Source: an uncultured Chloroflexia bacterium (GTDB lineage: Bacteria; Chloroflexota; Limnocylindria; Limnocylindrales; CSP1-4). Taken from it: a stretch of DNA of 64,000 nucleotides. This document shows positions 1-64,000 of the stretch, piece after piece; within the stretch, counting starts at the first letter, position 1, and the number at the start of each line of letters is the position of its first letter. The position numbers were made by a program, and so were the translations under genes. The stretch spans positions 480,052-544,051 of the forward strand of contig CAVXSS010000002.1 in the NCBI GenBank assembly GCA_963764515.1, in the 5' to 3' direction. The notes under the pieces were generated by a model. The model saw nothing but the letters and a program-made list of their open reading frames with translations, ran no database searches and was not told the DNA's origin.

Positions 1-1055
1 TCGGTCGATTCGCAGATCGGTCCTTCGACCCGGGTCGGTTCCGTGGCGCCCGGTCGGGCTGACAGGACCCGGATCGGGTGTCGCGCGCCGTAGAGCGCCG
101 GTCGGATGAGCTCGGTCATGCCGGCGTCCAGGATGACCTGGCGGCCACCGCGGTCACGCACATGGAGCACCCGCGCCACGAGCCAGCCTGCCCGGGCGAC
201 CAAGGCTCGTCCTGGTTCGACCGCCAGGCGCGTCGGACGACGATCCGCGGGGATCGCATCGAGCATCGCGGGCAGCTCGCGAGCGAAGCGTTCCGGAGTC
301 GGGGACGGCTCGCCCAGCGGTCGCAGCGGAAAGCCGCCGCCGAGGTCGACGGTATCGAACGTCTCGATGGAGCCACGCCACAGGGCGGCCAGGGCGAGCG
401 CCTTGCGGACGGCCTCCCGCCAGGCATCGACTGCGCCCAACTGTGACCCGACGTGCAGGTGCACGCCCCGGGGCCGGAGGATGCCCTCGGGCCCGCCACC
501 GGCCTCGATGGCCTCGCCGATCTCCGACTCGGTCATCCCGAACTTCGAGCCGCCGACCCCGACCGCGAGGCCGGCCAGGGTCTCCGGCGTGACATCGGGG
601 TTCACCCGGTAGAGGACCTCGATCGGCGGCGCGCCCGCGCGGCGGGCGATCCGTGCCATGGCCGCGGCCTCATCGACGGATTCAAGCGCCACCCATGCGA
701 GCGGCGAACCGTCCCTCGCGGCTCGGACCGCGGCGCCGAGATCGGCCTGGGTCTTGCCGACCCCCTCGAGCGTGATGCGGTCGTTCGGTACGCCGGCGCG
801 GCGCGCCTGGGCCCATTCGCCGCGAGACACGACGTTCGCGCCGAACCCACGCGCGGCGACGGCCGCGATCACGGCTGGGACGTCGTTCGCCTTGACCGAG
901 TACTGCCGGACGATCGGGTCCGGGAAGGCCTCGCGGACGGCGTCGCACGCGGCATCGAGGGTGGCGAGGTCAGTGACGTAGGCAGGCGTCTCGAAACGGC
1001 GAGCGGCCGCCCGTAACGCGTCCGCGATGTCGGGCAGGCGATCGGGGTCGTTCAG
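1..1055 (-). CDS. lysA: Diaminopimelate decarboxylase (PLP-dependent Orn/DAP/Arg decarboxylase fold), N-terminal ~350 aa; C-terminus lies beyond the window start
   Basis: Minus-strand translation reads ...FETPAYVTDL...YSVKANDV...GVHLHVGSQL...VDLGGGFP...EPGRALVA...GPICESTD, which are hallmark LysA motifs. No clean in-frame ATG/GTG start was found near 1040-1055, so the start is uncertain. The gene is not in the ORF track as a single ORF because it runs off the window edge. Confidence 0.8.
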   Translation of the reverse strand, partial: MNDPDRLPDIADALRAAARRFETPAYVTDLATLDAACDAVREAFPDPIVRQYSVKANDVPAVIAAVAARGFGANVVSRGEWAQARRAGVPNDRITLEGVGKTQADLGAAVRAARDGSPLAWVALESVDEAAAMARIARRAGAPPIEVLYRVNPDVTPETLAGLAVGVGGSKFGMTESEIGEAIEAGGGPEGILRPRGVHLHVGSQLGAVDAWREAVRKALALAALWRGSIETFDTVDLGGGFPLRPLGEPSPTPERFARELPAMLDAIPADRRPTRLAVEPGRALVARAGWLVARVLHVRDRGGRQVILDAGMTELIRPALYGARHPIRVLSARPGATEPTRVEGPICEST

Positions 1056-1438
1056 TCGTGGACCACGAGCTCGACGATCGTCCCGACGACGCTGATCGCG
1101 ATCCCGCCGATCACCGCCGCGACGATGGTGTCTGACGTGAGGAGCTTCGGCGGGAAGTCCCCGACCGTGAACGTCACGTGCACGAGGTCGGCGACCCAGG
1201 CGATGAGCAGCAGCAGCGCGGCGTTGATGACGAGCCCGAACAACCCGAAGCTCACCATCGTGAGGGGCAGCGACAGGATCTTGATGACCGGCTTGATGAA
1301 CCCGTTCACGACGCCGGCGATGATCGCGAGCACGATGAGGCCAGGCAGGGCGTCGCCATAGTCGATCTGGGGCAGCAGGTACGCGACGACCGCGAAGGTG
1401 ATGGCCGTCGCGGCGGTCCCGACGATGAAGCTTCTCAT
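1052..1438 (-). CDS. Small 4-TM membrane protein, phage-holin-4_2 (YvlD-like) family
   Basis: The ORF 1052..1645 was trimmed to the internal ATG at 1438, which is preceded by a GGAGG RBS. The 129-aa product MRSFIVGTAATAITFAVVAYLL...LIAWVADLVHVTF has four predicted hydrophobic helices. The upstream 68 aa of the ORF are Arg/Pro-rich and read like frame noise. Confidence 0.65.
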   Translation of the reverse strand: MRSFIVGTAATAITFAVVAYLLPQIDYGDALPGLIVLAIIAGVVNGFIKPVIKILSLPLTMVSFGLFGLVINAALLLLIAWVADLVHVTFTVGDFPPKLLTSDTIVAAVIGGIAISVVGTIVELVVHD

Positions 1439-1556
1439 CCCACACCCTCCGACTGGTGGACGACCTCGCCGCCGACGACGGTGAGTGCGACCTTCGTGCC
1501 CATGATGGCCGATGGACCTGCGGCGAGGATATCGCGGTCGAGGGCGGCCGCGAGGC

Positions 1557-2180
1557 TCATACGGTCGCGCCCGGCGATCCTTTCGTGTCAGCGAGACCGG
1601 CCACGAGCCGGGCTTTGACCTCGGGCCACTCGGGCGCGATGACACTGAAATAGGCGGAATCGCGGAGCGAGCCGTCGGGCACGATCATGTGCTGGCGGAA
1701 GATGCCCTCGAAGGTCGCACCGATGCCGGCGAGGGCCGCTCGCGAGCGTTCGTTGCCGCTGTGGGTCTTGAACTCGACCCGGTTGGCGCCCAGCGTCTCG
1801 AACGCATGCGTGAGCTGGAGGAGCTTGGCCTCCCGGTTGGCGCCGGTCCGCTGGAACGATGTCGCGACCCACGTCCAGCCGATCTCGAGACGCTTGTGCT
1901 CGGGCACGATGGACATGTACCGGCTGCTGCCGATCGCGCGACCCGTGGCGCGGTCGATCGTTGCGAACGGGCGTTCCGTGCCGGCCTCGGCGTTGGCGAG
2001 GGCCGTCGCCAGCCAGCGACGAAGTCCGGCCTCGTCCTGGGGGCCCATGATGGTCCAGCGCCACAGCCCGGGATCGAAGGCGACCCGGGCAAGATCGTCG
2101 AGGTGCCGCTCCTCGAGCGGCTCGAGCCTGACGCGCACGCCCTCGAGCACCACCGGCTGGACCCACGGCTGTGACGGCAT
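1557..2180 (-). CDS. GNAT family N-acetyltransferase (RimJ/RimL-like)
   Basis: The product reads ...VRLEPLEERHLDDL...IGWTWVATSFQRTGANREAKLLQLTHAFETLGANRVEFKTHSGNERSRAAL..., a typical GNAT core. The start was trimmed to the internal ATG (MPSQPWV). Confidence 0.7.
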   Translation of the reverse strand: MPSQPWVQPVVLEGVRVRLEPLEERHLDDLARVAFDPGLWRWTIMGPQDEAGLRRWLATALANAEAGTERPFATIDRATGRAIGSSRYMSIVPEHKRLEIGWTWVATSFQRTGANREAKLLQLTHAFETLGANRVEFKTHSGNERSRAALAGIGATFEGIFRQHMIVPDGSLRDSAYFSVIAPEWPEVKARLVAGLADTKGSPGATV

Positions 2181-2248
2181 GACCGGATGGTAGCCGGGCC
2201 GCGGGCTCGCCCGCCCGTCGTTCCGCCTCGCCATGTACGCTTCGAGCG

Positions 2249-2680
2249 ATGAACCGAGGTCTCACATCCGACCAGCTCGATGGGCTCCTCGAAGAGCCGC
2301 ATCTGGCCACCCTTGCGACGTTCCGCAAGGATGGGAGCGTCCTCCAGTCGCCGATCTGGTACATCTGGGAGGACGGCGGCTTCACGATCGGCGTCGCATC
2401 CGGTGACGGCAAGCTCAAGCATCTCGCGCGCGACCCGCGGGTCACCATCGTGGTCGCCGAGGACGCCCTGCCCTATCGCGGCTTCGAGGTCCGAGGGACG
2501 GCCCAGCTGACGGACCGTCCGTACGCCCCGACGATCCGTCGCATCGCCCGCAGGTACGTCGGCGCGCAGGGCGAGTCCTTCTATGCCGACGACGACGGCG
2601 GCGTCGTCGTCCGGATCGAACCGGGCGACGCTCGCGGCTGGGACTTCCGCGACGACCTCACGGCCATGGGGGTCTGGTAG
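2249..2680 (+). CDS. PPOX-class (pyridoxamine 5'-phosphate oxidase-like) F420/FMN-binding split-barrel protein
   Basis: The 143-aa product contains LATLATFRKDGSVLQSPIWYIWEDGGFTIGV...VTIVVAEDALPYRGFEVRGTAQL, a PPOX-class F420-dependent enzyme pattern. Confidence 0.7.
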   Translation: MNRGLTSDQLDGLLEEPHLATLATFRKDGSVLQSPIWYIWEDGGFTIGVASGDGKLKHLARDPRVTIVVAEDALPYRGFEVRGTAQLTDRPYAPTIRRIARRYVGAQGESFYADDDGGVVVRIEPGDARGWDFRDDLTAMGVW

Positions 2681-2683
2681 GGG

Positions 2684-4435
2684 ATGGCTGCGTTCGACGA
2701 CGTCTTCCGCCCGTTCCTCGACGAGCTGTTCGGCTTCTATCCGGTGCTCGCCACCGCCATCGGCGACCACCGCTTCGACGGCGCCTGGACCGATATGACC
2801 GAGGCCGGCCGCACCGAACGGCTCGCGGCGATGGACCGCTGGCAGGCCGCCTTCGAGGGCCTGACCGAGCTCACCGCGGACGAGCGCATCGACCGCGACC
2901 TGATCCTCGGCGAGATCGACGCCATCCGGTTCAGCGAAGCCGAGCTTCGCGAGGACGCCTGGAACCCGCTCGACTGGGTGTACGTGATGGGCGAGGGCCT
3001 GTTCACGCTGATCGCCCGCGAGTTCGCGCCGCTGGGCGATCGACTGGCGTCGGCGGCGAGCCGCCTCGAGCACCTGCCGGAGCTCCTCGAGGATGCCAGG
3101 ATCGCCCTCAAGGGCGTGGACGGCCGGCCCGTCGGTCGCTTCCAGACGGAGACCGCGATCAGGCAACTACCGGGGATCGGGGCGCTCATCGACGACACGC
3201 TCGCGGAGGCGGAGACGCACGCGGACGACCCGGCCGTGGCCGCGGTGTCACCCCGTCTTCGCGCAGCCGCCGAGACCGCGAAGACGGCCGTTGACGACTT
3301 CGATGCCCACCTGCGGGAGGTGGTCCTGCCCGCGAGCGAGGGCGAAGCGCGCCTCGGGCCCGACCTGTTCGCCCGGAAGATGCGTCACACGATGCGATCC
3401 GCCGACCTGACACCGGAGCGGATCCTGGCCGAGGCCGAGCGCGAGTACACCGCGGTCCGGGCGGAGATGGTCCGTCTCGCACACGACCTCTGGCCGACCT
3501 GGGTCTCCGACCGCCCACGGCCCGATGACGAGGGTGGGCTCGTCCGGGGCGTCCTCGACGCGATCGCCGCCGACCACCCGGCCGCCGAGGAGCTACTGGA
3601 CTGGTGCCGGGAGGAGACCTGTCGGATCGAGCTGTTCTGCGCCGAGCGGGACTTGATCGCGATGGCCGACGAACCGCTCGACATCCGCTGGACGCCGGTC
3701 TTCCTGCGCGCGTTCGGCGGCGCCATGCTGTCGTCGCCCGGTCCGCTGGACAAGGGCCAGAAAGCGTTCTTCGCGATCACGCCGATGCCCGACGACTGGA
3801 CCCCGGAGCAGCGCGAGTCCTATCTCCGCGAGGACAACGCGCGGATGCTCCGCCTGCTCTGCATCCACGAAGCCGTGCCGGGCCACTTCCTCCAGGGGGT
3901 CTACGCGAACCGCAGTCCGTCGCTCGCGCGTGCCATCTTCGCGAGCGGACTGTTCGCCGAGGGCTGGGCCGTCTATGTGACCCAGGTGATGATGGACGTG
4001 GGCTACGGCGCCGACGATCCGGCGCTCCTGCTGACCCACTGGAAGTTCTACCTGCGCGCGATCACGAACGCGATCATCGATGCGCGCATCCAGGCCGGCG
4101 ACATGGGTGCCGAGGGCGCGGTCCGGCTCATGGTCGATGGCGGCTTCCAGGAGGAGGCGGAGGCGCGCAACAAGTACGACCGGGCGCGGTTGTCGTCGAC
4201 CCAGCTCTCGACGTACTTCGCGGGCTCGCTCGAGATGTGGGACATCGAGCGGGAGGTCCGTCGACGGGCGGCGGTCGCCGCGGGCGACCCGCGCGGTGCC
4301 GACGCCGTGCCGGACCCGCGGGTGGTCGGCGGCTTCGGCGACACGCCGGGCTTCGACTATCGCCGGCATCTCGAATTGGTCGTCGGCCACGGCACGCCGC
4401 CGACGTCGCTCCTTCGACGCATCCTCCTGGGCTGA
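2684..4435 (+). CDS. DUF885 family protein (putative metallopeptidase-like)
   Basis: The 583-aa product carries the DUF885 signature HEAVPGHFLQ, followed by conserved WKFYLRAITNAIIDARIQ. Confidence 0.75.
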   Translation: MAAFDDVFRPFLDELFGFYPVLATAIGDHRFDGAWTDMTEAGRTERLAAMDRWQAAFEGLTELTADERIDRDLILGEIDAIRFSEAELREDAWNPLDWVYVMGEGLFTLIAREFAPLGDRLASAASRLEHLPELLEDARIALKGVDGRPVGRFQTETAIRQLPGIGALIDDTLAEAETHADDPAVAAVSPRLRAAAETAKTAVDDFDAHLREVVLPASEGEARLGPDLFARKMRHTMRSADLTPERILAEAEREYTAVRAEMVRLAHDLWPTWVSDRPRPDDEGGLVRGVLDAIAADHPAAEELLDWCREETCRIELFCAERDLIAMADEPLDIRWTPVFLRAFGGAMLSSPGPLDKGQKAFFAITPMPDDWTPEQRESYLREDNARMLRLLCIHEAVPGHFLQGVYANRSPSLARAIFASGLFAEGWAVYVTQVMMDVGYGADDPALLLTHWKFYLRAITNAIIDARIQAGDMGAEGAVRLMVDGGFQEEAEARNKYDRARLSSTQLSTYFAGSLEMWDIEREVRRRAAVAAGDPRGADAVPDPRVVGGFGDTPGFDYRRHLELVVGHGTPPTSLLRRILLG

Positions 4436-4513
4436 CCGCCGGGGGCGATCGCGAAGACCGCGTCCGAGAAGAAGACGATCCGCTCGAGCGAGAACGGCCG
4501 GGCGCCTCGTCGC

Positions 4514-7500
4514 TCACGAGCGCCGCCGCTTGGACCCGGGCGTGGCCTTCGGCGCACCCTTGATCCGGGTCGTCGACGCCGCCCCGCGCTTGCCCGTCTT
4601 CGGGCCGGCCGCCGTCCGTGACGCACCGTGCGGCCCGGCCAGGGATGCGGTCAGCTCGTCGAGCCGATACCCGGTTGCCTCGGCCGCGGCCATCAGACGC
4701 GCGGTCGCGTCCGGGCCTGCCGGCGCCTTGCGGCCACCGGGCGATGCCTCGATGGCATCGAGACGCCGCGCCCAGGCGAGCTGAGCCGCGTACCGGTCCC
4801 GATCGAGCCAGGCGACCCCTTCCCACGTGTTGACGCCGATCGCGGTCCTGACCACGTCGCTCGCCAGCCAACGCTCGAGCAGTCGACCGGCCGCGGCCCG
4901 GGCCGGCCCGTGAAATCCCGAGGGTCGGGGCAGCGTCAGCAGCACGCGGACCTGGTCGGCCACGGTCCAGGCGTCACCCTCATCGAGGCCGGCCTCTCGA
5001 AGGCCCGCCGCCAGGGCGCCCGGCAGGCGAAGTTCGTCATACCAGGCGCAGCTGGTCGCGCCGACGTCGGCACCCGGAGCCAGCTCCCCGGTCCGCGACA
5101 GCGCCAGCCACCCAAGCAATGCCGCCCGTTCCACGTGCGAGGTGGGGATGTCGGGGGCGGCCATGGCGGTCTCGACGCGGCCCCGCACGGCCGCGGCCAC
5201 GGCTGCAGGGTCGCCGGGCACCCCGGTCGATTCGGCGACCGCGGCCAGGAAGACCGCGAACCGGCGCTCCAGCTCGTCGAGCTGGGCCGGCTTCGCGACT
5301 CCGCCGAGGACGGCGCTCACCAGCCCCTCGGCGAAGACCGCCCGCAACGGCGCGTGGACCGGTTCCAGCTGCATCTCCCGCAGCGCGTCCTCGAGGGACG
5401 GCACGGGCCGCTCGCCCAGCCGCGCGGCCAGGCGCGCCCACTGGCCGGCCGTCCCGTCCCGGATCTCGCGGAACTCCCAGTAGACGTGGCCGCCATACGC
5501 ATCGAGCGACACGTACAGTCCGCGCTCCCAGAGCTCGCGCGTCGAGCGCAGCGACTCCAGCCCGGTCCGGGCGTCCCTGAACGCCACGAAGACCTCCGGG
5601 TCATTCGGAAGACCCAGGCCCTCGGCGAGTGTTCGCCGGACCTTCCGTTTCGATCCTCCTGGCGAGCGGCGGGCGAACGTCGTCGACTCACGGATCCAGC
5701 CGCTCGTCGAGCCGTATCGGTCGTGGTAGACGACGAGCGAGCGCTCGGGCCCGGAGCCGTTCGAATAGGCGAAGACGTCCTCGTCGACGCCCCCGGATGC
5801 GGTGATCAGGTCGTAGAGCAGGAAGTCGTGTGCCTCGGCGAACCAGGCGCGCCGGTGCAGCAGCGGGAAGATCTCGCGCTCGTGGCGTGCCAGCAACTGT
5901 GGATCGGGCTGCTCGTCGAGCGTCGCGCGCCGGAATTCCATGCCGTACTTCTCGCTGAACCCCTGGACCTGGCCATGGCCGAGCATCGGCAAGCCGGGCA
6001 GCGTCGCGAGGACCATCGCCACGCCGAAGTACTTGTCGCCCTTGCCGAACTGCTCGAGCGCGGTCTTCTCATCGGGGTTGCTCATGAAGTTGACGTATCG
6101 CTTGAGGATCTCAGGATCGAATTCGAGGGTCTCCTTGATGACCCGCCGATAGCCCGCACCGTCCTCATCGCGGAGCATGTGCATGAAGGCACTGTTGTAG
6201 ACGCGGTGCATGCCGAGGGTCCGCACGAAGTAGCCCTCGAGCAGCCAGAACGCCTCGGCCAGCAGGAGCGTGTCGGGGGCCTCGGCCGCGACCCGGTCGA
6301 CGACCTCGCGCCAGAACTCGACCGGCATGCGCCTGTCGAACTCGCGCTTGGGCATCGCGCGCTCCGCGCGTGACGGGATCCCGCCCGGCTGTCCCGGCAG
6401 CGGCCACCAGAGGCGCTCGATGTGCTTCTTGGCCAGGACCATGGCCGCGTCGAAGCGGATGATCGGGAACCGCCTCGCGACGGCGACGATCGTCTCGATG
6501 ACGTGCTCGCGGACGGCGGGATCGAGGAAGTCCAGCTGCGCGGTGTCGTTCCAGGGGAAGCTCGTCCCGTCGTTGCCGTGGTAGACGTACCGCGTGTCGC
6601 CGGTCCGCCGGTCGAATTGCTTGAATACGACCGCCGCGTCACTGTCGTCCCAGTAATGGTCCTCGAGCACGATGCCGACCCGCTCGTCAGAGGAGAGGTC
6701 GGCCCCATTGAAGGTGTAGGCCGGAAACGGCGGTTGGTCGAGCGAGAGGAACCACTCGGGGTGCTCGATGACCCAGCTCGAATCGATGCCCATGTGGTTG
6801 GGCACCATGTCGCTCGCCAGGCGGATGCCCCGCGCCCAGGCCCGGTCGCGCAGGATCGCGTACGCCTCCTCTCCCCCGATGTCGTCGGCGATCCGGTAAT
6901 CGTCGAGCGAGTAGGCCGAGGCGACCGCGTCGACGTTGCCACGCATCCGCTTGATCCGCTCGGACGCCTCGGAGCGCTCCCACAGCCCGATGAGCCAGAG
7001 GCCGGTGACGCCCCATCGGGCGAGCGTGTCGAGCTCCTCATCGGGGATGGCGTCCAGCGTCCGGATGCTGCGGCGGTACGTCCGTGACAGCTGGTCCAGC
7101 CAGACGTAGGTGCTCTTGGCCATCAGGACGACACGCGGCATCCACGCCGAGTCGGACGAGAACGCCTCGGGTTCGTCGGGGCTGCCGAGCTTGGGTGCCT
7201 CGGCCCGACCCGGGTCGCCGCCGCCGAAGCGCAGGTGGAGGGCTCGCTCCTCCTCGGCGATGACGCCGAGGGCAAGGTCCATCCGGGCGATGAGCGCCGC
7301 GAGCGCGTCGCCCAGGATGCCGGCCCAGTGCTCGCGGATGTAGCGCAGCTGACCGGTCAGGGAGGTGGGGGAGTGGCGGGCCGGCGCACGCAGGAACTCG
7401 AGGAGCGACTGGCCGTCGGGTCCGATGCGGGGGCCGTCGGCGAACGCCACCTCCAGGGTGGCGATGGCATCGCGATACCGGGTCAGCCGCTCCAGTGGCC

Positions 7501-7945
7501 GATCGTCCACCAGCTCGCGCAACGGCCCGATGGCCGGGTTCTCGTTGGCGACGCGGATGAGGACGAGCTCCTCGAGCCGGGCTTGCCTCGGTTCCGGGCG
7601 AGCCGTCCGACCCGGGAACTCGGCGGCGAACCGATCGAGCAGGATCCTGGCGTCTCGCCGGCCAAGACGCTCCTCCAGCGCGCCCAGGGCAAGGTCGATG
7701 GCGTCCCGTCGCGCCTGCCGGTGGTGCGCGATGACCAGGTGTCCGATCTCGTGGACCAGCCCCATCGCCCCGATCTCACCGGCCGAGACCGCCGGTGCGC
7801 CGTCGTCGCGGAGCTCGTTCATGCGGTTCGCGAGGCGGCGGACGGCCATCAGGTCCGTCGTCACGAGGTCACCGGTCGACCCGATCAGGCTCCGGTCGAT
7901 GCCGTAGCGCTCGCGGGCGGCCCGCTGGACGTGGAACTCACGCAT
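4514..7945 (-). CDS. Large alpha-amylase-family (GH13-like) alpha-glucan-active enzyme, 1143 aa, with long N- and C-terminal extensions
   Basis: The central region reads GIRLASDMVPNHMGIDSSWVIEHPEWF (the DxVxNH region of the GH13/TreY-like catalytic barrel) and RFDAAMV. The flanking ~270 aa (N-terminal) and ~450 aa (C-terminal) carry no motif I recognise. The gene sits inside the glycogen cluster. Confidence 0.7.
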   Translation of the reverse strand: MREFHVQRAARERYGIDRSLIGSTGDLVTTDLMAVRRLANRMNELRDDGAPAVSAGEIGAMGLVHEIGHLVIAHHRQARRDAIDLALGALEERLGRRDARILLDRFAAEFPGRTARPEPRQARLEELVLIRVANENPAIGPLRELVDDRPLERLTRYRDAIATLEVAFADGPRIGPDGQSLLEFLRAPARHSPTSLTGQLRYIREHWAGILGDALAALIARMDLALGVIAEEERALHLRFGGGDPGRAEAPKLGSPDEPEAFSSDSAWMPRVVLMAKSTYVWLDQLSRTYRRSIRTLDAIPDEELDTLARWGVTGLWLIGLWERSEASERIKRMRGNVDAVASAYSLDDYRIADDIGGEEAYAILRDRAWARGIRLASDMVPNHMGIDSSWVIEHPEWFLSLDQPPFPAYTFNGADLSSDERVGIVLEDHYWDDSDAAVVFKQFDRRTGDTRYVYHGNDGTSFPWNDTAQLDFLDPAVREHVIETIVAVARRFPIIRFDAAMVLAKKHIERLWWPLPGQPGGIPSRAERAMPKREFDRRMPVEFWREVVDRVAAEAPDTLLLAEAFWLLEGYFVRTLGMHRVYNSAFMHMLRDEDGAGYRRVIKETLEFDPEILKRYVNFMSNPDEKTALEQFGKGDKYFGVAMVLATLPGLPMLGHGQVQGFSEKYGMEFRRATLDEQPDPQLLARHEREIFPLLHRRAWFAEAHDFLLYDLITASGGVDEDVFAYSNGSGPERSLVVYHDRYGSTSGWIRESTTFARRSPGGSKRKVRRTLAEGLGLPNDPEVFVAFRDARTGLESLRSTRELWERGLYVSLDAYGGHVYWEFREIRDGTAGQWARLAARLGERPVPSLEDALREMQLEPVHAPLRAVFAEGLVSAVLGGVAKPAQLDELERRFAVFLAAVAESTGVPGDPAAVAAAVRGRVETAMAAPDIPTSHVERAALLGWLALSRTGELAPGADVGATSCAWYDELRLPGALAAGLREAGLDEGDAWTVADQVRVLLTLPRPSGFHGPARAAAGRLLERWLASDVVRTAIGVNTWEGVAWLDRDRYAAQLAWARRLDAIEASPGGRKAPAGPDATARLMAAAEATGYRLDELTASLAGPHGASRTAAGPKTGKRGAASTTRIKGAPKATPGSKRRRS

Positions 7946-8002
7946 CGCTCAAAGCATCGCACGGTGGCCGTGGCCGACGTGCAGCCCGCGCGGGCGGGGA
8001 GG

Positions 8003-9022
8003 TCAGACCAGGGTGGCCTCGGCCGGGCGGGTCGCGGCGACGTGCTCGATGGCCCGCCGCAGCAGCTCGAGGCCCGACGGGTCGAACTCGTAGCTCCATC
8101 GGCGGAGCCGCTCCGGGCGGCTGAAGCGCTGGTCGAGGCCGGCAGCGAGCGCCTCCCGAGAGACGAGGATGATATCGGCCGTGCGATCGATCACGGCCAG
8201 CTCCTCCTCCCCGTCGATGAGTGCGGACACGATCTCAACGCCCTGGGTCCCCGACAACGCGAGCGTCTCGAGGATGTTGTCCTTGCCGCGGGTCGACGCG
8301 CACACGAGCCCGACGCGGGAGCCCTGTGGCAGGCCGGCGATCTCGTGGACCATCTCGAGGTACCCGGGGCCGACGAGCATGGCCACGACCGGGACCCGCC
8401 CCGCGACGAGCGCCTGGGCCTCGTCGGCGTGGAATGTCGTGGTGGCGACGAGGTCGTAGTGGAACCGCTCGAGTCGGTCCGGCAGGTCGTCGAGCAGGGC
8501 GCCATCCGCTTCGATCATGCCCGGGAAGGCATCCACGAGGCGCTCTGCGTCGTAGCCGGCATCCGCGTTCGTGCACTCGGTGAAGAGGACGTGCACGAGG
8601 GGTCCGGGGCGCTTTCGTTCCGTCGCAGCGGCGAAGGTCGCGGCTGCGAGTTCGTCGGAGGTGAAGCCCGCGTGGGCGGCCCGCCGGAGCATCTCGGACA
8701 CGATGCCGGCGAGGGCCTCGGTGCCACGGCGTTGCGGTGGACGGTCGGAGACGTGAGTGCCGGCACCGTGACGGCTAGTGACGTAGGCCGCATCCGACAA
8801 ACGTCGATAGACGGCGCGGATCGTGTTCGGGTTCACTCGCAGTGCCGCTCCGAGTTCCCGGACGGGCGGCAGACGAGAACCTGGCAAAAGCCGACCGGAG
8901 TCGATCTGGTAGGCCAGCTGCCAGTAGATCTGGGTCGAGATGGGCACGTCCGAATCGCGCTCGACATCGAGCGCGCCGCGGGCAGTCGCGATCGGTCCGG
9001 GGACGTCCTCGTCACTTGACAT
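8003..9022 (-). CDS. GntR-family transcriptional regulator with C-terminal sugar/effector-binding domain
   Basis: The N-terminal wHTH reads ISTQIYWQLAYQIDSGRLLPGSRLPPVRELGAALRVNPNTIRAVYRRL. The rest of the 339-aa product is a ~230-aa C-terminal domain. Confidence 0.8.
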   Translation of the reverse strand: MSSDEDVPGPIATARGALDVERDSDVPISTQIYWQLAYQIDSGRLLPGSRLPPVRELGAALRVNPNTIRAVYRRLSDAAYVTSRHGAGTHVSDRPPQRRGTEALAGIVSEMLRRAAHAGFTSDELAAATFAAATERKRPGPLVHVLFTECTNADAGYDAERLVDAFPGMIEADGALLDDLPDRLERFHYDLVATTTFHADEAQALVAGRVPVVAMLVGPGYLEMVHEIAGLPQGSRVGLVCASTRGKDNILETLALSGTQGVEIVSALIDGEEELAVIDRTADIILVSREALAAGLDQRFSRPERLRRWSYEFDPSGLELLRRAIEHVAATRPAEATLV

Positions 9023-9086
9023 AGCGTGCTAGTCCAAATAACCTTGACTTTGGCCTAATCAACTATAGCAACCAAGGTGCATTCAC

Positions 9087-9221
9087 ATGGCAGCTCTGAT
9101 CGTTGTAGCCGTCGTCACGGTGTTGTCCGGTCTTGCGATGTTCGCTTCGCGTCTGGGCGTGGACAGTCGCGACGACTTCTCCGAGGCGTATCGCGTCGTG
9201 GGTCCCATCGGCCTTCACTGA
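9087..9221 (+). CDS. Possible 44-aa small membrane peptide, MAALIVVAVVTVLSGLAMFASRLGVDSRDDFSEAYRVVGPIGLH
   Basis: An ATG-initiated ORF lies in an AT-richer intergenic stretch. A TTGACT -35-like hexamer (~9044) and TATAGC (~9064) sit upstream. The product has one hydrophobic helix. It is too short to appear in the ORF track. Confidence 0.25.
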   Translation: MAALIVVAVVTVLSGLAMFASRLGVDSRDDFSEAYRVVGPIGLH

Positions 9222-9395
9222 CCGACATCCGACCAAAACCAGGGCGTCCCCCTTCCGACGCTCCCTTCACTCGTCAGCCCGTTGGCGCGCAGGCCGCGGG
9301 CTGACGGATTCTCAGGACCAACGGGATGGCCACTCCGATCCCGACTAGCGTGGCCCCACCGATGCCGTCCACGCCAGCAAGACCGTGCGCGACCG

Positions 9396-10736
9396 TCAGG
9401 CGACCGCCCGAGGCGACACGGCCCGCAGGTCGTCGGCGAGCCGGTCCGCCAGGCGGGTCCCCGACAGTCCGTCGATGAGCCGGGCGGCGTGGGTCGCGGC
9501 CCGGATGACGAGGGCCGTCTCGAGGCGATCGGGGGACTCCCAGAACCAGCCGCAGCTGGCGAACATCGCCAGTCGCCAGCGCTGGGCGGCCATCATGGTG
9601 AGGAAGCGCCGGGTGTCCTCGCCATCCGTCCCGCCGCCGAGCCATCCCTCGGCGAAGGTCGCCTCGCTCATCGCACGGACGACGACATCGACGTAGGCGT
9701 CGCGTGCCGCCCACGGATCGGGCGATCCGGGCAACGCCCGGGCGATCGCCTCGGTCCCGGTGTCGATGGCCTCGGCAAGGCGGTCGAACGCGGTGCGCAG
9801 GGTCTCCTTCCACGCCCCGTCCGGGACGCAGTCACAGGCCTCGCGCCAGCGGGCGACGCCGTGATGGCAGCTCCACGAGGTGCGATCGACCACCGTCGCG
9901 AGCTCGAACGGTCGGCCACCGTCCGGCTGGACCACCTCGGCAAGGGTCGCCACGTCGTAGCCGAGATCGGCCTCTCCAACGAGACGCGCCAGGAACAGGT
10001 CCCGGAACGGCTTGTGGTGGCCGTACAGCTCGCCGTCGGTGGCGATGAGGGCGAACGGTGGCGCGCCACCGTCGATGTCGGCCGAGGCCAGCCGCGGCCC
10101 GATCCGGTCGCGGGCGAACCGGTCGGCGTCCCGGGTGGCGTCGGGCTCGAACGAGACCGACGTCGAGAGTCCGGCATCGTAGGCGGCGATGACGATCGAG
10201 CGCCCATCGCCGAGCTCGACCCGGTACGGCCGGCGTGAGTCCAGATCGGGCGCCGCCAGCTGCCACGGCGCGAGGATCGTGTGGGTGAACCCTGCGTCGG
10301 CGAGCAGCCGAAGGGTCTCGAGGTCGACCGCGGTCTCCGGCAGCCAGGCCCCCGTCGGTCTCCGCCCGAACCGGAGCTCGAAGTCACGCCGGCCCCAGCG
10401 CATCTCGGTGCGCCGGTCCGCGGAGGTCGCGAGCGGCAGGATCGTGTGATGGAAGGGCTGGGCGAGCCCGTGCACACCCGCGTCGCCCGTGACGAAGCCC
10501 CGGTATGCGGCCCGGTCGCCGTTCTCCATCCAGCCGGCGAGCGTCGGCCCGAGGTCCCACGACATGCGCCCGAGGTTGCCGAGCTCGGCGTTGGGCCGAT
10601 AGCAGTCATCGGCGATGCGGCTGTTCCAGTCGTGGGCCGGAGCGGCTGACGGCTCGGGTGGGACCAGCCCGGTCGCGGGATCGATCCGGGACGGCTGATA
10701 GAAGTGGCCGTGGACGACGAGGCGGGGACGGCTCAT
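9396..10736 (-). CDS. GH57-family alpha-glucan enzyme (branching-enzyme/alpha-amylase-like), ~446 aa
   Basis: The ORF 9396..11324 was trimmed to the ATG at 10736, giving a product that starts MSRPRLVVHGHFYQPSR... (GH57 N-terminal HxHxxQP-type motif) and continues ...ATDGELYGHH. The start overlaps the stop of the upstream GH57 gene as ATGA. Confidence 0.7.
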   Translation of the reverse strand: MSRPRLVVHGHFYQPSRIDPATGLVPPEPSAAPAHDWNSRIADDCYRPNAELGNLGRMSWDLGPTLAGWMENGDRAAYRGFVTGDAGVHGLAQPFHHTILPLATSADRRTEMRWGRRDFELRFGRRPTGAWLPETAVDLETLRLLADAGFTHTILAPWQLAAPDLDSRRPYRVELGDGRSIVIAAYDAGLSTSVSFEPDATRDADRFARDRIGPRLASADIDGGAPPFALIATDGELYGHHKPFRDLFLARLVGEADLGYDVATLAEVVQPDGGRPFELATVVDRTSWSCHHGVARWREACDCVPDGAWKETLRTAFDRLAEAIDTGTEAIARALPGSPDPWAARDAYVDVVVRAMSEATFAEGWLGGGTDGEDTRRFLTMMAAQRWRLAMFASCGWFWESPDRLETALVIRAATHAARLIDGLSGTRLADRLADDLRAVSPRAVA

Positions 10737-12886
10737 GCCTCGAGCGCCCGGTCCCGGTCCGCGCTCACGGCGTTCGCGACGTCGACCGACCAGCCGGAAC
10801 CTGGCGCGAGCGCGATCGGCCACGACAGCAACAGCCCGCTGCCCTGGTAGACGCGCTCGAACCCCTGCTCGGAGTTGGAGATGGTCTCGACCGGGGCCCA
10901 CCACGCCTCGGCCGGGATGGAGACGGTGGTGGCGATCGCGATCCCGATGTCGTCGTTGCCCTGGGCGAACCGCTCCACCTTCTGCGCACGGCCACGCGAA
11001 TCGTGCGACGTGCGCGCGCCACCGATCTCCCACCATGCCGCCGGGTTGCCGCCGCCGCCCAGCATCGTCGTCGTCCACTCGACGCCGAGGCGGGCGTCGA
11101 TCCGTGCCGTCCCCGCGTTGTCCAGCTCGATCGTCAATCCGAGGGTCGGGCGTCGCCGGTCGCCGCCGACGCGCAATCGCTTGGTCACCCGGACCGTGGC
11201 GGCGGTATCCGCGGTGGCGACCCGCGCCTCGCGGCGCACGACGAGGCAGCCGGGGGTCAGGTCCTCGATGTCGTAGGCGCCATCGAGCGCATCGCCGAGC
11301 TCGCGGACGGTGGCGTTCGCCCACCCGTCGGGCGTCGCATCCTGGGGCAGGAAGCGGACGAGGCCACTCCGCCGCTCGTGGGTGTCGTAGAACAACCGCG
11401 CGGCGAGTCCTGGCTCCTTTACCCGCACGACGTCGTGGATGGATGCCGGGGCGCCGTCGGCGTCGTCACCGGACGCCGTGGTGGTTCGGGCGTCGTGTCG
11501 GCGGAGCAGCTCGTGGTACGCCTCGGGCCGGCGACGCAGAACGGCCGTCACCGCGTGGCGGACCGGCCGGATGTCCCAGGCGCCGATCCCGGCGCCGCCG
11601 TCGAGGTCGACGGTGACGACCTGTCCCGCTGTCGCGAGCCGGACATCGTCGAGTCCGTCCATGTCCAGGTCGAACGACTCCGTCGATTCCAGACGACCAA
11701 CGGCGGCGTCGGCCAGGTCCTCGGCGGCGATGAGGTGCTCGCAGGTCGCGAGGCGCATGTGGTTGATATAGATCCCGCCGAACAACCCGTGCCAGTAACA
11801 GTCATTCGACTGGCCCTGGAAGAGGTGGTCGAGCGCGCGATCACGGGCTGGTCCGGGTGCCATCGCCTCGACCTTCTCCGACGTTCGGAGCATCTGCTTG
11901 TGCAGGTCGTTGATCTCGCGGTACTTGACCTGGAAGTTGCGCCAGAACGCGCCACGCAGCCAGCGGGCCTCGGGCCGCTTCTCCGCCGTGGCTCGGTGCA
12001 GCACGTCGGCGAAGACCAGGCTCTCGTCCGCCGGCAGCGCCCATTCGCCCATCTCGGCGTACGAGCCGGTCGGGAAGTAGACGCGGCCGATGGGTGGGTG
12101 GTCGGCGAGCCACGCCGAGGGCGTCACGGTCGATAGCCAGTCCGCGTTCGCCTCGAGAGCCTCGAAGAAGCGTTCGACCCAGCGGCCCTCACCCCAGCAG
12201 TGCTTCCATGTCATCGGCCACGCCCCGAACTTCTCGCCGTCGTCGCCCATCATCCCGACCCGCGAGCCGTCCTCGGTCGCGTGATCGCGGAGGTACTCGA
12301 CGACCTCCTCGACGTCTCGGAACGGGATCCGGTATCGGAGCCCCTGCTCGGTCCCGAAGACGCGCAGGAGCCGGCCCTGGTCCTCCGTCGTGTACGGCCC
12401 CCAGAGGTCCTCCTCGGGGATGGCGGCGGCGCGGAAATGCGCGTCGTCGAGGATCGTCCAGGCGTAGCCGCCGGCCTCCAGCGACGTGGGCAGGTCCGGC
12501 TCCCAGACCCGCTCCGCGAGCCAGGCGCCGGTCGGCCGGCGGCCGAAGAGCCGGTCGAGCTCATCGCTCATGCGACGCAGCTGGCCGATCCGGTCCCGTT
12601 CCGGCAGCGACGCGAGCACCGGTTCGTAGAAGCCGCCGCCGAGGATCTCCACCTGGCCGCGCGCGACGAGCGAGCGCAGCCGATCGACGAACTCGGGACG
12701 CTCCGCCTGCAACCAGCCAAGCAGCGGGCCCGAGTAGTGGAGCGCCATCCGGACGCCCGGGTGGCGCTCGAGGGCCTCGAGCATGGGCAGGTAGGCCAGG
12801 CCGTAGACCTCGGCGAAGACCCACCCGAAGTTGCCGACCGGCTGGTGGTTATGGATCGCCAGAGACAGGCCGATGCGCGGCGCCAC
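10733..12886 (-). CDS. GH57-family glycoside hydrolase / 4-alpha-glucanotransferase-like, 717 aa
   Basis: The product reads MAPRIGLSLAIHNHQPVGNF...HYSGPLLGWL...WLAERVWEPDL...GMMGDDGEKFGAWP. These match the conserved GH57 regions (HNHQP, GEKFG). Confidence 0.8.
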   Translation of the reverse strand: MAPRIGLSLAIHNHQPVGNFGWVFAEVYGLAYLPMLEALERHPGVRMALHYSGPLLGWLQAERPEFVDRLRSLVARGQVEILGGGFYEPVLASLPERDRIGQLRRMSDELDRLFGRRPTGAWLAERVWEPDLPTSLEAGGYAWTILDDAHFRAAAIPEEDLWGPYTTEDQGRLLRVFGTEQGLRYRIPFRDVEEVVEYLRDHATEDGSRVGMMGDDGEKFGAWPMTWKHCWGEGRWVERFFEALEANADWLSTVTPSAWLADHPPIGRVYFPTGSYAEMGEWALPADESLVFADVLHRATAEKRPEARWLRGAFWRNFQVKYREINDLHKQMLRTSEKVEAMAPGPARDRALDHLFQGQSNDCYWHGLFGGIYINHMRLATCEHLIAAEDLADAAVGRLESTESFDLDMDGLDDVRLATAGQVVTVDLDGGAGIGAWDIRPVRHAVTAVLRRRPEAYHELLRRHDARTTTASGDDADGAPASIHDVVRVKEPGLAARLFYDTHERRSGLVRFLPQDATPDGWANATVRELGDALDGAYDIEDLTPGCLVVRREARVATADTAATVRVTKRLRVGGDRRRPTLGLTIELDNAGTARIDARLGVEWTTTMLGGGGNPAAWWEIGGARTSHDSRGRAQKVERFAQGNDDIGIAIATTVSIPAEAWWAPVETISNSEQGFERVYQGSGLLLSWPIALAPGSGWSVDVANAVSADRDRALEA

Positions 12887-12893
12887 GGGGCGG

Positions 12894-15074
12894 TCAGCCG
12901 GCCTCCGTCACGACCGGGGTCAGGACCGGCTCGGGCACGACGACACCGGCCGCCGGCAGGTACAGCTGCTCGGTGTACTCGTGGAGCATGCGGGTGGTCG
13001 AGAATCGCCATAGGGCCGTGGCCATCGCGCGACGCACGACCCCGAGCCAGCCCGTCGGCACGCCGGATTCGTCTCGCTCGTAGTAGGTGGGCACGATCTC
13101 CTCTTCCAGGATCCGATAGAGGTCCTGTGCGTCCGACCAGTCCTGGGCGGTCTCGTCGGGGTTCGTCTCGCGGCCGCCGATCGCCCAGCCGTTGTCGCCC
13201 TCGTAGCCTTCGTCCCACCAGCCGTCGAGCACGCTGACGTTGGGCACGCCGTTCTGGGCGGCCTTCATCCCCGATGTCCCCGATGCCTCGAGGGGTCGGC
13301 GCGGGTTGTTGAGCCAGACGTCGGCGCCCTGGACGAGGAAGCGGGCCTCCCGGATGTCGTAGTCCTCCAGGACGAAGACCCGCCCGCGCAGCCCGGGCGA
13401 TCGCGAGAGCTGGAAGATCTCCTGGATGACCTTCTGTCCAGGACGGTCGGCCGGATGTGCCTTGCCGGCGAACACGATCTGGATCGGTCGTTTGTCGTCG
13501 CGCAGCATCCGCTCGACCCGGTCGAGCTGGGTGAGCAGGAGCCCGGCCCGCTTGTACGTCGCGAACCGACGGGCGAAGCCGACCGTGAGGATCGCGGGGT
13601 CGAGGGCGCTCTCCAGCTCGGCCAGGGTGGACGGGGCTTCGCCGTGGCGGGCGAACTGGCTGCGGAGCCGGCCCTGCGCGAAATTCGCCAGCTCGCGTTT
13701 CTGGCGCAGGTGCGCGTCCCACAGCTCCTTCGCCGGGATGCGCTCCATCCGTTCCCAGAACCGGCCCTGCCGGGTGCTCGCGTCGAGGTCGTCGAGGTCC
13801 GCATCGAGATATCGCGCGAGCAGGTCGGCGATCGGCGCCCCGATCCAGGATGGGCCGTGCACCCCGTTGGTGATGCCCAGGATGTCGTGGTCGGTGATCC
13901 CGTGCCAGGTCTGGTTGGCGGTGTGGGCGTGGAGCTGGCTGACGGCGTTGGCGCCGTTGGTGAGGCGCAGCGAGAACGCGGTCATGTCGAACTGGCCGTG
14001 GTCGCCGTCCATCCCGACGCCGAGCTCCAGCACGCGCTCGATCGGGACACCTCCGCGGTCGAGCAGCGGACCGGCGACGCGTCGAACGAGGTCGGCGTCG
14101 AACCGTTCGTTGCCCGCCGAGACGGGCGTGTGGATCGTGAAGACGCTGTTGCGCCGGACCGTCGCCCAGGCGTCGTCGAGCGTGGCTCCGGTCGCCACCT
14201 GCTCGCGGGCGCGCTCGGCGAGCAGGAACGCCGAGTGGCCCTCGTTGAGATGCCAGACGGCGGGGCCGAGACCGAGCGCCCGGATCGCGCGCACGCCGCC
14301 GACCCCGAGGACCAGTTCCTGGTGGAGTCGCATCTCGCGCCCACGCACGTACAGGATGTGGGTGATCGGGCGGTCCTGATCTGGGTTCTCCGGCAGGTCC
14401 GTGTCGAGCAGCAGGACCGGCACGCGGCCGACCTGGGCGAGCCAGACCCCCACGACCAGGTCACGGTCCGGCAGCTCGACGGTGACCGTCATGGGAAGCC
14501 CGTTCTCATCCTGGACACGGCTCAGCGGCAGCCGCGCCATGTCGTAGTCGGGGTACTCGTGCTCCTGATGGCCGTCGGCATCGATCGACTGGCGGAAGTA
14601 GCCCTTGCGGTAGAGCAGCCCGACGCCCAGCGCCGGGAGGGCCATGTCGCTCGCGGCCTTCATGTGATCGCCGGCCAGGACGCCCAGGCCGCCCGAGTAG
14701 ATGCCGAGCGACTCATGGAGGCCGTACTCAGCGCAGAAGTACGCGATCGGGCCCGTGAGCTTGCCGCCGTACTTGCGCCGGAACCAGTGGTCGGAACCAT
14801 TCGCCATGTACTGGTCGAACTCGCCCAGGACGTCGTGGTACTCGGTCAGGAACTTCGCGTCGTCGAGGAGGCGAGACCAGTCGGCGGAGCCGCTGATGAC
14901 CAGGATCGGGTTCCGATACCGGTTCCAGGCCGTCCGGTCGATGAGGCTCCACAGGCCGCGGGTGCGGGGATGCCAGGCCCAGTAGAGATTGTAGGCGAGG
15001 CGTCGAAGCCCCTCCAGCCTCGGCGGGAGCGGGAACGACGCTGCCGGGATGGACGGGACGCGCACGGGGTCCAT
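12894..15074 (-). CDS. glgP: Alpha-glucan (glycogen/maltodextrin) phosphorylase, GT35
   Basis: The ORF 12894..15626 was trimmed to the ATG at 15074 (MDPVRVPS...). The product is a GT35 alpha-glucan phosphorylase: ...GGLGVLAGDHMKAASDMALP...EGHSAFL...ASGTSGMKAAQNGV... Confidence 0.85.
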   Translation of the reverse strand: MDPVRVPSIPAASFPLPPRLEGLRRLAYNLYWAWHPRTRGLWSLIDRTAWNRYRNPILVISGSADWSRLLDDAKFLTEYHDVLGEFDQYMANGSDHWFRRKYGGKLTGPIAYFCAEYGLHESLGIYSGGLGVLAGDHMKAASDMALPALGVGLLYRKGYFRQSIDADGHQEHEYPDYDMARLPLSRVQDENGLPMTVTVELPDRDLVVGVWLAQVGRVPVLLLDTDLPENPDQDRPITHILYVRGREMRLHQELVLGVGGVRAIRALGLGPAVWHLNEGHSAFLLAERAREQVATGATLDDAWATVRRNSVFTIHTPVSAGNERFDADLVRRVAGPLLDRGGVPIERVLELGVGMDGDHGQFDMTAFSLRLTNGANAVSQLHAHTANQTWHGITDHDILGITNGVHGPSWIGAPIADLLARYLDADLDDLDASTRQGRFWERMERIPAKELWDAHLRQKRELANFAQGRLRSQFARHGEAPSTLAELESALDPAILTVGFARRFATYKRAGLLLTQLDRVERMLRDDKRPIQIVFAGKAHPADRPGQKVIQEIFQLSRSPGLRGRVFVLEDYDIREARFLVQGADVWLNNPRRPLEASGTSGMKAAQNGVPNVSVLDGWWDEGYEGDNGWAIGGRETNPDETAQDWSDAQDLYRILEEEIVPTYYERDESGVPTGWLGVVRRAMATALWRFSTTRMLHEYTEQLYLPAAGVVVPEPVLTPVVTEAG

Positions 15075-15167
15075 GTGCGGGGATGATACCCGGTCACTCG
15101 GGGAATGGACCGGTCTACGGTGGGTTCCCGGTGCGCGGGTGCGCAGCGTGGTCGTCCCGCGGCTAGG
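15075..15167. promoter_or_regulatory. Divergent intergenic region between glgP (minus) and glgA (plus); presumed bidirectional promoter/regulatory region
   Basis: A 93-bp gap lies between the start codons of two divergently oriented glycogen genes. I did not identify a specific operator. Confidence 0.3.
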
Positions 15168-16664
15168 ATGCCCGTCATGCCGTTGCGAGTGGCGTTCCTC
15201 GCCGCCGAGTGCGAGCCCTGGGCCAAGACCGGCGGCCTGGCCGATGTCGTCGACGCGCTCGCCCGGGCCCTCGGGCGACTGCCGGCCGGCGCGGTCGCGA
15301 CCCCGGTCGACGTGTTCCTGCCGCGGTACCGGAGCGTGCCGGCGCCCGACCCGGACGCGATCGAGCGTCGGACCGTCCTCCACGTCCCCGACCCTTGGGC
15401 CCCGACCGGCACGAGCGTCGTGACGCTCGTCGACGTCGCGGCCGACGGGTATCGCCTGCGCCTGGTCGACCACCCGCCCGCGTTCGACCGCGACGGGTTC
15501 TACGGCGACGGGGCCGGAGACTACGCCGACAACCCGTGGCGGTTCGGGCTGTTCTGCCGCGCGGCGCTCGAGGCGATGCGGACCGACGCGACGCCGGTCG
15601 ACCTCCTGCACCTGCACGATTGGCACACTGGGCCCGCCGCCATCTTCCGGGACGCGCGATACGAGGATGACCCGATCGTCGGGCGGTCATCGATCCTGAT
15701 GACCGTGCACAACCTGGCCTATCACGGCTGGGTTCCGCTCGACGGCCTCCGGCAACTCGGCCTGCGGCCGGGCGATGGGGTCGTGGCCCGCGAGGCGGAC
15801 GGACTGGACCTTCTCGCGACAGGCATCGAGCGGGCAGAGCTCGCCAACACGGTCTCGCCGACGTTCGCGAGCGAGGCGCTCACACCGGCCTTCGGGATGG
15901 GCCTCGATCCGCTGCTGCGCTCGAAGGGGGACCGGTTCTCCGGCATCCTCAATGGCCTCGACACCACCTTGTGGGATCCCGCGACCGACCGCGACATCGC
16001 GGCGCCGTACTCGCGAACGGATCGGTCCGGAAAGGTCGCCTGCCGCGCCGACCTGTTCGAGCGGCTCGGGTTCGACCCGGCCGACCCGGGGACCGTGTTC
16101 GGGGCGATCGGTCGCCTCGACCCGCAGAAGGGTTTCGATCTCGTGGCGGGCGCCGCCCCGGCATTGCTCGCGCGGGGCGCCCGGTTCGTCGTGCAGGGCA
16201 GTGGCAACGCGGAACTCGCCGAACCGTTCCGCCGACTCGCCGCGGCCAGGCCGGACCGGGTCGCGCTCGTCGAGCGCTTCGACCGCGTCATGGCGCGCCG
16301 GACCTATGCGGGCGTCGACGCGTTCCTGATGCCATCGCGGTTCGAGCCATGCGGCCAGGGCCAGATGATCGCACTGCGCTACGGGACACCGCCGGTCGTC
16401 CACCGGACCGGCGGGCTCGCCGACACCGTCGTCGACGCGACGCTGCACCCCGGCATGGGGACCGGGTTCGTGTTCGACGAGGCGACGCCCGAAGCCCTGG
16501 CGACGGCGTGCGAGCGGACGATGACGATGCACGCCGCCGGTGGAGCGCCGTGGCAGGCCCTGCTTGATCGCGGCATGGCCGTCGATTTCGACTGGGTCAC
16601 GGGCTCCGCGCCGCACTACGTCGAGGCCTACCGCCGCGCCGTGGCGCTCCGGGCCGGGGCCTGA
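15168..16664 (+). CDS. glgA: Glycogen synthase (ADP-glucose-type, GT5)
   Basis: The product reads MPVMPLRVAFLAAECEPWAKTGGLADVV... (KTGGL motif) and ...MPSRFEPCGQGQMIALRYGTPPVVHRTGGLADTV. The start was trimmed from the ORF at 15105 to the ATG at 15168. Confidence 0.85.
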   Translation: MPVMPLRVAFLAAECEPWAKTGGLADVVDALARALGRLPAGAVATPVDVFLPRYRSVPAPDPDAIERRTVLHVPDPWAPTGTSVVTLVDVAADGYRLRLVDHPPAFDRDGFYGDGAGDYADNPWRFGLFCRAALEAMRTDATPVDLLHLHDWHTGPAAIFRDARYEDDPIVGRSSILMTVHNLAYHGWVPLDGLRQLGLRPGDGVVAREADGLDLLATGIERAELANTVSPTFASEALTPAFGMGLDPLLRSKGDRFSGILNGLDTTLWDPATDRDIAAPYSRTDRSGKVACRADLFERLGFDPADPGTVFGAIGRLDPQKGFDLVAGAAPALLARGARFVVQGSGNAELAEPFRRLAAARPDRVALVERFDRVMARRTYAGVDAFLMPSRFEPCGQGQMIALRYGTPPVVHRTGGLADTVVDATLHPGMGTGFVFDEATPEALATACERTMTMHAAGGAPWQALLDRGMAVDFDWVTGSAPHYVEAYRRAVALRAGA

Positions 16665-17479
16665 CCCAGCGCCTGCCCGAGTGCGTCGATCAACTCGTCG
16701 GGGTGCGTCGCCTGCGGCGAATGCGGCGCACCGACGAGGGTGAGGACGTGGTCCGCACCGAACCGCGCGGCGAACGTCGCGGCCACCTTGTCCGGCAGTC
16801 GGCCACCCGCCGCGGGGTCGCCGCGAACCACCCAGACGTCGAGGCCCGCCGCCACCGGCTCGGACAGCGCGGCCAGCCCCGCATCCCAGTCGCCGTTCTC
16901 GAAGAGGATCCGGCGGACCGCTTCGAGATCGGTGTCGACCGCGGCCCGGGCGGCCGCGTCGAGGTCGCCCACGGCCCAGTCCGGGTGCTCCCCGGCCGCC
17001 GCGGCGCGGGCCGCCTCGAAGGTTGGCCGGACGATCGGGCCGGCCGCCGTGGCCGCTGCGGCCTCCGCCTCGATCTCTCCGAGCGTGATGACCGGCGGGT
17101 CGAGCAGGACCAGCCGGGACGGTCGGAGCCCGGCGGCAGGCATGGCGCAGGCGACCATGGCTCCCCAGCTGTGCGCGACCACCCGGAGGTCCTCGCTCCC
17201 CAGACCCGCCACACGGACGAACTCGACCAGGTCCGCGGCCGTCTCACGAAACCGGGCTCGACCGGTCCAATGTCCGGTCCGGCCGTGACCCGGCATGTCC
17301 ACCGCCACCACCCGACGACCCGTTGCCGCCAGCGCCGGACCGACTCGCCACCAGCCGGCGGCCGATGCGATCACCCCATGGACGAGCAACAGTGGCGGGC
17401 CCGCCGGGTCGCCCCAGGTCAGCGCCGAGAACGGGATGCCCGCCGCGACCACGCCCAGACGGCTGTCGGCATCGTCCAT
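16628..17479 (-). CDS. Alpha/beta-fold hydrolase
   Basis: The product reads LLLVHGVIASAAGWWRVGPALAATGRRVVAVDMPGHGRTG...VVAHSWGAMVA, with the GxSxG nucleophile elbow. Its 3' end overlaps glgA convergently by ~37 nt. Confidence 0.7.
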   Translation of the reverse strand: MDDADSRLGVVAAGIPFSALTWGDPAGPPLLLVHGVIASAAGWWRVGPALAATGRRVVAVDMPGHGRTGHWTGRARFRETAADLVEFVRVAGLGSEDLRVVAHSWGAMVACAMPAAGLRPSRLVLLDPPVITLGEIEAEAAAATAAGPIVRPTFEAARAAAAGEHPDWAVGDLDAAARAAVDTDLEAVRRILFENGDWDAGLAALSEPVAAGLDVWVVRGDPAAGGRLPDKVAATFAARFGADHVLTLVGAPHSPQATHPDELIDALGQALGQAPARSATARR

Positions 17480-17545
17480 CGAGCGGCGACGCTACCACAG
17501 CGATGGCCGGTAGAATCCGGCCGTCCCAGTCGTCCGGAGGGTCCC

Positions 17546-17935
17546 ATGGCCAACCAGTTCGTGGTCCAGCTGAAGAACGAGCCCGGCGCGATGGCCAACC
17601 TGGCCGAAGCGCTCGCCGCGCGCGGCGTCGACCTGCGCGCGATCGGTGGCGGGAGCATCGGCGATTCCGGGCACGTCATCATGACCACGGCGGACGATCC
17701 GGCCACCAAGGCCGTGCTCGACGAAGGCGGCTACACCTACATCGAGGGCGAATCGATCCTGACCGAGGTCGACGACCGCCCTGGCGGCATGGCCAGGCTC
17801 TCGCGGGCGCTCGCCGACGCGGGCGTGAACATCCTGGGCCACCTGTTCCTGGGTCGGTGGGGCGATCGAGCGATGTTCGCGTTCGTCGTCGACAAGCCCG
17901 ACGTCGCTCGCCCGATCCTCGAGCGCAAAGGCTGA
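17546..17935 (+). CDS. Tandem ACT-domain small regulatory protein
   Basis: The ORF 16703..17935 was trimmed to the ATG at 17546, which is preceded by GGAGG. The 129-aa product MANQFVVQLKNEPGAMANLAEALAARGVDLRAIGG...LTEVDDRPGGMARLSRALADAGVNILG shows two ACT-like beta-alpha-beta-beta-alpha-beta units. Confidence 0.65.
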   Translation: MANQFVVQLKNEPGAMANLAEALAARGVDLRAIGGGSIGDSGHVIMTTADDPATKAVLDEGGYTYIEGESILTEVDDRPGGMARLSRALADAGVNILGHLFLGRWGDRAMFAFVVDKPDVARPILERKG

Positions 17936-18342
17936 CGCTCCCCCGGCCCCGCTATTCCGGCATTCGATCCTCTGGCGGTCGTTCGTCGGCACGGTTCCTG
18001 ACAGTCGCGCGAGTCGGCGGCCAGATGGCAGGATCCGCCGCCGAATGATGCGGATGCGACCGGTTCGAATGCCGCGCGGCCGCGCGTGGTTGACCGACGA
18101 CCGCCTGAGGCACATCTGGCGGAAAACGGGCCGCGGAGGGACGGCGACGCGGCACGAAACCGCCCCAGGACCATCGGCCCGGCTACCCACCGGCCCCACA
18201 TCGAGTATGCTGCGCACCTTCGTGCTCGATGGGCGCTCCGGTCGGCGCCCCGGTCTCACACCGTCCGATCCCGATCCACCAACGCCCTGACCGGGCCCCG
18301 CAAGCGTGCGGGAGGGCCCAGTTCGTCAGGAGCGTTCACTCC

Positions 18343-20007
18343 ATGTCCTTCGATGGTCTCGGGCTGTCGCCCGAGCTCCTCGGTACGGTCGCCAAAGAGG
18401 GCTACACCGTCCCGACCCCCGTCCAGGCCGAATCCATCCCGCTGGTCCTCGCCGGCCGTGACGTGATGGCCGGCGCCCAGACGGGCACCGGCAAGACGGC
18501 CGCATTCGTGCTGCCCATGATCCAGCGCCTTCACGCCAGCCGGCGCGACGGCCAGCGTGGCGTCCGTGCCCTGATCCTGGCGCCGACCCGCGAGCTCGCC
18601 CTCCAGATCGCGGAGAGCGTCCGCACCTATGGCGCCGCTCGACCGATCCGCTCGGCCGCCATCTACGGCGGCGTCGGCTTCGATCCCCAGGTCCGCGCGC
18701 TGCACGGCGGCGCGGAGATCGTGATCGCGACCCCCGGGCGCCTGCTCGACCATGTCGGGCAGCGAACGATCGACCTGTCGCGCGTCGAGATCCTCGTCCT
18801 CGACGAGGCTGACCGGATGCTCGACATGGGCTTCATCCGTGACATCCGCAAGATCCTGGCGATCCTGCCGGCCCAGCGTCAGAACCTCCTGTTCTCGGCG
18901 ACCTTCAGCGATGAGATCCGGCGCCTGGCCGGCGGCCTGCTGCACGATCCCGCGACGGTCCAGGTCACGCCCCGCAACGCCCCGTCGGAGCTGGTCAGCC
19001 AGGTGGTCCATCCGGTCGATCGCGAGCGCAAGCGCGAGTTGCTCAGCCACCTCGTGAAGAGCGGCGTCATCTACCAGGCCCTGGTGTTCACTCGGACCAA
19101 GCACGGCGCGAACCGCCTCGCCACGCAGCTCGAGCACGACGGCATCCCGGCGACCGCCATCCACGGCAACAAGAGCCAGCCGCAGCGCGTGCGCGCCCTG
19201 GCCGACTTCAAGGCGAACAAGTACGCGATCCTCGTCGCGACCGAGGTCGCCGCACGCGGCCTCGATATCGACTCGCTGCCGCACGTCGTCAATTACGAGC
19301 TGCCGATGGTCGCGGAGGACTACGTGCACCGGATCGGCCGCACCGGTCGAGCCGGCGTCGACGGCCAGGCCGTGTCGCTGGTCTGCGTCGATGAGATGAA
19401 GCTGCTCTACGACATCGAACGGGTCCTTGGGCGGTCGATCCCCTCAGAGGTCATCACGGGCTTCGAGCCCGATCCGCGGATCCGCCCCGAACCGATCCTG
19501 CGGGGCGGCCTCGGTGGCGCGCGACCGGGCATCGGGCCCCGCCAGCGACCGGCTGGCGCGCCACGCCACGCCGCAGCGCCCAGGTACGCCGCGGCGCCGC
19601 ACCATGACGCGGTCGGACGCGCGGGTATCGCTGCCCGGCCACACATCGGTGCCCGATCGCTCGGACAGGCGCAAGGCGGCCGTCCGGCCGGGGCGCCCAT
19701 GGGCAACCGTAGTGGTCGCCCCGTCGGGGCGCCGGTCGCGAACCGTGGCGGCGGTCATGCGCCGGGCCGGCGAGGCGATCATGGTCGTCCGGGGGGTGGC
19801 CGCCCGTCGCAGCCCGGACAGTGGCTCGGCCAGCGGCCGAACCAGGGTGGCCGCCCGGCCCAGGGCTGGCCCGCCAACCAGGGCCAGCGCCCGGACCAGG
19901 GCAAGCGCCCGGCCCAGGGCCAGCGCCCGAACGGACGTCCCGATGGCGCCCCCTCCGCGCTGCCCGGTGAGCGATTCGCACGCAGCGGCGCCCGACCGAA
20001 CGACTGA
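18343..20007 (+). CDS. DEAD-box ATP-dependent RNA helicase (RhlE-like) with ~190-aa Gly/Arg/Pro/Gln-rich C-terminal tail
   Basis: The product reads [11 protein letters not shown]...PTRELA...[14 protein letters not shown]...SAT...[10 protein letters not shown], with F at -17 and GYTVPTPVQ (Q motif) upstream of motif I. The start was trimmed to MSFDGLGL. The tail [23 protein letters not shown] is low-complexity. Confidence 0.85.
19840..19960 (+). repeat. Short in-frame tandem DNA repeats (units like cagggccagcgcccgga) encoding the Q/G/R/P-rich helicase tail
   Basis: The DNA at 19840-19960 is visibly periodic, and the translated tail is correspondingly repetitive. Confidence 0.4.
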
Positions 20008-20033
20008 GCGAGGGGCGCCCCCGCGCCCAGCCG

Positions 20034-22091
20034 CTACTGCAGGAGCGAGAACGCGAGCAGGGCCGCGGCCGTGAAGTCGATGGCCGGCTCGACGGTCTGC
20101 CAGGACCGGACGTCGTCCACGAACTGGCTGCCCCGGGCGTCGAACGCCGCATAGACATCGCCGCCACCGGCGGGGCACGTCTTGCCTTCCTCGAAGAACT
20201 CGCCCAGGCCGTCGGCGAACAGGTCGGCGCTGTTCGGTCCGTTGACCACGGCCCCGCGCAGGAGCGGCGGCGTGCCATCGAGGCTGCCGGAGAGATTGGC
20301 GACGACGTGTTGCGGGCACTGGGCGAAGGCGCTGCCGACCCCGATCATCAGCGACACGCCCCACGGGTTGGCGCCGAGCGCCCAATCGCGCTGCCCCGTG
20401 GCAAACGATGCGTAGGTGGTGTCGCCGGTCAGGGCGCCGTACAGCTGCGCGGTCGAGATCAACCCGAACGTGTGCGGCGCCGCGTCGAAATCGTCGTAGA
20501 TGGCACCGGCCCCGAAGGGATCCTTGCTTGACCGCGCGGCGCCACGCTCCAACTGTGCCCGAAGGTCGGCGATGAGCGGTGCCTCATCGAGCGCGAGCCC
20601 GCTCGTTCCAGGTGCCGCGCGCATCGCCCGGACGACGTCGGTGTGGGCGAGGGCACTCGTGTCGTACAGGTTGAAGGTGTCGTCGCCGGCCTCGTCGGCG
20701 AGGTACGCCTTCGCCCAGGTCGCGCCAGCGCGGAGCCATTGCGCGGCCCGGACGTCGCCGAGCGCCTGTCCGGCGAGGGCCAGCTCGGCGGCTCCCCATT
20801 CCATGTCGTCCCGCCACGACGACTCGGGATAGAAGGCGTGTGGCAACGCGGTGACGACATCGGCCTCCTTCACCTTCGTGGTCTTGGCCTTGGCGAAGAT
20901 CCCGGCCGCGGTCTCGAGCTCCGCGCGAGCGCGCGCGGGATCGCTCCGGGCGTCGACTTGCGCGGCGAGTGCCAGGGCCGCGGCCATCCGCCCCGCCAGG
21001 TTCGGCGGGATGGCTGTTCCCGGATCGCCCGCTCGGAACGCAGGGCGATGGCTCAGGTAGCGGTCGGCCTTGTCGGCGAGGGCGTCATCGGTCTCCGGCA
21101 GACGCCACAGGTCGTGGTCGCCGTTGAACGTCCCATCCGTGTTCCCCGACCCGATGCCGACCTGGATGTAGAGGATCCCGCGATCGGCGTCCCAGGCGCG
21201 CTCGAGCCAAGCCTCGCCGAACCGGGCCTCGTCGCGGAGTGATCCGGGCGCGTCCGACCCAAGCTCGCGCATGGCCGCGTACATCAGGCCGACGCTGTAG
21301 GCGGTCGTGTGGGTGAACTTTATGAAGTCGCCCGCATCGAACCAGCCCCCGGCGAGATCGACCGGGCCGCCGATCCGTTTGAGCGACTTGCCGACGATCG
21401 CGTCGCTGTCGGGGTCCTCGTATGTCGGCCACGCATAGACATCGAGGGCACGGTCATCGAGGTGCGACGGCTGTCGATGCAGGTCGCCCGCGATGACGTC
21501 GGGGCCGTCCCGTTGCGCCTGGAAGAAGGCCACGGCATCGGCCACGCGCGGCCCGAAGAGCTTGGCGCTCGACGCCACCTGGAACGGCGGGGAGGTGACC
21601 TGGACCGGACCGCCCACCGCGACGCGATATGTCCCCGGATCGCGCAGAGCGCTCACATCCAGCCGATGGACGGCCGGGTAGGCCTCGTTCCAGTCGCCGT
21701 CGTCGGGTCCGACCGTGCCGGTCAGCGCGACCGAGCCCGCATCGTCGATGACCGTGAAGGGAGTGCCCGCCGCGGAGGCCGAGGCCAGCAGGTACGCGAC
21801 CTTGGGCTCGTCGGGGACGTAGCCGAGCTGGTCGACGCGGACGACGCCCTTGATCGTCGGGACGACGCTCGGCAGCGTCGGGCTTGGGGAAGGGGTCGCA
21901 CTGGGCACGGGTGTCGGGGTCGACGTCGCTGCGGCTGCGCCACGTGGCGACGCGGTGGCGCCGGACGCCGGGCGGAACGCCGTCATCGACGCCACGAGCG
22001 CGATCGCGACCACGGCGACGACAACGACGATGGCGATCGCTCGAGTCCGCGACGCACGGTCCATCGACACCAACCTATCATCGGGCCTCAT
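20034..22091 (-). CDS. Secreted/membrane-anchored GH9 endoglucanase (cellulase) with N-terminal Ig-like (CelD_N-type) domain
   Basis: The product contains the GH9 catalytic motif GGWFDAGDFIKF. An N-terminal hydrophobic anchor (AIAIVVVVAVVAIALVAS) is followed by a Thr/Pro/Ser linker. The alternative start is Met10 at 22064. Confidence 0.8.
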   Translation of the reverse strand: MRPDDRLVSMDRASRTRAIAIVVVVAVVAIALVASMTAFRPASGATASPRGAAAATSTPTPVPSATPSPSPTLPSVVPTIKGVVRVDQLGYVPDEPKVAYLLASASAAGTPFTVIDDAGSVALTGTVGPDDGDWNEAYPAVHRLDVSALRDPGTYRVAVGGPVQVTSPPFQVASSAKLFGPRVADAVAFFQAQRDGPDVIAGDLHRQPSHLDDRALDVYAWPTYEDPDSDAIVGKSLKRIGGPVDLAGGWFDAGDFIKFTHTTAYSVGLMYAAMRELGSDAPGSLRDEARFGEAWLERAWDADRGILYIQVGIGSGNTDGTFNGDHDLWRLPETDDALADKADRYLSHRPAFRAGDPGTAIPPNLAGRMAAALALAAQVDARSDPARARAELETAAGIFAKAKTTKVKEADVVTALPHAFYPESSWRDDMEWGAAELALAGQALGDVRAAQWLRAGATWAKAYLADEAGDDTFNLYDTSALAHTDVVRAMRAAPGTSGLALDEAPLIADLRAQLERGAARSSKDPFGAGAIYDDFDAAPHTFGLISTAQLYGALTGDTTYASFATGQRDWALGANPWGVSLMIGVGSAFAQCPQHVVANLSGSLDGTPPLLRGAVVNGPNSADLFADGLGEFFEEGKTCPAGGGDVYAAFDARGSQFVDDVRSWQTVEPAIDFTAAALLAFSLLQ

Positions 22092-23361
22092 GGTGAGTCT
22101 CGGTCTCCGCGCGGACGACCCGGTGGATCAGCGGATCCGCCGGCACCGCACCGCGGATGCGACCGTGACCGTTCTCCGTGACGACGGCCAGCCGCTGGAC
22201 CGCACGGAGGTCGTCGTCGCGCAGCGGCGTCACGCCTTCCGCTTCGGTTGCACCGGCTTCGAGTTGATCGCCCTGGCCAATGACGAGGTGTCCGATGCGG
22301 ACCAGCCACTGGCGGAACGCCTCGCCGCGGCGTGGCTGGAGGTCTTCGATCTTGCGACGCTGCCGTTCTACTGGGGCCGGTTCGAGCCACAGCGCGGACA
22401 TCCGGACACCAAACGGATCCTGACCGCCGCCCGCTGGCTCGTGGACCGCGGTTGCGTCGTCAAGGGCCATCCGCTGTGTTGGCACACCGTCACGGCCGAC
22501 TGGTTGCTGGAGCTCTCGACGGCCGACGCGATCGCCGCCCAGCTCGCGCGCATCGAGCGCGAAGTGACCGACTTCGCCGGCGTCGTCGACATGTGGGACG
22601 TGCTCAACGAAGTCGTGATCATGCCGGTCTTCGACAAGTACGACAACGGCGTCACCCGGATGTGCCAGGAGCTCGGGCAGGTCGGGATCGTTCGGACGAT
22701 GGTCGAAGCGGCTCGCGCCGCCAACCCGGTCGCGACGCTGCTGCTCAACGACTTCGACGTCTCGCCCGCCTACGAGCACCTCATCGAAGACTGCCTCGAG
22801 GCCGGCATCGGGATCGACGTGCTCGGCATCCAGTCCCACATGCACCAGGGCTACTGGGGCGAAGCGAAGACCCTCGACGTGCTCGAGCGCTTCGCGCGCT
22901 TCGGGCTGCCGATCCATTTCACGGAGAACACCCTTGTCTCCGGGCACCTCATGCCGCCCGAGATCGTGGACCTGAACGACTACCAGGTCGCCGAATGGCC
23001 GAGCACGCCCGACGGCGAAGCGCGCCAGGCGGACGAGGTCGTCCGTCACTACCGGACCCTGCTGTCGCATCCGGCCGTCGCCGCGATCAGCTGGTGGGGG
23101 ATCGACGACGGTGGCTGGCTCAACGCGCCGACCGGGCTGGTCCGGCAGGATGGATCGGCGAAACCCGCCTACCACGCGCTCCGTGGTCTCATCAAGGGCG
23201 ACTGGTGGCTCGCTCCGACGACGATGACCACCGACGACGCGGGGAGGCTCACCGTCAGTGGCTTCCTCGGTGACTACGACGTGACCTGGTCCGGCCGGAC
23301 GGCCGCGTTCGGCCTCGATCGACCCGGCCCCACGACGGTCGAGACGCGCCTCGGGGCGTGA
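22090..23361 (+). CDS. Clan GH-A glycoside hydrolase, GH10-like (xylanase-like), cytoplasmic (no signal peptide)
   Basis: The ORF 21850..23361 was trimmed to the ATG at 22090. The product reads KGHPLCWH, then WDVLNEV (acid/base Glu in NE), then IHFTENT (nucleophile Glu), and WWGIDDGGW. The family assignment is tentative. Confidence 0.6.
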   Translation: MVSLGLRADDPVDQRIRRHRTADATVTVLRDDGQPLDRTEVVVAQRRHAFRFGCTGFELIALANDEVSDADQPLAERLAAAWLEVFDLATLPFYWGRFEPQRGHPDTKRILTAARWLVDRGCVVKGHPLCWHTVTADWLLELSTADAIAAQLARIEREVTDFAGVVDMWDVLNEVVIMPVFDKYDNGVTRMCQELGQVGIVRTMVEAARAANPVATLLLNDFDVSPAYEHLIEDCLEAGIGIDVLGIQSHMHQGYWGEAKTLDVLERFARFGLPIHFTENTLVSGHLMPPEIVDLNDYQVAEWPSTPDGEARQADEVVRHYRTLLSHPAVAAISWWGIDDGGWLNAPTGLVRQDGSAKPAYHALRGLIKGDWWLAPTTMTTDDAGRLTVSGFLGDYDVTWSGRTAAFGLDRPGPTTVETRLGA

Positions 23362-23449
23362 GGATCGAACGCCAGGACGTGACCCGGTCGTGACCGTCCG
23401 TCCGCTATGGTGGGACGGCGTCGTGCAAGGCGCCATCGAGGAGGCGGCC

Positions 23450-24169
23450 ATGGAGGACCTCAAGGACAACGTCGTGGCGATCACCGGTGCGAGCGCCGGG
23501 ATCGGGCGTGCCACCGCGCGCGAACTCGCCCGGGCCGGGGCCCGCGTGGTGCTGGGGGCGCGCAGACGCGAGCGCCTCGAGGCAATCGAAGCGGAGTTCC
23601 CCGGCCAGGTCGCCGCCGTCGAGATGGACGTCCGCAAGCCAGACGACAGCCACCGCCTGGTCCGCGAGGCAGTGGAGCGCTTCGGACGCCTCGACAGCCT
23701 CGTCGCGAATGCCGGGATCGGCATGTACGGCGGGATCCTCGACCACACCGACGGCGAGCTCACCACGATGTTCGACACGAACGTCGCCGGGACCGTCTGG
23801 CCGATCCGGGCCGCCCTGCCCGAGATGCTCAAGGCCGGCCGCGGCGACATCGTCATCGTCGCGTCGGTCGCGGGTTTCCGCGGCGGAGCCGATGAGGCGG
23901 TCTATGCGGCCACGAAGTTCGCCCAGGTGGGCCTGGCCGGCGCGCTCGATCGCGAGCTGCGCGACAAGGGGATCCGCATCACGACCATCGGGCCGGCCGG
24001 GACCTCCACGGAGTTCGCCATCGGCGCCGGCCGAACCGAGGACATGCCCGAGCTCAAGACGTACCTCAAGCCCGAGGACATCGCCTTCGCGATTCGGACG
24101 GTGCTCGAGCAACCGCGCCGGCTCCGCACGCAGTACTGGACGATCTGGAGCATGGCCCAGGGCAGCTGA
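23450..24169 (+). CDS. Short-chain dehydrogenase/reductase (SDR) family oxidoreductase
   Basis: The product reads VVAITGASAGIGRATARELARAGARVVLGAR (TGxxxGxG), then NAGIG, then YAATKFAQVGLAGAL (YxxxK). The ATG at 23450 is preceded by GAGGAGG. Confidence 0.8.
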   Translation: MEDLKDNVVAITGASAGIGRATARELARAGARVVLGARRRERLEAIEAEFPGQVAAVEMDVRKPDDSHRLVREAVERFGRLDSLVANAGIGMYGGILDHTDGELTTMFDTNVAGTVWPIRAALPEMLKAGRGDIVIVASVAGFRGGADEAVYAATKFAQVGLAGALDRELRDKGIRITTIGPAGTSTEFAIGAGRTEDMPELKTYLKPEDIAFAIRTVLEQPRRLRTQYWTIWSMAQGS

Positions 24170-24170
24170 C

Positions 24171-25427
24171 TCAGCCGGCCGCGACCGGCTCCCGCGCCGG
24201 GATCATGATCGCGGCGAGGGCCGCACCGACCAGGCACGCCACGACCCCGACCCAGATGCTGGCGGCAAGCGACGCCGTCACGAGCACCCCGGCGATCGCC
24301 GCCCCGACGGGGAAGCCCGCGAAGTTGAAGGCCATCGAGACGGCGAACGCCCGTCCCATCCAGGCCGGGTCGGTCCGCCGTTGTCGGACCGTGAACAGCG
24401 CGATGTCGATCGAGCCGTTGAGAAGGCCGAACGCGAACATCATCACGCTCAGCAGCAGGAGCCCGGCCTCCGGCGCGATCGGGCCGAATGCTCCCGCGGC
24501 CGGCAGCAGGAGCGCGATCGTCGGCGCGGTCAGGGCCATCGGGATGACCAGCATCCGCCATTCCAGACCGCGGGTGTCGAGGCGCCCGAACAGCAACGCC
24601 GAGATCATCCCGGATACGCCGGAGACGGCGAATACGATCCCGACGATCTCCTCGCCGTAGCCCAGGACGCGCAGGACGACGACGGGGACCACGATCGTCA
24701 TCATCCCCCAGCCGAGGTTGAGGACGGACAGCGACAAGCCGAGGCCGCGCAGCGTCCGGTTCGCCCACGTGTAGCGAACGCCGGCCCACGCATCGGCGAA
24801 GAGCCGGCCTGTCGAGGTCGACTCGGTCTCCGGTTCCTGGACGCCGATCAAGGCGAGCGCGGCGAGGCCGAACGGGAGTGCGATGACGATGATCGCCGCC
24901 GGCGCGCCCAGGATCGCGACCAGGGTCGCCGCGAGCGGCGGACCGAGGATCGTCGCCACGACGTAGCCGTTCGAATCGATCGCGTTGACCCGCTCCCATA
25001 GCCGCGACGGGACGATGATCGGGAAGATCGTGCGCAGGCCGACGATGCTCAGGATGCTCGTGAGCGACGTGATGCCGACGATGAGCACCAGGAGCGGCGC
25101 AGGCAGGAGCCCTGCCAGGGCCAGGACGCCGATGAGCGCGAGGCTGACCAGCGCCACGACGTAGTCGAGGATCATGAGCCGGACCCGCCCGTGGCGGTCG
25201 AGCAGGGCGCCGGCGATCGGCGCGATCAGCAAGCCCGGGACGACGCTCACGAACGTCACGATCCCCGCGAGCGTCGGTGAGTCGTAGACGGCCAGCGCGA
25301 AGAGGACGAGGGCGACGCCGACCATCGCCTGTGCGACGCGCGCCAGCCCCATCGACGCGACGACGCGTCCGAGCTGCGGGACCTCGAAGAGCGCGCGGTA
25401 AGAGGGGTCGGGGGATCCACCGGGCAT
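24171..25427 (-). CDS. MFS transporter
   Basis: The 418-aa product has ~12 predicted TM helices and the MFS-like loop LLDRHGRVRLM. Its stop is 1 bp from the SDR gene stop, in convergent orientation. Confidence 0.75.
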   Translation of the reverse strand: MPGGSPDPSYRALFEVPQLGRVVASMGLARVAQAMVGVALVLFALAVYDSPTLAGIVTFVSVVPGLLIAPIAGALLDRHGRVRLMILDYVVALVSLALIGVLALAGLLPAPLLVLIVGITSLTSILSIVGLRTIFPIIVPSRLWERVNAIDSNGYVVATILGPPLAATLVAILGAPAAIIVIALPFGLAALALIGVQEPETESTSTGRLFADAWAGVRYTWANRTLRGLGLSLSVLNLGWGMMTIVVPVVVLRVLGYGEEIVGIVFAVSGVSGMISALLFGRLDTRGLEWRMLVIPMALTAPTIALLLPAAGAFGPIAPEAGLLLLSVMMFAFGLLNGSIDIALFTVRQRRTDPAWMGRAFAVSMAFNFAGFPVGAAIAGVLVTASLAASIWVGVVACLVGAALAAIMIPAREPVAAG

Positions 25428-25508
25428 CCGGTGATGCTATCTGAGCGTGCGTCGGCCCGCGTCCGAAGTCGACCGTGGCGGTGAGGTGACTCTCGCTCAG
25501 GGCGTGCG

Positions 25509-25542
25509 CTGAGACGGCGGACCGCGAGGCCCGCCGTCTCAG
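25509..25542 (-). terminator. GC-rich hairpin (12-bp stem CTGAGACGGCGG / CCGCCGTCTCAG, ~10-nt loop) downstream of the lactonase gene
   Basis: A perfect inverted repeat is seen in the sequence, lying 3' of the minus-strand gene that ends at 25578. There is no U-tract, as is common in high-GC actinobacteria. Confidence 0.35.
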
Positions 25543-25577
25543 GATGGTGGGGAACCGGGCCGTTGGGGCCCCGGGTC

Positions 25578-26735
25578 CTAGTCGACGACGATCCCGAATG
25601 GGGCCGCGCCACCCGGGATCGCGACGGGCGACGAAGGGAGCTCGGTCAGGTCGCCGCGGTGGACCGCGAACACGCTGACGGCCGCGGCCCCCGGATCGAC
25701 CACGTAGAGGAAGCGTCCGGCGGGGTCGAGGCGAGCGTCGAACGGCTTGAGGCCGGTCGGGCCCTGGAACGGCGTGCTGCCAAGCAGGGTGAGGCTTCCG
25801 CCGTGGGAGATCCGATATCGCGAGATCGAGCTGCTGCCCGTGTTGATCGCGAAGAGGTACTTGCCGTCATGGCTGATCTCGACCCAGCAGGGGGCCGTCT
25901 GGTTGTCGGCGAATGGCGAGGCGCCGATCGGCGTCAGCGTCGCGTCGCGTCCGACGTGGTAGGCGGAGACGCTACCCGCGAGCGCGCCATCGTGCGCGTT
26001 CGAGACGAACAGCTGGCGCGGGTTCGTCGGTCGGAAGGCGCTCCCGAATGGCCCGATGCGCTGCGCGGCGAACGGCGACGCGGGGGCCGCGCTGAGGCGA
26101 CCGTCGTGTCGCACCTTGAAGCTGTCGATGAACGACGGGCCGGCGTTCGGTCCGACGCGAGTCCCGATGAGGGTCCGCCCGTCACCGCTGAACAGGACCT
26201 GGCCCGGGAGGGCGTCGTCGGGAAGTGGGATCGTGGAGTGGCTGACGTGCTTGAGGTGTCCGTTGCGATCGATCCGGAACCCGGTGTAGTTGCTGCCACC
26301 GGCTCCGGCGTTGGCGACGTACACGAGATCGCGGTGGACCGCGATGCTCAACGGGGTGACGCCGCGCGAGCCTTCCGTCTCGACGAGCCGGAGCGCCCCA
26401 TCCTTCTTGATCTTCAGCACGGACACGGTGTCGCTGGCGGGATCGACAGCCAGCACGAACCGGCCGTCATCGGAGAACTGGATCGCGCCGGCCGAACCGA
26501 TCGGCGAGCCGGTGCCGGCGCCGCCGGTCGGGAACGGCGAGCCGGCGAGTGGCGTGAGCGTGCCGTCCCGATGGCGATCGAAGCCCGCGACGGTGTTGAC
26601 GGTGGCCGAATTGTTGTTGACGTAGACGTGGCCGACGACCCGGCCCGGTGACGCAGCCGCGGCGGCGCCCGCCGATCCGGCGAGGACGGCGAACAGGCTG
26701 CCGCTGAGCGCCAGGCGGCGCAAGACTCGATGCAT
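25578..26735 (-). CDS. Secreted 7-bladed beta-propeller lactonase (6-phosphogluconolactonase / 3-carboxymuconate-cyclase-like)
   Basis: The ORF 25578..27422 was trimmed to the ATG at 26735, which has an AGGAGA RBS. The product MHRVLRRLALSGSLFAVLAGSAGAAAA carries a signal peptide. Repeated ...YVAN/...FVSN/...FAIN/...YVVD blade motifs follow. Confidence 0.7.
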   Translation of the reverse strand: MHRVLRRLALSGSLFAVLAGSAGAAAAASPGRVVGHVYVNNNSATVNTVAGFDRHRDGTLTPLAGSPFPTGGAGTGSPIGSAGAIQFSDDGRFVLAVDPASDTVSVLKIKKDGALRLVETEGSRGVTPLSIAVHRDLVYVANAGAGGSNYTGFRIDRNGHLKHVSHSTIPLPDDALPGQVLFSGDGRTLIGTRVGPNAGPSFIDSFKVRHDGRLSAAPASPFAAQRIGPFGSAFRPTNPRQLFVSNAHDGALAGSVSAYHVGRDATLTPIGASPFADNQTAPCWVEISHDGKYLFAINTGSSSISRYRISHGGSLTLLGSTPFQGPTGLKPFDARLDPAGRFLYVVDPGAAAVSVFAVHRGDLTELPSSPVAIPGGAAPFGIVVD

Positions 26736-26996
26736 GGCGTGAGGTCTCCTGGATCTGGGGATGCGTGAATCTAGGTGGCCACCCAGTGGGAGAACCTTGC
26801 CGTCGGAACGTGACACGGTCGTGACGTCCGTTCCCCGTGTCGCTCGGGCGCGATCTCCGCCGGCGGCGCGTCCGGTATCGTGGCGTCGCGACCGGTCGCG
26901 GGCCCCCGCCGATCGCGACCCGGCTGGCGTGGCGGCGGCTCCTGGATGGCCGCTCGGCCCGATCCGGTCCGCCGTCGTCGGGCAGGGAGGTCTCCG

Positions 26997-28583
26997 ATGT
27001 TCGTGCCACTTTCGGTCCTCGAGTTCCGCGACCGCGCCGCGACGTTCTTCGGCGACAAGATCGGCGTCATCGACGGCGACTCGCAGTTCACGTATCGAGC
27101 GTTCGCGATCCGCACCCATCGCCTGGCGAACGCGCTCCTCGAGCTGGGCGTGGCTCCCGGGGAGCGGGTGTCGTTCGTCACGTTCAACACGCACCACCTG
27201 CTCGAGGCGTACTACGGCGTGATCGAGGCCGGCGCCGTCCTCAACCCGATCAACATCCGGCTCGCGCCGCACGAGATCGCCTACATCCTCGATCACGCCG
27301 AGTCGAAGGTGGTCTTCTACCACCGTGACTTCGCGCCGCTCGTGGAGGAGATCCGTCCCCGGCTCACGACCCGACCGACCTTCGTCATCCTCGACGGTGA
27401 ACCGGGCGGGCTGGCCGATCACGAGTACGAGGCGCTCCTCGCGTCAGGCTCGTCGAACCCGCTCCAGCCCGAGATCGACGAGAACGGACTCGCCGAGCTC
27501 TTCTACACGAGCGGCACGACCGGACTGCCAAAGGGCGTGGCGATGACCCACCGTGAGCTGTACCTGCACAGCCTGGCGGCCCAGATCGGTCTCGGCTTCA
27601 CCGAGGACGACGTCGTGCTCCACGTCGTCCCGCTCTTCCACGTCAACGGCTGGGGGACACCGCACTTCCTGACCATGATCGGTGGGCGCCACGTGATGCT
27701 CCGACGGTTCGATCCGACCGCGCTGATGGAGCTCGTCGGTCGCCATCGCGTCACGCGCCTCCTCGCGGTCCCGACGATCTTCAACGCCCTGCTCCACAGT
27801 CGCGAGCGGTCCCGCTTCGACCTGTCGAGCCTCCGCCAGGTGATCATCGGGGGATCGCCCGCATCGCCAGAGCTGGTGCGCGCCCTCGAATCGGAGCTCG
27901 GGACGCAGGCGATCGTCGGGTACGGCCTGACCGAGACATCGCCGATCATCACGCTCGCCCAGCCGAGACAGGTCCTCACCGACCGCGAGCCGGCCGGGCG
28001 CCGACAGGAACGGCAGTCGATGACCGGCTGGGCTCTCCCCGGCGTCCGGATCCGGGTCGTCGACCCCCAGGGGATCGACGTTCGGCCCGATGGCGAACAG
28101 ATCGGCGAGATCGTGGTCCGCGGCAACACCGTCATGGACGGCTACTACCGGGACCCAGAAGCGACGGAGGCGACGATCCGGGACGGGTGGCTGTACACCG
28201 GCGACATGGCGACCATCGACGAGGCCGGCTACATCCTCATCAAGGACCGCTCCAAGGACATCATCATCAGCGCGGGGGAGAACATCGCGTCGGTCGAGAT
28301 CGAGGTCGCGCTTGGCGCGCACCCGGCGGTCCTCGAGAGTGCGGTCACCGCCGCTCCCGACGACAAGCGAGGCGAGGTCCCGGTCGCCTTCGTCGTCCTC
28401 AAGCCGGAGATGACCGTCACTGCGAAGGAGCTTCGAGCGTTCTGTCGGGAACGCCTGGCCGCGCACAAGGTCCCGCGGGCGATCCACTTCCGCGACGCCC
28501 TGCCGAAGGGCGGCACAGGCAAGATCCTCAAGGCGGAGCTGCGGGAGCCGCTCTGGGTCGGGCTCGACGCGCGGGTCCACTGA
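26997..28583 (+). CDS. AMP-dependent acyl-CoA synthetase/ligase (fatty-acid--CoA ligase family)
   Basis: The product reads YTSGTTGLPKGV (AMP-binding motif I), then GYGLTE, then YTGD...DRSKDIIISAGENI, then PKGGTGKILK. The start was trimmed to the ATG at 26997, which follows GGGAGG. Confidence 0.85.
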   Translation: MFVPLSVLEFRDRAATFFGDKIGVIDGDSQFTYRAFAIRTHRLANALLELGVAPGERVSFVTFNTHHLLEAYYGVIEAGAVLNPINIRLAPHEIAYILDHAESKVVFYHRDFAPLVEEIRPRLTTRPTFVILDGEPGGLADHEYEALLASGSSNPLQPEIDENGLAELFYTSGTTGLPKGVAMTHRELYLHSLAAQIGLGFTEDDVVLHVVPLFHVNGWGTPHFLTMIGGRHVMLRRFDPTALMELVGRHRVTRLLAVPTIFNALLHSRERSRFDLSSLRQVIIGGSPASPELVRALESELGTQAIVGYGLTETSPIITLAQPRQVLTDREPAGRRQERQSMTGWALPGVRIRVVDPQGIDVRPDGEQIGEIVVRGNTVMDGYYRDPEATEATIRDGWLYTGDMATIDEAGYILIKDRSKDIIISAGENIASVEIEVALGAHPAVLESAVTAAPDDKRGEVPVAFVVLKPEMTVTAKELRAFCRERLAAHKVPRAIHFRDALPKGGTGKILKAELREPLWVGLDARVH

Positions 28584-28610
28584 GCCTGTCGACGCCTGTG
28601 GCTCGAGGAT

Positions 28611-29492
28611 TCACCGCGTGCGGGTCTTGGCCACTGGCGCGTCCACGCCTCGACGCAGCTCCTTGTAGGCTTCATCGTCCATCCCGAAGTAGTTCTCGGG
28701 CTGCGGGAAGATCCCCTCACGGACCTCGCGCACGTACGCGCTGAGTCCTTCGCCGATGACCTTGCCGGCATCCACATAGAGCTTTGCCATGCGGGGCTTG
28801 AAGCGCGGATACAGGCCGAACATGTCGTGATAGATCAGCAGCTGCCCGTGCGCCCGGGGCCCGGAACCAAGACTGATGATGAACGACGACCGCGCCCGAC
28901 CCGTGATCATCTCGCAGACCCGGTCGGGCACCATCTCCAGAAGTACCGCGAAGGCACCGGCGTCCTCGAGCGCGCGCGCGTCGTCAACGATCTTTCTGGC
29001 CTGCTCGGCACCCTTCCCCTGGACCCGAAACCCGCCGAGTGCGCTGACGCTCTGCGGGGTGAGGCCAAGGTGCCCCATCACCGGGATCCCGGAGCGAACG
29101 ATCCCGGTTACCTGCGGGAGCATCTCCACGCCCCCTTCGAGCTTGACGCAATCGCAGCCGGCCTCGGCCATGAAACGCCCGGCATTGCGGATCGCCGTCT
29201 CGACGCTGGGCTGGAAGCTCATGTACGGCATGTCCCCGACCAGCCACGCGCTCGGCGTGCCACGGCGGACCGCCGCCGTGTGCCGGATCATGTCATCCAT
29301 GGTCACGGGCAAGGTGCCCTCGTAGCCCAGCATCGTCATGCCGAGGCTATCGCCGACCAACACGATGTCGATGCCGGCCTGCTCCTGCAGACAAGCCGTC
29401 GAGTAGTCGTAGCAGGTCAGCATCGTGATGGGCTCGCCGGCGGCCACCTTGGCGAACAGGGACGGCAGCGCGACCTTCTTGCGCTCGGTCAT
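28611..29492 (-). CDS. panB: 3-methyl-2-oxobutanoate hydroxymethyltransferase (ketopantoate hydroxymethyltransferase)
   Basis: The product reads ITMLTCYDYSTA...VLVGDSLGMTMLGY...VGDMPYMSF...CDCVKLEGG...VMGHLGLTPQS, the canonical PanB pattern. The start was trimmed to the ATG at 29492, which has an AGGAG RBS. Confidence 0.85.
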   Translation of the reverse strand: MTERKKVALPSLFAKVAAGEPITMLTCYDYSTACLQEQAGIDIVLVGDSLGMTMLGYEGTLPVTMDDMIRHTAAVRRGTPSAWLVGDMPYMSFQPSVETAIRNAGRFMAEAGCDCVKLEGGVEMLPQVTGIVRSGIPVMGHLGLTPQSVSALGGFRVQGKGAEQARKIVDDARALEDAGAFAVLLEMVPDRVCEMITGRARSSFIISLGSGPRAHGQLLIYHDMFGLYPRFKPRMAKLYVDAGKVIGEGLSAYVREVREGIFPQPENYFGMDDEAYKELRRGVDAPVAKTRTR

Positions 29493-29589
29493 GTCTCGGC
29501 TCCTTGGCCTGGCCCTGAGAAGCCCGTGGCCGCCGCGATCCTGCGCGGCGGCCACGGATCGAGGACGAGTGGACGACTTCGCCTCGAGG

Positions 29590-31071
29590 CTACTTCCGGC
29601 CCGCGGCCAGGTCGTAGTCGAGATAGATCACGTGCGTTCGGGTGTACTCGAGCACACCGTGCTTGCCGTCGGCGCCGCCGATGCCGGACTTCCGCACGCC
29701 TGCGTGGAAGCCCTGCATGTTCTCCATGTTCTCGCGGTTGACGTAGGTCTCTCCGAACCTGAGCTCATTGCAGGCCCGCATAGCGACACTCATGTCCTTC
29801 GTGAAGATCGAGGACGCGAGGCCGTAGATGGAGTCGTTCGCCCAGGCGATCGCCTCATCGAGATCGTGGAACTTCACGACGGGCATCACCGGTCCGAACG
29901 TCTCCTCCCGGACGATCGCCATGTCCTGGCGACAGTCGGCGATGACGGTCGCCGGGTAGTAGTTACCCTCCGGCCGATCCTCGGCACGCTTGCCGCCGAC
30001 GACGACCTTGCCTCCATCAGCGATCGCTCGTTCGACCCGACCGCTGACGGCCTCGAGCTGCCGAGCACTGACGAGCGGACCAAGGTCGCGACCCTCCTCG
30101 AGGAGGGCGTCCCCATAGGTCGCCTCACCCATGGCCTTGGCGAGCCGATCGGTGAACTCGTCCGCGACACGATCGGAGACGTAGGACCGGTCGGCCGCGC
30201 CGCAGACCTGCCCGGTATTGAGGAGCCGGGAAGCCTTGATGGACCTGGCCGCGAGCTCGAGATCGGCGTCGGGCATGATGATGGCCGGCGCACTGCCGCC
30301 GAGCTCAAGGCTCACCTTCGTGATGTTCTGGGCGGCCAGCTCCATGACACGAGTGCCGGTCCGGATGCTGCCCGTGACCGTGACCATCCCGATGAGCGGG
30401 TTCGAGGCCAGCTCCTCGCCGACGACCGGTCCGTAGCCGCAGACGATGTTGACGACTCCCGCCGGCACCTCCGCGGCGGCGAAGATCTTCGCCAGCTCGA
30501 GCGTGCTGTTGGGGGTGATCTCGCTCGGCTTGACAACGATGGTGCAGCCAGTCAGGAGAGCCGGCGCCACCTTCCGCGCGAGGACGTAGAGGGGAAAGTT
30601 CCAGGGCACGATCCCGCCGATGACTCCGATGGGCTGCCGCAGCAGCAGCTCCATCTCGCCCGGCCGGTCGCTCGGGATGACCTCGCCCTCGATCCGGCGG
30701 GCCCATTCGGCCGTGTAGTCGAAGTAGTTGGCCGTCCCCTCGACCTCGCCGCGGGACTGGTCGAGGGGCTTGCCCTGCTCCTCGGACAGGACGCGGGCGA
30801 GATGCTCGGCGTCGTTCCGAATGCCCGAAGCGATCCGGTGCAGGTAGCCGGCTCGCTCGATCGCCGGGACCTTCTCCCAGGTCCGCTGGGCCTTCTCCGC
30901 GAGCTCGATCGCCTCGCGGGCATCCTCGGCGGACGAGTCCGGCACTTCGGACACGACCTGCCCGGTCGCCGGATTCTCGACGGTCAGCATCTTGTGCCCT
31001 TGCGGGTCCACGAGCCGCCCATTGACGTAGTTCTGGTAGCGGCGAGTTGCGACGGATGCGACAGCCATCAT
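29590..31071 (-). CDS. NAD(P)+-dependent aldehyde dehydrogenase (lactaldehyde/glycolaldehyde dehydrogenase-like)
   Basis: The 493-aa product reads GVIGGIVPWNFP, VLARKVAPALLTGCTIVVKPSE, LELGGSAP, FLNTGQVCGAAD (catalytic Cys) and EETFGPV. Confidence 0.9.
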   Translation of the reverse strand: MMAVASVATRRYQNYVNGRLVDPQGHKMLTVENPATGQVVSEVPDSSAEDAREAIELAEKAQRTWEKVPAIERAGYLHRIASGIRNDAEHLARVLSEEQGKPLDQSRGEVEGTANYFDYTAEWARRIEGEVIPSDRPGEMELLLRQPIGVIGGIVPWNFPLYVLARKVAPALLTGCTIVVKPSEITPNSTLELAKIFAAAEVPAGVVNIVCGYGPVVGEELASNPLIGMVTVTGSIRTGTRVMELAAQNITKVSLELGGSAPAIIMPDADLELAARSIKASRLLNTGQVCGAADRSYVSDRVADEFTDRLAKAMGEATYGDALLEEGRDLGPLVSARQLEAVSGRVERAIADGGKVVVGGKRAEDRPEGNYYPATVIADCRQDMAIVREETFGPVMPVVKFHDLDEAIAWANDSIYGLASSIFTKDMSVAMRACNELRFGETYVNRENMENMQGFHAGVRKSGIGGADGKHGVLEYTRTHVIYLDYDLAAGRK

Positions 31072-31188
31072 GATCCTCCAACTTATCGGCCGCGCCCCTG
31101 GGCGCGGAGAGCCGTGGCCGGCGGACCCGACCCGATCAGTCCCCGATCGGACCGGTGTCCGCCACGACCACCACAGGAGAACGACTCC

Positions 31189-32325
31189 CTAGCCGAGGAC
31201 GAGCGCCGAAAGGCTCAGGTCCGCGTGAGTCGGGATGCCCGCGACCGAGCAGCCCTGTTCGCCGAATGCCAGGTAGCCGATGAATGGCAGGCGGCCGACG
31301 GTGTGCTCGAGCTCCGCGGGGATCTCCGCGATCCGATCGCCCAGGGCGATGGCACGGCCACCGCAATGGGCGAGCAGGACGGCCTTCGGCTGGTCGACGC
31401 CGAGGGCCGCCTTGTGAACGACGTTGCCCGCCTCGGCGATCAGCCCGTTCACGGATGCCTCGGCGAGTTCCAGGATCATGCCCGGGGCCATGGCGGCCCC
31501 GAAGTCCATCGAGCCGTCCGGGTTGCTGTTGACGGGGTGCGCGGAATAGGTGATCCCGTCCTTGTGGAAGAGCAGCGGGTGCTGGACGCTGAACGACACG
31601 AGGGCGCCGCCGCCGATCTCCGCTTCGGGCTTTCCGACCCATTCACAGTACACGTCCATCGCACGGCGGCCGTCGAGCTCGAAGAGCGTCCGCCCCGTGG
31701 CCTTGGTGACGGTGGCCTTCGTGCCCGTCAGTCGGTAGCCGTTCGTGAACGCATAGCCGATCGCGCCGCCGAGGGCCGCGATCGCGAAGTGTCCCTTGTA
31801 TGAGTGGCCGTTCGCGAACTGCTCGAACTTGCCCGCAGGGGAGTGGTCCGATGCCGAGCCGCCGACGACCGGGACGCCAGGAGCCGCCATCGCGACCCCC
31901 TGGAGAAGCTCCTCTTCCGGCCCCATGAACGCCAGGGTGAGCAGGGCGCTCGCGGGCCCGCCGAGCTGCTTCAGGGCGTCTTCGGTGGCCTTCTTGCCGG
32001 CCGCGCAGGGATCGTCGCCGACCTCGACGACACCCACCCCGGCCGAACGGTCGGCGATCAGCATCAGGCTTGCCGCGCCGCCCTCGCTGGTGACCCAGCC
32101 GGCGTCCCGGAAGACGCCCGTGGACGACGAGCCGCCCCACAGGGGAATGCCGCCGAGGAGCTCCGACACGCCGGCCACAAGGCTCCCGGTGTCGTACTGG
32201 GTCGTCGCGAACAGGATGGCCAGCGTCGGCTTGCCCTCGAGCCCGGCCTTCGCCTGCTCGACCAGTTCTGCGGCTGCCGCCTTCGGATCGGTGGACGTCG
32301 TGCTGCCAGTGCCAATCGAACTCAT
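31189..32325 (-). CDS. FIST-domain (FIST_N + FIST_C) putative small-molecule sensor protein, stand-alone
   Basis: The ORF 31189..32481 was trimmed to the ATG at 32325, which has an AGGAGG RBS. The 378-aa product has the glycine-rich FIST patterns LAILFATTQYD...GGSSSTG...VVGGSASD...GYLAFGEQG. Confidence 0.65.
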   Translation of the reverse strand: MSSIGTGSTTSTDPKAAAAELVEQAKAGLEGKPTLAILFATTQYDTGSLVAGVSELLGGIPLWGGSSSTGVFRDAGWVTSEGGAASLMLIADRSAGVGVVEVGDDPCAAGKKATEDALKQLGGPASALLTLAFMGPEEELLQGVAMAAPGVPVVGGSASDHSPAGKFEQFANGHSYKGHFAIAALGGAIGYAFTNGYRLTGTKATVTKATGRTLFELDGRRAMDVYCEWVGKPEAEIGGGALVSFSVQHPLLFHKDGITYSAHPVNSNPDGSMDFGAAMAPGMILELAEASVNGLIAEAGNVVHKAALGVDQPKAVLLAHCGGRAIALGDRIAEIPAELEHTVGRLPFIGYLAFGEQGCSVAGIPTHADLSLSALVLG

Positions 32326-32461
32326 GAGACTGCCTCCTTGATGCCTTCGAGAACCTGCGGCGACGTCGCCCTCGAGCGGGGACGGCGTCCCGCTCGCGAC
32401 ACGTGGGGATCGGGCGTCGAGCCACCTCCTGGGTAGGCGATCCTTCGACCGGTCATCCCGT

Positions 32462-32478
32462 GGTTCATCAGATGAACC
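32462..32478. promoter_or_regulatory. Perfect 17-bp palindrome GGTTCATCAGATGAACC in the divergent FIST/ALDH - IclR intergenic region; candidate operator
   Basis: The palindrome is seen in the sequence. A second, related imperfect palindrome CAGTTCATCAACTG lies at ~32664-32677. Both share the GTTCATCA half-site. Confidence 0.3.
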
Positions 32479-32749
32479 CACGATGTAGCTGATGACACTA
32501 CTGTGCGATCCTTCGCACGGAACGCGTACGCCGATCCGGTACCCAAATTGGAGCCAAATGGCCCTTGCATTTCGTGGCGCACATGATCTGTCGACAATCG
32601 GGTTCGGCCGCCAAACTGTCGCGCTGGAGGGGGCTTGACCCTGCGACGAACCGGCTGCATAGTCAGTTCATCAACTGCAACGTCAGTTCGACTAATGAAA
32701 TGCCGATGGACGCCTGGTCCGCTCGTTCGCTCGGAGGGAGCACATCGCA

Positions 32750-33556
32750 TTGACCACGCGAACGCTCAATCGCGGCCTGAGCATCCTCGAGACACTCGCC
32801 GCGGCCGACGAGCTCGGGCTTGGCTCTTCCGCCATCGCCGCGGCGGTGACTCTCGACAAGGCGACGGTCACCCGTCTCCTCGGCACGCTCATGGAAACGG
32901 GCTATGCGACGCAGGATCCTGAGAGCCGCAGATACAGGCTCACCGGGAAGATCATGCGGCTGGCCCACGGAGTCGCTCGCAGTCTCGATCTCCAGCGCGT
33001 CGCCCGCCCGCACCTCAAGGCATTGCGCGACCGCCTCGGCGAGACCGTCCACCTCGGGGTCATGGAGGACCTTGCCGTCTACTACGTCGACAAGCTCGAG
33101 GCCGACAACAGCATCCAGCTCGTCACCGCGGTCGGGCGCACCATGCCCCTGCACTCGACCGCCCTGGGCAAGGCGTTGCTCGCGGCCATGCCGGAAGACG
33201 AGCGCGAAGCGAAGTACCGACGGATGGATTTCGCGCCTCGAACGGAGCGGACGATCTGCAACCAGGCTGAATTCAGGGACGAGATCCGCCGGACGCAGGT
33301 CCGCGCATACGCCATCGATGACCGCGAGAACGAGCCACATGGTGCGTGCGTTGCCGCGGCCATCATCGCGGCCGGCGGTCGTCCCGTCGGCGCCTTGAGC
33401 GTCTCGGGTCCCCACTTCCGTTTCCGCGATCACCTGGACGAATTCGGCGAACAGGTCCGGGCAACCGCCGCTCAGATCGGCTGGGAGCTCGGCTCCGATG
33501 CGGTCCGAGTCGACACCGAGCCGTCCGTGCAGCAGTCCGGCCGGCTTCCCGGATGA
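32750..33556 (+). CDS. IclR-family transcriptional regulator
   Basis: The product has an N-terminal HTH (LNRGLSILETLAAADELGLGSSAIAAAVTLDKATVTRLL) and a C-terminal effector domain (...HSTALGKALLA...GACVAAAIIAAGGRPVGALSVSGP). It starts at a TTG that follows GGAGGG. Confidence 0.8.
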   Translation: MTTRTLNRGLSILETLAAADELGLGSSAIAAAVTLDKATVTRLLGTLMETGYATQDPESRRYRLTGKIMRLAHGVARSLDLQRVARPHLKALRDRLGETVHLGVMEDLAVYYVDKLEADNSIQLVTAVGRTMPLHSTALGKALLAAMPEDEREAKYRRMDFAPRTERTICNQAEFRDEIRRTQVRAYAIDDRENEPHGACVAAAIIAAGGRPVGALSVSGPHFRFRDHLDEFGEQVRATAAQIGWELGSDAVRVDTEPSVQQSGRLPG

Positions 33557-34446
33557 GCGAGCGCGGCGCCTTCGACGGCGTGTTCGCCCCCATCTGCACC
33601 CCATTCGCCCGAAACGAGGACGTCGACTACCCGGCTCTCCGCCACAACCTCGCGCGCTATGCGACGAGTGGGATCCGCGGCTACCTCGCACTGGGTTCGA
33701 ACGGCGAGAATCGCAGCCTGACCGAGCGAGAACGCCTGAGGGTGCTCGGCGAGGTCGTCCGAGCCAAGGGCCGGAGTCAGGTCGTGATGGCGGGCGCCGC
33801 CTACGACGCCGAGCGCGACAGCGAGCGCTTCCTGACGGCCGCGGCCGCCACCGGCGCCGACTTCGGGCTCGTGCTGTCCCCCGGCTACTTCCGGAAGCAG
33901 ATGAACGATGAGGTCCTGTACGGGTACTTCTCGAGGCTGGCCGACACGGCCCTCATCCCACTGCTCCTGTACAACGCCCCCGGCTTCTGCGGGATCACTC
34001 TGAGCGCCTCGCTCGTCGGTCGCCTGGCCGACCACCCCAACATCGTCGGCATGAAGGACAGCGCGTCGAGCGGTATCGAGCAGTACCTGCCGCTGCAGAC
34101 CCCGTCCTTCCACGTCCTGGCCGGCTCGGCCAACTTCCTCTTCCCCGCGATGATGGGCGGCTCCGCGGGGGGAACGGTCTCCCTGGCGAACGCCTTTCCT
34201 GACGTCGCGCTCAAACTCTTCGAGTACGGTCGGGCGCGGGACCAGGCCCACGGCGTCCCATGCCAGGAGTGGGTCACCCGCATCAACCACGCCATCTCCG
34301 GCGCGCACGGGGTGCCCGGGGTGAAGGCGGCCATGAACCTCGCGGGGTTCCGTGGAGGCGTTCCACGCCGCCCGCTCCTTCCGCTCGAGCCCGCTCAGGT
34401 CGCCGCGCTTCGGGACTTCCTGGTCGCCGAAGGCCTGCTCGAGTGA
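33553..34446 (+). CDS. DapA-family class I aldolase (dihydrodipicolinate-synthase / 2-keto-3-deoxy-sugar-acid aldolase-like)
   Basis: The ORF 33346..34446 was trimmed to the ATG at 33553, which overlaps the IclR stop as ATGA. The product reads PICTPF...GYLALGSNGE...LLYNAPGF...VGMKDSA (Schiff-base Lys region). Confidence 0.8.
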   Translation: MSERGAFDGVFAPICTPFARNEDVDYPALRHNLARYATSGIRGYLALGSNGENRSLTERERLRVLGEVVRAKGRSQVVMAGAAYDAERDSERFLTAAAATGADFGLVLSPGYFRKQMNDEVLYGYFSRLADTALIPLLLYNAPGFCGITLSASLVGRLADHPNIVGMKDSASSGIEQYLPLQTPSFHVLAGSANFLFPAMMGGSAGGTVSLANAFPDVALKLFEYGRARDQAHGVPCQEWVTRINHAISGAHGVPGVKAAMNLAGFRGGVPRRPLLPLEPAQVAALRDFLVAEGLLE

Positions 34447-35897
34447 CGCGCGACATCCTGGCCATCGACGTCGGCACGAGCGCCCTGAAGCTCGGCGTGT
34501 TCAGCCCAGAGCTCGAGAAGCGATCGGAGGCTCGTCGCGCCTACGACCCGCACGTCTACGACCAGGGCAAGGCCGACATCGCGCCGGACCTCTGGTGGGG
34601 CGCGTTGCGGGAGTGCTGTGCCGAGGTCCGCGAGAGCCTCGCCGGCGTCGGCGTCATCTCGCTGTCCGTTACGACCCCGGCACTGACGCCGATGACCGCC
34701 GACGGGACGCCCCTGGCCCCAGCGGTCCTGTTCTTCGACGGGCGATCGCACGAGCAGTCGGCGAGGATCCGCCGGATCGTGGGCGAGGATCGCTTCCTGG
34801 CCGAGGCCTGCAACCTGCCGGTATCGGGCGGGTCGTCGCTATCGAGCATCCTCTGGTTCCGGGATGCGCGCCCGGATGTGTGGACGCGGACCGAGCAATT
34901 CGGGCACTGCAACACGTACCTCATCAAGCGGATGACCGGCGAATGGGCCATCGATCCTTCGACCACGTCGATCACCGGGCTCTACGACACGGCGAGCAAC
35001 GATCTGACCTGGAACGAGGAGATCCTGCGCCTGGCCGGCATCCCCGAGGACCGGTTGCCGCCGCTCATGCAGAGCTATGACGTGGTGGGCACGGTCCTGC
35101 CCGCGATCGCCGAGGAGCTGGGTGTCCCGGTCGACGCCGTGGTGCTCTGCGGAGGGAACGATGCCGTGCTCGCGGCGTTTTCGAGCGGGTTCTTCGAATC
35201 GGGCGACATCAACATCGTCAGCGGCACCTGTGACATCGCCACCGTGTGCACGGACCGACCGGTCGCGTCGCGCGAGTTCAATGTCCGGTGCCACGTGATC
35301 CCCGGTCGCTGGCTCACGTTCTTCGTCCTGAACGCGGGTGGAGAAGGCATCGACTGGTTCCACCGCGTCTACTGCCCGGAGCTCGACGACGAGCAGTTCT
35401 TCGGGGAGTACGTGCCGGGCGTCCTCGAGGCGTTCTTCGCCGATCCAGCCGCGGATGCACGCGAGTCGGAGCTCCCGGTCTACGCACCGTTCCTCGCCGG
35501 AAGCCGGTACGCGACCGAGCGGGTCATGGGGAGCTTCGGCGGCATGACCCTCGAGACGACGCGGGACGACCTGCTTCTGAGCCTCATCCGCGGCAACATG
35601 CAGTACCTGGGCGGGCACCTTCGCGAGGTGGCAGGGCTGGTCCACCTCAGCCGCACGGTCGGTATCTCGGGGGGTGGAGCGAGTATCCGCGGGATGATGG
35701 AGGCCCGTCGCCGGTGGACGGGTCCCTTCGAGTACATCTTCCAGGATCAGTCGTCGTTGCTGGGCGCGGCGATGCTCGGCCAGATCCACCTGACGGGGAA
35801 GGTCTTCGGTCAGACCGTGCGCGGCGCTAGCCGAGATCGCGCCGGATCACCGGTCGCCGTCGAAGGCGAGGTCGTCCCCAGGTCAGTCAGGCGGTAG
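34443..35897 (+). CDS. FGGY-family carbohydrate kinase (xylulokinase/ribulokinase-like)
   Basis: The product begins ILAIDVGTSALKLGVF (FGGY N-terminal phosphate-1 motif) and continues ...GGNDAVLAAFSSG...VGISGGGA. The GTG start overlaps the aldolase stop as GTGA. Confidence 0.8.
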   Translation: MTRDILAIDVGTSALKLGVFSPELEKRSEARRAYDPHVYDQGKADIAPDLWWGALRECCAEVRESLAGVGVISLSVTTPALTPMTADGTPLAPAVLFFDGRSHEQSARIRRIVGEDRFLAEACNLPVSGGSSLSSILWFRDARPDVWTRTEQFGHCNTYLIKRMTGEWAIDPSTTSITGLYDTASNDLTWNEEILRLAGIPEDRLPPLMQSYDVVGTVLPAIAEELGVPVDAVVLCGGNDAVLAAFSSGFFESGDINIVSGTCDIATVCTDRPVASREFNVRCHVIPGRWLTFFVLNAGGEGIDWFHRVYCPELDDEQFFGEYVPGVLEAFFADPAADARESELPVYAPFLAGSRYATERVMGSFGGMTLETTRDDLLLSLIRGNMQYLGGHLREVAGLVHLSRTVGISGGGASIRGMMEARRRWTGPFEYIFQDQSSLLGAAMLGQIHLTGKVFGQTVRGASRDRAGSPVAVEGEVVPRSVRR

Positions 35898-36126
35898 TCC
35901 TTGGTCTGCGTCGCGTTGGCACTCATCCTGCCGGTCGCCGCGACCCGCGAGACGTAGCCCCGCGCGAGCGTGAGGGCAACCGCGCGAGGCTCGTTCGACG
36001 TACCAACCTGGTGAGCGACCATGCCTCGGAGCGACGATCGCGACAGATCTAACCAGCCGGTGGGTTTCCTGGGCAGCGACGCCCGAAAACACCGCCCGAC
36101 AACAACGTCAGGAGGATGGGTCCACG

Positions 36127-36504
36127 ATGACACGGCTGATCGTGCAAACGGACGGCGCGCCCAAGAACCAGGCCTATGCGCAGGCGACCAGGGCCGGGGG
36201 ACTGGTCTTCGTGTCGGGGCAGGGTCCCTTCGATCCGACCTCCGGGGCCATCGTCGGCGCGACGATCCGGGAACAGACGCGCCAGTGCCTGGCGAATATC
36301 CAGGCCATCCTGGAAGCTGCCGGCAGCTCGATGGACCGGATCGTCAGCATGACCTTCATCCTGGCTGACTCGGCCGACTTCGCGGGCATGAACGAGGAGT
36401 GGCGGCGCTGGTTCCCGACCGATCCCCCTGCCCGGCAGGGGGCGAAACTCCCGTTGGACGTGCCGGGCCTGCGCCTGTCGGTCGCGGCGATCGCCGAAGC
36501 CTGA
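36127..36504 (+). CDS. RidA/YjgF-family reactive-intermediate deaminase
   Basis: The 125-aa product reads ...APKNQAYAQATRAGGLVFVSGQGPFDP...QTRQCLANIQAILEAAGSSMDRIVSMTFIL..., and the ATG follows AGGAGG. Confidence 0.8.
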   Translation: MTRLIVQTDGAPKNQAYAQATRAGGLVFVSGQGPFDPTSGAIVGATIREQTRQCLANIQAILEAAGSSMDRIVSMTFILADSADFAGMNEEWRRWFPTDPPARQGAKLPLDVPGLRLSVAAIAEA

Positions 36505-36548
36505 CCGGCCGCAGTCGGACGTTGAGGACGACTGAAGTTCAAGCGAGC

Positions 36549-36657
36549 CGTTTCGGCTACACGGGTGGCGTGGAGGCGGACCGTCGATGTCGACCCCTGG
36601 CGGATGCCCTTGGGTTCGAATCGACCTGGCTCTTCGACCATTTCCGGACGGTCCCGG
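36549..36657 (+). pseudogene. Remnant (~36 aa) of a luciferase-like (LLM-class, F420/flavin-dependent) oxidoreductase N-terminus
   Basis: The frame reads ...SRFGYTGGVEADRRCRPLADALGFESTWLFDHF.... It resembles the N-terminal region of LLM oxidoreductases but is not continued downstream, so it is a likely gene fragment. Confidence 0.2.
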
Positions 36658-36751
36658 ACCGAAGGACGAGATCACCTGAGAGGCGGTGATGATCTCGTCA
36701 TCACCGACGGACCGCCGATGAGACCGCCTCTTGACGTCGCTGGTACCTTCA

Positions 36752-36779
36752 TGTAACCGGTCTCATGTAACCGGTTTCA
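36752..36779. promoter_or_regulatory. Two abutting 14-bp LacI/cre-type operators, TGTAACCGGTCTCA and TGTAACCGGTTTCA, immediately upstream of the LacI gene
   Basis: Both sites match the LacI-family consensus TGWAANCGNTNWCA and lie 14-41 bp upstream of the LacI GTG start. A TTGACG -35-like hexamer sits at ~36731. Confidence 0.5.
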
Positions 36780-36792
36780 CTACGAGGGTGCC

Positions 36793-37827
36793 GTGGCAAG
36801 GAAGGCTGTCACGATCCGCGACGTCGCGCGGCATGCCGGGGTCAGCGTCGCGACGGCGTCCCGCGCCCTGAACGGGAAGGACGTCGTCAACCCACAGACG
36901 AGGGACCGGATCCTGTCGGTGATGGAGGAGCTTGGCTTCGCGCCGAGCCCGGCGGCGCGACGCCTGAGCCTCGGCCGAACGCTGACAATCGGGGTCGTCG
37001 TCTCGTTCCTCACCAGGCCCCAGGCTGCCGAGAGGCTCCGGGGTGTCGACGCGGTTCTGACCGACAGCGAGTTCGACCTCGTCATCTACAACGTCGAAAC
37101 GGTCCGCAAGCGGGATCAGTACCTCGGCAACCTGGCGCAGTCGCAGCGCACCGACGGGCTGCTCGTGATGTCGCTCCCTCCCCCGGACGTGGCCATCCCC
37201 GCATTGAGCCGGGGTCTCGTGCCGGTCGTGTTCATCGACGTCCACACGCCCTCGATCGCCGCCATGCCGCGCGTGATCGGAGACGATGCGGGCGGCGGTG
37301 CGCTCGCCGCGAGGCACCTTCTTGACCTCGGGCATAGCGCGATCGGCTTCATCGGGGACGCGATCGCTGACCCGTTCGGCTTCACTTCGAGTCGCGACCG
37401 CGAGGATGGCCTGACGCGTGAGCTGGCGAAGGCCGGCATCTCGATTCCCGACGCCTGGATCGGGCACGGAGCCCACGGTCGATACGAGGCGCGCGACCTG
37501 GCCCACCGCATGCTGGGAGGCAGTCGACGACCGACCGCCATCTTCACGGCGAGTGACACGCAGGCCCTCGGTGTCATCGCGGCGGCTCGCGAGATCGGAC
37601 TCCACGTGCCCGACGACCTGTCGGTGATCGGCTACGACGACATCGAGGCCGCCGACTACGTCGGCCTGACGACCGTCCGCCAGCAACTGCTCGAGTCGGG
37701 GCGTCGCGGCGCCGAGGTCCTGCTGTCCGAGATCGACAGCAGGTCCGAGGAGCCGACGGTCGTCCCGCTGGCACCCGAGCTGGTGGTCCGTGCGACCACG
37801 GCACCTCCGAAGGAGGGCCGTGGATGA
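36793..37827 (+). CDS. LacI-family transcriptional regulator
   Basis: The product has an N-terminal HTH (VTIRDVARHAGVSVATASRALNG) and a periplasmic-binding-protein-like sugar-binding core. It has a GTG start. Confidence 0.85.
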   Translation: MARKAVTIRDVARHAGVSVATASRALNGKDVVNPQTRDRILSVMEELGFAPSPAARRLSLGRTLTIGVVVSFLTRPQAAERLRGVDAVLTDSEFDLVIYNVETVRKRDQYLGNLAQSQRTDGLLVMSLPPPDVAIPALSRGLVPVVFIDVHTPSIAAMPRVIGDDAGGGALAARHLLDLGHSAIGFIGDAIADPFGFTSSRDREDGLTRELAKAGISIPDAWIGHGAHGRYEARDLAHRMLGGSRRPTAIFTASDTQALGVIAAAREIGLHVPDDLSVIGYDDIEAADYVGLTTVRQQLLESGRRGAEVLLSEIDSRSEEPTVVPLAPELVVRATTAPPKEGRG

Positions 37828-37880
37828 GGACGCCAGCGGAGCCTGGAACCCGCTAGGGACAGCAACGAGGAGGAGCGTTC

Positions 37881-39311
37881 ATGGCAAGCGTCCGATTCCA
37901 GCACGCCTGGTCAACATCGCCGGCGGTGCGCTTCGCGGCCATCGCCTTCGCGGCCATCCTGGCCGCGGCCTGCGCGGCACCGGGAGCCGTCTCGTCACCG
38001 ACGTCGGCAGCGACCGCCACGCCGGCGAGTCCCGCAGAACCGAGCTCGGCGGCGCCGTCCACCAGCGCTGCTGCCGCAGGGCCGACCTGCGGCACGGATC
38101 CGGTCGAGATGAATGCCGTCTTCGAGACGGGTTTCCCGACCGTGCCTGCGCTCGCGGATGAGTTCACGAAGCAGTTCCCGAATGTCACGTTCAAGGTCAG
38201 CCAGGACCAGTTCTCGAACCTGATGACCTCGACGCCGCGTCTCTTGTCGAGCGACACACCGCCGGACCTGATCCGGTTGCCGACGTTGATCTCGCTCGTC
38301 AAGGATGACCTGCTCAAGAACCTCGATGACTACGCGACAGCGTTCGGCTGGGACAAGTGGCCCGCGGCCCAGCTCGTGCAGAATTGGGTCGGCACTGACG
38401 GCACCCGCGGCTCCGGGTCTCTCTACGCGATGGGCCTCAACAACAGCCTGACGGGTGTCTTCTACAACAAGAAACTCGCCACGCAGATCGGGATGACCGA
38501 GCCACCCACGACGGTCGCTGATTTCGAGGCCCTGCTGGCCAAGGCCAAGTCGGACGGACTCCTGCCGATCATGGTCTGGAATTCGGCCAAGAGTGGCGGC
38601 GGACTCGCGTTCCCGCTTCAGCAACTGATGGCGGCGTACGGGCCGACCGAACCGATCAACGAGTGGATCTTCCAGAAGAAGGGTGCATCGATCGACACGC
38701 CGAGTAACCTCACCGCAGCCCAGCACCTCGAGCAGTGGATCAAGGGCGGCTACTTCCCAAAGGACGCAAACGCGATCGAGTACACGGACGCGAATGCCCG
38801 CTTCGGCAAGGGCGAGGGCGTGTTCATGTTCAACGGCGACTGGCAGAACGGTGGCTACAACACGGACCAGCCCGGGAACGTCGGCTTCTTCGTGTTCCCT
38901 CCCGCGGAAGCGGGCGGCTCCCTGGCCGCCATGTCGGCTCCGCTCACGTTCGGCATCGCGAAGACCGCCAAGCATGCCGACTGCGCGGCATTCTTCTTCA
39001 ACTGGGTCGCCACGAACGACAAGGCACGTGACATCAACGTGAAGGGGTTCGGCTCGAACCCCGGCGGTCCCGCGGATCTGGCGATCCCGCCGGTCGAAAC
39101 CGGATCGGTCACCAACGAGACGCTCGCTGCGGGCGCCGAGGTCGCCAAGGCCAACGGGGCGATGGACTTCATCGCCAACGCGACCGGGGCGATCTTCGCC
39201 CAGGGCTGGACGCCAGAGCTCCAGAAGATGGTTGGTGGCAAGCAGGACGCAGCCGGCCTGCTCAAGGCCGTGCAGGCAGAGTATGAGAAGGAGCTCGCGG
39301 CGGGCTCCTGA
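37881..39311 (+). CDS. ABC transporter extracellular solute-binding lipoprotein (family 1, sugar)
   Basis: The signal peptide carries the lipobox ILAAAC. A Ser/Pro/Ala-rich linker is followed by a ~420-aa binding-protein fold (...DLIRLPT...MVWNSAK...). Confidence 0.8.
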   Translation: MASVRFQHAWSTSPAVRFAAIAFAAILAAACAAPGAVSSPTSAATATPASPAEPSSAAPSTSAAAAGPTCGTDPVEMNAVFETGFPTVPALADEFTKQFPNVTFKVSQDQFSNLMTSTPRLLSSDTPPDLIRLPTLISLVKDDLLKNLDDYATAFGWDKWPAAQLVQNWVGTDGTRGSGSLYAMGLNNSLTGVFYNKKLATQIGMTEPPTTVADFEALLAKAKSDGLLPIMVWNSAKSGGGLAFPLQQLMAAYGPTEPINEWIFQKKGASIDTPSNLTAAQHLEQWIKGGYFPKDANAIEYTDANARFGKGEGVFMFNGDWQNGGYNTDQPGNVGFFVFPPAEAGGSLAAMSAPLTFGIAKTAKHADCAAFFFNWVATNDKARDINVKGFGSNPGGPADLAIPPVETGSVTNETLAAGAEVAKANGAMDFIANATGAIFAQGWTPELQKMVGGKQDAAGLLKAVQAEYEKELAAGS

Positions 39312-39341
39312 GTCTCGCCAGGGGACGATCATGAGCGACAC

Positions 39342-40274
39342 GTGACACCGGGCGATCGGACCCTCGCGCTTCAGACGCCCCGGCGGATCTCCCTGCTCAG
39401 GCGGATCCGCCGGGACGCGCTCGTCGGGTGGCTGTTCGTGCTTCCGGCCCTGTCCATGTACGCGCTGTTCGTGCTTCAGCCGCTGGTCCTGACGGTCCAG
39501 TACTCGTTCTATCGCTGGGATGGGATCGGTCCCGCGACATGGATCGGGCTGTCGAACTACGCGACGGTCCTGAACGATCCCGACATGCGGGAGACGATCC
39601 TCAACGCCTTCCGCCTGGTGGTGTTCTTCAGCTTCATCCCGGTGACTCTCGGACTCATCGTCGCGAGCGTCATCCACCGGGTGGCGACCGGGCGACTCGG
39701 TGCGGCCGCCCGGACGGTCCTGTTCCTGCCGCAGGTGATGCCGCTGGTCGCGGCCGGCATCATCTGGGGTTGGCTGTTGGCCTTGTCTGGCCTTGTCAAT
39801 CAGTTCCTCAAAGAGATCGGCCTGAGCGACGTCACCCGCGCCTGGCTGGGCGACTTCGATACCGCCCTGCCGGCGGTCGGCCTGATCGGGATCTGGGTCC
39901 TCCTCGGGTTCTGCATCGTCCTGCTGCTGACCGGTATGACGAAGGTCGACGCCGCGCTCTATGAATCGGCACGGATCGACGGCGCGAGCTGGTTCCGGGA
40001 GCTCAAATCGATCACGATCCCGAGTCTTCGGTATGAGATCGGCGTCTGCCTCACCGTCACGATCATCGCCGCCCTCGCGGCGTTCGACATCGTCTATGTC
40101 TCCACGGCGGGTGGGCCCGGCAAGGCGACCACGGTGCCCGGCATCCAGATCTACTACACGGCTTTCCTCGAGCGCCAGGTCGGCCTCGCCTCAGCGCTCG
40201 CCGTCGCGCTGACCGTCCTCGTCCTGGTGGTCATCCTCCCGATCCAGCGTCTCACGCGGGGAAGCGACCGATGA
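39342..40274 (+). CDS. ABC transporter permease (MalF/CUT1-type)
   Basis: The product has six TM segments and the EAA-loop-like motif YESARIDGASWFRELKSITIPSL. Confidence 0.8.
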   Translation: MTPGDRTLALQTPRRISLLRRIRRDALVGWLFVLPALSMYALFVLQPLVLTVQYSFYRWDGIGPATWIGLSNYATVLNDPDMRETILNAFRLVVFFSFIPVTLGLIVASVIHRVATGRLGAAARTVLFLPQVMPLVAAGIIWGWLLALSGLVNQFLKEIGLSDVTRAWLGDFDTALPAVGLIGIWVLLGFCIVLLLTGMTKVDAALYESARIDGASWFRELKSITIPSLRYEIGVCLTVTIIAALAAFDIVYVSTAGGPGKATTVPGIQIYYTAFLERQVGLASALAVALTVLVLVVILPIQRLTRGSDR

Positions 40275-41095
40275 GGATCGCCCGAAGCGAGCTCTACGCG
40301 GGTCGGGCGCTGCTGCTGGCCCTGATGGCGATCACGATCCTGCCATTCCTGAGTGTGTTCACGACCGCGCTCCATCCGTCGGGGACGCTGCCGAACGGGC
40401 TCGAATGGCCGGCGGATCCGCAATGGGGGAACTTCGTCGAGGCGTTCAAGGTCGCGAACATGACCGCGCTCCTCGCGTCGAGCGTGTTCATCGTGCTCGC
40501 GGTGGTGCCGGTGTCCCTGGTCATCTCGACCATGGCCGGGTTCGCGATCGGTCTCCTCCACATCCCGGGCTCGCGTCTCCTGCTCCTGCTGTTCGTGTTC
40601 GGGCTGACGCTGCCGTTCGAGGGAATCATCACCCCGCTCTACTACCTTGCCCGCTCGATGGGCATCCTCAACACCCGCCTGGCGATCGTGCTGCCGCTGA
40701 TAGGCCTGTTCATGCCGTTCGCGGTGTTCTGGATGCGTGCCCATTTCGCGAACATGCCCGGTGAGCTCTCGGAGGCGGCCAGGGTCGATGGGGCAGGAAC
40801 GTGGGACCTGTTCTGGCGGATCCACGTCCCGCTGGCGCGCGCGCCGATCGTTTCGCTCGGGATCCTGATGGCGATCTGGGCCTGGAACCAGTTCCTGCTC
40901 GCGCTGGTCCTCGTGGAAGATCCGACCCAGCGGACCATGGCTGGCGCTCTCGGCGCCTTCCAGGGCCACTACGCGACCGATGTCCCGCTCCTGTGCGCCG
41001 GCACGATCCTGATCCTCCTGCCCACGGTCGTGCTCTTCATCCTCTTCTCACGGCACATCATCTCGGCGCTGCTGCAGGGGTCGGTGAAGGGATGA
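40271..41095 (+). CDS. ABC transporter permease (MalG/CUT1-type)
   Basis: The product has six TM segments and the EAA loop SEAARVDGAGTWDLFWRIHVPLAR. Its start overlaps the upstream permease stop as ATGA. Confidence 0.8.
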   Translation: MRIARSELYAGRALLLALMAITILPFLSVFTTALHPSGTLPNGLEWPADPQWGNFVEAFKVANMTALLASSVFIVLAVVPVSLVISTMAGFAIGLLHIPGSRLLLLLFVFGLTLPFEGIITPLYYLARSMGILNTRLAIVLPLIGLFMPFAVFWMRAHFANMPGELSEAARVDGAGTWDLFWRIHVPLARAPIVSLGILMAIWAWNQFLLALVLVEDPTQRTMAGALGAFQGHYATDVPLLCAGTILILLPTVVLFILFSRHIISALLQGSVKG

Positions 41096-41291
41096 CGACG
41101 CACGTCCCCGAGTCCGGCACGCCGAGTGCGGCAGGAGCCGGCGGTCAGCTCGGGTTCGCTGATCGCGATAACCGCGTCGGGTTCGCGTACCTTGGCAACC
41201 ATATGGGCGACTACTCCGAAGCTCGAGCCCGGGACCTGACGGCGGCCCTCCACTCCGCGATCGGCGCCTGACCGGCTGACAGGACGACGCG

Positions 41292-42758
41292 ATGCGCACC
41301 GTGGAGCCCCGACCCCAACTCCTCACGTACCCGGATTCACTGGGCGGCGATCTTCGCGCGCTCGGCGATCTGCTCGAGGGACCGTTGAGCGGCCTGTTCC
41401 ATGGGGTCCACGTCCTGCCGCCGTTCCCCTCATCGGGCGATCGCGGGTTCGCGCCGCTCACCTACGACCGCATCGACCCGCGCTTCGGGACCTGGGAGGA
41501 CGTCGAGCGGATCGCCGAACGCCACGACGTGCTGCTCGACTTGATGATCAACCACATCTCCCGCGAGAGTCGTGAGTTCCAGGACTTCCTTCGCCGGGGA
41601 CGCGCGTCCGCCTATGCCGATCTGTTCATCACGCTCGACAAGGTCTGGCCGGACGGCCCGCCCGTGGATGCCGACGTCGCTCGCATCTTCCTGCGCAAGC
41701 CGGAGTCGCCGTTCTCGACCGTGACGATCGAGGAATCCGGGAGTCAGGAGCGCGTCTGGACGTCGTTCGGGACGGCCGACTGGTCCGAGCAGATCGACCT
41801 CGACGTCACGTCGACCGCGACGCGCTCGCTGATCACAGGTTGGTTGCGGCAGTTCGCCGAGCGCGGGGTCCGGATCGTGCGGCTCGACGCCGTGGGCTAC
41901 GTGATCAAGAAACCCGGGACCAGCTGCTTCATGGTGGAGCCCGAGATCTACGAGTTCCTCCAATGGCTGACCGATGTGGCCGACGCGTTCGGGCTCTTCA
42001 TCCTTCCCGAAGTCCACGACGGTCACGCTACCCATCAGCGCCTGTCGGACCACGGATTCTGGACGTACGACTTCGTCATGCCCGGGCTTCTGCTCAACGC
42101 CTTCGAAACAGGTCACACGCGGCGGCTCGCGGAGCATCTGGCACGGTCGCCGGATCGCCAGTTCACGAACCTCGATTGCCACGACGGCATCCCGGTCCGT
42201 CCGGACCTCGACGGGATCCTGACCCCCGACGAGATGACCGGCCTTGCGGGGCGGGTCCAGGCGCTGGGCGGGAACGTGAACCGCATCCTGTCCGGTGCCC
42301 ACGCCGATGGTGGCGACGTCCATCAGCTCAACTGCACCTACTACTCGGCGCTCGGCGGCGACGACGATCGCTACGTCGCTGCTCGTGCCATCCAGCTCTT
42401 CGCGAAGGGCGTTCCCCAGATCTATTACGTCGGCCTTCTGGCTGGCGAGAACGACCACGACGCGGTCGAGCGAACCGGCGAGGGCCGCGCGATCAATCGC
42501 CATGACTTCACTGGGGACCAGATCCGATCGGCCCTCGATCGGCCCGTGGTCACGCGAGTCGTCGACCTGGTGCGGCTCAGGAATACGCACCCCGTGTTCG
42601 AGGGTGAGGTCTGCGTCGAAACCGACGACGACCGCTCGATCCGACTCCGTTGGCAGAATGGAAAGGACGCGATGACGCTCGACGTCGACTTCGCGGATGG
42701 CGGCGCCGCGGTGACGAGCGGTGGCCGGCGAAACCCGATCGCGGCGTGGTCCCCCTGA
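41292..42758 (+). CDS. GH13 subfamily 18 glycoside phosphorylase (sucrose-phosphorylase-like)
   Basis: The N-terminus QLLTYPDSLGGDLRALGDLLEGPLSGLFHGVHVLPPFPS matches the sucrose-phosphorylase family. Later motifs are RLDAVGYV (catalytic Asp) and LDCHDGIPV. Confidence 0.8.
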   Translation: MRTVEPRPQLLTYPDSLGGDLRALGDLLEGPLSGLFHGVHVLPPFPSSGDRGFAPLTYDRIDPRFGTWEDVERIAERHDVLLDLMINHISRESREFQDFLRRGRASAYADLFITLDKVWPDGPPVDADVARIFLRKPESPFSTVTIEESGSQERVWTSFGTADWSEQIDLDVTSTATRSLITGWLRQFAERGVRIVRLDAVGYVIKKPGTSCFMVEPEIYEFLQWLTDVADAFGLFILPEVHDGHATHQRLSDHGFWTYDFVMPGLLLNAFETGHTRRLAEHLARSPDRQFTNLDCHDGIPVRPDLDGILTPDEMTGLAGRVQALGGNVNRILSGAHADGGDVHQLNCTYYSALGGDDDRYVAARAIQLFAKGVPQIYYVGLLAGENDHDAVERTGEGRAINRHDFTGDQIRSALDRPVVTRVVDLVRLRNTHPVFEGEVCVETDDDRSIRLRWQNGKDAMTLDVDFADGGAAVTSGGRRNPIAAWSP

Positions 42759-42799
42759 CCTCCCCGAGGGTGGCTCGGCCTACAGGTGATGATCGCGGC

Positions 42800-43612
42800 A
42801 TGCCACCCGAACCGATTCGCCCGACGGAGTTCGGCGAGATCGCCCAGTTGCTCGGCTCATCCGTCCGGACGGCCGAGCCCGTCGCATGGGGGGATGCGGG
42901 CGCCACCCAGCGTCTATCCCTTGCCGACGGCCGCCGTCTTGCCGTTCGACGATTCGCCGGCGCTGGGGCCGTCGGTCGCGCCGAGCGAATCAGCCTGCTC
43001 ATGACCCGGCTGGCCCAAGCCGGCTTGCCGGTCCCATCGCCCATGGTCGTCGAGATACCTGGCGGTCCATGCGTGCTCACTCCCTGGATCGAGGGCGACA
43101 CCGGAGCGAGCTGGCTTGGTGATCCCGACCGGGCACGCCACCTCGCCGACCGGATGGGTCGGCTCGCGAGCCGGCTACGAGCGGTGGACCTGGGTGGCGA
43201 TGGTTTCGATGAGTACGGAGCAGCGAACCCGTCGGCCGCGGATACGTCGGAACAGCACGAGTTCGTCCATGGCGATTTCGCCCCTATCAACGTCGTCATG
43301 GGCGCAGACGGCGAGATCCGCGGGCTGCTCGACTTCGAACACGCAGGCATCGGGCCTGCTCAGCTCGATATCGCCTGGTGGGGCTGGGTCGTCCGCCATC
43401 ACCATCCCGAAGCGTGGACCGCCGCCTGGCCGACGTTCCTCGCCGCCGCGGGTCTCGAGCCCGGCCACATCGAGGCGCGCCTCCACGAGCTCGTCTTGCA
43501 GACGCTGGCGGACCGAGCCGCGGCCTGCGACGATGCAGGCGAACGACGGCGCTGGCAGCATCGGCTTGTGACTGCCCGGGCGTGGAGGGTGAGTGACGGT
43601 CAGGCCACGTAG
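42800..43612 (+). CDS. Small aminoglycoside-phosphotransferase (APH)-fold kinase, ~270 aa
   Basis: The ORF 42650..43612 was trimmed to the ATG at 42800. The product carries the APH/eukaryotic-like-kinase catalytic motifs HGDFAPINV and LLDFEHAGIG. Confidence 0.6.
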   Translation: MPPEPIRPTEFGEIAQLLGSSVRTAEPVAWGDAGATQRLSLADGRRLAVRRFAGAGAVGRAERISLLMTRLAQAGLPVPSPMVVEIPGGPCVLTPWIEGDTGASWLGDPDRARHLADRMGRLASRLRAVDLGGDGFDEYGAANPSAADTSEQHEFVHGDFAPINVVMGADGEIRGLLDFEHAGIGPAQLDIAWWGWVVRHHHPEAWTAAWPTFLAAAGLEPGHIEARLHELVLQTLADRAAACDDAGERRRWQHRLVTARAWRVSDGQAT

Positions 43613-44886
43613 GCGATGGTCTGCGGTCCTTGTGGCAGGACGCAGATCCGGGCGTCCGGGTCGTCACGCAGCACGCGCTCGACGGCCTCGCCCACGTCCG
43701 GGATCGGCTCGAGGTGAGCGGCACGGACCTCTGCGTCGGTCAGGCCGTCGCATCGCAGCAGGACGTCCGCTTTCGTCTGGACTCGAGCCTGGATCTGGAC
43801 CTGCCATTGATCGGGGATCGTGACCGGCGAGGCGGCGATGCGCTCGAGCAGGTCGGCCGGGGAATGCCCTTCATGCAGGAGCTGCCCGTATGAGCCGTGG
43901 TCCGGAAGCCCGTCCCGGCACTCGGCGGCGCACACGATGGTGCCGCCGGGTTTGACGATCTCGGCGGCCGCCGACATCCCCTTGACCGCCTGGTAGAGGT
44001 TCTGGTCGAGCGGATAGCCACTGTTGGTCGTGATCACGATGTCGAACGGGGCTGGCACGGCACGCATCGCCTCTTGCCTCGCCGCGACGCAGGCGGCCGC
44101 ATGCATCGTCAGCGTCTCGCCGGCGAAGGCCCGGGTGATCCGCTGCCGGTCGTCGAGCAGCACGTCGAGCGAGAAGTCGACACGCGTTGCCGCGGCGATG
44201 GCCCGGACGCTGTCGTGGACGGGATTCCCCTCGATGACACCCCAGGTTGCCCTCGGGTCGCCGATCCGCCGGGCGTTGTGCAGCGTGAGGGTCGTATCGA
44301 GGCCGGCCAGGCCCGGCGCGACCATCTTTGGCCCGCCGCTGAACCCGGCGAAGAAATGTGGTTCGACGAACCCCGTCGTGATCCGCAGATCCGCCTCCAC
44401 CCACTCGCGCGCGAGCAGGACAGGCACGTCGTCAACCATGCCGAGATCGACCAGGCTTGCCCGCTCTCGTGCGTCGTGATCGATGACCCGCCACGTCTCG
44501 AGCACGTCATCGCCGAGCATCTCGCGACGCTCCTGTGCCGTGGATGCCCGATGGGTCCCGGTCGCGATCAGCACCACGACGTCGTCAGGCCGGATCACGC
44601 CGTCGAGGACTTCCATGATCGCCTCCAGCATCACCTGCCGGGGCTGCGGCCTGGTCACGTCACACACGGAGATCGCCACGCGTTGGCCGGGTCGTGCGAT
44701 GTCGCGCAATCGCGGTCCGGCGACCGTGCGCTCCATCGCAGCACGGAGGGCAGCATGCGCGTCCGGCGCCGCCTCACGTGGTCGCGGCGTGATCACGGTC
44801 GTGGCCCCCACCGGCAACTGGACTGACATCCCGGACGACCCATACGCCAGTCGGACGTCGATCCTGTCCCCGCTCACTGCCACCAC
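43600..44886 (-). CDS. LarA-family (nickel-pincer-cofactor-dependent lactate-racemase-like) alpha-hydroxy-acid racemase/epimerase
   Basis: The 428-aa product reads ...VVLIATGTHR...FVEPHFFAGFSGGPKMV...ITTNSGYPLDQNLYQAVKGM..., which are LarA_N/LarA-like patterns. Confidence 0.7.
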   Translation of the reverse strand: MVAVSGDRIDVRLAYGSSGMSVQLPVGATTVITPRPREAAPDAHAALRAAMERTVAGPRLRDIARPGQRVAISVCDVTRPQPRQVMLEAIMEVLDGVIRPDDVVVLIATGTHRASTAQERREMLGDDVLETWRVIDHDARERASLVDLGMVDDVPVLLAREWVEADLRITTGFVEPHFFAGFSGGPKMVAPGLAGLDTTLTLHNARRIGDPRATWGVIEGNPVHDSVRAIAAATRVDFSLDVLLDDRQRITRAFAGETLTMHAAACVAARQEAMRAVPAPFDIVITTNSGYPLDQNLYQAVKGMSAAAEIVKPGGTIVCAAECRDGLPDHGSYGQLLHEGHSPADLLERIAASPVTIPDQWQVQIQARVQTKADVLLRCDGLTDAEVRAAHLEPIPDVGEAVERVLRDDPDARICVLPQGPQTIAYVA

Positions 44887-45450
44887 TCAGCTGCCAGCCA
44901 CGCGGCACTGGTTGACCAGTCGCCCGACGCCGTGGATATCGACGACGACCTCGTCACCGTCGCGCAAGAAGCGGGGCGGCTCGCGGAAGACCCCGACCCC
45001 GATGAGGGCGTCCTGCATGACCTCGCCGTTGACCAGGCAGCGGATCCTAAGGATCGTGGGATCCGGCAACTCGTCAGGCGTCACGATCCACGGTCCGAGC
45101 GGGCAGAACGTATCCAGGCTCTTTCCGCGCACCCACTGGCCATCGCCGAACTGCAAGTCACGGGCGGAGACGTCATTGAGACAGGTATACCCGAGAACGC
45201 GGTCGAACGCGCGCGAGGGCGGGACGCCGCGCGCGGTCCGGCCGATCACCACGGCGAGCTCGGCCTCGTAGTCGACTTGCGCCGTGTCGGCCGCTCGCCA
45301 AACGATGTCGGCCCGATCGCCGACCAGGCTGCTCGGGAACTTGGCGAAGATGATCGGCGCGGCCGGCGCGGTCGTGCCCTCCTCGGCAGCGTGCTCGTGG
45401 TACATCTCGCAGATGACGCAGTCAGAGCGGTCCGAGGTCATGGGAGGCAC
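44887..45450 (-). CDS. Fumarylacetoacetate-hydrolase (FAH) family protein, 187 aa
   Basis: The product reads ...IIFAKFPSSLVG...VDYEAELAVVIGR...GYTCLNDVSARDLQ...WVRGKSLDTFCPLGPWIV.... Its stop abuts the LarA start, suggesting an operon. Confidence 0.7.
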   Translation of the reverse strand: MPPMTSDRSDCVICEMYHEHAAEEGTTAPAAPIIFAKFPSSLVGDRADIVWRAADTAQVDYEAELAVVIGRTARGVPPSRAFDRVLGYTCLNDVSARDLQFGDGQWVRGKSLDTFCPLGPWIVTPDELPDPTILRIRCLVNGEVMQDALIGVGVFREPPRFLRDGDEVVVDIHGVGRLVNQCRVAGS

Positions 45451-45594
45451 TGCTGAGCGTCTCTACGGCATCCGCGACGCCGGCCTGAGCAGGCGAGGTC
45501 GAGCCTGAGGAGCGGGTCCGCGCTCCGGCTTGGCGCACGACGGTGCGGCACGCTTCGCGAGCGCTCGGACGCGTGCTGCGCTGGACGCCCGGTG

Positions 45595-46707
45595 CTACGG
45601 AACCGCCGCTGTGGCCAGCCGGGCCGGCCGGCCGGTGAACGCGCCGTACTCTTCCACGGCCTTCGCGAGACCCTCGTGAACCGGGCCGGGCAAACGGGCG
45701 AATGGGGCCGCCTCGATGACGATCTCGCGGGCGCGAAGGGTCCGTTTCCAGGTGCCCACGACCTCGCCGTCGACCACGATCGTGGGCTTGAACATCCCGT
45801 TGCCGCCCGGGACGATCGCCTCGCTGTGCTCGCGTGCCAGGGCGGCCGTTCGATCCCCGTAGCCGAGCAGGTACTCGTCGAAGCCCGGCAGGAGGTGGAC
45901 ACGGGCGATCGGCGCGGCCCCGTCAAGGGTCTCCGGCCCAAGGTGGTACGTCACGCCATCGAGCTCGAGGGTCGCAAGCGTCGCTCCGCAGATCCCGATG
46001 CCGCGTCGCGCGTCCCCGACGGTCAAGCCCGACCACCGGGCGAGGTCGGCAGCGGTGGCCGGTCCGTGGCTTCGGAAGTAGCGCAGTGCGAGTTCGCCGA
46101 GCGCCTCGTCACCAGCGAGCCGCCGCGGCTGTGGCACCCAGTCGTCGAGCAGCGCGAACGTCTGCTGCCTGCCAACGGTTGCTCCGAGGACGAGCGTGCC
46201 GCTCTGAGCGAGCGACCAGAGGAGGTGATAGCCGCGCTGGCCGAGGGTGCTGACGCCGCCCGCACCGAAGGTGGCGAGAAGCGCGTCTCGCGTCAGGACC
46301 CGACGGCTGGACAAGGCTGACCGGGCGATCTCGCGGGCCTTCTCGACGTCTGCCTCCGTGATCCCGAGAGCGGCCCGGCGTCCGGCGGCCGACGCGGTCG
46401 CCCGGGGTGCCGTGAGCGCCAGCAGCCACCCGAGGTCCTCGCTCGCCACGAGGTGGAGCGTGCCGCGCAGGGGCCAGGAGCGCACGATCTCACCGGCGTC
46501 ACAGGCCGTCTCGACCGCAACCTCGGTCGCGCCGGTCTGGCGGATGCCGACCGACCACTTGACGCCCGGGAAGTCCTGGGCCTGAAAGGCCAGCATCCAG
46601 CGGACGACGTCCAACGGCCTCGAGAGCTCACCTCTGCCGATGTGCTGGGCGACCATCCGGAGCGCCGTCAGACGCTGGCGGCTCGGCGTAAAGGCGGATC
46701 CGGACAT
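45595..46707 (-). CDS. Winged-helix DNA-binding domain protein of the AlkZ/YcaQ-like (DUF1006) family
   Basis: The 370-aa product reads MLAFQAQDF...WPLRGTLHLV...FRSHGPATAADLARWSGL.... The family assignment rests on the overall pattern and is moderate. Confidence 0.55.
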   Translation of the reverse strand: MSGSAFTPSRQRLTALRMVAQHIGRGELSRPLDVVRWMLAFQAQDFPGVKWSVGIRQTGATEVAVETACDAGEIVRSWPLRGTLHLVASEDLGWLLALTAPRATASAAGRRAALGITEADVEKAREIARSALSSRRVLTRDALLATFGAGGVSTLGQRGYHLLWSLAQSGTLVLGATVGRQQTFALLDDWVPQPRRLAGDEALGELALRYFRSHGPATAADLARWSGLTVGDARRGIGICGATLATLELDGVTYHLGPETLDGAAPIARVHLLPGFDEYLLGYGDRTAALAREHSEAIVPGGNGMFKPTIVVDGEVVGTWKRTLRAREIVIEAAPFARLPGPVHEGLAKAVEEYGAFTGRPARLATAAVP

Positions 46708-46825
46708 GCGCGAAGTATCGGTCGGAGCCGAGAACCTGCATCCGAGCGGTCGCTCGAACGGCGCCGCCGCCTGTAGTCGCGCGTTCCGTGAACGATCGGA
46801 CTGGCCTCGCAGAAGAAGTGCGTCG

Positions 46826-46910
46826 GTGGCTTCCTTTCCGTCGGTGCTTCGCCAGGTCGTCGAAGGACGCCTGATAGACTTCGCGCCGCGGGCGGGAGTA
46901 GCTCAGTTGG
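46826..46910. repeat. Left copy of an ~85-bp imperfect direct repeat (43-bp perfect core cgcctgatagacttcgcgccgcgggcgggagtagctcagttgg at 46868-46910)
   Basis: The sequence matches 58579-58666, with 5 mismatches in the 20 nt before the core and gapped similarity further upstream (shared gtcggtgg). The shared stretch also produces the spurious common peptide QLSYSRPRREVYQA in two track ORFs. Confidence 0.7.
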
Positions 46911-46964
46911 CCGTCCCGAGCCGGAAACCGTCTTGTGCACGCACCGCCGAATGGCTCGACGTCG

Positions 46965-49900
46965 TCAGTCGAGCGAGGACGTGATCCCAAGCGTCGCTGT
47001 CTTGTGCTGTGACGGCCGCCCACCTGAGTTTCTGACGAACATCTTGATCGAGACGTTGTTGGCTTTGGCGACGCTATCGATCTCGGGCAAGGCGACGGCA
47101 TCGCTTGCATACGCGCTGGCCGCGTTGCAGGAGAGCGGCGACCCGGGACTGCCGTGGGTGGCGAGCAGCGTGGCGCCGTCGTACACCTCGAAGTAATAAC
47201 AAGTCGTGTCGCCAACCGTTGCCGAGCGATACGTGTGGCGGAAGGTCGCGCCGGTGACGACGGAGCCCGCCGGAACGTATGCGGGGAACGTCAGCTTCAG
47301 GTATCGACTGCTATCGAACGATGTCGACCAGCTGGACGTCGAGGTGTATGCGCCATCGCTGACGATGATGACGAACGACTGTACGGCGCTCGTGTCGACC
47401 CCGCCGTTCGCGGTGCCGCCGTCGTCGTGGATCCGGACGCTGACCGTGGCGATACCCGCAGCGCCGGCCGCAGGGGCGTAGGCAAGCGTGCCGGTCGCGC
47501 CGACCGCAGGCTGCGAGCTGAACAGCGGGTTGTTGTCGTTGGTGACGAGGAAGTCGACGACCTGGCCTGCCTCGTCCACCGGACCCGTCGTGATGGCCGT
47601 CGCCCAGCCGCCGACGCTCTGCGCAGCGGCCTCCTGGCGGACGGTCTGGTCGGCGCCCTTGGTGAAGCTCGGCACGTCGTTGACGGCCGTGACGGTGATG
47701 GTCGCGGTCACCGTGTTCGAGTCGAAGGTGCCGTCGTTGGCCTTGTATGTGAAGGTGACGGCTCCGTTCGCGTTGGCGACCGGGGCGTAGCTGAAGGACC
47801 CGTTGGCATTCAGCACCAGGGCGCCCGTGGCGACGTTCGAGACGAGGATCGCACTGAGCGGGTCAGTGTCGGGGTCGGTGTCGTTGAATAGCACGCCGTT
47901 GTAGGGCGTCCCGGTGATCGGCACAACTAGCGTCGTATCTTCCCTGGTCGTGTAGCTGTCCGCGACGGCCGTCGGGGCGCTGGCGATGAGAACCGCGCCG
48001 GATACCGTCGGGGTGCTGCTGTTGCCGACGTTGTCGATGACGACGAGCTGCCAGCGGTAGCAGTTGCCGTTGACCAGGCCGATATGGTTCCGTGGGCTGC
48101 TGCCGGTGTCCGGCGCGCCGTCATTCGCGTAGGACACGCTGGCGCATGTCCCGGGAGTGACCACGCCTCCCTTCTGCCGCTGGAGCGATCGCGAGGCCAC
48201 GCCGGACCCGGTCTCGGTCTCAGACCAGGTGACAGTGACGCTGGTCGCGGACTGGGTGGTCAGGCCCGCGACGGGGATCGAAAAGGTCATCGACGGCGCA
48301 ATGGCGTCCGCGGTGAGGGTGACGGTCCGGGTAGCGCCCGCGGTCAGCACGTTGTTGTAGGGCGTCACGGTGATGTTGGTCGTGGCCGAGGAGGCGGTCC
48401 AGGTGGCGTTCCTGGCCGCCGGGTTGCCGGCGACATCGCCGGAAGCGTAGGTCCATCCCGTTCCAGCGGAGAGCGCACCGTAGTTGTGCTTGTTGATGCC
48501 CGAGGCCGGGTCCGTCGAGCTCGAGGAGAGACTGATGGTGCCCGTGGCGCCGCCCTTGAACCAGATCGCGCTGTTGGGACTCGACTGGTAGACGTTGGTG
48601 CCGGAGCCGGTCACGTTCGGCTGGCTGGGCGCGGTGGTGTCGATCAGTACGGCACCGGACGTGGATCCGGCCGCGTTGCCCGCGAAGTCGGCGAGCGTCT
48701 GGACCCAGCGATAGCAGGTGCCGGTGACGAGCGGACTCTGGGCGACCGAGGAGACGGCCGTGCTGGGAGCGCCGTCGGTGCTCCATGCGGTGGCGGCACA
48801 GGATCCCGGAGAGGACTGGCTGCCCTTCCAACGCTGGAGCGAGCGGCCGCCAGTTGTGGCGACACCGATCCCGCTGCCGTCGCTCTCGGTCCAGGCGATC
48901 GTGTAGCTCGTGGCCGCCTGGAGGGTCGTGGTGCCCTCGTTAGGAGTGGTGAAGTCCGCTGTCGGGGCGGTCGTGTCGAAGGAGACGTTGTCGAAGGTGG
49001 AGGTGTTGAGGGTGCCTGCGACATGCGAGGTGACGACGAGGCCCACGTTGATGGTGCTGCCCATGGTGATGGTCTGCGTCGCGCCCACCGCGGTCCACGT
49101 CACACCATCTGGCGAGCGCTCGGCAAGGAATGTGCTGCCGATCCTGGTCATGCGCACCCAATAGGGCGCGCTGATGCCGCCCAAAACGGTTCCCGTGGCT
49201 GAGGCACCAGTCGTCGCTCGGTAGATCGACTCGGCTCCGGCGGTTCCTTCGATGTCGGCCAACGCCATGGCACTGGTTGCGCCGGTCGTGTCACGGAACA
49301 TGACCCCGCCCTTGGCGGACACCGCCGTGTTCTGGACCGCGAGGACCTTAGCCGTCAGCTGGCCATCGCCGGTCATCGTGCGGTACACGAATTGGAATGC
49401 GTCCGTGGTGCCCCAGATGTCCGCGCCGCCACCTTTCACCGTGTACGTGCCACCGGAGAAGGTCGTGGATCCGACGATGCCGGTGGTGCCGACGTCCCCG
49501 TTGGTCGTGAAGATCCCGAGGGCGTAGACAGTGATGGCGATGGAGTCGGTGTCGGTCAGGTTACCGCCGGAGCCCGTGTTGCCGAGGTCCTTGGTGACGA
49601 CCTGGAGCGTGGCGGCGCCGCTGAAGGTCGAGGTCGGGATAAAGCTGGTCCCGGCCAGGGCAGCATTGATGTTGCCGATCGTCCCGCGGAAGGTCATCGT
49701 CGCGTCGGCGGTGCCGTCTCCGGCGCCCGTGCCGTTGGCGTCGCTGAAGGCGAAGCTCAGGCCGCCGGTGCCCGACAGGCTGACGGTGCCGTTGGTGCCG
49801 GTGAGCTGCACCTGGACCGTCGCTGCAGCGGCGTCGCTGTCGCTGATCGAGATGGGGTTGCCGTTGGCGCTGGAGAAGACCAGGGTCACGCCCTTCGAGG

Positions 49901-52900
49901 TGTCGGCCACCGCGGGCAGGCTGTTGAGCGGCGCGTCGTTCACGGCGTTGACGCTGATCGTGACCGTGACCACGTTGGAGTCGCGGAGGCCGTCATTGGC
50001 CTTGTAACTGAACGAGTCGGTGCCGTTGAAATCCCTGCCGGGCAGGTACGTGAACGAACCGTCGGCGCTGAAGTTGAGGTAGCCGTTGGCCACATCGGAA
50101 ACGAGCAGTGCCGTCAACGGGTCGGACTCCGGGTCCGTGTCGTTGGCGAGCACGCCAGTGCCGACGGCCACAGTCAGCAGCGCGTCTTCGTTGACCGAGT
50201 AGCCGTTGGCGACGGCCGTCGGGGCGACATCGGCGACGACCGTGATCGCGACGTTGTCCGTGTCGCTCAGCGATCCACCGGGGCCGGTGTTGCCCTGGTC
50301 GTTGGTAACGATCTGGAGATTGGCCGAGCCGACATAACCGGCCGTCGGGGTGTAGGTCATGCCCGCCAGCGCGGCGTTGATGTTGGCGAGCGTGCCGGTG
50401 AAGGTCATGGTGCTGTCGGCAGAGCCGGTCCCAACAGTGAACGCCAGCCCGGTCGTGCCGGAAAGGGTCAGGGTTCCGTTCGTGACGGTTAGCTGCTCCT
50501 GCACGCTTGCTGCCCCAGCGTCCACGTCGGAGACGGAGACAAGATTGCCGTTGGCCGTGGAGAAGACGAGGGAGTTATGCGTAGCCTGCGCACCCGGCAC
50601 GCCATTGATGGGAGCGTCGTTGACGGCCGTCACGGTGATGCCGCGCGTGGCGGTGTTGCTGTTCGATGAGCCGTCGTTGGCGACGAACGTGACGGTCCGG
50701 GCGAGCGTGCTGGGTGCATCGCTGGTGTTGGTGTAGGTGATCGACCGGAGGGCCGTCTGGTAGAAGGCCTTGGTCGCACCGCCGGTCAGGGCGAGGACAC
50801 CCGTACCGGCGGTCCAGGTGCCGGTGATGCCGTTCTGGTCGACGAAAGCGAGGGAGTCCTGGGGGTTGGCGTAATTGGTCGTCATCGTGATCGTCGCGGA
50901 GACGAGATTGGCCGAGTCGGCGTCGGTGACGGTGATGCCCGGGTCGAGCAGCACCGCGCCACCGTTCTCCGTGTAGGCCAGTGCGGCGACGGTGGTGGTG
51001 ACCACGGGTGCGGCAGTCGCGGGGTCGGCAATCGTCCAATCTGCGGCGGCAAAGACCGTGATCCCTGTCTGCTGAATCCAGTTGGCCGTCGCATCGCGGG
51101 TGGTGCTCGCCTTGGTGGGGTCCTGCTCGGCCCAGGTACCAGCCAGCTTCCAGAGGCCGACGACGCTCTCCGTGTTGCCGTTGAGCTCCGCGTCCAGGTA
51201 GTGGAGGCGGACCGTGGCCGTGAGCGCGCCGCCGCCGGTCGGCGTGAAGGTGTAGGTCCGGGTGACGGCCCCGGTCTTGGCGGCCGGTGCGGCCTTGACC
51301 AACTTGACCTTGAAGGCGGTCGGCGCGGTGCCGGAGTTGATGGTGATCTGGTTGTGCGGGTTGCCGAAGCAACGCATCGTCCCGGTGCCGATCGTCGTGC
51401 GGCTGACTCCGCCGGTGGCCGACAGGATCGAGGTCACGTCCGTCGTTCCGCTGCACGTCGCCGCAGAGCCGAGCGTCAAGACGTTGGCATTGCCGGCACC
51501 GGAGCCCGTCGAGAGGTCGCCGCTGTCGAGCGACAGCACGCCGTTGACCGTGGCATTTCCGGCCAGCGTCGCGCCGCTCCCGTTGTTCATCCTGAGGTGG
51601 CCATAGGTCACCGCGCTGACGGTTTGAGCCGCGCTCCCGGCGTACTCCACGGTCAGGTTGGTCAGTGTGGTGTTCGTGATCGTGTACTGGTTGCTGAAGC
51701 CGGCGGTGGCCGCCGTCCGCGTGACCTTGACCGTGCCGCTGCCGGTCAGCGTCCCCGAGCCGCTCATCACCGATGCGGCGGCAGGCGTGAACGTGCCACT
51801 GGCGCCGACGGTGAACGTTCCGTTGGCGGCGAAGTTGCCGGTGGCGGAAACGGCCGCTGAGGTGGCGATGGTGAGGCCCTGGAACGTGAGCGTCCCGGCG
51901 TTCGAGATCGATGAACCGTTGTTCATCGTGACGGTGCCGGCGGTTGCTGCCAGGACGGCCGAGGCGTTGACCGTCAGGGCGGTGGCCACGCCGAAGGTCG
52001 CGTTCGAGCTCACGTTGCTGCCGCTGATGACGAGGTTGCCGTAGACCTGGCTGCTGGCGAGCGCCGCCACGGCGGTCGTGGTGCCCGCATACTCGATCGT
52101 GCTGGTCGCGGCGACCGAATGCGTCGCGTAGCCCGCCGGGAACGTCCGCGTGCCGCCGATCTTGAGCGTCGCACCCGCGGCCACGGTGAGCGTTCCGGCG
52201 GGCACCGTTCCTGCAGCCAGCGCGGCCACTTCGACGCCGGTCAGACCGCGGTTGTAGATGCGGAAGTCGTCGACGCGTCCGTCGAAGTACGTATCGGCGG
52301 CGTACTGGGATCGGCCGATCCAGTTGTTGGCCGTGTTGCCCAGGCTCGACGGACCGAGCGTCATGCCGGTGTTCTGGCCCACCTGCGAGCCGTTCACGTA
52401 GAGCGTGCCCGTGTTGCCCGACTTGGTCACCGCCACGTGGACCCATTGGGCGATCGGCAACGCAGCTGTGCCATTGATGACCTGCTCGGTCCCGGCGCCG
52501 CCGGTGGTGATGGCAAAGCGGACGACGTTCGTGCTGCCGTTCTGCGCCGTCAGGAACATGTACGCGGTCGTGCCCGTGCCGTAATCGAAGATCCGCCGCC
52601 AAAGGCCAGTCGTGTCGCGCCGCACCCAGGTCGCGAAGGTGAAGTTGCTGAGCGTGCTGACGATGCCGGTCGGCATGGTGACGTGTTGGTTCGAGCCGTC
52701 GAGGTTGACGGCTTGTCCGATCTGACCGGTGGTGAACGTCGGGGTATTGACCAGCGTGCCATCGAGCCCGGCGCCGCCGCTGTCGGTAGCGTCGTTCTCG
52801 AACTCGTACCACGCGAAGAGTCCGGCCGCGCCGTTGTCGGCTTTGAACGTGCTGAGATCGAAGGTGCCGCCATCGATCCTCAGGTCGCCGATGACGCTCA

Positions 52901-53141
52901 CATCGGCGCCCAGTGTCAGCGTGCCGCTGGACTTGTTGACGACGAGGTCGTTGACCACCGCGGGAAGGCCGTTTCCGGTCGCCTGGGTGCCCGACCCGTT
53001 GTACGTATAGTTCGCGCCCGTCGAGTACGTGCGCGCGCCGGTGACCTGGACGTTCCCGCTCGCGCCGGAGCTGGTGATGCCGTTCGTAGACGTGATGCCG
53101 AGCGTCGCGCCGCTCGACAGGGTGAACGACCCGCGCCCCGG
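46965..53141 (-). CDS. C-terminal ~2058-aa segment (frame C) of a giant secreted subtilase-adhesin
   Basis: This is the ORF 46965..52958 extended upstream in-frame to the TGA at 53142-53144. It contains two LamG/concanavalin-like jelly rolls, repeated Ig-like modules, VNDAP Big_9/cadherin-like repeats and a distinct C-terminal domain. The LamG units read ...WVHVAVTKSGNTGTLYVNGSQ...FDGRVDDFRIYNRGLTGVEV... and ...WVRMTRIGSTFLAERSPDGVTW.... The Ig-like modules read ...GTCYRWVQTLADFAGN... and ...GNCYRWQLVVIDNVGN.... The repeats read ...TDPESDPLTALLV...TVTAVNDAP.... Confidence 0.75.
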   Translation of the reverse strand, partial: PGRGSFTLSSGATLGITSTNGITSSGASGNVQVTGARTYSTGANYTYNGSGTQATGNGLPAVVNDLVVNKSSGTLTLGADVSVIGDLRIDGGTFDLSTFKADNGAAGLFAWYEFENDATDSGGAGLDGTLVNTPTFTTGQIGQAVNLDGSNQHVTMPTGIVSTLSNFTFATWVRRDTTGLWRRIFDYGTGTTAYMFLTAQNGSTNVVRFAITTGGAGTEQVINGTAALPIAQWVHVAVTKSGNTGTLYVNGSQVGQNTGMTLGPSSLGNTANNWIGRSQYAADTYFDGRVDDFRIYNRGLTGVEVAALAAGTVPAGTLTVAAGATLKIGGTRTFPAGYATHSVAATSTIEYAGTTTAVAALASSQVYGNLVISGSNVSSNATFGVATALTVNASAVLAATAGTVTMNNGSSISNAGTLTFQGLTIATSAAVSATGNFAANGTFTVGASGTFTPAAASVMSGSGTLTGSGTVKVTRTAATAGFSNQYTITNTTLTNLTVEYAGSAAQTVSAVTYGHLRMNNGSGATLAGNATVNGVLSLDSGDLSTGSGAGNANVLTLGSAATCSGTTDVTSILSATGGVSRTTIGTGTMRCFGNPHNQITINSGTAPTAFKVKLVKAAPAAKTGAVTRTYTFTPTGGGALTATVRLHYLDAELNGNTESVVGLWKLAGTWAEQDPTKASTTRDATANWIQQTGITVFAAADWTIADPATAAPVVTTTVAALAYTENGGAVLLDPGITVTDADSANLVSATITMTTNYANPQDSLAFVDQNGITGTWTAGTGVLALTGGATKAFYQTALRSITYTNTSDAPSTLARTVTFVANDGSSNSNTATRGITVTAVNDAPINGVPGAQATHNSLVFSTANGNLVSVSDVDAGAASVQEQLTVTNGTLTLSGTTGLAFTVGTGSADSTMTFTGTLANINAALAGMTYTPTAGYVGSANLQIVTNDQGNTGPGGSLSDTDNVAITVVADVAPTAVANGYSVNEDALLTVAVGTGVLANDTDPESDPLTALLVSDVANGYLNFSADGSFTYLPGRDFNGTDSFSYKANDGLRDSNVVTVTISVNAVNDAPLNSLPAVADTSKGVTLVFSSANGNPISISDSDAAAATVQVQLTGTNGTVSLSGTGGLSFAFSDANGTGAGDGTADATMTFRGTIGNINAALAGTSFIPTSTFSGAATLQVVTKDLGNTGSGGNLTDTDSIAITVYALGIFTTNGDVGTTGIVGSTTFSGGTYTVKGGGADIWGTTDAFQFVYRTMTGDGQLTAKVLAVQNTAVSAKGGVMFRDTTGATSAMALADIEGTAGAESIYRATTGASATGTVLGGISAPYWVRMTRIGSTFLAERSPDGVTWTAVGATQTITMGSTINVGLVVTSHVAGTLNTSTFDNVSFDTTAPTADFTTPNEGTTTLQAATSYTIAWTESDGSGIGVATTGGRSLQRWKGSQSSPGSCAATAWSTDGAPSTAVSSVAQSPLVTGTCYRWVQTLADFAGNAAGSTSGAVLIDTTAPSQPNVTGSGTNVYQSSPNSAIWFKGGATGTISLSSSSTDPASGINKHNYGALSAGTGWTYASGDVAGNPAARNATWTASSATTNITVTPYNNVLTAGATRTVTLTADAIAPSMTFSIPVAGLTTQSATSVTVTWSETETGSGVASRSLQRQKGGVVTPGTCASVSYANDGAPDTGSSPRNHIGLVNGNCYRWQLVVIDNVGNSSTPTVSGAVLIASAPTAVADSYTTREDTTLVVPITGTPYNGVLFNDTDPDTDPLSAILVSNVATGALVLNANGSFSYAPVANANGAVTFTYKANDGTFDSNTVTATITVTAVNDVPSFTKGADQTVRQEAAAQSVGGWATAITTGPVDEAGQVVDFLVTNDNNPLFSSQPAVGATGTLAYAPAAGAAGIATVSVRIHDDGGTANGGVDTSAVQSFVIIVSDGAYTSTSSWSTSFDSSRYLKLTFPAYVPAGSVVTGATFRHTYRSATVGDTTCYYFEVYDGATLLATHGSPGSPLSCNAASAYASDAVALPEIDSVAKANNVSIKMFVRNSGGRPSQHKTATLGITSSLD

Positions 53142-53251
53142 TCAAGGTCGTCGTCGTGCCGGCCATCTGGAGCGTCGCGCCGCTGTCGACGATGAAGGCG
53201 ACGTCGTTCGAGACGGTCCCGCCTGACGCGTACGTCTGCACACCCGACCCG

Positions 53252-55780
53252 TTAAAGGTGACGCTGCTCGTGGTGCTCGTGCCGGTCTCGGTCAGCGTTC
53301 CGCCTGAATGGGTGAAGTCGCCGGCGACGTTGAGCGTCACGCTCGCCGCCGATTCGATCGCTGAAGTCGAACGACCCGCTCGAGAGCGAGAAGTTGCCGC
53401 TGACGGACATCGCACGAACGCCGGTGCCGATCGTCCCGCGCAGCGTGCCACCCGTCTGGGAGTAGTCGCCGCCCACGGCCAGGTCACCCGCGGCGTTGTT
53501 GCCCAGTGCGAGCGCGCCGGTGGTGCCGGTACTGGTGACGGTCATGTTCCCGTTCACCGTCCGGAGGTAGCCGCCGAGGCTGAAGGTCGTGGTCTGGTTC
53601 GGGGTGTTCCAGACGAAATCCCAGAACGACTGATTATAGCCGATGTCCGAGGCGCCGCCGCCTGGCGGCGAGGTGTAGCCGACGATCTCGATGGTCGAAC
53701 CCGCGCTCCATGTGGCGGTCGGGATGACGCCGTCCGCCGTCGTCCACGCGTGCTGGTACCGGCCGCCGCTGTTGACGACGATCGTGGCGCCGGTGTTGAT
53801 GGTCACCGTCCCGGCGCTACGGAACGTGCCGGTCACCGACAGGTCGGTACCCGCCCCCGCGTTCAGCGTCAGCGTGATGCCGCTGTTGAGGTCGAGCTCG
53901 CCGCCCGCATCGACGACGACCTCGTCCGCCGTCACGTTGGCAGCGACGGTCACGATGTGGGCGTTACGGATCGTGATCGTGCTGGCCGCATTGGTCGGCG
54001 CGAGGGTCGCGGTGCTCCACGTGACACAGCCGCCGGCGATCGGAGCGCTCTGCCAGGTGCCTGTCGTGGCCCAGTTGCCGCTGGCACGGGAGCGGAAGCA
54101 GTCGGTCGACGTGGAGGCCGCCACGTAGGGACCCACGAAGGGGCCACCGTCGGCGGCTCCGGTGTTGCCGGCCGGGGTGACCGGCTCCGTGGCGGCGTCC
54201 TGCGCCGCGCGAGCGAGGTCGAGGCGGCCGTTGCCGGTCTGGGCCCGCGTGCCGACGGCTGCCGCCGAGCGCGCCAGGCGGCCCACGATGACGGCGTTGC
54301 TGGCGGTGGTGTCGAGGGCCCAGAGGAGGGCCGCGGCACCGGCCACCTCGGCGGCGGCGGCGCTGGTGCCCGAGACGCTGGTGTACTCGTCGTCGGTGAG
54401 CGGGTCCGCGTCGGCGTTCGCGGCGGTGGTCAGGATGTCAACGCCGGGTGCCGCCAGGAAGGTCTGCGGTCCGTGGTTGCTGTCGGCCGCGAGGAGGTCC
54501 GCCTCGTCGGTGGAGGCAACGCCCATCACACCGCGATCGCCGGCGGGGTACGTCGGCGTTGTGACGCCGTCGTTGCCCGTCGCCGCGACGATGACCGCCC
54601 CGCCGTCCCAGGCGTAGTCGATCGCCGCCTGGAGCGCGGCCGAGTAGCCGGGGGCGGAGAACGCGAGGAGGATGACGTCCGCGCCATTGTCCGACGCGTA
54701 GAGGATGCCGCGGATGATGTCGCTGTCCTGGCCCGTTCCGTCCGCGGCGAGAACCGCGACCGGCATGACCCTGACGCCTGCCGAGCCGATGCCGGCGATG
54801 CCCTCGCCATTGTCGGTCGCCGCGGCCACGATGCCGGCCATCCACGTCCCGTGGCCGTTCGGGTCGGTCAGCGGGTCCGTGCCGACAAAGGATGCGCCTG
54901 GGATGGTCCGGCCGAGGAGATCCGGATGCGAGGCGTCGACTCCGGTATCGAGAACCGCGACCAGGGCCTCGCCGTCGGTCGGAACGCGGACCGATGGCCA
55001 GCCGATCCTTGGCAGCGACCACTGGTCCGCGTAGCGAGGGTCAGCCCCGACCGCCTCGACGGCGCGGGCGCGATCGAGCTCCACGTGCACCACGCCCGCG
55101 CGCGCGCGCAAGGCGGCCGCGCCGGCAGTAGCAGCTGCCGCCGGCAGCTCCACGACGGCGAGGCCGAGCGCGGGAACCGTCGAGACGATCATGGCGCCGC
55201 CTGTCGCCAGCGCGGCCGCCTGTTGTTGAGCCGACGTCCATCGATTGAAGGTCACGATGTAGCTCACGGGATTGGTCGTGACCGACGATGGCTCTGGCGG
55301 CGAGGATGCGCCCAGCGGAGAAGGCGCCTGCGTGAGGGGTGCGCCAGGAGCCGGGCCCGGTTCCGGCACGCCGCTCCCTTCGGGCAATGGCATCGGGCTC
55401 GGTTCCGGCGTGATGCTCGCTTCAGGCGGCGACTCTGGGTCAGGGGACGGCTCATCGGGAACGGCCGATGGGTCGACCTCCGGGGGTTCGGTCGGCGTGG
55501 GCTCGGCGGTCGGCGAGGGCTCGGCGGTCGGCGAGGGTTCGGCGGTCGGCGAAGGTTCGGCGGTCGGCGAAGACGACGGATTCGGGGCGACGGATGCGGC
55601 CATGTCGGACGGAACCGGGGTCGCAGGGTGGGCCGCGGTCACGGAGGCCGGCATCAGCACCGTCGCCACGTAGAGAGCGGCCAGCATGCCGGCTCGGATC
55701 CCGGCGGCGCGTGCAGCGCTGGACCGGAACCATCGGGTCCGGATCGACCGCTTCCGGATCATGGGATGTCGAGCCCCCAT
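53252..55780 (-). CDS. N-terminal segment (frame A) of the giant protein: Sec signal peptide, Pro/Ser/Glu-rich linker, S8 subtilisin-like protease domain, then beta-helix-like T/G/S-rich repeats
   Basis: The S8 catalytic triad is VAVLDTGVD (Asp), NGHGTWMAG (His) and SGTSAAAAEVAG (Ser). The last ~35 codons of this ORF (DRIGGERDAQRRRRL...) are post-frameshift noise. Confidence 0.8.
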   Translation of the reverse strand: MGARHPMIRKRSIRTRWFRSSAARAAGIRAGMLAALYVATVLMPASVTAAHPATPVPSDMAASVAPNPSSSPTAEPSPTAEPSPTAEPSPTAEPTPTEPPEVDPSAVPDEPSPDPESPPEASITPEPSPMPLPEGSGVPEPGPAPGAPLTQAPSPLGASSPPEPSSVTTNPVSYIVTFNRWTSAQQQAAALATGGAMIVSTVPALGLAVVELPAAAATAGAAALRARAGVVHVELDRARAVEAVGADPRYADQWSLPRIGWPSVRVPTDGEALVAVLDTGVDASHPDLLGRTIPGASFVGTDPLTDPNGHGTWMAGIVAAATDNGEGIAGIGSAGVRVMPVAVLAADGTGQDSDIIRGILYASDNGADVILLAFSAPGYSAALQAAIDYAWDGGAVIVAATGNDGVTTPTYPAGDRGVMGVASTDEADLLAADSNHGPQTFLAAPGVDILTTAANADADPLTDDEYTSVSGTSAAAAEVAGAAALLWALDTTASNAVIVGRLARSAAAVGTRAQTGNGRLDLARAAQDAATEPVTPAGNTGAADGGPFVGPYVAASTSTDCFRSRASGNWATTGTWQSAPIAGGCVTWSTATLAPTNAASTITIRNAHIVTVAANVTADEVVVDAGGELDLNSGITLTLNAGAGTDLSVTGTFRSAGTVTINTGATIVVNSGGRYQHAWTTADGVIPTATWSAGSTIEIVGYTSPPGGGASDIGYNQSFWDFVWNTPNQTTTFSLGGYLRTVNGNMTVTSTGTTGALALGNNAAGDLAVGGDYSQTGGTLRGTIGTGVRAMSVSGNFSLSSGSFDFSDRIGGERDAQRRRRLHPFRRNADRDRHEHHEQRHL

Positions 55781-56514
55781 GGGATGATCTCCGTTGTGGT
55801 GTCCGCGGCGTCGCGGAACATCACCGGATAGAGGGTGAAACCCTGGTAGGCGGTCGATCCGACGACGGTCGCCTGGTCGATGACCATCGCGGCGTTGCCG
55901 GACTCCTTGCCGAAGATGCGGACGCGCAGGTCGTTCGCGATCGAGGTCGTCGCCGCTGCCGGGATCGACGTCGAGAACGTCGTCGGGGTCGTTCCGGTGA
56001 CGCAGCCGACCGGGCTACCTGGACTGCCGTGCGTCCCGAGGACCGCGCCGGTCGAGATCCTCCGAACCTCGAAGTAGTAACACGCCTGGCCCGCCCCGCT
56101 GCTGGCAAGCCTGAGGTCGAACGTTGCGGCAGAGACGGCCACACCCGAGGCCAACGAATCGTTGAGGTCGAACTCGAGGTACCGGCCGGCCGCGAAGGTG
56201 CTCGACCAGGTCGACGTGGTCACGGTCAGGCCATCGCCCGAATAAGCGAACGAGTTGGAGCGGTCGACCTCGACGCCGGATGATGAATCGCCGACCTCGA
56301 ACGCGGGGGTGACGCGTTCGCCCGGGAACAACGCCTTTGACCCGAACAGGGCCACCCCCTCCGTTTGAGCCGTGAAGATGGCGAGGCTCAGTCCAACCAT
56401 GGCGAAAGCGATGGAGACAAGCGCGCCCACGGCCGCAAACACGATGACGGCACGGAAGCGGCGCCTCGGGGTGGCGATGCCGATCGCGTCTCGCCCTCCC
56501 GCTCGGGCGGTCAT
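55759..56514 (-). CDS. Exported TasA/camelysin-like small protein whose C-terminal ~135 aa is homologous to the C-terminal domain of the giant subtilase-adhesin
   Basis: The N-terminal TM/signal region is followed by LAIFTAQTEGVALFGS, resembling the TasA-type mature N-terminus. The C-terminal region ...GQACYYFEVRRISTGAVLGTHGSPGSPVGC... parallels ...TTCYYFEVYDGATLLATHGSPGSPLSC... at the giant protein C-terminus. It overlaps its neighbours by 4 and 22 bp. Confidence 0.6.
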   Translation of the reverse strand: MTARAGGRDAIGIATPRRRFRAVIVFAAVGALVSIAFAMVGLSLAIFTAQTEGVALFGSKALFPGERVTPAFEVGDSSSGVEVDRSNSFAYSGDGLTVTTSTWSSTFAAGRYLEFDLNDSLASGVAVSAATFDLRLASSGAGQACYYFEVRRISTGAVLGTHGSPGSPVGCVTGTTPTTFSTSIPAAATTSIANDLRVRIFGKESGNAAMVIDQATVVGSTAYQGFTLYPVMFRDAADTTTEIIPWGLDIP

Positions 56515-57062
56515 GGGACCCCTGCCTGCCGGGTAGCGCCGAATGACAGCGTCACGGTTGTAGTCGAGCCCTGGAGCCCGTTATCAGAATCCCACGGCAG
56601 GTCTGCCCGGAAGCACAGGATCTCGGCGGTTGCAGCGGGCAGCGGCCGGCCGTCGACTTCGTTGCCGAACGCCGCGTCATCGAGCGGGCCATCGAACAGG
56701 GTCATGCCGTCGAAGTCCGCGCAGGATGAGCCGATCGTCTTGATCGTGAGGAGCAGCGCCGCCGAGAGACGGTGTCCACCGACTGCCACGAGCCCACGGC
56801 GCATCGCGTACGTCACGGGTTCACGACCGGAGTTCGTCACGGTTATCGAGGCCGCGACCGAGTCTCCGGGAACCAAGTCGCGGGCCGACAGAGTCGCGTC
56901 TCGTGCGTCGGCACTGAGATCGATCGACGAGATCTCGAATCGGTCGGGGGCAGCCACGTCGGCGCGCGGCGGGCTGGATGTGACCGTCTTCCAGGTGAGC
57001 CACGCGCATGCGATCGATAGCACGACGATCAAGGTCACCGCAAGCCGCCGGCTTCGGGTCAT
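56511..57062 (-). CDS. Exported/membrane-anchored small protein (possible SipW-cognate substrate)
   Basis: The 183-aa product has an N-terminal TM segment (LAVTLIVVLSIACAWLTW) and is beta-rich and acidic. It sits between sipW and the TasA-like gene above, with 4-bp overlaps on both sides. Confidence 0.5.
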   Translation of the reverse strand: MTRSRRLAVTLIVVLSIACAWLTWKTVTSSPPRADVAAPDRFEISSIDLSADARDATLSARDLVPGDSVAASITVTNSGREPVTYAMRRGLVAVGGHRLSAALLLTIKTIGSSCADFDGMTLFDGPLDDAAFGNEVDGRPLPAATAEILCFRADLPWDSDNGLQGSTTTVTLSFGATRQAGVP

Positions 57063-57607
57063 GGCGCGATCGGCTCTCGGGCATCAGCCGGGATCGTGCG
57101 GGCGCGCGGCTCGAGCATTTCGAGGAGCACATGGAAGAGGAGGAGTGCGCCGAGGAGGCACAGCGCGGCGAGCACGCCGGGACCCTTTGACAGGAAGTCC
57201 TGGGCGTAGCCGGCGTACGGCACGTACCGGTCCGCGGCCCCGACGATCGCCCGACCGGGAACGAGGCTGGCGTCTGGATCCTGGTTGGCGTCGCCCTTCG
57301 TTTCGAAAAAGCGGCCTTCCGGCAGATCGACCACGCGACTCACGCGGTGGGTCACGACGACCTCGTTGTCGGCGCGGATCGTGATGACGTCGCCGACGCC
57401 GACCGTCATGACGTCGGTCGGGGTGACGACGACCAGGGAGCCGATCGGGATCGCGGGCTCCATCGAGCCGCCGACGACGACGAACAGCTGGTGGCCGGTG
57501 AGCGGTGCGAAACGGGTGAACAGAGCGAAGCTGATGAGGAGGACGAAAAGCGATATCCCGATGAGACCGACGGCCCGACGCGCGAGACGGGACGAGCTCA
57601 GGATCAT
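57059..57607 (-). CDS. sipW: Signal peptidase I, archaeal/SipW-type
   Basis: The product has an N-terminal TM segment, then the VVVGGSMEPAIPIGSLVVV catalytic-Ser motif (GSMEP) typical of SipW-type SPases, then ...GDANQDPD.... It also has a C-terminal TM (VLAALCLLGALLLF). Confidence 0.8.
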   Translation of the reverse strand: MILSSSRLARRAVGLIGISLFVLLISFALFTRFAPLTGHQLFVVVGGSMEPAIPIGSLVVVTPTDVMTVGVGDVITIRADNEVVVTHRVSRVVDLPEGRFFETKGDANQDPDASLVPGRAIVGAADRYVPYAGYAQDFLSKGPGVLAALCLLGALLLFHVLLEMLEPRARTIPADAREPIAP

Positions 57608-57679
57608 CGAGATCGCGCTCCATTCATGCGAGAGCGGTCCGACCGTCGGTCGGACCGCTCGGTGCTGCCGGGCGACGGC

Positions 57680-58255
57680 CTAGTTGTTCTGGGTTTGCTC
57701 GGCGTTGAAGGTGAAGGTCGTGACCGCAGTCGCGCCCTGGAACGTTTCGTCGGTGGCAAGCGGGAGGGAGACCCGGATGCAGAGCACGTCGGTCGCGGCG
57801 GCAGCCACGGTCCGATCGCCGGTTCCGTCAGTCGGTGAAACGCTGCCGAACATGACGTTCGAGGCGCCGAGCACTTCCGACGCCTGGAGGACCGTGCCAT
57901 CAAAGTCGTCGCACTTGACGAGCGGAGTGGTGGCGTCCACGGTCCTGACCTCAACGGTCAGGGCTGCGTTGAGCACGCCGCCGTTCGGGCCAGCCACGCT
58001 CGTCGACGTGGTGTTCAGCGAGTAGCGGAGCTCATTGGTCCCGACGTTCTCGACGTCGACTGAGCCGGTGTTGGAGTCACCAGGCATCATGTTGGCATTC
58101 GTGAGCGAGAGGGCGTCGATCTTCGTCGCGTCGAGGATGATCGTCCCCGCAGTGAACGTCCCGTCGACGGTCTCGGTGTCCGTGAACACGGCTAGGGACG
58201 TCGCCCCGACACCGATGCTCGCGACTGTGAGGGCGGCCCCGAGAGTGAGAAGCAT
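57680..58255 (-). CDS. TasA/camelysin-family (peptidase M73-like) exported protein with SipW-cognate-type signal peptide
   Basis: The ORF 57680..58813 was trimmed to the ATG at 58255. The 191-aa product reads MLLTLGAALTVASIGVGATSLAVFTDTETVDGTFTAGTIILDA..., matching the TasA-family signal peptide plus AxF(T/N)D mature N-terminus, and is beta-rich. It is the first gene of the sipW operon. Confidence 0.75.
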   Translation of the reverse strand: MLLTLGAALTVASIGVGATSLAVFTDTETVDGTFTAGTIILDATKIDALSLTNANMMPGDSNTGSVDVENVGTNELRYSLNTTSTSVAGPNGGVLNAALTVEVRTVDATTPLVKCDDFDGTVLQASEVLGASNVMFGSVSPTDGTGDRTVAAAATDVLCIRVSLPLATDETFQGATAVTTFTFNAEQTQNN

Positions 58256-58578
58256 GCGTCTGCGCTTGGTGTCCAAGGTGGTTCTCGTTTCTCTACATGC
58301 GTTGCGGTGGGTCGCCGAGCGATCGCCATGTCGCCGGCTTCGCCGGGGTCCTTGGCTCGCGCGGTCGATGCCATTACAGGACACGAAGGTGGTACCCGTA
58401 AGTACCCGAATTCCGCGCGACGTCAAAACTATCGAGTGCCGGCTGGTGCCGCGGCGGTCCATCGAACGTGATGCGCCGTTCAGATGGGCGTTGTCCGCGC
58501 ACGAGGGCCTTCGCGTGTTGCGTGGATGCCTACAGGATCGGGCACCGCTCGAAGCGCCCGATGTAGTACTGATGGCTG

Positions 58579-58666
58579 TCGGTGGTCGAGTGGTTGGTGT
58601 CTCGTTCGCCAGATCACCGAAGAGCGCCTGATAGACTTCGCGCCGCGGGCGGGAGTAGCTCAGTTG
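58579..58666. repeat. Right copy of the ~85-bp imperfect direct repeat (perfect core 58624-58666)
   Basis: See the left copy at 46826-46910. The two copies lie ~11.75 kb apart and bracket exactly the tasA-sipW-giant-adhesin operon. Confidence 0.7.
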
Positions 58667-58695
58667 GCAGAGCGGCAGCCTTCCAAGTCTCCCGC
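58644..58695 (+). other. tRNA-like minihelix: acceptor-stem-like 7 bp (GCGGGAG/CTCCCGC) enclosing a canonical D-arm (TA-GCTC-AGTTGGCA-GAGC) and 15 further nt; no anticodon or T arm could be folded
   Basis: The element starts inside the right repeat core. The left repeat copy keeps GCGGGAGTAGCTCAGTTGG but loses D-stem closure. This suggests a tRNA-gene remnant or tRNA-like attachment-site relic rather than a functional tRNA. Confidence 0.3.
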
Positions 58696-58917
58696 TGTCG
58701 AGCGTTGTGCTCTGATCACAGGATCCCCGCACAAATCGGCCGATTGGGGCCCAGTTTGACGCTCGGGTGCGACAGCGTATAAGTCGGCCACAGCGGATAA
58801 CTTCCTGGGACAATTGAGCGCTGTCTCGGGCCCCTGGATCGATGCCTGACGAAGGGATCGCGCGGTCCTCTTCAATGCCCGGGCCAATGGGCCTCTGGGG
58901 GCGGGACGGGAACCCCG

Positions 58918-60054
58918 CTAGTTGACGGGCTGTGATGCGAGCGTCGTGAGGTCGATGGTCTCGTCGCCAGCCACGACCGCGGCATCATATCTGCGCTGGA
59001 GGTTCGTCACGAGTCGAACCACCGTGTTGCCGCAGACTCCGGTCGACAGGTAGACCCGCAGCCACTCCGGAGTTATGTCCATGCGGAATTGCTGTCCGAC
59101 GTGAAGGTCAACGACTTCCGCCTCTGCGAACTGGTCGTTCACCAAGCGGGGGACGGCCCAAAGCCGGAACGGATCGCGACACGAGAAGAGGCCTGTCAGG
59201 AATTGACCCATATCATCGATCCGGCGACCGAAGCTGATCTGCAGGACGTGCCCCTCGAAGCCAAAGCCGCTTTGCTCAGAGCCCTCCCAGCCAATCGAGA
59301 AGTGCCGCTCGATGTGCCGTACCGCCTGGGCGTATGCCTGAACGGCGCCGGCCATGAAGCCCAAGTGGAGTTCGAAGGCGGCGCCACGGGCGGCGAAGCG
59401 CCCTTGATAGTGGGCTGCTTCGTCGACCACTCCGAGATCCGGATCGCGCATCCGAAGGGCCACTCCGCTTAAGGCTGTCGACAGGCGATACCGGTCGTCA
59501 CCGATGAGCTGATCGAGCAACTCATCCGCCGAATCGCCCTCAAGCTGCACCCGAAGACGCCGCGCGCGAACTCCCTCCAAGGGCAAGAGTTCGTCGCCCC
59601 GGAACTCCGACTTGAACCATCGCGGCTCACCGGCACCCTGCAACCCACGAAGGAACTGCCAGGGGAACCAGCACCAGTCAATGCCCCGTGACGACCAGAC
59701 TGCTCGTCGCAGCTGACCCTGCACGATTCCCGCGGGAGCCGCTGTATGAATCAACCAAAATCGTGGATCAAGGACGTCAACGAAGAGCCCAACGGAGTCA
59801 TCCCACAGAAGAGCCAAAGCTGGATCGTCGGTCCGAGACATCGAGAGGCCAAGTCTTCTCCCGAGGGCTGCGACAGCATCAAGAGGGTTAGGCTCTTCGT
59901 GCCCGGAGTTCACCTCTAGGGCATAGCTCTTGACCTCGCCTGCACGCAGCTCAAACGGAAGGCGATCGGGTTCTCGGCGCTGACCCGACATTGCTGCTGT
60001 CAGAAGACCAGCGATACCCTCGCGGTCGATCGGCACGGATGGGACAGCCGTCAC
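58918..60054 (-). CDS. Hypothetical 378-aa protein, no family recognisable by eye; lower-GC gene
   Basis: The ORF is intact and has GC of roughly 58-60% against ~70% in the flanking DNA. It begins 3 nt after the stop of the upstream gene, so it is operonic. It contains an RHIERH (Rx4H) stretch and a Trp-rich segment WCWFPWQF, but no confident motif. Confidence 0.55.
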   Translation of the reverse strand: MTAVPSVPIDREGIAGLLTAAMSGQRREPDRLPFELRAGEVKSYALEVNSGHEEPNPLDAVAALGRRLGLSMSRTDDPALALLWDDSVGLFVDVLDPRFWLIHTAAPAGIVQGQLRRAVWSSRGIDWCWFPWQFLRGLQGAGEPRWFKSEFRGDELLPLEGVRARRLRVQLEGDSADELLDQLIGDDRYRLSTALSGVALRMRDPDLGVVDEAAHYQGRFAARGAAFELHLGFMAGAVQAYAQAVRHIERHFSIGWEGSEQSGFGFEGHVLQISFGRRIDDMGQFLTGLFSCRDPFRLWAVPRLVNDQFAEAEVVDLHVGQQFRMDITPEWLRVYLSTGVCGNTVVRLVTNLQRRYDAAVVAGDETIDLTTLASQPVN

Positions 60055-60057
60055 GTC

Positions 60058-60984
60058 TTAGCCCTCCCCGCGCTCGATCTCTTGCCCGAGATCTTCAAAC
60101 GACATCTGCCCAGCAGGGACCCTGGCCGCCCTCGGTCTTCCTCTCAAGGTGCGCTCGGCTTTGCGCCGCATGCTCTGCCATCCCTGAGTCTCGCCTCTCG
60201 GATCGAAGGCAGCAGGTGACCGGAGGATACGGAGGACGCTGCCTTGGATGTCGGCGCCGCCAGGTTCAACCGACAAGTACTCGGTGAGCTCGCCCTCCGA
60301 CATTCGCCGGACGATGGTCGTCGCCCGGTCGCGCATTCTTGATCGGGCCCGCTGACCGTAAACGCTTGAGTAGGGAATGGCGGCGGCCAGCAGGCTGTCG
60401 AAGGTGATGACCGTTTCTCCTCGCGCGGCGGCGGCGACTATAGCAGGAAGGAGAACCTCCCTGAGCTCCTCATCTGGGCTGTCAGCGTCCACTGGGATCA
60501 ACCGTGGTGGGGGACCGGCCGGGACGTTCACTTCGAACGGCGTCAGCACACTGCTACCCCTCGTCTCCAGCTTCACGCTCGAAGAGCCAATCACCAAGAG
60601 AGGAGCCTGAAAGCCAATAGCGCGAAGGCCGGTCACAACTCGCTCTTGCGACTCCTCGAGACAGGCATAGAGGGGCTGCACAATCGCTCCGGTGGGAGGA
60701 AACGGAAGGGTTACGTTTCGAGCGACGTTGTCCGCGGTCATGACCTCGTATCGTTGGGCTTGATCAGCCTCGACGTTGTTGCCGCTCTTGCACTCCGTCG
60801 GCAGAAGGATCTGTCGATCAGCGTTGAGTCCGAGCCCGTCGACAACCACGGACGTGCGTGAGGTGGAGATGGGAATCTCGAACCGCTGGATGCGGAAGCC
60901 TTGGTCACGAAGGGGAGCGGGCCAACCACCTTCGCCTGTCAGTAGGGCGATCCAGGCGTTGAGCGGGATCAGACGTGGTTCCAC
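60058..60984 (-). CDS. Hypothetical 308-aa protein with N-terminal PD-(D/E)xK nuclease-like motif (VVVDG...ILLPTECK); lower-GC gene
   Basis: It has a GTG start. The beta-strand-D then ExK arrangement, ~13 residues apart, mirrors the HsdR nuclease motif seen in this window (DVILFVNGLPLVLIELK). The C-terminal ~150 aa are unassigned. Confidence 0.5.
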   Translation of the reverse strand: MEPRLIPLNAWIALLTGEGGWPAPLRDQGFRIQRFEIPISTSRTSVVVDGLGLNADRQILLPTECKSGNNVEADQAQRYEVMTADNVARNVTLPFPPTGAIVQPLYACLEESQERVVTGLRAIGFQAPLLVIGSSSVKLETRGSSVLTPFEVNVPAGPPPRLIPVDADSPDEELREVLLPAIVAAAARGETVITFDSLLAAAIPYSSVYGQRARSRMRDRATTIVRRMSEGELTEYLSVEPGGADIQGSVLRILRSPAAFDPRGETQGWQSMRRKAERTLRGRPRAARVPAGQMSFEDLGQEIERGEG

Positions 60985-61075
60985 TCGTTGGGTCGCCTAA
61001 CGCCCAACGAGGGTAGTTGCGGACCGGCTTTCTAGAACATATGTGCTAATCATACTCCCGACCGTTCCTTCCGCA

Positions 61076-63990
61076 TCACTCGGGTGGCCGCTCCGCGACC
61101 GCCAAGAGATCGGTAGCGTGCTCAGCGGCTACCGGGTACTCGACGATCGGCGGTTCTGACGGCGGCTCCGTGCCCCACGCCGCCGACAAGACCTCCGCCT
61201 GCTCAAGGACGGTCTGCGTGGCCTTGGTCTGCTTGTCCGGCGGGTAGCCGTACTTGCGCAGGACGCGCTTGACGATTAGGCGGAGCTTGGCGCGGACGCT
61301 CTCCTTCTCGGCCCAATCGATCGTCGTGTTGCGTCGAACGGTTGAGACAAGCTCGCGGGCGATGGTCCGTAGAGTGTCGTCGCCGAGCACGGCGACCGCG
61401 CTGTCGTTCGTCTCTAGGGCGTCGTAGAAGGCGAGTTCGTCGTCGCTCAAGCCGAGCTTCCCGCCGCGCTCTTTGGCCTCGCGGATCTCGCGGGCGATCT
61501 CGATCAGCTCTTCGATGACCGCCGCCGTCTCGATCGCCCGGCTCTGGTACTTGCGGAGCGACCGCTCGAGCATCTCAGAGAACGCTCGCGACTCAACGAG
61601 GTTCCGGCGCGACCGGATCTTGATCTCGTCGGTGAGCAGCTTCCGCAGGAGTTCGACTGCCAGGTTCCTCTGAGGTAGGTCGCGGACCTCTGCCAGGAAC
61701 TCGTCGGACAGGATCGAGATGTCCGGCTTTGGGAGACCGGCCGCCGCGAAGACGTCGATGACCTCCTCACTGACGATCGCGCCGGCGACAATTTGGCGCA
61801 CGGCGTGCTCGATCTCGGCCGGCCCACGCTTGCCCTCCGCCGGGCCTTTGGGCAGCGCGGCACGGACGGCCTGGAAGAAGGCAACCTCATCCCGGAGCGC
61901 GAGCGCACCCTCGTGCGGGACGGCGAGAGCAAAGGCCCTCGACAGGGCGCTCACGCTGGCGAGCAAGCGCTCGCGACCATCCACCTGCGCCAGGACGTAC
62001 TCGAGTGCGGCCGGCAAGACCGACAACCGTTGGGTCGGGGTACCGGTGAAGAACTTCGAGCGGTCGAAGCCGTGGAACAAGCGCGGCCACGACCTCGTAC
62101 TTCTCGTGAAAGACGGCGACCGCCTCGGCCTGGTCGATGGCGGTGGTGCCCTTGCCGCCGCTTCGCGTGTAGTCGGCCATCGCGCGGCGGAGCTGATCGG
62201 CGACGCCGAGGTAATCGACCACCAGGCCGCCCGGCTTGTCCCGATAGACACGGTTGACGCGCGCTATCGCCTGCATCAGGCCATGGCCGCGCATCGGCTT
62301 GTCGAGGTACATCGTGTGCAGGCTCGGCGCATCGAAGCCGGTCAGCCACATGTCCCTCACGATGACGATCCGGAACGGATCCTCGGGATCGCGGAACCGG
62401 CGGGCGAGCACCTCGCGCCGAGCCTTGCTTCGGATGTGCGGCTGCCATGGGAGCGGATCGGATGCCGAGCCAGTCATCACGACCTTGAGCGCGCCCTCGA
62501 CATCGGTCTTGCCGGCCCACTGCGGTCGGATGCGGACAAGCTCGTCGTACAGGTCGACGGCTATTCGCCGGCTCATGGCGACGATCATCGCCTTTCCCTC
62601 GAGGGCATCGACACGCTGCTCGAAGTGCTCGACCAGGTCGGCGGCGACGAGCGACAGGCGCCTGTCGGTCCCGACTAGCGCCTCCAGCGCCGCCCATTTC
62701 GACTTGATCTTCTCCTTGGCGGCGGTCTCCTCGCCCTCGGTTACCTCATCGAACTCGGCGTCGATCCGCGGCTTCTGCTCCTCGGGCAGATCGAGCTTGG
62801 CCAGACGGCTCTCGTAGTAGATCGGGACAGTTGCCCCGTCGTCAACCGCGCGGCTGATGTCGTATACGTCGATGTAGTCGCCGAAGACGGCTGGTGTGCT
62901 GCGGTCGGCGAGCTCGATCGGCGTGCCGGTGAAGCCGATGAACGTCGCGTTCGGCAGCGCGTCGCGGATGTTCTTGGCGAAGCCATAGGACAGGTGCGCC
63001 GTACCGTCTCGGCGCTCAACTACGTGTGCACCGAAGTCGTATTGGCTGCGATGGGCCTCGTCGGCGATAACCACGACGTTGCGCCGATCGGTCAGTAGCG
63101 GGAAATGGTCGCCAATTTCGTCCGGCAGGAACTTCTGGATGGTCGTGAATACGACACCGCCGGCGGCGACCGCGAGGAGCCGCTTGAGATGGGCGCTCGA
63201 CTCGGCCTGGATCGGCTCCTGGCGAAGCAGCTCGGCGCACTGGGCGAAGGTCGACGAAGAGCTGGTCGTCGAGGTCGTTGCGGTCGGTGATGACGACGAT
63301 CGTCGGGTTCTCGAGCGCTGGCTCGAGCACCAGGCGTCCGGCGAAGTAGGCCATCGTCAGGCTCTTGCCCGAGCCCTGGGTGTGCCAGACGACGCCTGCT
63401 CGCTTGTCGCCGTCGGGTCGACTGGCCGTGATGGCCGCCTCGATCGCGTGGTTGACGGCGTGGAATTGGTGGTACCCGGCGAGCTTCTTTGACACGCCAG
63501 CCGGCTCGTCGGCGAAGACCAGGAAGTGACGGAGGTAGCCGATCAGGCGGTCGGGGGCGAGAAGGCCACGGATGAGGACCTCGAGCTCGGTGACGTTCGC
63601 GGGCGCGAGGTTCGCGCCGTCGATCGTCCGCCAGCGCATGAACCATTCGCGACCGGATGTCAGCGAGCCGAAGCGGGCCTCGACGCCGTTCGAGGCGACG
63701 AGCAATTCGTTGTACCCGAAGATCGTCGGGACCTTCGCCTTGTAGGTCTGGAGCTGGTTGAACGCCGACCAGATGTCGGCGCTCTCGGTTGTCGGGTCCT
63801 TGAGCTCGATCAAGACGAGCGGCAGTCCGTTGACGAAGAGGATGACGTCGGGCCGGCGGTTCTCGCCCGCCTCGACGATCGTGAACTGGTTGACCGCCAG
63901 GAAGTCGTTCGCGGCGGGCCGATCGAAGTCGAGGAGACGGATCCGCTCGCCCGCGATCCGCCCGTCGCCAGCGGCGTACTCGACCTCCAC
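61076..63990 (-). pseudogene. hsdR: Type I restriction enzyme R subunit (HsdR), N-terminus beyond the window end, disrupted by two single-base frameshifts
   Basis: Three consecutive track ORFs in different frames together give a colinear HsdR: a nuclease motif FVNGLPLVLIELK; helicase motif [16 protein letters not shown]; [14 protein letters not shown]; motifs III-VI ...IGFTGTP...; and the C-terminal helical domain. The frame switches at ~63245-63252 (LDDQLFVD|FAQCAELL) and ~62078-62086 (YEVVAA|[11 protein letters not shown]). Confidence 0.8.
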
Positions 63991-64000
63991 GCCGTCGACG

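Follow-up and report, generated by a model that had tools for sequence, protein, structure and literature searches.

The surface-fibre and adhesin operon described here lies in a 64,000-nt stretch of DNA (the window) from an uncultured, Limnocylindria-like Chloroflexota lineage and is flanked by two direct repeats, each composed of the 5' end of a tRNA-Gly(TCC) gene and an opposite-strand N-terminal remnant of a tyrosine integrase. Integrative islands probably stacked up in tandem on the 5' side of this tRNA gene and left the repeats as attachment-site scars; the cassette between them is best read as the middle member of that decayed array. As scars of mobile DNA once inserted beside tRNA-Gly, the repeats would place the operon inside an old, now immobile island. 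The cassette is ordinary as a type of feature but unusual in its layout, and the 5'-fragment configuration that it shows is already known and rare.

The repeat occurs twice in the window, with a start-to-start distance of 11,757 nt:

46848..46911, plus strand: left direct repeat, 64 nt, perfect core at 46868-46911
58605..58668, plus strand: right direct repeat, 64 nt, perfect core at 58625-58668, at the tRNA-proximal end of the cassette

The left repeat is read as the attL-type scar of the cassette. Precise alignment of the two copies gives 59/64 identical nucleotides (92%) and a gap-free perfect core of 44 nt. A repeat of ~85 bp with a 43-bp core had been proposed in the first-pass annotation; its presence and position hold, at a length of 64 nt and with a core of 44 nt, while the extension toward ~85 nt is weak in DNA (only GTCGGTGG). 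It is in this extension that the two integrase remnants show protein-level homology. To the left of the perfect block, 15 of 20 nucleotides are identical between the copies, followed by similarity at the protein level only. The identity block also covers part of the 5' flank of the tRNA, perfectly over 24 nt and imperfectly over another 20 nt, and this flank encodes the integrase N-terminus. The repeat does not behave as a dispersed motif within the window, where nhmmer adds no degenerate copies to the two and dinucleotide shuffles never yielded a match. The 32-nt exact core had 0 matches in JGI metagenomes.

The tRNA part of each repeat was identified through a sister contig, which is 99.7% identical over 35596 to 58687, carries both repeat copies and has a complete tRNA-Gly(TCC) precisely at the position of the right copy:

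46892..46911, plus strand: displaced 5' fragment of tRNA-Gly(TCC), nt 1-20, as aligned with the intact sister-contig tRNA, and followed by unrelated DNA
58649..58687, plus strand: nt 1-39 of tRNA-Gly(TCC), broken off in the anticodon loop (...CCTTCCAAG); a displaced 5' fragment in this strain; the sister strain has the gene intact

The left fragment ends in the D loop, and the tRNA start at 58649 lies 11.7 kb downstream of it. The element first taken for a tRNA-like acceptor/D-arm hairpin comprises nt 1-39 of a true tRNA-Gly(TCC) gene, intact in the sister contig, and the 5' part of this gene is present at both copies as had been suggested. In the window itself, the Rfam tRNA match at 58649-58731 stays below threshold (22.6 bits versus a gathering score of 29), and the left fragment has no tRNA or Rfam match. 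The intact tRNA-Gly gene of this strain is expected beyond the window, the fragment within it being a scar. In relatives, genes for a DEAD helicase, an ACT protein and a Ser/Thr kinase lie within 0.2-7 kb of tRNA-Gly, and the operon is next to this tRNA at 0 of 120 related loci.

A profile built from integrase N-termini of related loci was searched against 1290 six-frame pieces, and its three top matches fall exactly at the two repeats:

46829..46897, minus strand: left integrase N-terminal remnant (reads ...SRPRREVYQASFDDLAKHRRKGS), E 5e-5, best of 1290 pieces
58545..58651, minus strand: right integrase N-terminal remnant in two frames (...SRPRREVYQALFGDLANE, then TNHSTTDSHQYYIGRFERCPIL and a stop), E 4.4e-4 and 0.015, ranks 2 and 3 of 1290

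The left remnant, which may continue past a frameshift, is linked by tblastn to the L157/L162 family. The right remnant comprises ~35-40 codons at the tRNA-proximal end and shares 77% DNA identity over 100 nt with the remnant in L157, whose N-terminus in turn matches the full-length PF00589 integrases of L162 and L186 (E 2.4e-9). A chain of homology thus leads from the window via L157 to full-length integrases. The earlier statement that no integrase, excisionase or transposase lies inside the cassette stands for an intact integrase or excisionase, but both repeats contain integrase vestiges. No intact integrase, excisionase, catalytic-domain remnant or PF00589 match was found anywhere in the window. 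An integrase catalytic-domain pseudogene was sought in the whole window and discarded as a candidate. A split integrase starting in the left arm was likewise rejected, as there is no in-frame ATG, GTG or TTG between the stop of the giant gene and the repeat.

An identical fusion, with a 9-nt linker between integrase codon ~12 and the start of the tRNA, is present in both copies and also found in other species (L192 and L112). In these two loci and in the window, an integrase frame without a start codon runs straight into the tRNA-homologous segment, whereas in the intact family members (L162, L186, L215, L217 and L219) the integrase starts ~120 nt before the tRNA. No intact member with the fused layout was found, and an old deletion may be enough to explain the fusion.

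Full-length integrases of this family, which share just 23-29% identity with those of phages or with Xer, lie divergent and directly upstream of tRNA-Gly(TCC) in related Limnocylindria-like genomes, with either type I restriction-modification or UvrD/DUF4238 genes as cargo. Contig L215 holds a live-looking tandem array in the order tRNA, integrase 1 with cargo, displaced 40-nt tRNA 5' fragment, integrase 2 with cargo. No displaced tRNA fragment was found in L217-L220, which include the intact members L217 and L219. The remnants in both repeats, the full-length family beside the same tRNA and the architecture of L215 support the proposal of a stranded genomic islet that has lost its integrase. 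The initial claim of a pattern typical of integration at a tRNA locus is upheld as to site-specific integration by the tRNA 5' ends, the integrase remnants and L215, but the geometry belongs to the rare 5'-fragment class, in which the island precedes the tRNA.

Past tRNA nt 39 comes different DNA of lower GC content, which forms a second island:

58688..64000, no strand assigned: strain-specific island continuing past the end of the window and lacking in the sister contig, GC 0.62-0.66
58688-58725: end arm of the island (TCTCCCGCTGTCGAGCGTTGTGCTCTGATC), ~78% identical to the L215 arm
58918-60054, minus strand: PF25924 'MJECL33' protein
60058-60984, minus strand: 308-aa partner of the MJECL33 protein
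61076-63990, minus strand: type I restriction gene hsdR in three frame-shifted pieces

The right repeat copy is itself a displaced fragment in this strain because this restriction-modification island follows it. The break lies in the anticodon loop at tRNA nt 39, the same point as in L215, and over its first 36 nt the island shares ~78% identity with the arm found there after the displaced tRNA nt 1-39. The sister strain represents the empty site for this island. A reading of the right copy as a '25-nt internal deletion of the tRNA' was dropped, since the L215 junction shows TC(T/A)CCCGCT... to be the arm of the incoming element. The left arm of the cassette has no similarity to the L215-type element arm (p 0.8-0.9).

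The repeats bracket a single minus-strand operon, and all of the members proposed for it at first reading were recovered:

57680..58276, minus strand: TasA/camelysin-like fibre subunit with SipW-dependent signal peptide; PF12389 30.1 bits (cut-off 22.5), TIGR04088 26.1 bits (cut-off 19)
57059..57607, minus strand: SipW-like (archaeal-type) signal peptidase I; TIGR02228 95.8 bits (cut-off 51.85)
56511..57062, minus strand: TasA paralogue, a small exported protein of 183 aa; BLASTP to the TasA-like protein 30% identity, E 1.6e-16
55759..56514, minus strand: exported protein of 251 aa whose signal region (...SLAIFTAQTE) is of the TasA type; residues 75-206 homologous to residues 2787-2918 of the giant protein
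46965..55780, minus strand: giant secreted protein gene; by Pfam and NCBIfam an S8 subtilase with beta-helix-like repeats, LamG, Big_9/tandem-95 and cadherin-like domains and the shared C-terminal domain

The assignment to a TasA-fibre/SipW module is backed by the HMMs and by fold: the AlphaFold model of the TasA-like protein (pLDDT 76) has the B. subtilis TasA structures 5OF2 and 5OF1 as its best PDB matches (E 3e-5, TM 0.46). The equivalog cut-offs are not reached for SipW (NF046067, 94.7 bits versus 190) or TasA (NF046066, 28 bits versus 450), and the Pfam and NCBIfam profiles gave no match to the TapA family. By family membership, the SipW-type peptidase would mature the TasA-like subunits, which would then form extracellular fibres. 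The domain shared by the 251-aa protein and the C-terminus of the giant protein (34% identity, E about 1e-13) may dock both to the same partner. The giant gene has two frameshifts in the window, at about 53133 and at 53351-53359, and is a single 2936-aa ORF in the sister contig. It has recombined recently with another species, which indicates that homologous exchange is active at this locus; segments of the adhesin gene are up to 99.8% identical between species. Homologous operons in other species occupy at least three other contexts, and those of L084-L088 have no tRNA genes or fragments, flanking direct repeats or integrase remnants around them.

No empty site for the cassette was found, and both strains at hand carry it. 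With the AlkZ-like left neighbour as an anchor, 185k species genomes yielded 80 loci at <=86% identity, none of them syntenic with either flank. Plasmids carrying the cassette were not found.

In elements of the kind proposed here, the tyrosine integrase gene occupies the end next to the tRNA, and the element brings along a tRNA 5' part of its own. On integration the tRNA is rebuilt, and the resident 5' part and its upstream DNA are pushed to the far end of the incoming DNA. In the newest event, the restriction-modification island entered at the anticodon loop and displaced the right copy (nt 1-39). An earlier event of the same type would have displaced the left copy, so that everything between the copies, the operon included, would have arrived as an island or inside one. 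Later deletions would have taken the integrase body and other cargo, leaving the operon tightly trimmed and immobile.

The main competitor, a duplication without integrase, is possible although rather unlikely. The operon would already have lain upstream of an old unit of integrase remnant and tRNA, or would have been brought there by homology-facilitated or illegitimate recombination, and a 64-nt piece of the unit would have been copied to the far side of the operon, either as filler DNA at a junction of repair or rearrangement or when a circular fragment entered through a Campbell-type single crossover; in that case the repeats would be a by-product and not att sites. The identical integrase-codon/tRNA junction within the 44-nt perfect block points to one source sequence instead of two elements. 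On the island reading, two independent elements do not predict the common codon-12/tRNA fusion, which needs gene conversion or an integrase gene spanning attP. The break of the left fragment at nt 20 is no known crossover site and falls outside the documented positions, namely anticodon loop, T loop and T/acceptor junction (PMC4383910). The absent integrase body, the uniform composition, with cassette GC equal to that of the left flank, and the recent interspecies recombination of the giant gene also suit a duplication. Against the island reading stand, in addition, the lack of an intact integrase and of an empty site, a left arm unlike the known element arm, a cargo unlike the defence cargo of intact family members and the missing displaced fragment in the intact members L217 and L219. 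What a recent copy-paste event would not produce is the old divergence of the arms left of the perfect block (15/20, then protein level), which fits attL/attR arms of two related elements; the order of fragment, cargo, integrase remnant and tRNA matches the L215 array as well.

tRNA gene duplication is common, and the left copy shares a probable -10-like TGATAGACT box and the leader with the functional tRNA copy. It is nevertheless quite improbable that a second, paralogous tRNA-Gly(TCC) gene, destroyed after nt 20 by a deletion or insertion, survives as the left copy and that the operon simply separates two former tRNA genes: a pair of tRNA-Gly(TCC) copies or fragments is seen at 0 of 120 related loci, a perfect 44 nt beside diverged arms is hard to obtain by neutral decay, and the integrase remnant on the left copy favours an att origin. 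Still more improbable is a functional regulatory module, be it a structured RNA or a duplicated promoter or leader from which a small or antisense RNA would be made at the adhesin gene's 3' end. Such a role could be read from the sequence TGnTAGACT, which lies 13 nt ahead of the tRNA start, recurs upstream of tRNA-Gly in several species and is kept in the left copy, where it is directed into the 3' end of the giant gene. The same sequence is equally explained as the opposite strand of the conserved integrase codons E-V-Y-Q. A canonical sigma-70 consensus scan found no promoter at either copy, the repeat regions fold no better than shuffles (z +0.7, -1.05 and +0.56), no structured RNA matches Rfam at gathering thresholds, and the left copy returns nothing from Rfam at E up to 10.

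The preferred reading of the repeats as island scars can be extended to a wider scenario, which taken as a whole is unlikely. Limnocylindria-like Chloroflexota would host an element family specialised for the 5' half of tRNA-Gly(TCC), whose integrase codons E-V-Y-Q (TGnTAGACT) double as the promoter of the rebuilt tRNA, so that selection would keep the remnant after the death of the integrase. One such element would have moved a whole TasA-fibre/giant-adhesin operon between species, with the adhesin gene still being exchanged.

The locus suggests a route by which a surface-fibre/adhesin operon can enter a tRNA-linked island in an abundant uncultured soil lineage, and it presents a tRNA gene as an integration hotspot on the seldom-used 5' side for at least two integrase families. 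It provides a worked example of a dead island recognised from a ~40-codon integrase vestige within a flanking repeat. For annotation, it advises against over-reading a 'tRNA-like' element or a frameshifted giant gene.

The cassette operon resembles tapA-sipW-tasA of B. subtilis and sipW-tasA-calY of B. cereus, in which an archaeal-type peptidase gene also adjoins TasA/camelysin-fold subunits with a SipW-type signal motif (PMC9674648, PMC10151520, PMC4292775). Like Bacillus tasA and calY, it encodes two paralogous subunits, and the best fold match is TasA. Unlike the Bacillus operons, it misses the Bacillus equivalog cut-offs, has no TapA homologue and adds the 251-aa and 2936-aa S8/LamG/cadherin proteins with their common C-terminal domain; fibre formation is only predicted. 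A TasA-like jelly-roll subunit outside the Firmicutes, combined with an archaeal-type signal peptidase, also recalls archaeal bundling pili and the donor-strand filaments of the TasA superfamily (PMC9245690), although the host is bacterial, the resemblance is one of sequence and fold only, and any filament here is predicted.

Integrases whose gene extends across attP are known from SSV1 and Mx8 (PMC4383910). The integrase frame that enters the tRNA-homologous segment in the window, L192 and L112 is a lead in this direction only, whereas the intact members of the family start their integrase ~120 nt before the tRNA. The closest parallel is offered by the Islander collection, where the stretch between a tRNA gene and the fragment displaced from it counts as an island and where 5'-fragment islands (159/3919) as well as tandem arrays are recorded (Hudson, Lau & Williams 2015, PMC4383910). 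Unlike those islands, the cassette retains only an N-terminal remnant in place of an intact tyrosine integrase gene, its older fragment breaks off in the D loop (nt 20) and not at a known crossover sublocation, and its identity block continues into the integrase-coding 5' flank. Its cargo is a surface-fibre/adhesin operon instead of phage or defence genes, and its host is an uncultured Chloroflexota (Limnocylindria-like) lineage. As in Islander 5'-fragment and tandem islands, a tRNA end fragment in the same orientation as the tRNA gene (both plus strand) and upstream of it flanks an interval whose 11,757 nt fall within the Islander range of 2-200 kb, and the integrase, of which a remnant is left here, occupies the end nearest the tRNA. 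The likeness extends to the tandem arrays, in which several islands are stacked on one tRNA, each with its own fragment, and the newest enters at the anticodon loop.

The cassette of ~11.8 kb is bounded by two direct repeats, as the first-pass annotation had proposed:

46848-46911, left direct repeat, 64 nt, 59/64 identical to the right copy
58605-58668, right direct repeat, 64 nt, 59/64 identical to the left copy

Both copies share a perfect, gap-free core of 44 nt (46868-46911 and 58625-58668). The 64-nt repeat occurs exactly twice in the window, where a sensitive nhmmer scan did not find a third, degenerate copy, and shuffled versions of the window gave zero matches. Going left, the perfect 44-nt block is followed by 15/20 identities and then by similarity at the protein level only; to the right of the block, similarity is lost abruptly. 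A length of ~85 bp had been assigned to the repeats, of which 64 nt hold at the DNA level and the weak outer part is the diverged continuation of two integrase N-termini. The right repeat consists of 44 nt of 5' flank and nt 1-20 of tRNA-Gly(TCC), while the left repeat is a partial copy ending at tRNA nt 20, which agrees with the claim that it retains only the 5' part of the tRNA.

The interval between the repeats contains, as described previously, a single minus-strand operon (gene content 46965-58276):

57680-58276, minus, TasA/camelysin-like gene (PF12389, TIGR04088)
57059-57607, minus, SipW-like archaeal-type signal peptidase (TIGR02228, 95.8 bits)
56511-57062, minus, 183-aa protein, TasA paralogue (E 1.6e-16)
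55759-56514, minus, 251-aa protein
46965-55780, minus, giant gene with S8 subtilase, LamG, Big_9/tandem-95 and cadherin-like domains

The TasA-like protein bears a SipW-type signal motif (TIGR04088), and the best PDB matches of its model (pLDDT 76) are the B. subtilis TasA structures 5OF2 and 5OF1. The giant protein ends in a C-terminal domain of ~130 residues that recurs in the 251-aa protein (E about 1e-13; 46965-47360 and 55759-56514, motif ...CYYFEV...THGSPGSP...); neither Pfam nor NCBIfam has a family for it. At the DNA level, the 388 nt at the 3' end of the giant gene, which encode this C-terminus, are 83.5% identical in L085 and L086, loci of two other species in which the gene interior differs; the shared domain is the portion of the giant gene conserved across species. 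By analogy with published work on TasA and archaeal pili, the operon products may assemble fibres, onto which the adhesin could dock via the shared C-terminal domain. Near the N-terminus of the giant protein, 4-5 tandem 18-nt units (55489-55578) encode a Pro/Thr/Ala/Glu/Ser linker of PTAEPS repeats.

Homologous operons (TasA 74-88% identical) are found in at least three other genomic contexts, where no tRNA, flanking repeat or integrase remnant was found. The block kept between species extends from 46964 to about 58378-58415, just within the scars. The giant adhesin gene is a mosaic: compared with L084, a locus of another species, it is up to 99.8% identical in 400-nt bins (window 48015-55267 versus L084 12873-20118), whereas the L084 genes from tasA to that of the 251-aa protein are only 67-81% identical to their counterparts, a pattern suggesting that the adhesin gene has recently recombined between species. 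In L085 (13860-18160) and L086 (13900-18140), near-perfect internal repeats of 300-1400 nt take the place of the giant gene's central part, where gene calls are fragmented.

Exact-protein look-ups identified a 1.78-Mb ENA metagenome contig of a sister strain, which is 99.6-99.7% identical to window 35596-58687 and contains both repeat copies; judged by the AlkZ-like neighbour, the nearest genomes are Chloroflexota / 'Candidatus Limnocylindrales' MAGs. In the sister contig, ARAGORN detects a complete tRNA-Gly(TCC) where the right copy lies. The window tracks this tRNA up to ...CCTTCCAAG (nt 39, anticodon loop) and diverges completely beyond, so that neither ARAGORN nor Rfam at its gathering thresholds finds a tRNA in the window. 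The tRNA-like hairpin noted earlier at the right copy is therefore part of a real gene, nt 1-39 of a tRNA-Gly(TCC) that is complete in the sister contig. The incoming arm begins with TC(T/A)CCCGCT (window 58688-58696; about 9831-9839 in the related locus L215), mimicking the 3' acceptor strand, and fragment and arm are able to pair like a mini-tRNA, which explains why the Rfam tRNA model has a sub-threshold match, located only at the right copy (22.6 bits versus 29).

Past tRNA nt 39, the window has a lower GC content (0.62-0.66) and encodes:

58918-60054, PF25924 'MJECL33' protein, 378 aa (Pfam)
60058-60984, 308-aa partner of the MJECL33 protein
61076-63990, type I restriction hsdR in three frame-shifted pieces

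The MJECL33 pair recurs in Limnocylindrales contigs (L089-L094), among HsdM, IS3 transposase and integrase genes and adjoining tRNA genes. PADLOC returned no match for the pair, which may represent an uncharacterised defence pair. Past the tRNA, the sister contig has GH3, then a LuxR-type regulator and a Ser/Thr kinase; many related metagenome contigs have this kinase as a conserved neighbour downstream of tRNA-Gly(TCC). This continuation makes the sister strain the empty site for a strain-specific island at 58688-64000. The giant gene is broken by two frameshifts in the window (53133; 53351-53359); they fall where 29 differences between window and sister contig cluster, and the sister copy of the gene is intact (2936 aa). 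These frameshifts, those in hsdR (61076-63990) and the apparent one at the 3' end of the sister GH3 gene may reflect errors of long-read assembly and not true pseudogenes.

The organisation of this region is clarified by L215, a tandem array that starts with an intact tRNA:

next to the intact tRNA, element 1: 315-aa integrase of another family, Replic_Relax cargo
after element 1, displaced fragment: 40 nt (one flanking base and tRNA nt 1-39), with full identity to the 5' end of the tRNA
after the 40-nt fragment, element 2: integrase of the window's family with its own cargo

Window 58688-58725, TCTCCCGCTGTCGAGCGTTGTGCTCTGATC, and the DNA following the L215 fragment, TCACCCGCTCGCGAGCGCTGTGCTCTGAAC, share about 78% identity. 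From this similarity we conclude that the junction at tRNA nt 39 reflects biology, not misassembly, and that the restriction-modification island is an element of the L215 'integrase 1' type whose entry into the anticodon loop displaced the right copy. An intact tRNA should then be present at the far end of this island, beyond the window. In L101, L137, L152 and L156, the 5' parts of tRNA-Gly(TCC) break at about nt 43-48 and are followed by a common arm, AGGTCAT(G/C)CCGGG...GCGTAGAGCT, which looks like a third element family displacing such fragments.

A metagenome scan with tRNA nt 1-43 as query returned 120 loci with mostly unrelated 5' flanks. One of them, L157, aligns with the DNA upstream of the window tRNA (77% over 100 nt). 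Translated from the minus strand, this region gives ...REVYQSFVDDLARRHQASTTARYRYNIGRFERWL, a SAM-like domain from the N-terminus of a tyrosine recombinase. The REVYQSFVDDLARRHQASTTARYRYNIGRFERWL N-terminus matches full-length ORFs of L162 (367 aa) and L186 (363 aa) with E 2.4e-9; both are PF00589 integrases (E 6e-25 and 9e-28), encoded divergently and directly upstream of tRNA-Gly. The right copy translates as ...SRPRREVYQALFGDLANE, a frameshift, TNHSTTDSHQYYIGRFERCPIL and a stop, the left copy as ...SRPRREVYQASFDDLAKHRRKGS. When a profile built from six N-termini was searched against all 1290 six-frame pieces of the window, the top three matches lay exactly at the repeats: the left copy first (E 5e-5), then the right copy in each of its two frames (E 4.4e-4 and 0.015). 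The earlier statement that no integrase is visible inside the cassette thus holds for the catalytic domain, of which no remnant was found anywhere in the window, but both repeats carry N-terminal integrase vestiges.

The family is small (28 homologues at E ≤ 1e-20) and, in long contigs, always adjoins the 5' end of tRNA-Gly(TCC), with the cargo beyond the integrase: type I restriction-modification genes in L217 and L218, a UvrD-like helicase and DUF4238 in L186 and L219-L221. A TGnTAGACT motif located 13 nt before the tRNA recurs in several species and was not called by a consensus promoter scan; it could be an extended -10 box of the tRNA, or simply conserved E-V-Y-Q codons, and TGATAGACT could be the candidate -10 box of tRNA-Gly.

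The similarity pattern of the repeats fits attL and attR sites built from two related elements. Together with the L215-like layout and the tRNA and operon contexts of relatives, it leads us to favour, with some reservation, the reading that the cassette is a decayed tRNA-gene island, or cargo that entered one. In relatives, the tRNA lies 0.2-7 kb from DEAD helicase and ACT-domain genes, the window orthologues of which, at 16.7-20.0 kb, are separated from the tRNA by about 39 kb, and neither the operon nor AlkZ is beside the tRNA in any of the 120 loci. Between the conserved DEAD helicase and the left scar are ~27 kb of metabolic genes (20034-46707; GH9, GH10, SDR, MFS, panB, aldehyde dehydrogenase, FIST, DHDPS, FGGY kinase, LacI, sugar ABC transporter, amylase, APH, LarA, FAA hydrolase and AlkZ), a block that may derive from older islands or from rearrangement. 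Deletions would have trimmed the cassette to the selected operon; present in both known strains, it is read here as fixed in them.

Several observations do not fit this reading. For the cassette, neither an empty site nor a circle nor an intact integrase was found. The left fragment stops at tRNA nt 20, which is not a documented crossover site, and the left arm is unlike the known element arm. Moreover, the two copies join integrase codon about 12 to the tRNA in an identical way, via a 9-nt linker. Comparable junctions are present in L192 and L112, from other species, and intact family members have about 120 nt between integrase start and tRNA. The fusion may be old, with a short gene-conversion tract having homogenised both scars, or it may mark a sub-family in which the integrase gene spans attP. 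Alternatively, a mechanism without integrase may have copied and pasted the 64 nt. As these three origins could not be told apart, confidence in a decayed island stays moderate, and the copy-paste origin is retained as a less likely alternative.

In Islander, an island is the stretch that separates a tRNA gene from its displaced cognate fragment; a 5' fragment is recorded in 159 of 3919 islands, and tandem arrays are listed as well (PMC4383910). The earlier view of a stranded islet at a tRNA locus is strengthened by the tRNA fragments, the integrase vestiges and L215, although its geometry is not typical but the rare 5'-side configuration. The order in the cassette (fragment with older integrase remnant, cargo, integrase remnant, tRNA) is the mirror image of classical tRNA-gene islands and the same as in the L215 array. 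On this reading, the cassette is of a known kind, a decayed tRNA-gene-integrated island within a tandem array. What sets it apart is the 5'-side configuration, the integrase vestige within the repeat, and the fact that an uncultured Chloroflexota lineage carries genes for surface fibres and an adhesin as the cargo. Compared with the TasA/SipW fibre module of Bacillus, the equivalog models of which are not reached by the operon proteins, the operon appears similar in its working, yet is a distant member.

Follow-up and report, generated by a model that had tools for sequence, protein, structure and literature searches.

Gene-breaking residual indels are a known property of Nanopore-only (Flye + Medaka) assemblies (PMC9262707). 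The Microflora Danica genomes were produced with Flye on Nanopore reads, with one Medaka round and no short-read polishing (PMC12313526). The 64,000-nucleotide stretch analysed here (the window) resembles such metagenome assemblies: what we read as single-base length errors split otherwise intact ORFs, and a sister assembly holds the intact copy. It includes a giant gene encoding a single intact secreted multidomain protein (~2,936 aa) of a soil Chloroflexia bacterium, which in the window record appears in three reading frames. This appearance is probably the product of consensus errors private to the assembly, with a technical cause.

The minus strand carries a single protein-like reading from 55780 to 46965, with frame changes at ~53351–53359 and 53133. 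In a three-frame translation of 52900–53560(−), the T/G/S-rich sequence occupies first frame A (ORF 53252..55780), then frame B (~53340–53135) and finally frame C (ORF 46965..52958), and each frame becomes Arg-rich once abandoned. Third-position GC is highest in phase 1 above ~53460, in phase 0 at 53130–53340 and in phase 2 below 53100, these switches coinciding with both junctions. Removal of one base per junction yields a stop-free ORF of 2,937 codons. The features of the locus, with residue numbers for the restored protein, are as follows.

46965..53132, minus strand: giant gene, frame C part, with the remainder of the β-helix-like domain to ~nt 52833; stop at 46965–46967
~47022–47306, minus strand: C-terminal domain, paralogous to the small protein encoded just upstream (up1)
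47688–47981 and 49956–50225, minus strand: examples of the cadherin/Big_9 repeats (Pfam Big_9, Cadherin_4, Cadherin_5)
~48978–49526, minus strand: DUF1349-like ConA-type domain, a sub-threshold match (E 2.4e-4)
within 46965..53132, minus strand: Ig-like modules
~51021–52211, minus strand: second β-rich region
52224–52700, minus strand: Laminin_G_3 (Pfam; aa 1027–1185)
53085..53467: ~380-bp patch divergent from the sister record, with 24 substitutions, all five extra bases and both junctions inside
53133, minus strand: junction 2 (B to C), one extra base relative to orthologs
53134..53350, minus strand: giant gene, frame B part (74 codons), middle of the β-helix-like domain
53351..53359, minus strand: junction 1 (A to B), net +1, in a length-variable loop
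53360..55780, minus strand: giant gene, frame A part, ATG at 55780, with signal peptide, Pro-rich linker, S8 subtilase (nt 54263–54967) and the start of the β-helix-like domain
55759..56514, minus strand: up1, a small protein whose SipW-type signal contains …SLAIFTAQTE… and whose body is paralogous to the giant C-terminal domain (E 2e-14)
56511..57062, minus strand: up2, a TasA/camelysin-like paralogue of the 57680–58276 protein (E 7e-18)
57059..57607, minus strand: SipW/archaeal-type signal peptidase I (TIGR02228, 95.8 bits against a cutoff of 51.85)
57680..58276, minus strand: TasA/camelysin-like protein (Peptidase_M73) with a SipW-dependent signal peptide (TIGR04088, 26.3 against 19; PF12389, 30.1 against 22.5)
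58694..64000, minus strand: island segment with an MJECL33-like gene, an MJECL32 gene and hsdR (running past the window end), used as an internal control

More than 270 homologues align without a break across both junctions and the restored 425-aa β-helix-like domain folds as one confident domain (AlphaFold2 mean pLDDT 93, pTM 0.91), and the three-frame reading stands far above chance. Both junctions map to inter-strand turns of the model, junction 1 to a loop at model residues ~251–256. The restored ORF and its domains bear out the preliminary description, made from the DNA letters, of one giant S8–LamG–cadherin-like secreted-protein gene spread over three frames.

The predicted domain order runs from a Sec signal peptide and Pro-rich linker through an S8 subtilase with a fervidolysin-like propeptide and the 425-aa domain to Laminin_G_3. 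It then continues with the second β-rich region, cadherin/Big_9 and Ig-like modules, the ConA-like domain and the C-terminal domain shared with up1. The protease triad had been called intact, as it is: D278 (VLDTGV), H310 (NGHGTW) and S473 (SGTSAA), together with the oxyanion residue N403 (TGNDG), can be assigned by motif, all in frame A. Two further claims about the domains have to be revised. Only one of the two proposed LamG jelly rolls passes threshold, the other being the DUF1349-like region, for which a PDB sequence search returned nothing; and the supposedly novel C-terminal domain has its paralogue next door, in up1. Domains and context together suggest an extracellular protease/adhesin. 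Within the secreted subtilase/adhesin class, the intact gene is unremarkable apart from its very large size.

Nearly identical to the window is a 1.78-Mb sister record (ENA ERZ25039539 contig_16962), at 99.6–99.96% identity over the ~38 kb compared (99.96% over 5.4 kb, 99.92% over 20.8 kb and 99.63% over 11.6 kb). The only indel in the 20.8-kb alignment falls between called genes, and the 1,143-aa amylase-like protein, the SipW-type signal peptidase and a permease are encoded identically. Gene calling on the sister record gives the giant gene as an uninterrupted 2,936-aa product with an identical start (MGARHPMIRKRS...); 2,907 of its codons were verified as stop-free, at 99.5% amino acid identity to the restored window protein. 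A JGI contig (L061) likewise holds a complete, uninterrupted ORF (2,899 codons), and another ortholog (L062) has 1,763 open codons. The Chloroflexia MAG L003, from Microflora Danica, encodes aa 1–1701 in one frame through both sites, with a private extra G of its own elsewhere, and the L001 ortholog also passes both sites in frame. The ortholog comparison called for in the preliminary description thus finds single ORFs in the sister record and L061, and all five other copies in frame at both junctions.

At junction 1 (context GATCGAATCGG) the window is 4 bases longer than the sister record, L003, L061 and L062, and 2 shorter than L001. Junction 2 lies within ccggggcgcgg (minus strand), the 'ccgcgccccgg' run noticed earlier. 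Here the window has GGGGCGCGGG, where the sister record reads GGGGCG-GGG, L061 and L001 read GGGG-GCGGG, and L003 and L062 read GGAG-CCGGG; the window sequence is a superposition of the first two of these alleles. Unlike at junction 2, no simple superposition of known alleles reproduces the window at junction 1. The differences from the sister record are concentrated around both sites, with 24 of the 38 substitutions in the 11.6-kb alignment, and every extra base, inside 53085–53467. In a wider alignment (53060–53490) the window alleles are common to other orthologs at 20 of the 29 substituted sites, so the patch is a real alternative haplotype. The giant gene as a whole is a mosaic, in which segments of up to 1.5 kb match at 100% identity in bacteria that share only ~75% identity in the flanking genes, a pattern that suggests frequent recombination of a surface determinant.

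The island at the end of the window offers an internal control. Positions 58694–64000 are 99.7% identical to ERZ25039533 contig_44683, in which hsdR (1,067 aa) and MJECL33 (482 aa) are intact, and against which the window has five private single extra C's. Two of these are the hsdR slips at 63255 and 62082; their removal restores HsdR, leaving 2 aa differences. The adjoining MJECL33-like gene has three single-base insertions (58770, 58918 and 58986). Of the island mismatches, 4 are transitions and 7 transversions; the collinear chromosome has 15 transitions and 1 transversion. The island is without an integrase and without the MJECL33 3′ end, and a tRNA-Gly is truncated. An early count of four events in 64 kb was therefore correct as to hsdR and too low overall, at least seven frame-breaking insertions now being counted, all within 47–64 kb and in two loci within 17 kb. 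The ~26 kb compared with the sister record elsewhere in the window contain no frame-breaking insertion and only one indel. Partial matches to FAA_hydrolase (short), DUF3536 and lactonase in the window were also examined as possible further frameshifts; FAA_hydrolase was ruled out, being similarly short in the sister record (184 aa called; 187-aa ORF in the window).

These breaks share a character. Those of a single base never duplicate a neighbouring base and never fall in runs of five or longer, and indels are frequent relative to substitutions. An assembly error of homopolymer type had been among the early suggestions; the assembly error is favoured, the homopolymer type is not. Suspecting the sequence data before the biology was sound advice, the length differences being private to the window assembly and absent from near-identical independent assemblies. 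Motif-associated Nanopore errors were also considered: junction 1 shares GATC/TCGA with hsdR site 1, and junction 2 shares GCGC with hsdR site 2. We set this link aside, such 4-mers being ubiquitous at 68–70% GC. The sister records carry Flye-style contig names. L001, from the same ERZ number range, shows 43 non-triplet indel clusters in 8.2 kb against the intact L061, beyond homopolymers too.

Privacy to this assembly, with the breaks absent from a near-identical sister and four other relatives, is what makes us favour consensus error. Two such errors, net +1 at 53351–53359 and +1 at 53133, would have split an intact gene, both in a 380-bp stretch for which the population carries divergent alleles; errors of this kind, each a single non-templated base, would likewise have broken hsdR twice and the MJECL33-like gene three times. 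The source would be a long-read metagenome assembly, Flye-style and, judging from contig size and relatives, probably Nanopore-only. The difficulty for this reading is that seven breaks in two loci within 17 kb do not follow from uniform random error, which we reject (the chance of four events falling in only two genes is ~1%). An error that is locally concentrated is preferred on this ground, and a local cause must be assumed, for which we conjecture a pile-up of mixed strains or low coverage at these loci as plausible mechanisms. Moreover, inactivation in real strains commonly strikes just these classes, restriction genes and giant surface proteins, and the missing integrase, the missing MJECL33 3′ end and the truncated tRNA-Gly would also fit genuine decay of the island. 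Inactivation itself is the strongest competitor: the two adhesin-gene insertions and the five of the restriction–modification island would all be real, the result of very recent, strain-specific pseudogenisation, and only an 842-aa truncated protease fragment would be made. Lesions clustered in accessory, strain-variable loci beside ~26 kb of clean sequence, an integrase-less island that abuts a truncated tRNA-Gly, like a decaying remnant, and the recombination that did occur at the junction patch, with its allele common to orthologs, all speak for it. We nevertheless hold it to be unlikely. Downstream of the breaks, substitutions in the window lineage are still under purifying selection: dN/dS against L003 is 0.36 upstream and 0.26–0.36 downstream, and branch-specific single-nucleotide changes downstream (synonymous/nonsynonymous) number 96/45 for the window, 101/46 for L003 and 262/110 for the intact L061, although such tests are blind to inactivation within the last ~0.1% of divergence. 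The 2,059 downstream codons contain no stop; the raised dS of the inter-junction segment B (0.41) comes from the L003 branch rather than the window. The ratio of indels to substitutions is far above that usual for natural decay, and every event is an insertion, none a slippage-type duplication. The natural mutation spectrum of bacteria, in contrast, is biased towards deletion and slippage. Two independent events would fall 226 bp apart in an 8.8-kb gene with only ~5% chance, and at 99.6–99.96% identity the sister record is intact.

The preliminary description also raised two regulatory readings, both of which are rejected. Programmed recoding, by two successive +1 ribosomal frameshifts or by transcriptional slippage, would give a full-length protein, and its single point of appeal is that the three segments jointly encode one conserved protein. 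Recoding sites are conserved among orthologs, yet five of five orthologous copies read both junctions in one frame. Inspection showed neither a slippery or stall motif nor an A/T run permitting transcriptional slippage; within 53120–53365 the frame in use lacks any CUU-UGA-type or rare-codon/SD arrangement. Unrelated genes nearby are broken by extra bases of this kind as well. We regard it as extremely improbable. Phase variation, with a hypermutable repeat tract switching a surface antigen, would suit the gene classes, a large surface or secreted protein and a neighbouring type I restriction–modification system being classic phase-variable types, but neither junction has a simple-sequence repeat, the longest run there is G4, and none of the five 5-nt homopolymers of the giant gene differs between the copies compared. 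The chance that it applies here is, to our minds, negligible.

In annotation, the window record will yield a protease of 842 aa, a 'hypothetical' protein of 1,997 aa and broken versions of hsdR and the MJECL33-like gene, products that probably do not exist in this form. For protein-family and pseudogene statistics, sequences from the sister assembly or after error correction are advisable. Even where a long-read MAG contig is otherwise clean, strain-variable loci can gather residual indels that mimic 'decaying accessory genes'. As with the described errors of Nanopore-only metagenome assemblies, relatives from the same data series are affected too, at other positions (one in L003; 43 clusters in L001). 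The window differs in that its errors would not be of the homopolymer kind and are all insertions, and in that they occur only in strain-variable stretches of a contig that is very clean elsewhere and whose platform is judged from its size and relatives.

The restored protein itself compares with large secreted subtilases that carry adhesive or carbohydrate-binding modules, such as Peptidase_S8 proteins with a fervidolysin-type propeptide and tandem-95/cadherin-like repeat proteins. It shares with them a PF00082 domain far above threshold (aa 272–506; 125.6 bits against a cutoff of 21.8), the D/H/N/S residues, Laminin_G_3, Big_9 and Cadherin_4/5 modules, and tandem-95 repeats. It differs in its size of 2,936 aa, in having no recognisable cell-wall anchor, in a C-terminal domain common to a small neighbouring protein and in the 425-aa β-helix-like domain, which is without a Pfam model and elsewhere occurs mainly N-terminally in T9SS-sorted Bacteroidota proteins. 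With its short, regularly spaced β-strands, the model of this domain invites comparison with right-handed parallel β-helix proteins (passenger domains of Ag43, Hap and IgA1 protease, pectate-lyase-like enzymes and phage tailspikes). Nearly all of the 50 Foldseek PDB matches listed are β-helix or related solenoid proteins, none of them significant (best E 0.03, TM ≤ 0.32). It differs in having no assigned sequence family and in not being the passenger of an autotransporter.

Upstream of the giant gene lies a conserved cluster in the order TasA-like protein, SipW-type signal peptidase, TasA-like protein and up1, with the giant gene last. up1 is kept in L003, L001 and the sister record, and the upstream block also aligns in L062; the signal peptidase is identical in a Logan contig as well as in the sister. 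Run ERR11718635 also holds sequence that matches. Equivalog-level assignments are not reached, with NF046067 (SipW) at 94.7 against a cutoff of 190 and the TasA equivalog at 25 bits, far below its cutoff of 450. The systems to compare are the tapA-sipW-tasA operon of Bacillus subtilis and the TasA-like archaeal bundling pili (PMC9674648, PMC10151520, PMC9245690). The cluster described here differs from the Bacillus operon in phylum; no TapA homologue was identified in it, and its up1 and giant subtilase-adhesin are without Bacillus counterparts. What the two have in common is a SipW-type signal peptidase between two camelysin/TasA-like proteins with SipW-dependent signals, here directly upstream of the giant gene. 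We tentatively raise the possibility, with more doubt than conviction, that the intact giant protein is the putative last component of an extracellular fibre system of TasA/SipW type in Chloroflexia, its C-terminal domain docking the protease-adhesin onto or into the fibre. That the giant gene is linked to a TasA/SipW-like cluster, and that this linkage is conserved in Chloroflexia, offers a modest lead.

A single T/G/S-rich reading runs through the giant S8 subtilase-adhesin gene (minus strand, 55780 to 46965) in three frames. Three-frame translation of 52900–53560 follows it out of frame A past ...SGSFDFSD, through frame B as SAASVTLNVAGDFTHSGG...LQMAGTTTTLTGA and into frame C, where it resumes as GSFTLSSGATLGITS...; every frame turns Arg-rich once the reading has left it. 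The third-position GC maximum changes phase at both junctions (junction 1, frame A to B, 53351–53359; junction 2, frame B to C, 53133), matching the frame switches, in a window of 63–73% GC (mostly 65–72%). Deleting one base per junction yields a stop-free ORF of 2,937 codons. The two switches of the preliminary description are thus borne out by translation, GC phase and restored ORF alike.

Features of the giant gene and its surroundings
53252..55780, minus strand: ORF in frame A, 842 aa, ATG start
46965..52958, minus strand: ORF in frame C, 1,997 aa
52833–54109, minus strand: β-helix-like domain, 425 aa (aa 558–982), containing both junctions
55759–58276, minus strand: conserved four-gene cluster directly upstream of the giant gene

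Exact-protein look-ups matched three window proteins to a 1.78-Mb sister record (ENA ERZ25039539 contig_16962).

Window stretches aligned to the sister record
3514–8945: 99.96% identity, no indels
30272–51095: 99.92% identity (15 transitions, 1 transversion), one indel, between called genes
47054–58687: 99.63% identity, five extra window bases

Gene calls in that record give the giant gene one product of 2,936 aa, with 2,907 stop-free codons confirmed (99.5% identical to the restored protein), reading FDFSSVAASVTLS and LTGAGSFALSS at the two junction sites. The 11.6-kb comparison places 12 substitutions at 51819–52341, 24 substitutions and all five extra window bases in a patch at 53085–53467, and the remaining two substitutions elsewhere. 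Across 53060–53490, other orthologs share the window alleles at 20 of 29 substituted sites, which makes the patch a genuine alternative haplotype; both junction length changes are private to the window. At junction 2, the window GGGGCGCGGG is a superposition of the known alleles GGGGCG-GGG and GGGG-GCGGG. Over the 26 kb compared beyond the giant gene, the window differs from the sister record by a single indel, at 36621 between two called genes (GAA-TCGA versus GAATTCGA). A FAA_hydrolase-family gene (44887–45450, minus strand) is unusually short, its 187-aa ORF covering profile positions 9–149 of 214 and apparently lacking ~30 residues ahead of the C-terminal GDxV motif; we take it as genuine, because a 184-aa gene is called at this position in the sister record.

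Comparison with orthologs, advised in the preliminary description, found one ORF in L061, and L062, L003 and L001 read through both sites. A genome scan supplied L003 (a Chloroflexia MAG from Microflora Danica; 90.6% nucleotide identity), a metagenome scan the JGI contigs L061 and L062, and a protein match the ENA contig L001.

Orthologs of the giant gene
L061, contig edge to stop: uninterrupted ORF, 2,899 codons
L062, to contig end: 1,763 open codons
L003: aa 1–1701 in a single frame across both window junctions
L001: open through both junction sites; 43 non-triplet indel clusters in 8.2 kb versus L061

L003 carries a private extra G of its own (L003:13394), whose removal gives a 3,043-codon ORF. 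A five-way DNA alignment gives the window exactly one extra base at junction 2; at junction 1, inside a length-variable loop, its net gain is +1. Against L003, dN/dS is 0.36 upstream, 0.34 between the junctions and 0.26–0.36 downstream. With L061 as outgroup, the window branch shows 96 synonymous and 45 non-synonymous single-nucleotide changes downstream of the breaks, the same balance as L003 (101/46) and the intact L061 (262/110); the breaks are therefore extremely recent or not real.

Compared with L003, the giant gene is mosaic: 99–100% identical stretches of up to 1.5 kb (48450–50023, 52200–52420, 53844–54068, 54600–54900) alternate with stretches at 70–85%, while the flanking genes show only ~75% identity; this pattern suggests that segments recently recombined or were transferred between species. 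A more distant S8 and β-helix homologue, P0018, occupies 7996–14581 of L002 (ENA ERZ25039562 contig_114941), downstream of type IV pilin (N_methyl) and T2SSE genes. It ends in Arg-rich noise, then ORFs with a 4-nt overlap, and is probably another frameshift-fragmented giant gene of the same assembly series.

The island at 58694–64000 serves as a control, aligning at 99.7% identity to ENA ERZ25039533 contig_44683, which holds an intact hsdR (1,067 aa), preceded by hsdM and hsdS, and an intact MJECL33 gene (482 aa).

Broken genes of the island, with their private single extra C's (five in all)
58694–60054, minus strand: MJECL33-like gene; 58770, 58918, 58986
61076–64000, minus strand: hsdR, reaching past the window edge; 62082, 63255

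Probed with Deinococcus HsdR, hsdR shows exactly two frame switches, confirming the two single-base slips reported earlier; removing both C's leaves a stop-free protein with two substitutions only. The MJECL33-like breaks were absent from the earlier list. None of the single-base insertions duplicates an adjacent base or lies in a run of at least five bases. Island mismatches are transversion-rich (4 transitions, 7 transversions). Two parts of contig_44683 are missing from the window: the integrase of the island and the final 91 nt of MJECL33. A tRNA-Gly(TCC), intact in the sister record, is truncated at 58646–58690: its 5′ half stops abruptly at 58688–58693, where the R-M/MJECL32-33 island begins, and ARAGORN found no tRNA in the window. 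The 58688–58693 junction (within 58640–58700) marks the remnant of a decayed island or else a chimeric join from assembly.

The three-frame encoding of the giant gene is most likely not real. We consider a consensus artefact probable: the extra bases are private to the window and are all non-templated insertions; indels are numerous relative to substitutions; selection shows no relaxation; a near-identical sister copy has no breaks; junction 2 resembles the union of two alleles; and the relatives come from data of a fitting type. Microflora Danica assemblies combine Nanopore reads, Flye and one Medaka round (PMC12313526), and gene-breaking residual indels are documented for such data (PMC9262707).

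A real, very recent pseudogene would fit the clustering of breaks in accessory loci and an island otherwise degraded (integrase missing, tRNA truncated), yet is unlikely given window-branch selection like that of intact relatives and the intact sister copy. Two earlier proposals are excluded: programmed frameshifting to a full-length protein, by shifts not conserved in orthologs and the lack of a shift motif at the junctions, and phase variation of a surface antigen, by the lack of a repeat tract there. Beneath the probable artefact lies an intact gene for a secreted subtilase-adhesin that is ordinary apart from its very large size; the gene belongs to a conserved TasA/SipW-like cluster and shows mosaic recombination between lineages. 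The cluster encodes a SipW-signal TasA/camelysin-like protein, a SipW/archaeal-type signal peptidase, a second TasA-like protein and up1, a small SipW-signal protein (55759..56514, minus strand) whose body is paralogous to the C-terminal domain of the giant protein (E 2e-14). L003, L001 and the sister record all keep this gene order, and L062 also aligns over the upstream block.

Profile matches in the restored protein (one base removed per junction)
aa 272–506: Peptidase_S8 (Pfam, 125.6 bits)
aa 1027–1185: Laminin_G_3 (Pfam)
Also: Big_9, Cadherin_4 and Cadherin_5 (Pfam); fervidolysin-type propeptide (Pfam, weak); tandem-95 repeats (NCBIfam)

The protease triad is intact as described, the S8 motifs D278/H310/N403/S473 all being present. 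The claim of two LamG domains is half right: Laminin_G_3 stands, and the second is a ConA-like region matching DUF1349 below threshold only.

Residues 558–982 match no Pfam model. AlphaFold2 modelled the restored 425 aa with confidence (pLDDT 93, pTM 0.91); the model has short regular strands and places both junctions in inter-strand turns. None of the Foldseek PDB matches listed is significant; nearly all are parallel β-helix or related solenoid proteins. More than 270 homologues are all continuous across both junctions; most are N-terminal domains in T9SS-sorted proteins from Bacteroidota, and hundreds of T9SS-sorted proteins from Bacteroidota, Ignavibacteria, Cloacimonadota and Verrucomicrobiota share the domain.

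Follow-up and report, generated by a model that had tools for sequence, protein, structure and literature searches.

The stretch of DNA analysed here (the window) comprises 64,000 nucleotides from an uncultured Chloroflexia bacterium and includes a SipW/TasA-type operon whose genes all lie on the minus strand, a correction to an earlier sequence-only reading. A TasA/camelysin-like fibre subunit with a SipW-cognate signal peptide (57680..58276, start approximate; PF12389 E=1e-7, 32.3 bits against a cutoff of 22.5; TIGR04088 26 bits, cutoff 19) precedes a SipW-type signal peptidase I (57059..57607; TIGR02228 E=2e-27, 95.8 bits, cutoff 51.85) and a divergent TasA-like paralogue of 183 aa (56511..57062; TasA phmmer E=2.7e-13, jackhmmer 6e-39). 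These are followed by the gene for a 251-aa protein (55759..56514, from the translation) and by a gene of about 2,937 codons for a giant secreted protein with several Pfam matches (46965..55780). Read directly from the window sequence, the sipW, 183-aa, 251-aa, and giant genes are joined by ATGA overlaps. The giant begins at the ATG at 55780 or at the one at 55762, of which the latter, overlapping the upstream stop as ATGA, is the more likely start.

The giant protein consists, in order, of a Sec-type signal, a Pro-rich linker, a prodomain with Peptidase_S8, beta-helix-like repeats, Laminin_G_3, Big_9/cadherin-like repeats, and a C-terminal domain here termed B. It is larger than the 1997-aa open reading frame noted earlier: homology runs on across three reading frames of the gene (tblastn), and the full extent of about 2,937 codons to 46965 includes two frameshifts in this assembly. 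The first apparent frameshift, from frame -1 to -2, lies near 53355 (53340..53370), where the alignment to the homologue P0258 covers its residues 1386-1625 in frame -1, ending at 53360, and its residues 1607-1690 in frame -2, beginning at 53412. The second, from frame -2 to -3, lies near 53130 (53120..53140) at ...accggggcgcgggtcg..., where frame -2 reads ...TTTTLTGA, frame -3 reads GSFTLSSGATLGITS, and the uninterrupted homologue at locus L013 reads TGTTAVSGSGTFTLAAGGTLGITS. Intact homologues include P0258 (2971 aa), P0253 (2096 aa), and the single 1954-aa open reading frame in L013. Given its two frameshifts, the giant gene could be a pseudogene in this genome.

Two copies of one domain are present, one as the final ~131 residues of the giant (46974..47366, ending ...ATLGITSSLD*) and the other in the 251-aa protein at residues 92-222 (55849..56241), with domain HMM E-values of 3e-60 and 1e-53, respectively. 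The sequence-only reading had placed this shared segment correctly, and the motifs it quoted are present in both the giant (...SWSTSFDSSRYLKLTF...TTCYYFEVYDGATLLATHGSPGSPLSC...NNVSIKMFVRNSGG) and the small protein (...TWSSTFAAGRYLEFDL...QACYYFEVRRISTGAVLGTHGSPGSPVGC...NDLRVRIFGKESGN). The pairwise alignment it proposed bears out the homology: the giant's last 171 aa match the 251-aa protein at 45/134 identities (34%), with 55% positives and 4 gap positions (BLASTP, composition-adjusted statistics, E=2e-16). Common to both window copies are a Cys pair, a Trp, RY, YFE, and THGS. An alignment of 48 sequences from both families has four invariant columns (C145, G163, C171, and A193) and a further set conserved at 90% or more (W103, R111, Y112, G124, A130, F132, G142, Y147, F148, E149, L159, T161, S164, and P168). 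Across 246 domain instances in the wider family, the two Cys are conserved at 94% and 90%, and the pair probably forms a disulfide. T, S, G, and A are abundant in both proteins, a composition from which a chance likeness between secreted proteins might arise; however, the composition-adjusted E-value, the invariant or nearly invariant Cys, Trp, Tyr, His, and Pro positions, and the 267 family members found at E<=1e-10 refute this explanation, which can for practical purposes be dismissed. The likeness is not a low-complexity one.

The 251-aa protein opens with a signal/anchor helix ending SLAIFTAQTE (a SipW-type motif), followed by a conserved N-terminal segment, the domain core, and a conserved C-terminal extension ending PWGLDIP. 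The N-terminal segment of the mature protein (FGSKALFPGERVTPAFEVGDSSSG; 56275..56346) is conserved more strongly than any other part of the 251-aa family, reads FGSKALFPGERVTPA in most orthologues, and is the counterpart of KRIFPGxRSSAAWxLRDASGG in the fused relatives described below. The C-terminal extension (AYQGFTLYPVMFRDAADTTTEIIPWGLDI; 55765..55848) matches the fixed linker of those relatives. The protein has 259 homologues; identity is 65-81% among the 120 matches listed, and the three named homologues in that set are all from Chloroflexota metagenome-assembled genomes (MAGs). In an AF2 model, residues 101-240 are all beta, with mean pLDDT per 10-residue block of 71-96 (81-96 inside the domain core), whereas the N-terminal segment, in this model of the 251-aa protein by itself, has block means of 28-48 over residues 51-100, a low confidence that may only reflect a shallow alignment.

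The “TasA-like head” formerly ascribed to this protein finds no support. A Peptidase_M73 (PF12389) body is absent by HMM and iterative search, and TIGR04088 gives no match at E<=1, although it accepts the operon's own TasA, whose motif SLAVFTDTETV is closely similar. This signal-peptide motif is the sole resemblance of the 251-aa protein to TasA. Iterative searching from TasA with jackhmmer picks up the adjacent 183-aa protein and misses the 251-aa protein, which is accordingly rejected as a TasA paralogue.

An exhaustive HMM search finds 321 cluster representatives of the domain family at E<=0.001. The domain occurs as two paralogous subtypes, A and B, always in the order A then B. Among the best 150 of the 321 representatives, 72 are A-B proteins, 22 are A-B proteins with a C-terminal extension, and 18 are A-B proteins with an N-terminal extension; 28 are larger proteins ending in B without A, only 3 carry A alone, and the order B-A is never seen. 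The usual form is a protein of about 370 aa with a SipW-type signal peptide, an N-terminal strand, copy A, a linker of 27-29 aa, and copy B. This A-B spacing is kept in 189 of 229 fused proteins, with the linker motif FTLY..D.AD..T..W.L. Both window copies share the signature of the A-B family: W..F...RY / C[YW]YFE / THGSxxxPxxC / AN, a jelly roll of about 130 aa, and the A-then-B order. Subtype HMMs built solely from fused proteins assign the 251-aa protein to A (182 bits, against 111 for the B-copy HMM) and the giant's C-terminus to B (179 bits, against 119 for the A-copy HMM). All carriers are MAGs; the majority, uncultured Actinomycetota together with one Chloroflexota MAG, have A and B in one protein. 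Every family member with a recorded source name is labelled “hypothetical protein”, and literature searches returned no description of the A-B module.

In the lineage of the window (Limnocylindrales-type Chloroflexota), the gene is split exactly within the linker. Residues 17-248 of the 251-aa protein align to residues 11-245 of the fused protein at locus L015 (43% identity, E=7e-51), and this alignment stops exactly at PWGL/PWSL; the giant's B domain aligns to residues 245-376 of the same protein (55% identity, E=3e-47). The two therefore tile the fused protein without gap or overlap. The A half keeps the signal peptide, N-strand, A domain, and linker, and the linker motif (...FTLY..D.AD..T.PWxL) and N-strand stay highly conserved in the A-only family. 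The B half now forms the C-terminal end of a secreted subtilase/beta-helix/LamG/cadherin-repeat protein of ~2,900 aa. As in Rosetta-stone (gene fusion/fission) pairs, the parts are separate here and fused in the same order in other genomes, with exact tiling. In contrast to a plain Rosetta-stone fission, the A and B halves are now separated by about 2,800 residues, which precede B and are made up of unrelated domains of secreted proteins (S8 protease, beta-helix, LamG, and cadherin-like repeats).

Thirty related loci were collected with a pattern derived from a 7-sequence B-type alignment; because the pattern captures only B-type C[WY]Y[FML]E[VT]Y motifs, these loci are a biased sample. The split form, with an A gene followed by an S8 giant that has B at its end, is present in the window and at L001, L005, L006, L008, L011, L013, and L014, and the start of the giant overlaps or abuts the stop of the A gene in 6 split loci. 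An assembly artefact was considered as the origin of the split and rejected, because no fewer than 8 independent contigs share the layout, including the one that carries the intact 1954-aa giant open reading frame. The co-occurrence with sipW/tasA that the earlier reading wished to see checked by HMM is tight. Among 21 loci with enough upstream sequence, 18 have sipW just upstream: in 17 it directly adjoins the A-bearing gene, and in the window one small gene intervenes before the 251-aa gene. Fused AB genes are placed immediately after sipW in uncultured Actinomycetota (order tasA-sipW-AB-tasA2 in 15 loci), and L015 has the order tasA-sipW-AB. An adjoining sipW is undetectable at the L013 cassette (A gene plus giant-B) and at the Fn3-A-B genes of L007 and L009.

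The segment is a previously unannotated extracellular beta-jelly-roll domain of ~130 residues with a carbohydrate-binding-module-like (CBM-like) fold. No curated family contains it, as the sequence-only reading had supposed: Pfam and NCBIfam scans of both window domains gave no relevant match and none at E<=1, CBM families included, and a search of all PDB sequences with the domain HMM gave nothing below E=0.18. Its nearest structural neighbours are carbohydrate-binding modules. CBM4/CBM22-type modules (e.g., 4mgq, 1gui, 2w5f, 4bj0) share only 6-14% identity with it, without relation at the sequence level, and unlike the domain they occur in glycoside hydrolases rather than in SipW/TasA operons. 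The fold, a generic CBM-like jelly roll, is not particular to sipW/tasA loci; the sequence family alone is. The hhalign comparison gives a weak local likeness to CBM96 around RYLxFxLPxxVPxGxxVxxAT, with a probability of only 40%. For CBM96 the ligand is alginate or chondroitin sulfate (PMC9971899; title of PDB entry 8wab). The CBM96/DNRLRE models (PF24517, NF033679) match neither window domain at E<=1, although the same libraries find CBM96 in P0152, beside its A-B domains, at E=2.5e-29, and CBM96/DNRLRE (PDB 7VBO, 8WAB) lacks the family signature (Cys pair, C[YW]YFE, THGSxxxP). A “third stretch” that the family HMM places inside CBM96 regions is insignificant (E 0.01-1), and CBM96 membership of the domain is not claimed.

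Since the closest folds are carbohydrate-binding modules, A and B could act independently on a shared glycan: each would be a CBM for the same matrix or cell-wall polysaccharide, and the small protein and the giant would share the domain to stick to that polymer without binding each other. The local likeness to CBM96 is consistent with this explanation, as are the 22 extended proteins among the best 150 representatives, whose C-terminal extension in the two examined is one or two CBM96/DNRLRE domains. In independent tandem CBMs, however, the linkers are usually variable and flexible and the order of the modules varies, whereas this family keeps a single order, A-B, with a constant spacing of 27-29 aa and a structured linker. 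A is never seen without B at the same locus in these data, and no CBM sequence family matches. On balance, independent glycan binding is a rather unlikely explanation. A rebuilt A-B unit might also bind a glycan, and the two ideas are compatible.

SipW/TasA fibre systems are, to our knowledge, understood almost only in Bacillus. In the tapA-sipW-tasA operon of Bacillus subtilis, TapA (YqxM) is a small accessory protein acting on TasA, to which it donates its N-terminus (PMC10151520). According to the same source, TapA resembles the 251-aa protein in its small size (~250 aa), secretion, beta-sandwich structure, accessory character, and operon with SipW and TasA; it also has a SipW-processed signal and a functionally important conserved N-terminus, and it is tied to fibre nucleation and anchoring. 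A-B resembles neither TapA nor TasA in sequence or fold. By analogy, the A-B module may be a conserved accessory of SipW/TasA-like fibre operons, TapA-like in role and with a SipW-type signal. A rival explanation makes the A(-B) protein a TapA-like nucleator or fibre subunit: by donor-strand complementation, a TasA-like subunit would receive the conserved N-strand that SipW cleavage exposes (KRIFPG.../KALFPGE...), so that A(-B) starts, caps, or decorates the fibre and B on the giant is a mere insertion relic. The gene does lie between sipW and tasA paralogues, the SLA|IFT signal motif matches SLA|VFT of the operon's TasA with a Phe at equal distance downstream, and the N-segment is the best-conserved portion of the 251-aa family. 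Against it, AF2 places the 15-residue N-strand inside the fused protein's own fold (pLDDT 92-97), and variants with Fn3 or beta-helix/PKD before A-B dispense with the KRIFPG half of the strand. The lack of likeness to TapA or TasA weighs in the same direction, as does the clear purifying selection on B in the giants, which keeps every motif residue at 43-82% identity across MAGs. This nucleator role is improbable.

The sequence-only reading had also suggested a recognition module for the locus SipW, and a related explanation is a C-terminal sorting tag, a secretion or processing signal read by SipW in the manner of C-terminal sorting domains. In the giant orthologues no unit ever lies closer to the C-terminus than B, and the family is associated with sipW loci. 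SipW, however, is a type I signal peptidase, as the TIGR02228 match of the window's own enzyme indicates, and acts on N-terminal signal peptides. The domain belongs to the mature protein and, in the giant, lies at the far C-terminus of a protein with an ordinary N-terminal Sec-type signal; the L013 cassette has no adjacent sipW; and CBM96 domains follow B in other family proteins, so B need not be terminal. Such a tag is disfavoured and very improbable.

The reading we prefer is that the 251-aa protein docks at the giant's C-terminal end through A:B, reconstituting the split module of TasA operons; its chances are about even. The earlier suggestion of a partner domain gains strong indirect support from the finding that the copies are halves of a protein fused elsewhere, and the docking itself is what we infer from it. 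The AF2 model of fused P0151, including linker and N-strand, has a mean pLDDT of 91.6 and a pTM of 0.83 (a single global number), which, with the constant 27-29-aa spacing, suggests that A and B form one rigid unit. By Rosetta-stone logic, A would then re-bind the giant's B in trans: the small A protein, once secreted, would re-associate non-covalently with the B domain and rebuild the A-B module. The rebuilt module would link the protease/adhesin either with the TasA-like fibre or matrix or with a glycan on the cell surface to which the CBM-like module binds. A bolder and doubtful extension is that A and B are a natural, cohesin-dockerin-like split-domain docking pair, which would hang a ~2,900-residue protease/adhesin on a SipW-processed small protein integrated through its N-terminal strand into the TasA-like fibres of soil Chloroflexota. 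We know of no description of large enzymes displayed on TasA-type fibre scaffolds.

A conserved, previously unannotated accessory module is now defined for the much more divergent SipW/TasA operons of uncultured soil Actinomycetota and Chloroflexota. The A-B family is a candidate new Pfam/NCBIfam entry that would improve the annotation of many MAG proteins. Its natural split leads to a concrete prediction, namely that the small secreted protein and the giant protease/adhesin interact. If the docking reading is true, it would show how giant surface proteins attach in lineages without known anchoring systems; if the docking-pair reading is also true, TasA-type fibres would be scaffolds that display large enzymes.

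The giant protein of the window ends in a domain (its ORF ends at 46965, minus strand) that recurs in a 251-aa protein encoded in the same operon (56514..55759, minus strand). The last 171 residues of the giant align with the 251-aa protein over 134 residues at 34% identity with 4 gap positions (BLASTP, composition-based statistics, E=2e-16), as an earlier sequence-only reading had proposed. In an alignment of 48 sequences (the window's small protein with 23 orthologues, and the window's giant C-terminus with 23 fragments of others), C145, G163, C171, and A193 are invariant in both families, and W103, R111, Y112, G124, A130, F132, G142, Y147, F148, E149, L159, T161, S164, and P168 are at least 90% conserved. 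These invariant or near-invariant Cys, Trp, Tyr, and other residues, together with the BLASTP similarity, reflect real homology rather than low-complexity Thr/Ser/Gly composition, and chance similarity between the two copies is refuted. The motif CYYFEV-x-THGSPGSP-x-(G/S)C and its Cys pair were correctly described in that reading.

The domain was also rightly left unassigned: neither copy matches Pfam or NCBIfam at E<=1, or PDB sequences below E=0.18. AlphaFold2 (AF2) predicts an all-beta sandwich for the domain (10-residue blocks with mean pLDDT of 71-96 for residues 101-240 when the 251-aa protein is modelled alone). A local profile-profile match to CBM96/DNRLRE spans 41 columns around RYLxFxLP..VP.G..V..AT, but it is weak (probability only 40%); this possible kinship is a lead, not membership.

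An exhaustive HMM search over 1.84 billion cluster representatives recovered 321 family proteins at E<=1e-3 (173 at E<=1e-30). The dominant form, of about 370 aa, opens with a signal peptide of SipW type (…AAF(S/T/N)…), followed by a conserved segment near the N-terminus (KRIFPGxR(S/T)(S/T)xAWxLRDASGG), a first copy of the domain (A), a linker, and a second copy (B) that usually ends ..Y.LD. The linker is structured and of fixed length (27-29 residues in 189 of 229 proteins), with the motif FTLY..D.AD..T..W.L. Among the best 150 of the 321 representatives, 72 are A-B proteins, 22 add a C-terminal extension (with CBM96 domains in the two examined), 18 are extended at the N-terminus instead (by Fn3, or by beta-helix plus PKD; SipW is fused to one), 28 are larger proteins with a lone B as their C-terminal domain, and three have A alone; the order B-A does not occur among them. 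Two loci (L007, 6744-8393, and L009) encode signal-Fn3-A-B proteins with no sipW detected nearby, P0164 is a SipW fused to Fn3-A-B, and P0169 combines beta-helix, PKD, and A-B; all four keep the AWxxRDAS half of the N-terminal strand and lack the KRIFPG half. None of the listed homologues has a precomputed Pfam domain, and those with a source name are without exception labelled 'hypothetical protein'. Metagenomes and MAGs are the source of them all, the few organism names being Gaiellaceae or Chloroflexota, and all carriers of the family are uncultured. A and B might be independent glycan-binding modules, a reading that the CBM-like fold and the co-occurrence with CBM96 favor; it is disfavored by their fixed order and linker and because, in the data examined, every A shares its locus with a B.

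HMMs for A and B were trained exclusively on 55 fused proteins, with the first copy used for A and the second for B. The domain of the 251-aa protein scores 182 bits against the A-HMM and 111 bits against the B-HMM and is assigned to A, whereas the giant C-terminus scores 119 and 179 bits and is assigned to B. By the same scoring, single-copy domains ending large proteins are all of type B. Set against the A-B fusion encoded at a Chloroflexota MAG locus (L015), the 251-aa protein aligns over residues 11-245 (43% identity, E=7e-51), ending at PWGL/PWSL, and the giant C-terminus over residues 245-376 (55% identity, E=3e-47); together they tile the fused protein exactly (gap 0, overlap 0). As a statement about evolution and architecture, it is very probable that a single ancestral protein gave rise to both window copies, each being one half of it.

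Thirty loci were fetched from GTDB species representatives, all MAGs, a sample biased by the B-type motif pattern used to select it. In Actinomycetota, all 15 loci whose flanks are long enough (Thermoleophilia, Gaiellaceae, and others) have the order tasA-sipW-AB-tasA2(-tasA3), and L015 has tasA-sipW-AB; the earlier association of the domain with SipW loci holds. In the window and in seven loci of Limnocylindrales type (L001, L005, L006, L008, L011, L013, L014), an A-only gene instead precedes a giant that bears S8 and ends in B, and in split loci the giant start overlaps or abuts the A gene stop. An artefactual split was rejected because independent assemblies share the arrangement, and in one of them (L013) the giant ORF is intact. 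The A-B module is linked to sipW/tasA and is split, in the window's lineage, into translationally coupled genes. From the tiling and the arrangement of the split loci, it follows that about 2,800 residues of secreted-protein domains sit exactly in the A-B linker of the ancestral operon gene. The cassette occurs twice in one MAG (MFD05513.bin.2.203, L006 and L008), and in L013 (1532-8381) it lies away from any detected sipW.

The window has about 68% GC, and all relevant genes are on the minus strand, in the 5' to 3' order TasA/camelysin-like gene (PF12389, E=1e-7; TIGR04088 SipW-cognate signal peptide above cutoff), sipW (TIGR02228, E=2e-27), 183-aa gene (56511-57062), 251-aa gene, and giant. 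The 183-aa protein is a divergent second TasA-like paralogue that Pfam barely detects (PF12389, E=0.11); its gene precedes the A gene in this lineage, whereas in Actinomycetota the additional TasA paralogues lie downstream of A-B. Stop and start codons overlap as ATGA, always in a ccATGAyc context, at three successive junctions: between sipW and the 183-aa gene (57059-57062), between the latter and the 251-aa gene (56511-56514), and between the 251-aa gene and the giant (55759-55762). These overlaps imply tight co-translation of the four genes as one coupled string.

The giant exceeds the 1997-aa ORF and starts at an ATG at 55762 (or 55780). It comprises a Sec-type signal, a Pro-rich linker, a prodomain with Peptidase_S8, beta-helix-like repeats, Laminin_G_3, and Big_9/cadherin-like repeats. 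Homologues (P0258, 2971 aa; P0253, 2096 aa; and a 1954-aa single ORF in L013) run unbroken through the three frames over which the window's gene is spread, and this gene therefore has two frameshifts, near 53355 (53340-53370) and near 53130 (53120-53140), both in the same direction and both read through by P0258 and L013. A second large gene in the window, hsdR (type I restriction enzyme R subunit, 63990..61076, minus strand; HSDR_N, SWI2_SNF2, T1R_D3-like, T1RH-like_C), is likewise split into three overlapping ORFs in different frames, and a giant orthologue in another long contig is also fragmented; assembly indels at G/C runs are thus a plausible cause, although the giant gene may be a pseudogene in the window. 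Across 48000-56000, compared with the window's remainder, GC skew takes strongly positive values (0.10-0.13) and AT skew is negative, probably because the giant's repeats, rich in Thr, Gly, Ala, and Ser, are encoded on the minus strand. Two adjoining minus-strand ORFs of 378 aa (58918-60054) and 308 aa (60058-60984), which have no Pfam match, separate the broken hsdR from the TasA locus and may be part of a defence island.

The AF2 model of the fused protein P0151, linker included, has a mean pLDDT of 91.6 and a pTM of 0.83 (pLDDT 92-97 in the 15-residue N-terminal strand), and with the near-invariant linker length it makes A-B look like a single rigid body rather than two loosely strung domains. 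In the A-only family the N-terminal strand and the whole linker up to PWGL are strongly conserved, and B in the giants keeps all signature residues. By Rosetta-stone logic, the most likely mechanism, if held at somewhat under even odds, is that the small A protein, once exported, would bind the giant's B domain in trans and reconstitute the A-B module. The earlier proposal of a partner domain gains strong indirect support, since the two copies are halves of a protein fused elsewhere; the docking itself we infer. The proposed TasA-like head of the 251-aa protein reduces to a shared signal-peptide motif (SLAIFT versus SLAVFT). The suggested role of the domain as a SipW-recognition or sorting tag is unlikely: the signals that SipW cleaves are N-terminal, the giant carries a Sec-type signal itself, proteins with B do not always end in it, and no sipW adjoins the cassette in L013.

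TapA of B. subtilis, like the A-B module an accessory of a SipW/TasA-type operon, is described in PMC10151520 as acting on TasA through its N-terminus. Gene position and N-terminal conservation would suit an A(-B) protein that donates an N-terminal strand as TapA does, but AF2 folds this strand into its own protein, and N-terminally extended variants lack the KRIFPG half. Given the conservation of the A-B module in SipW/TasA-like operons and the TapA analogy, reconstitution by docking would couple the giant protease/adhesin with the fibre or matrix, or else with a surface glycan, provided that the CBM-like fold is sugar-binding; attachment specifically to the fibre is less probable than docking. 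The domain is a new, unannotated sequence family whose fold class is known, as is the type of system to which it belongs (SipW/TasA fibre operons), and its natural split across a giant gene is an unusual trait of the A-B family.
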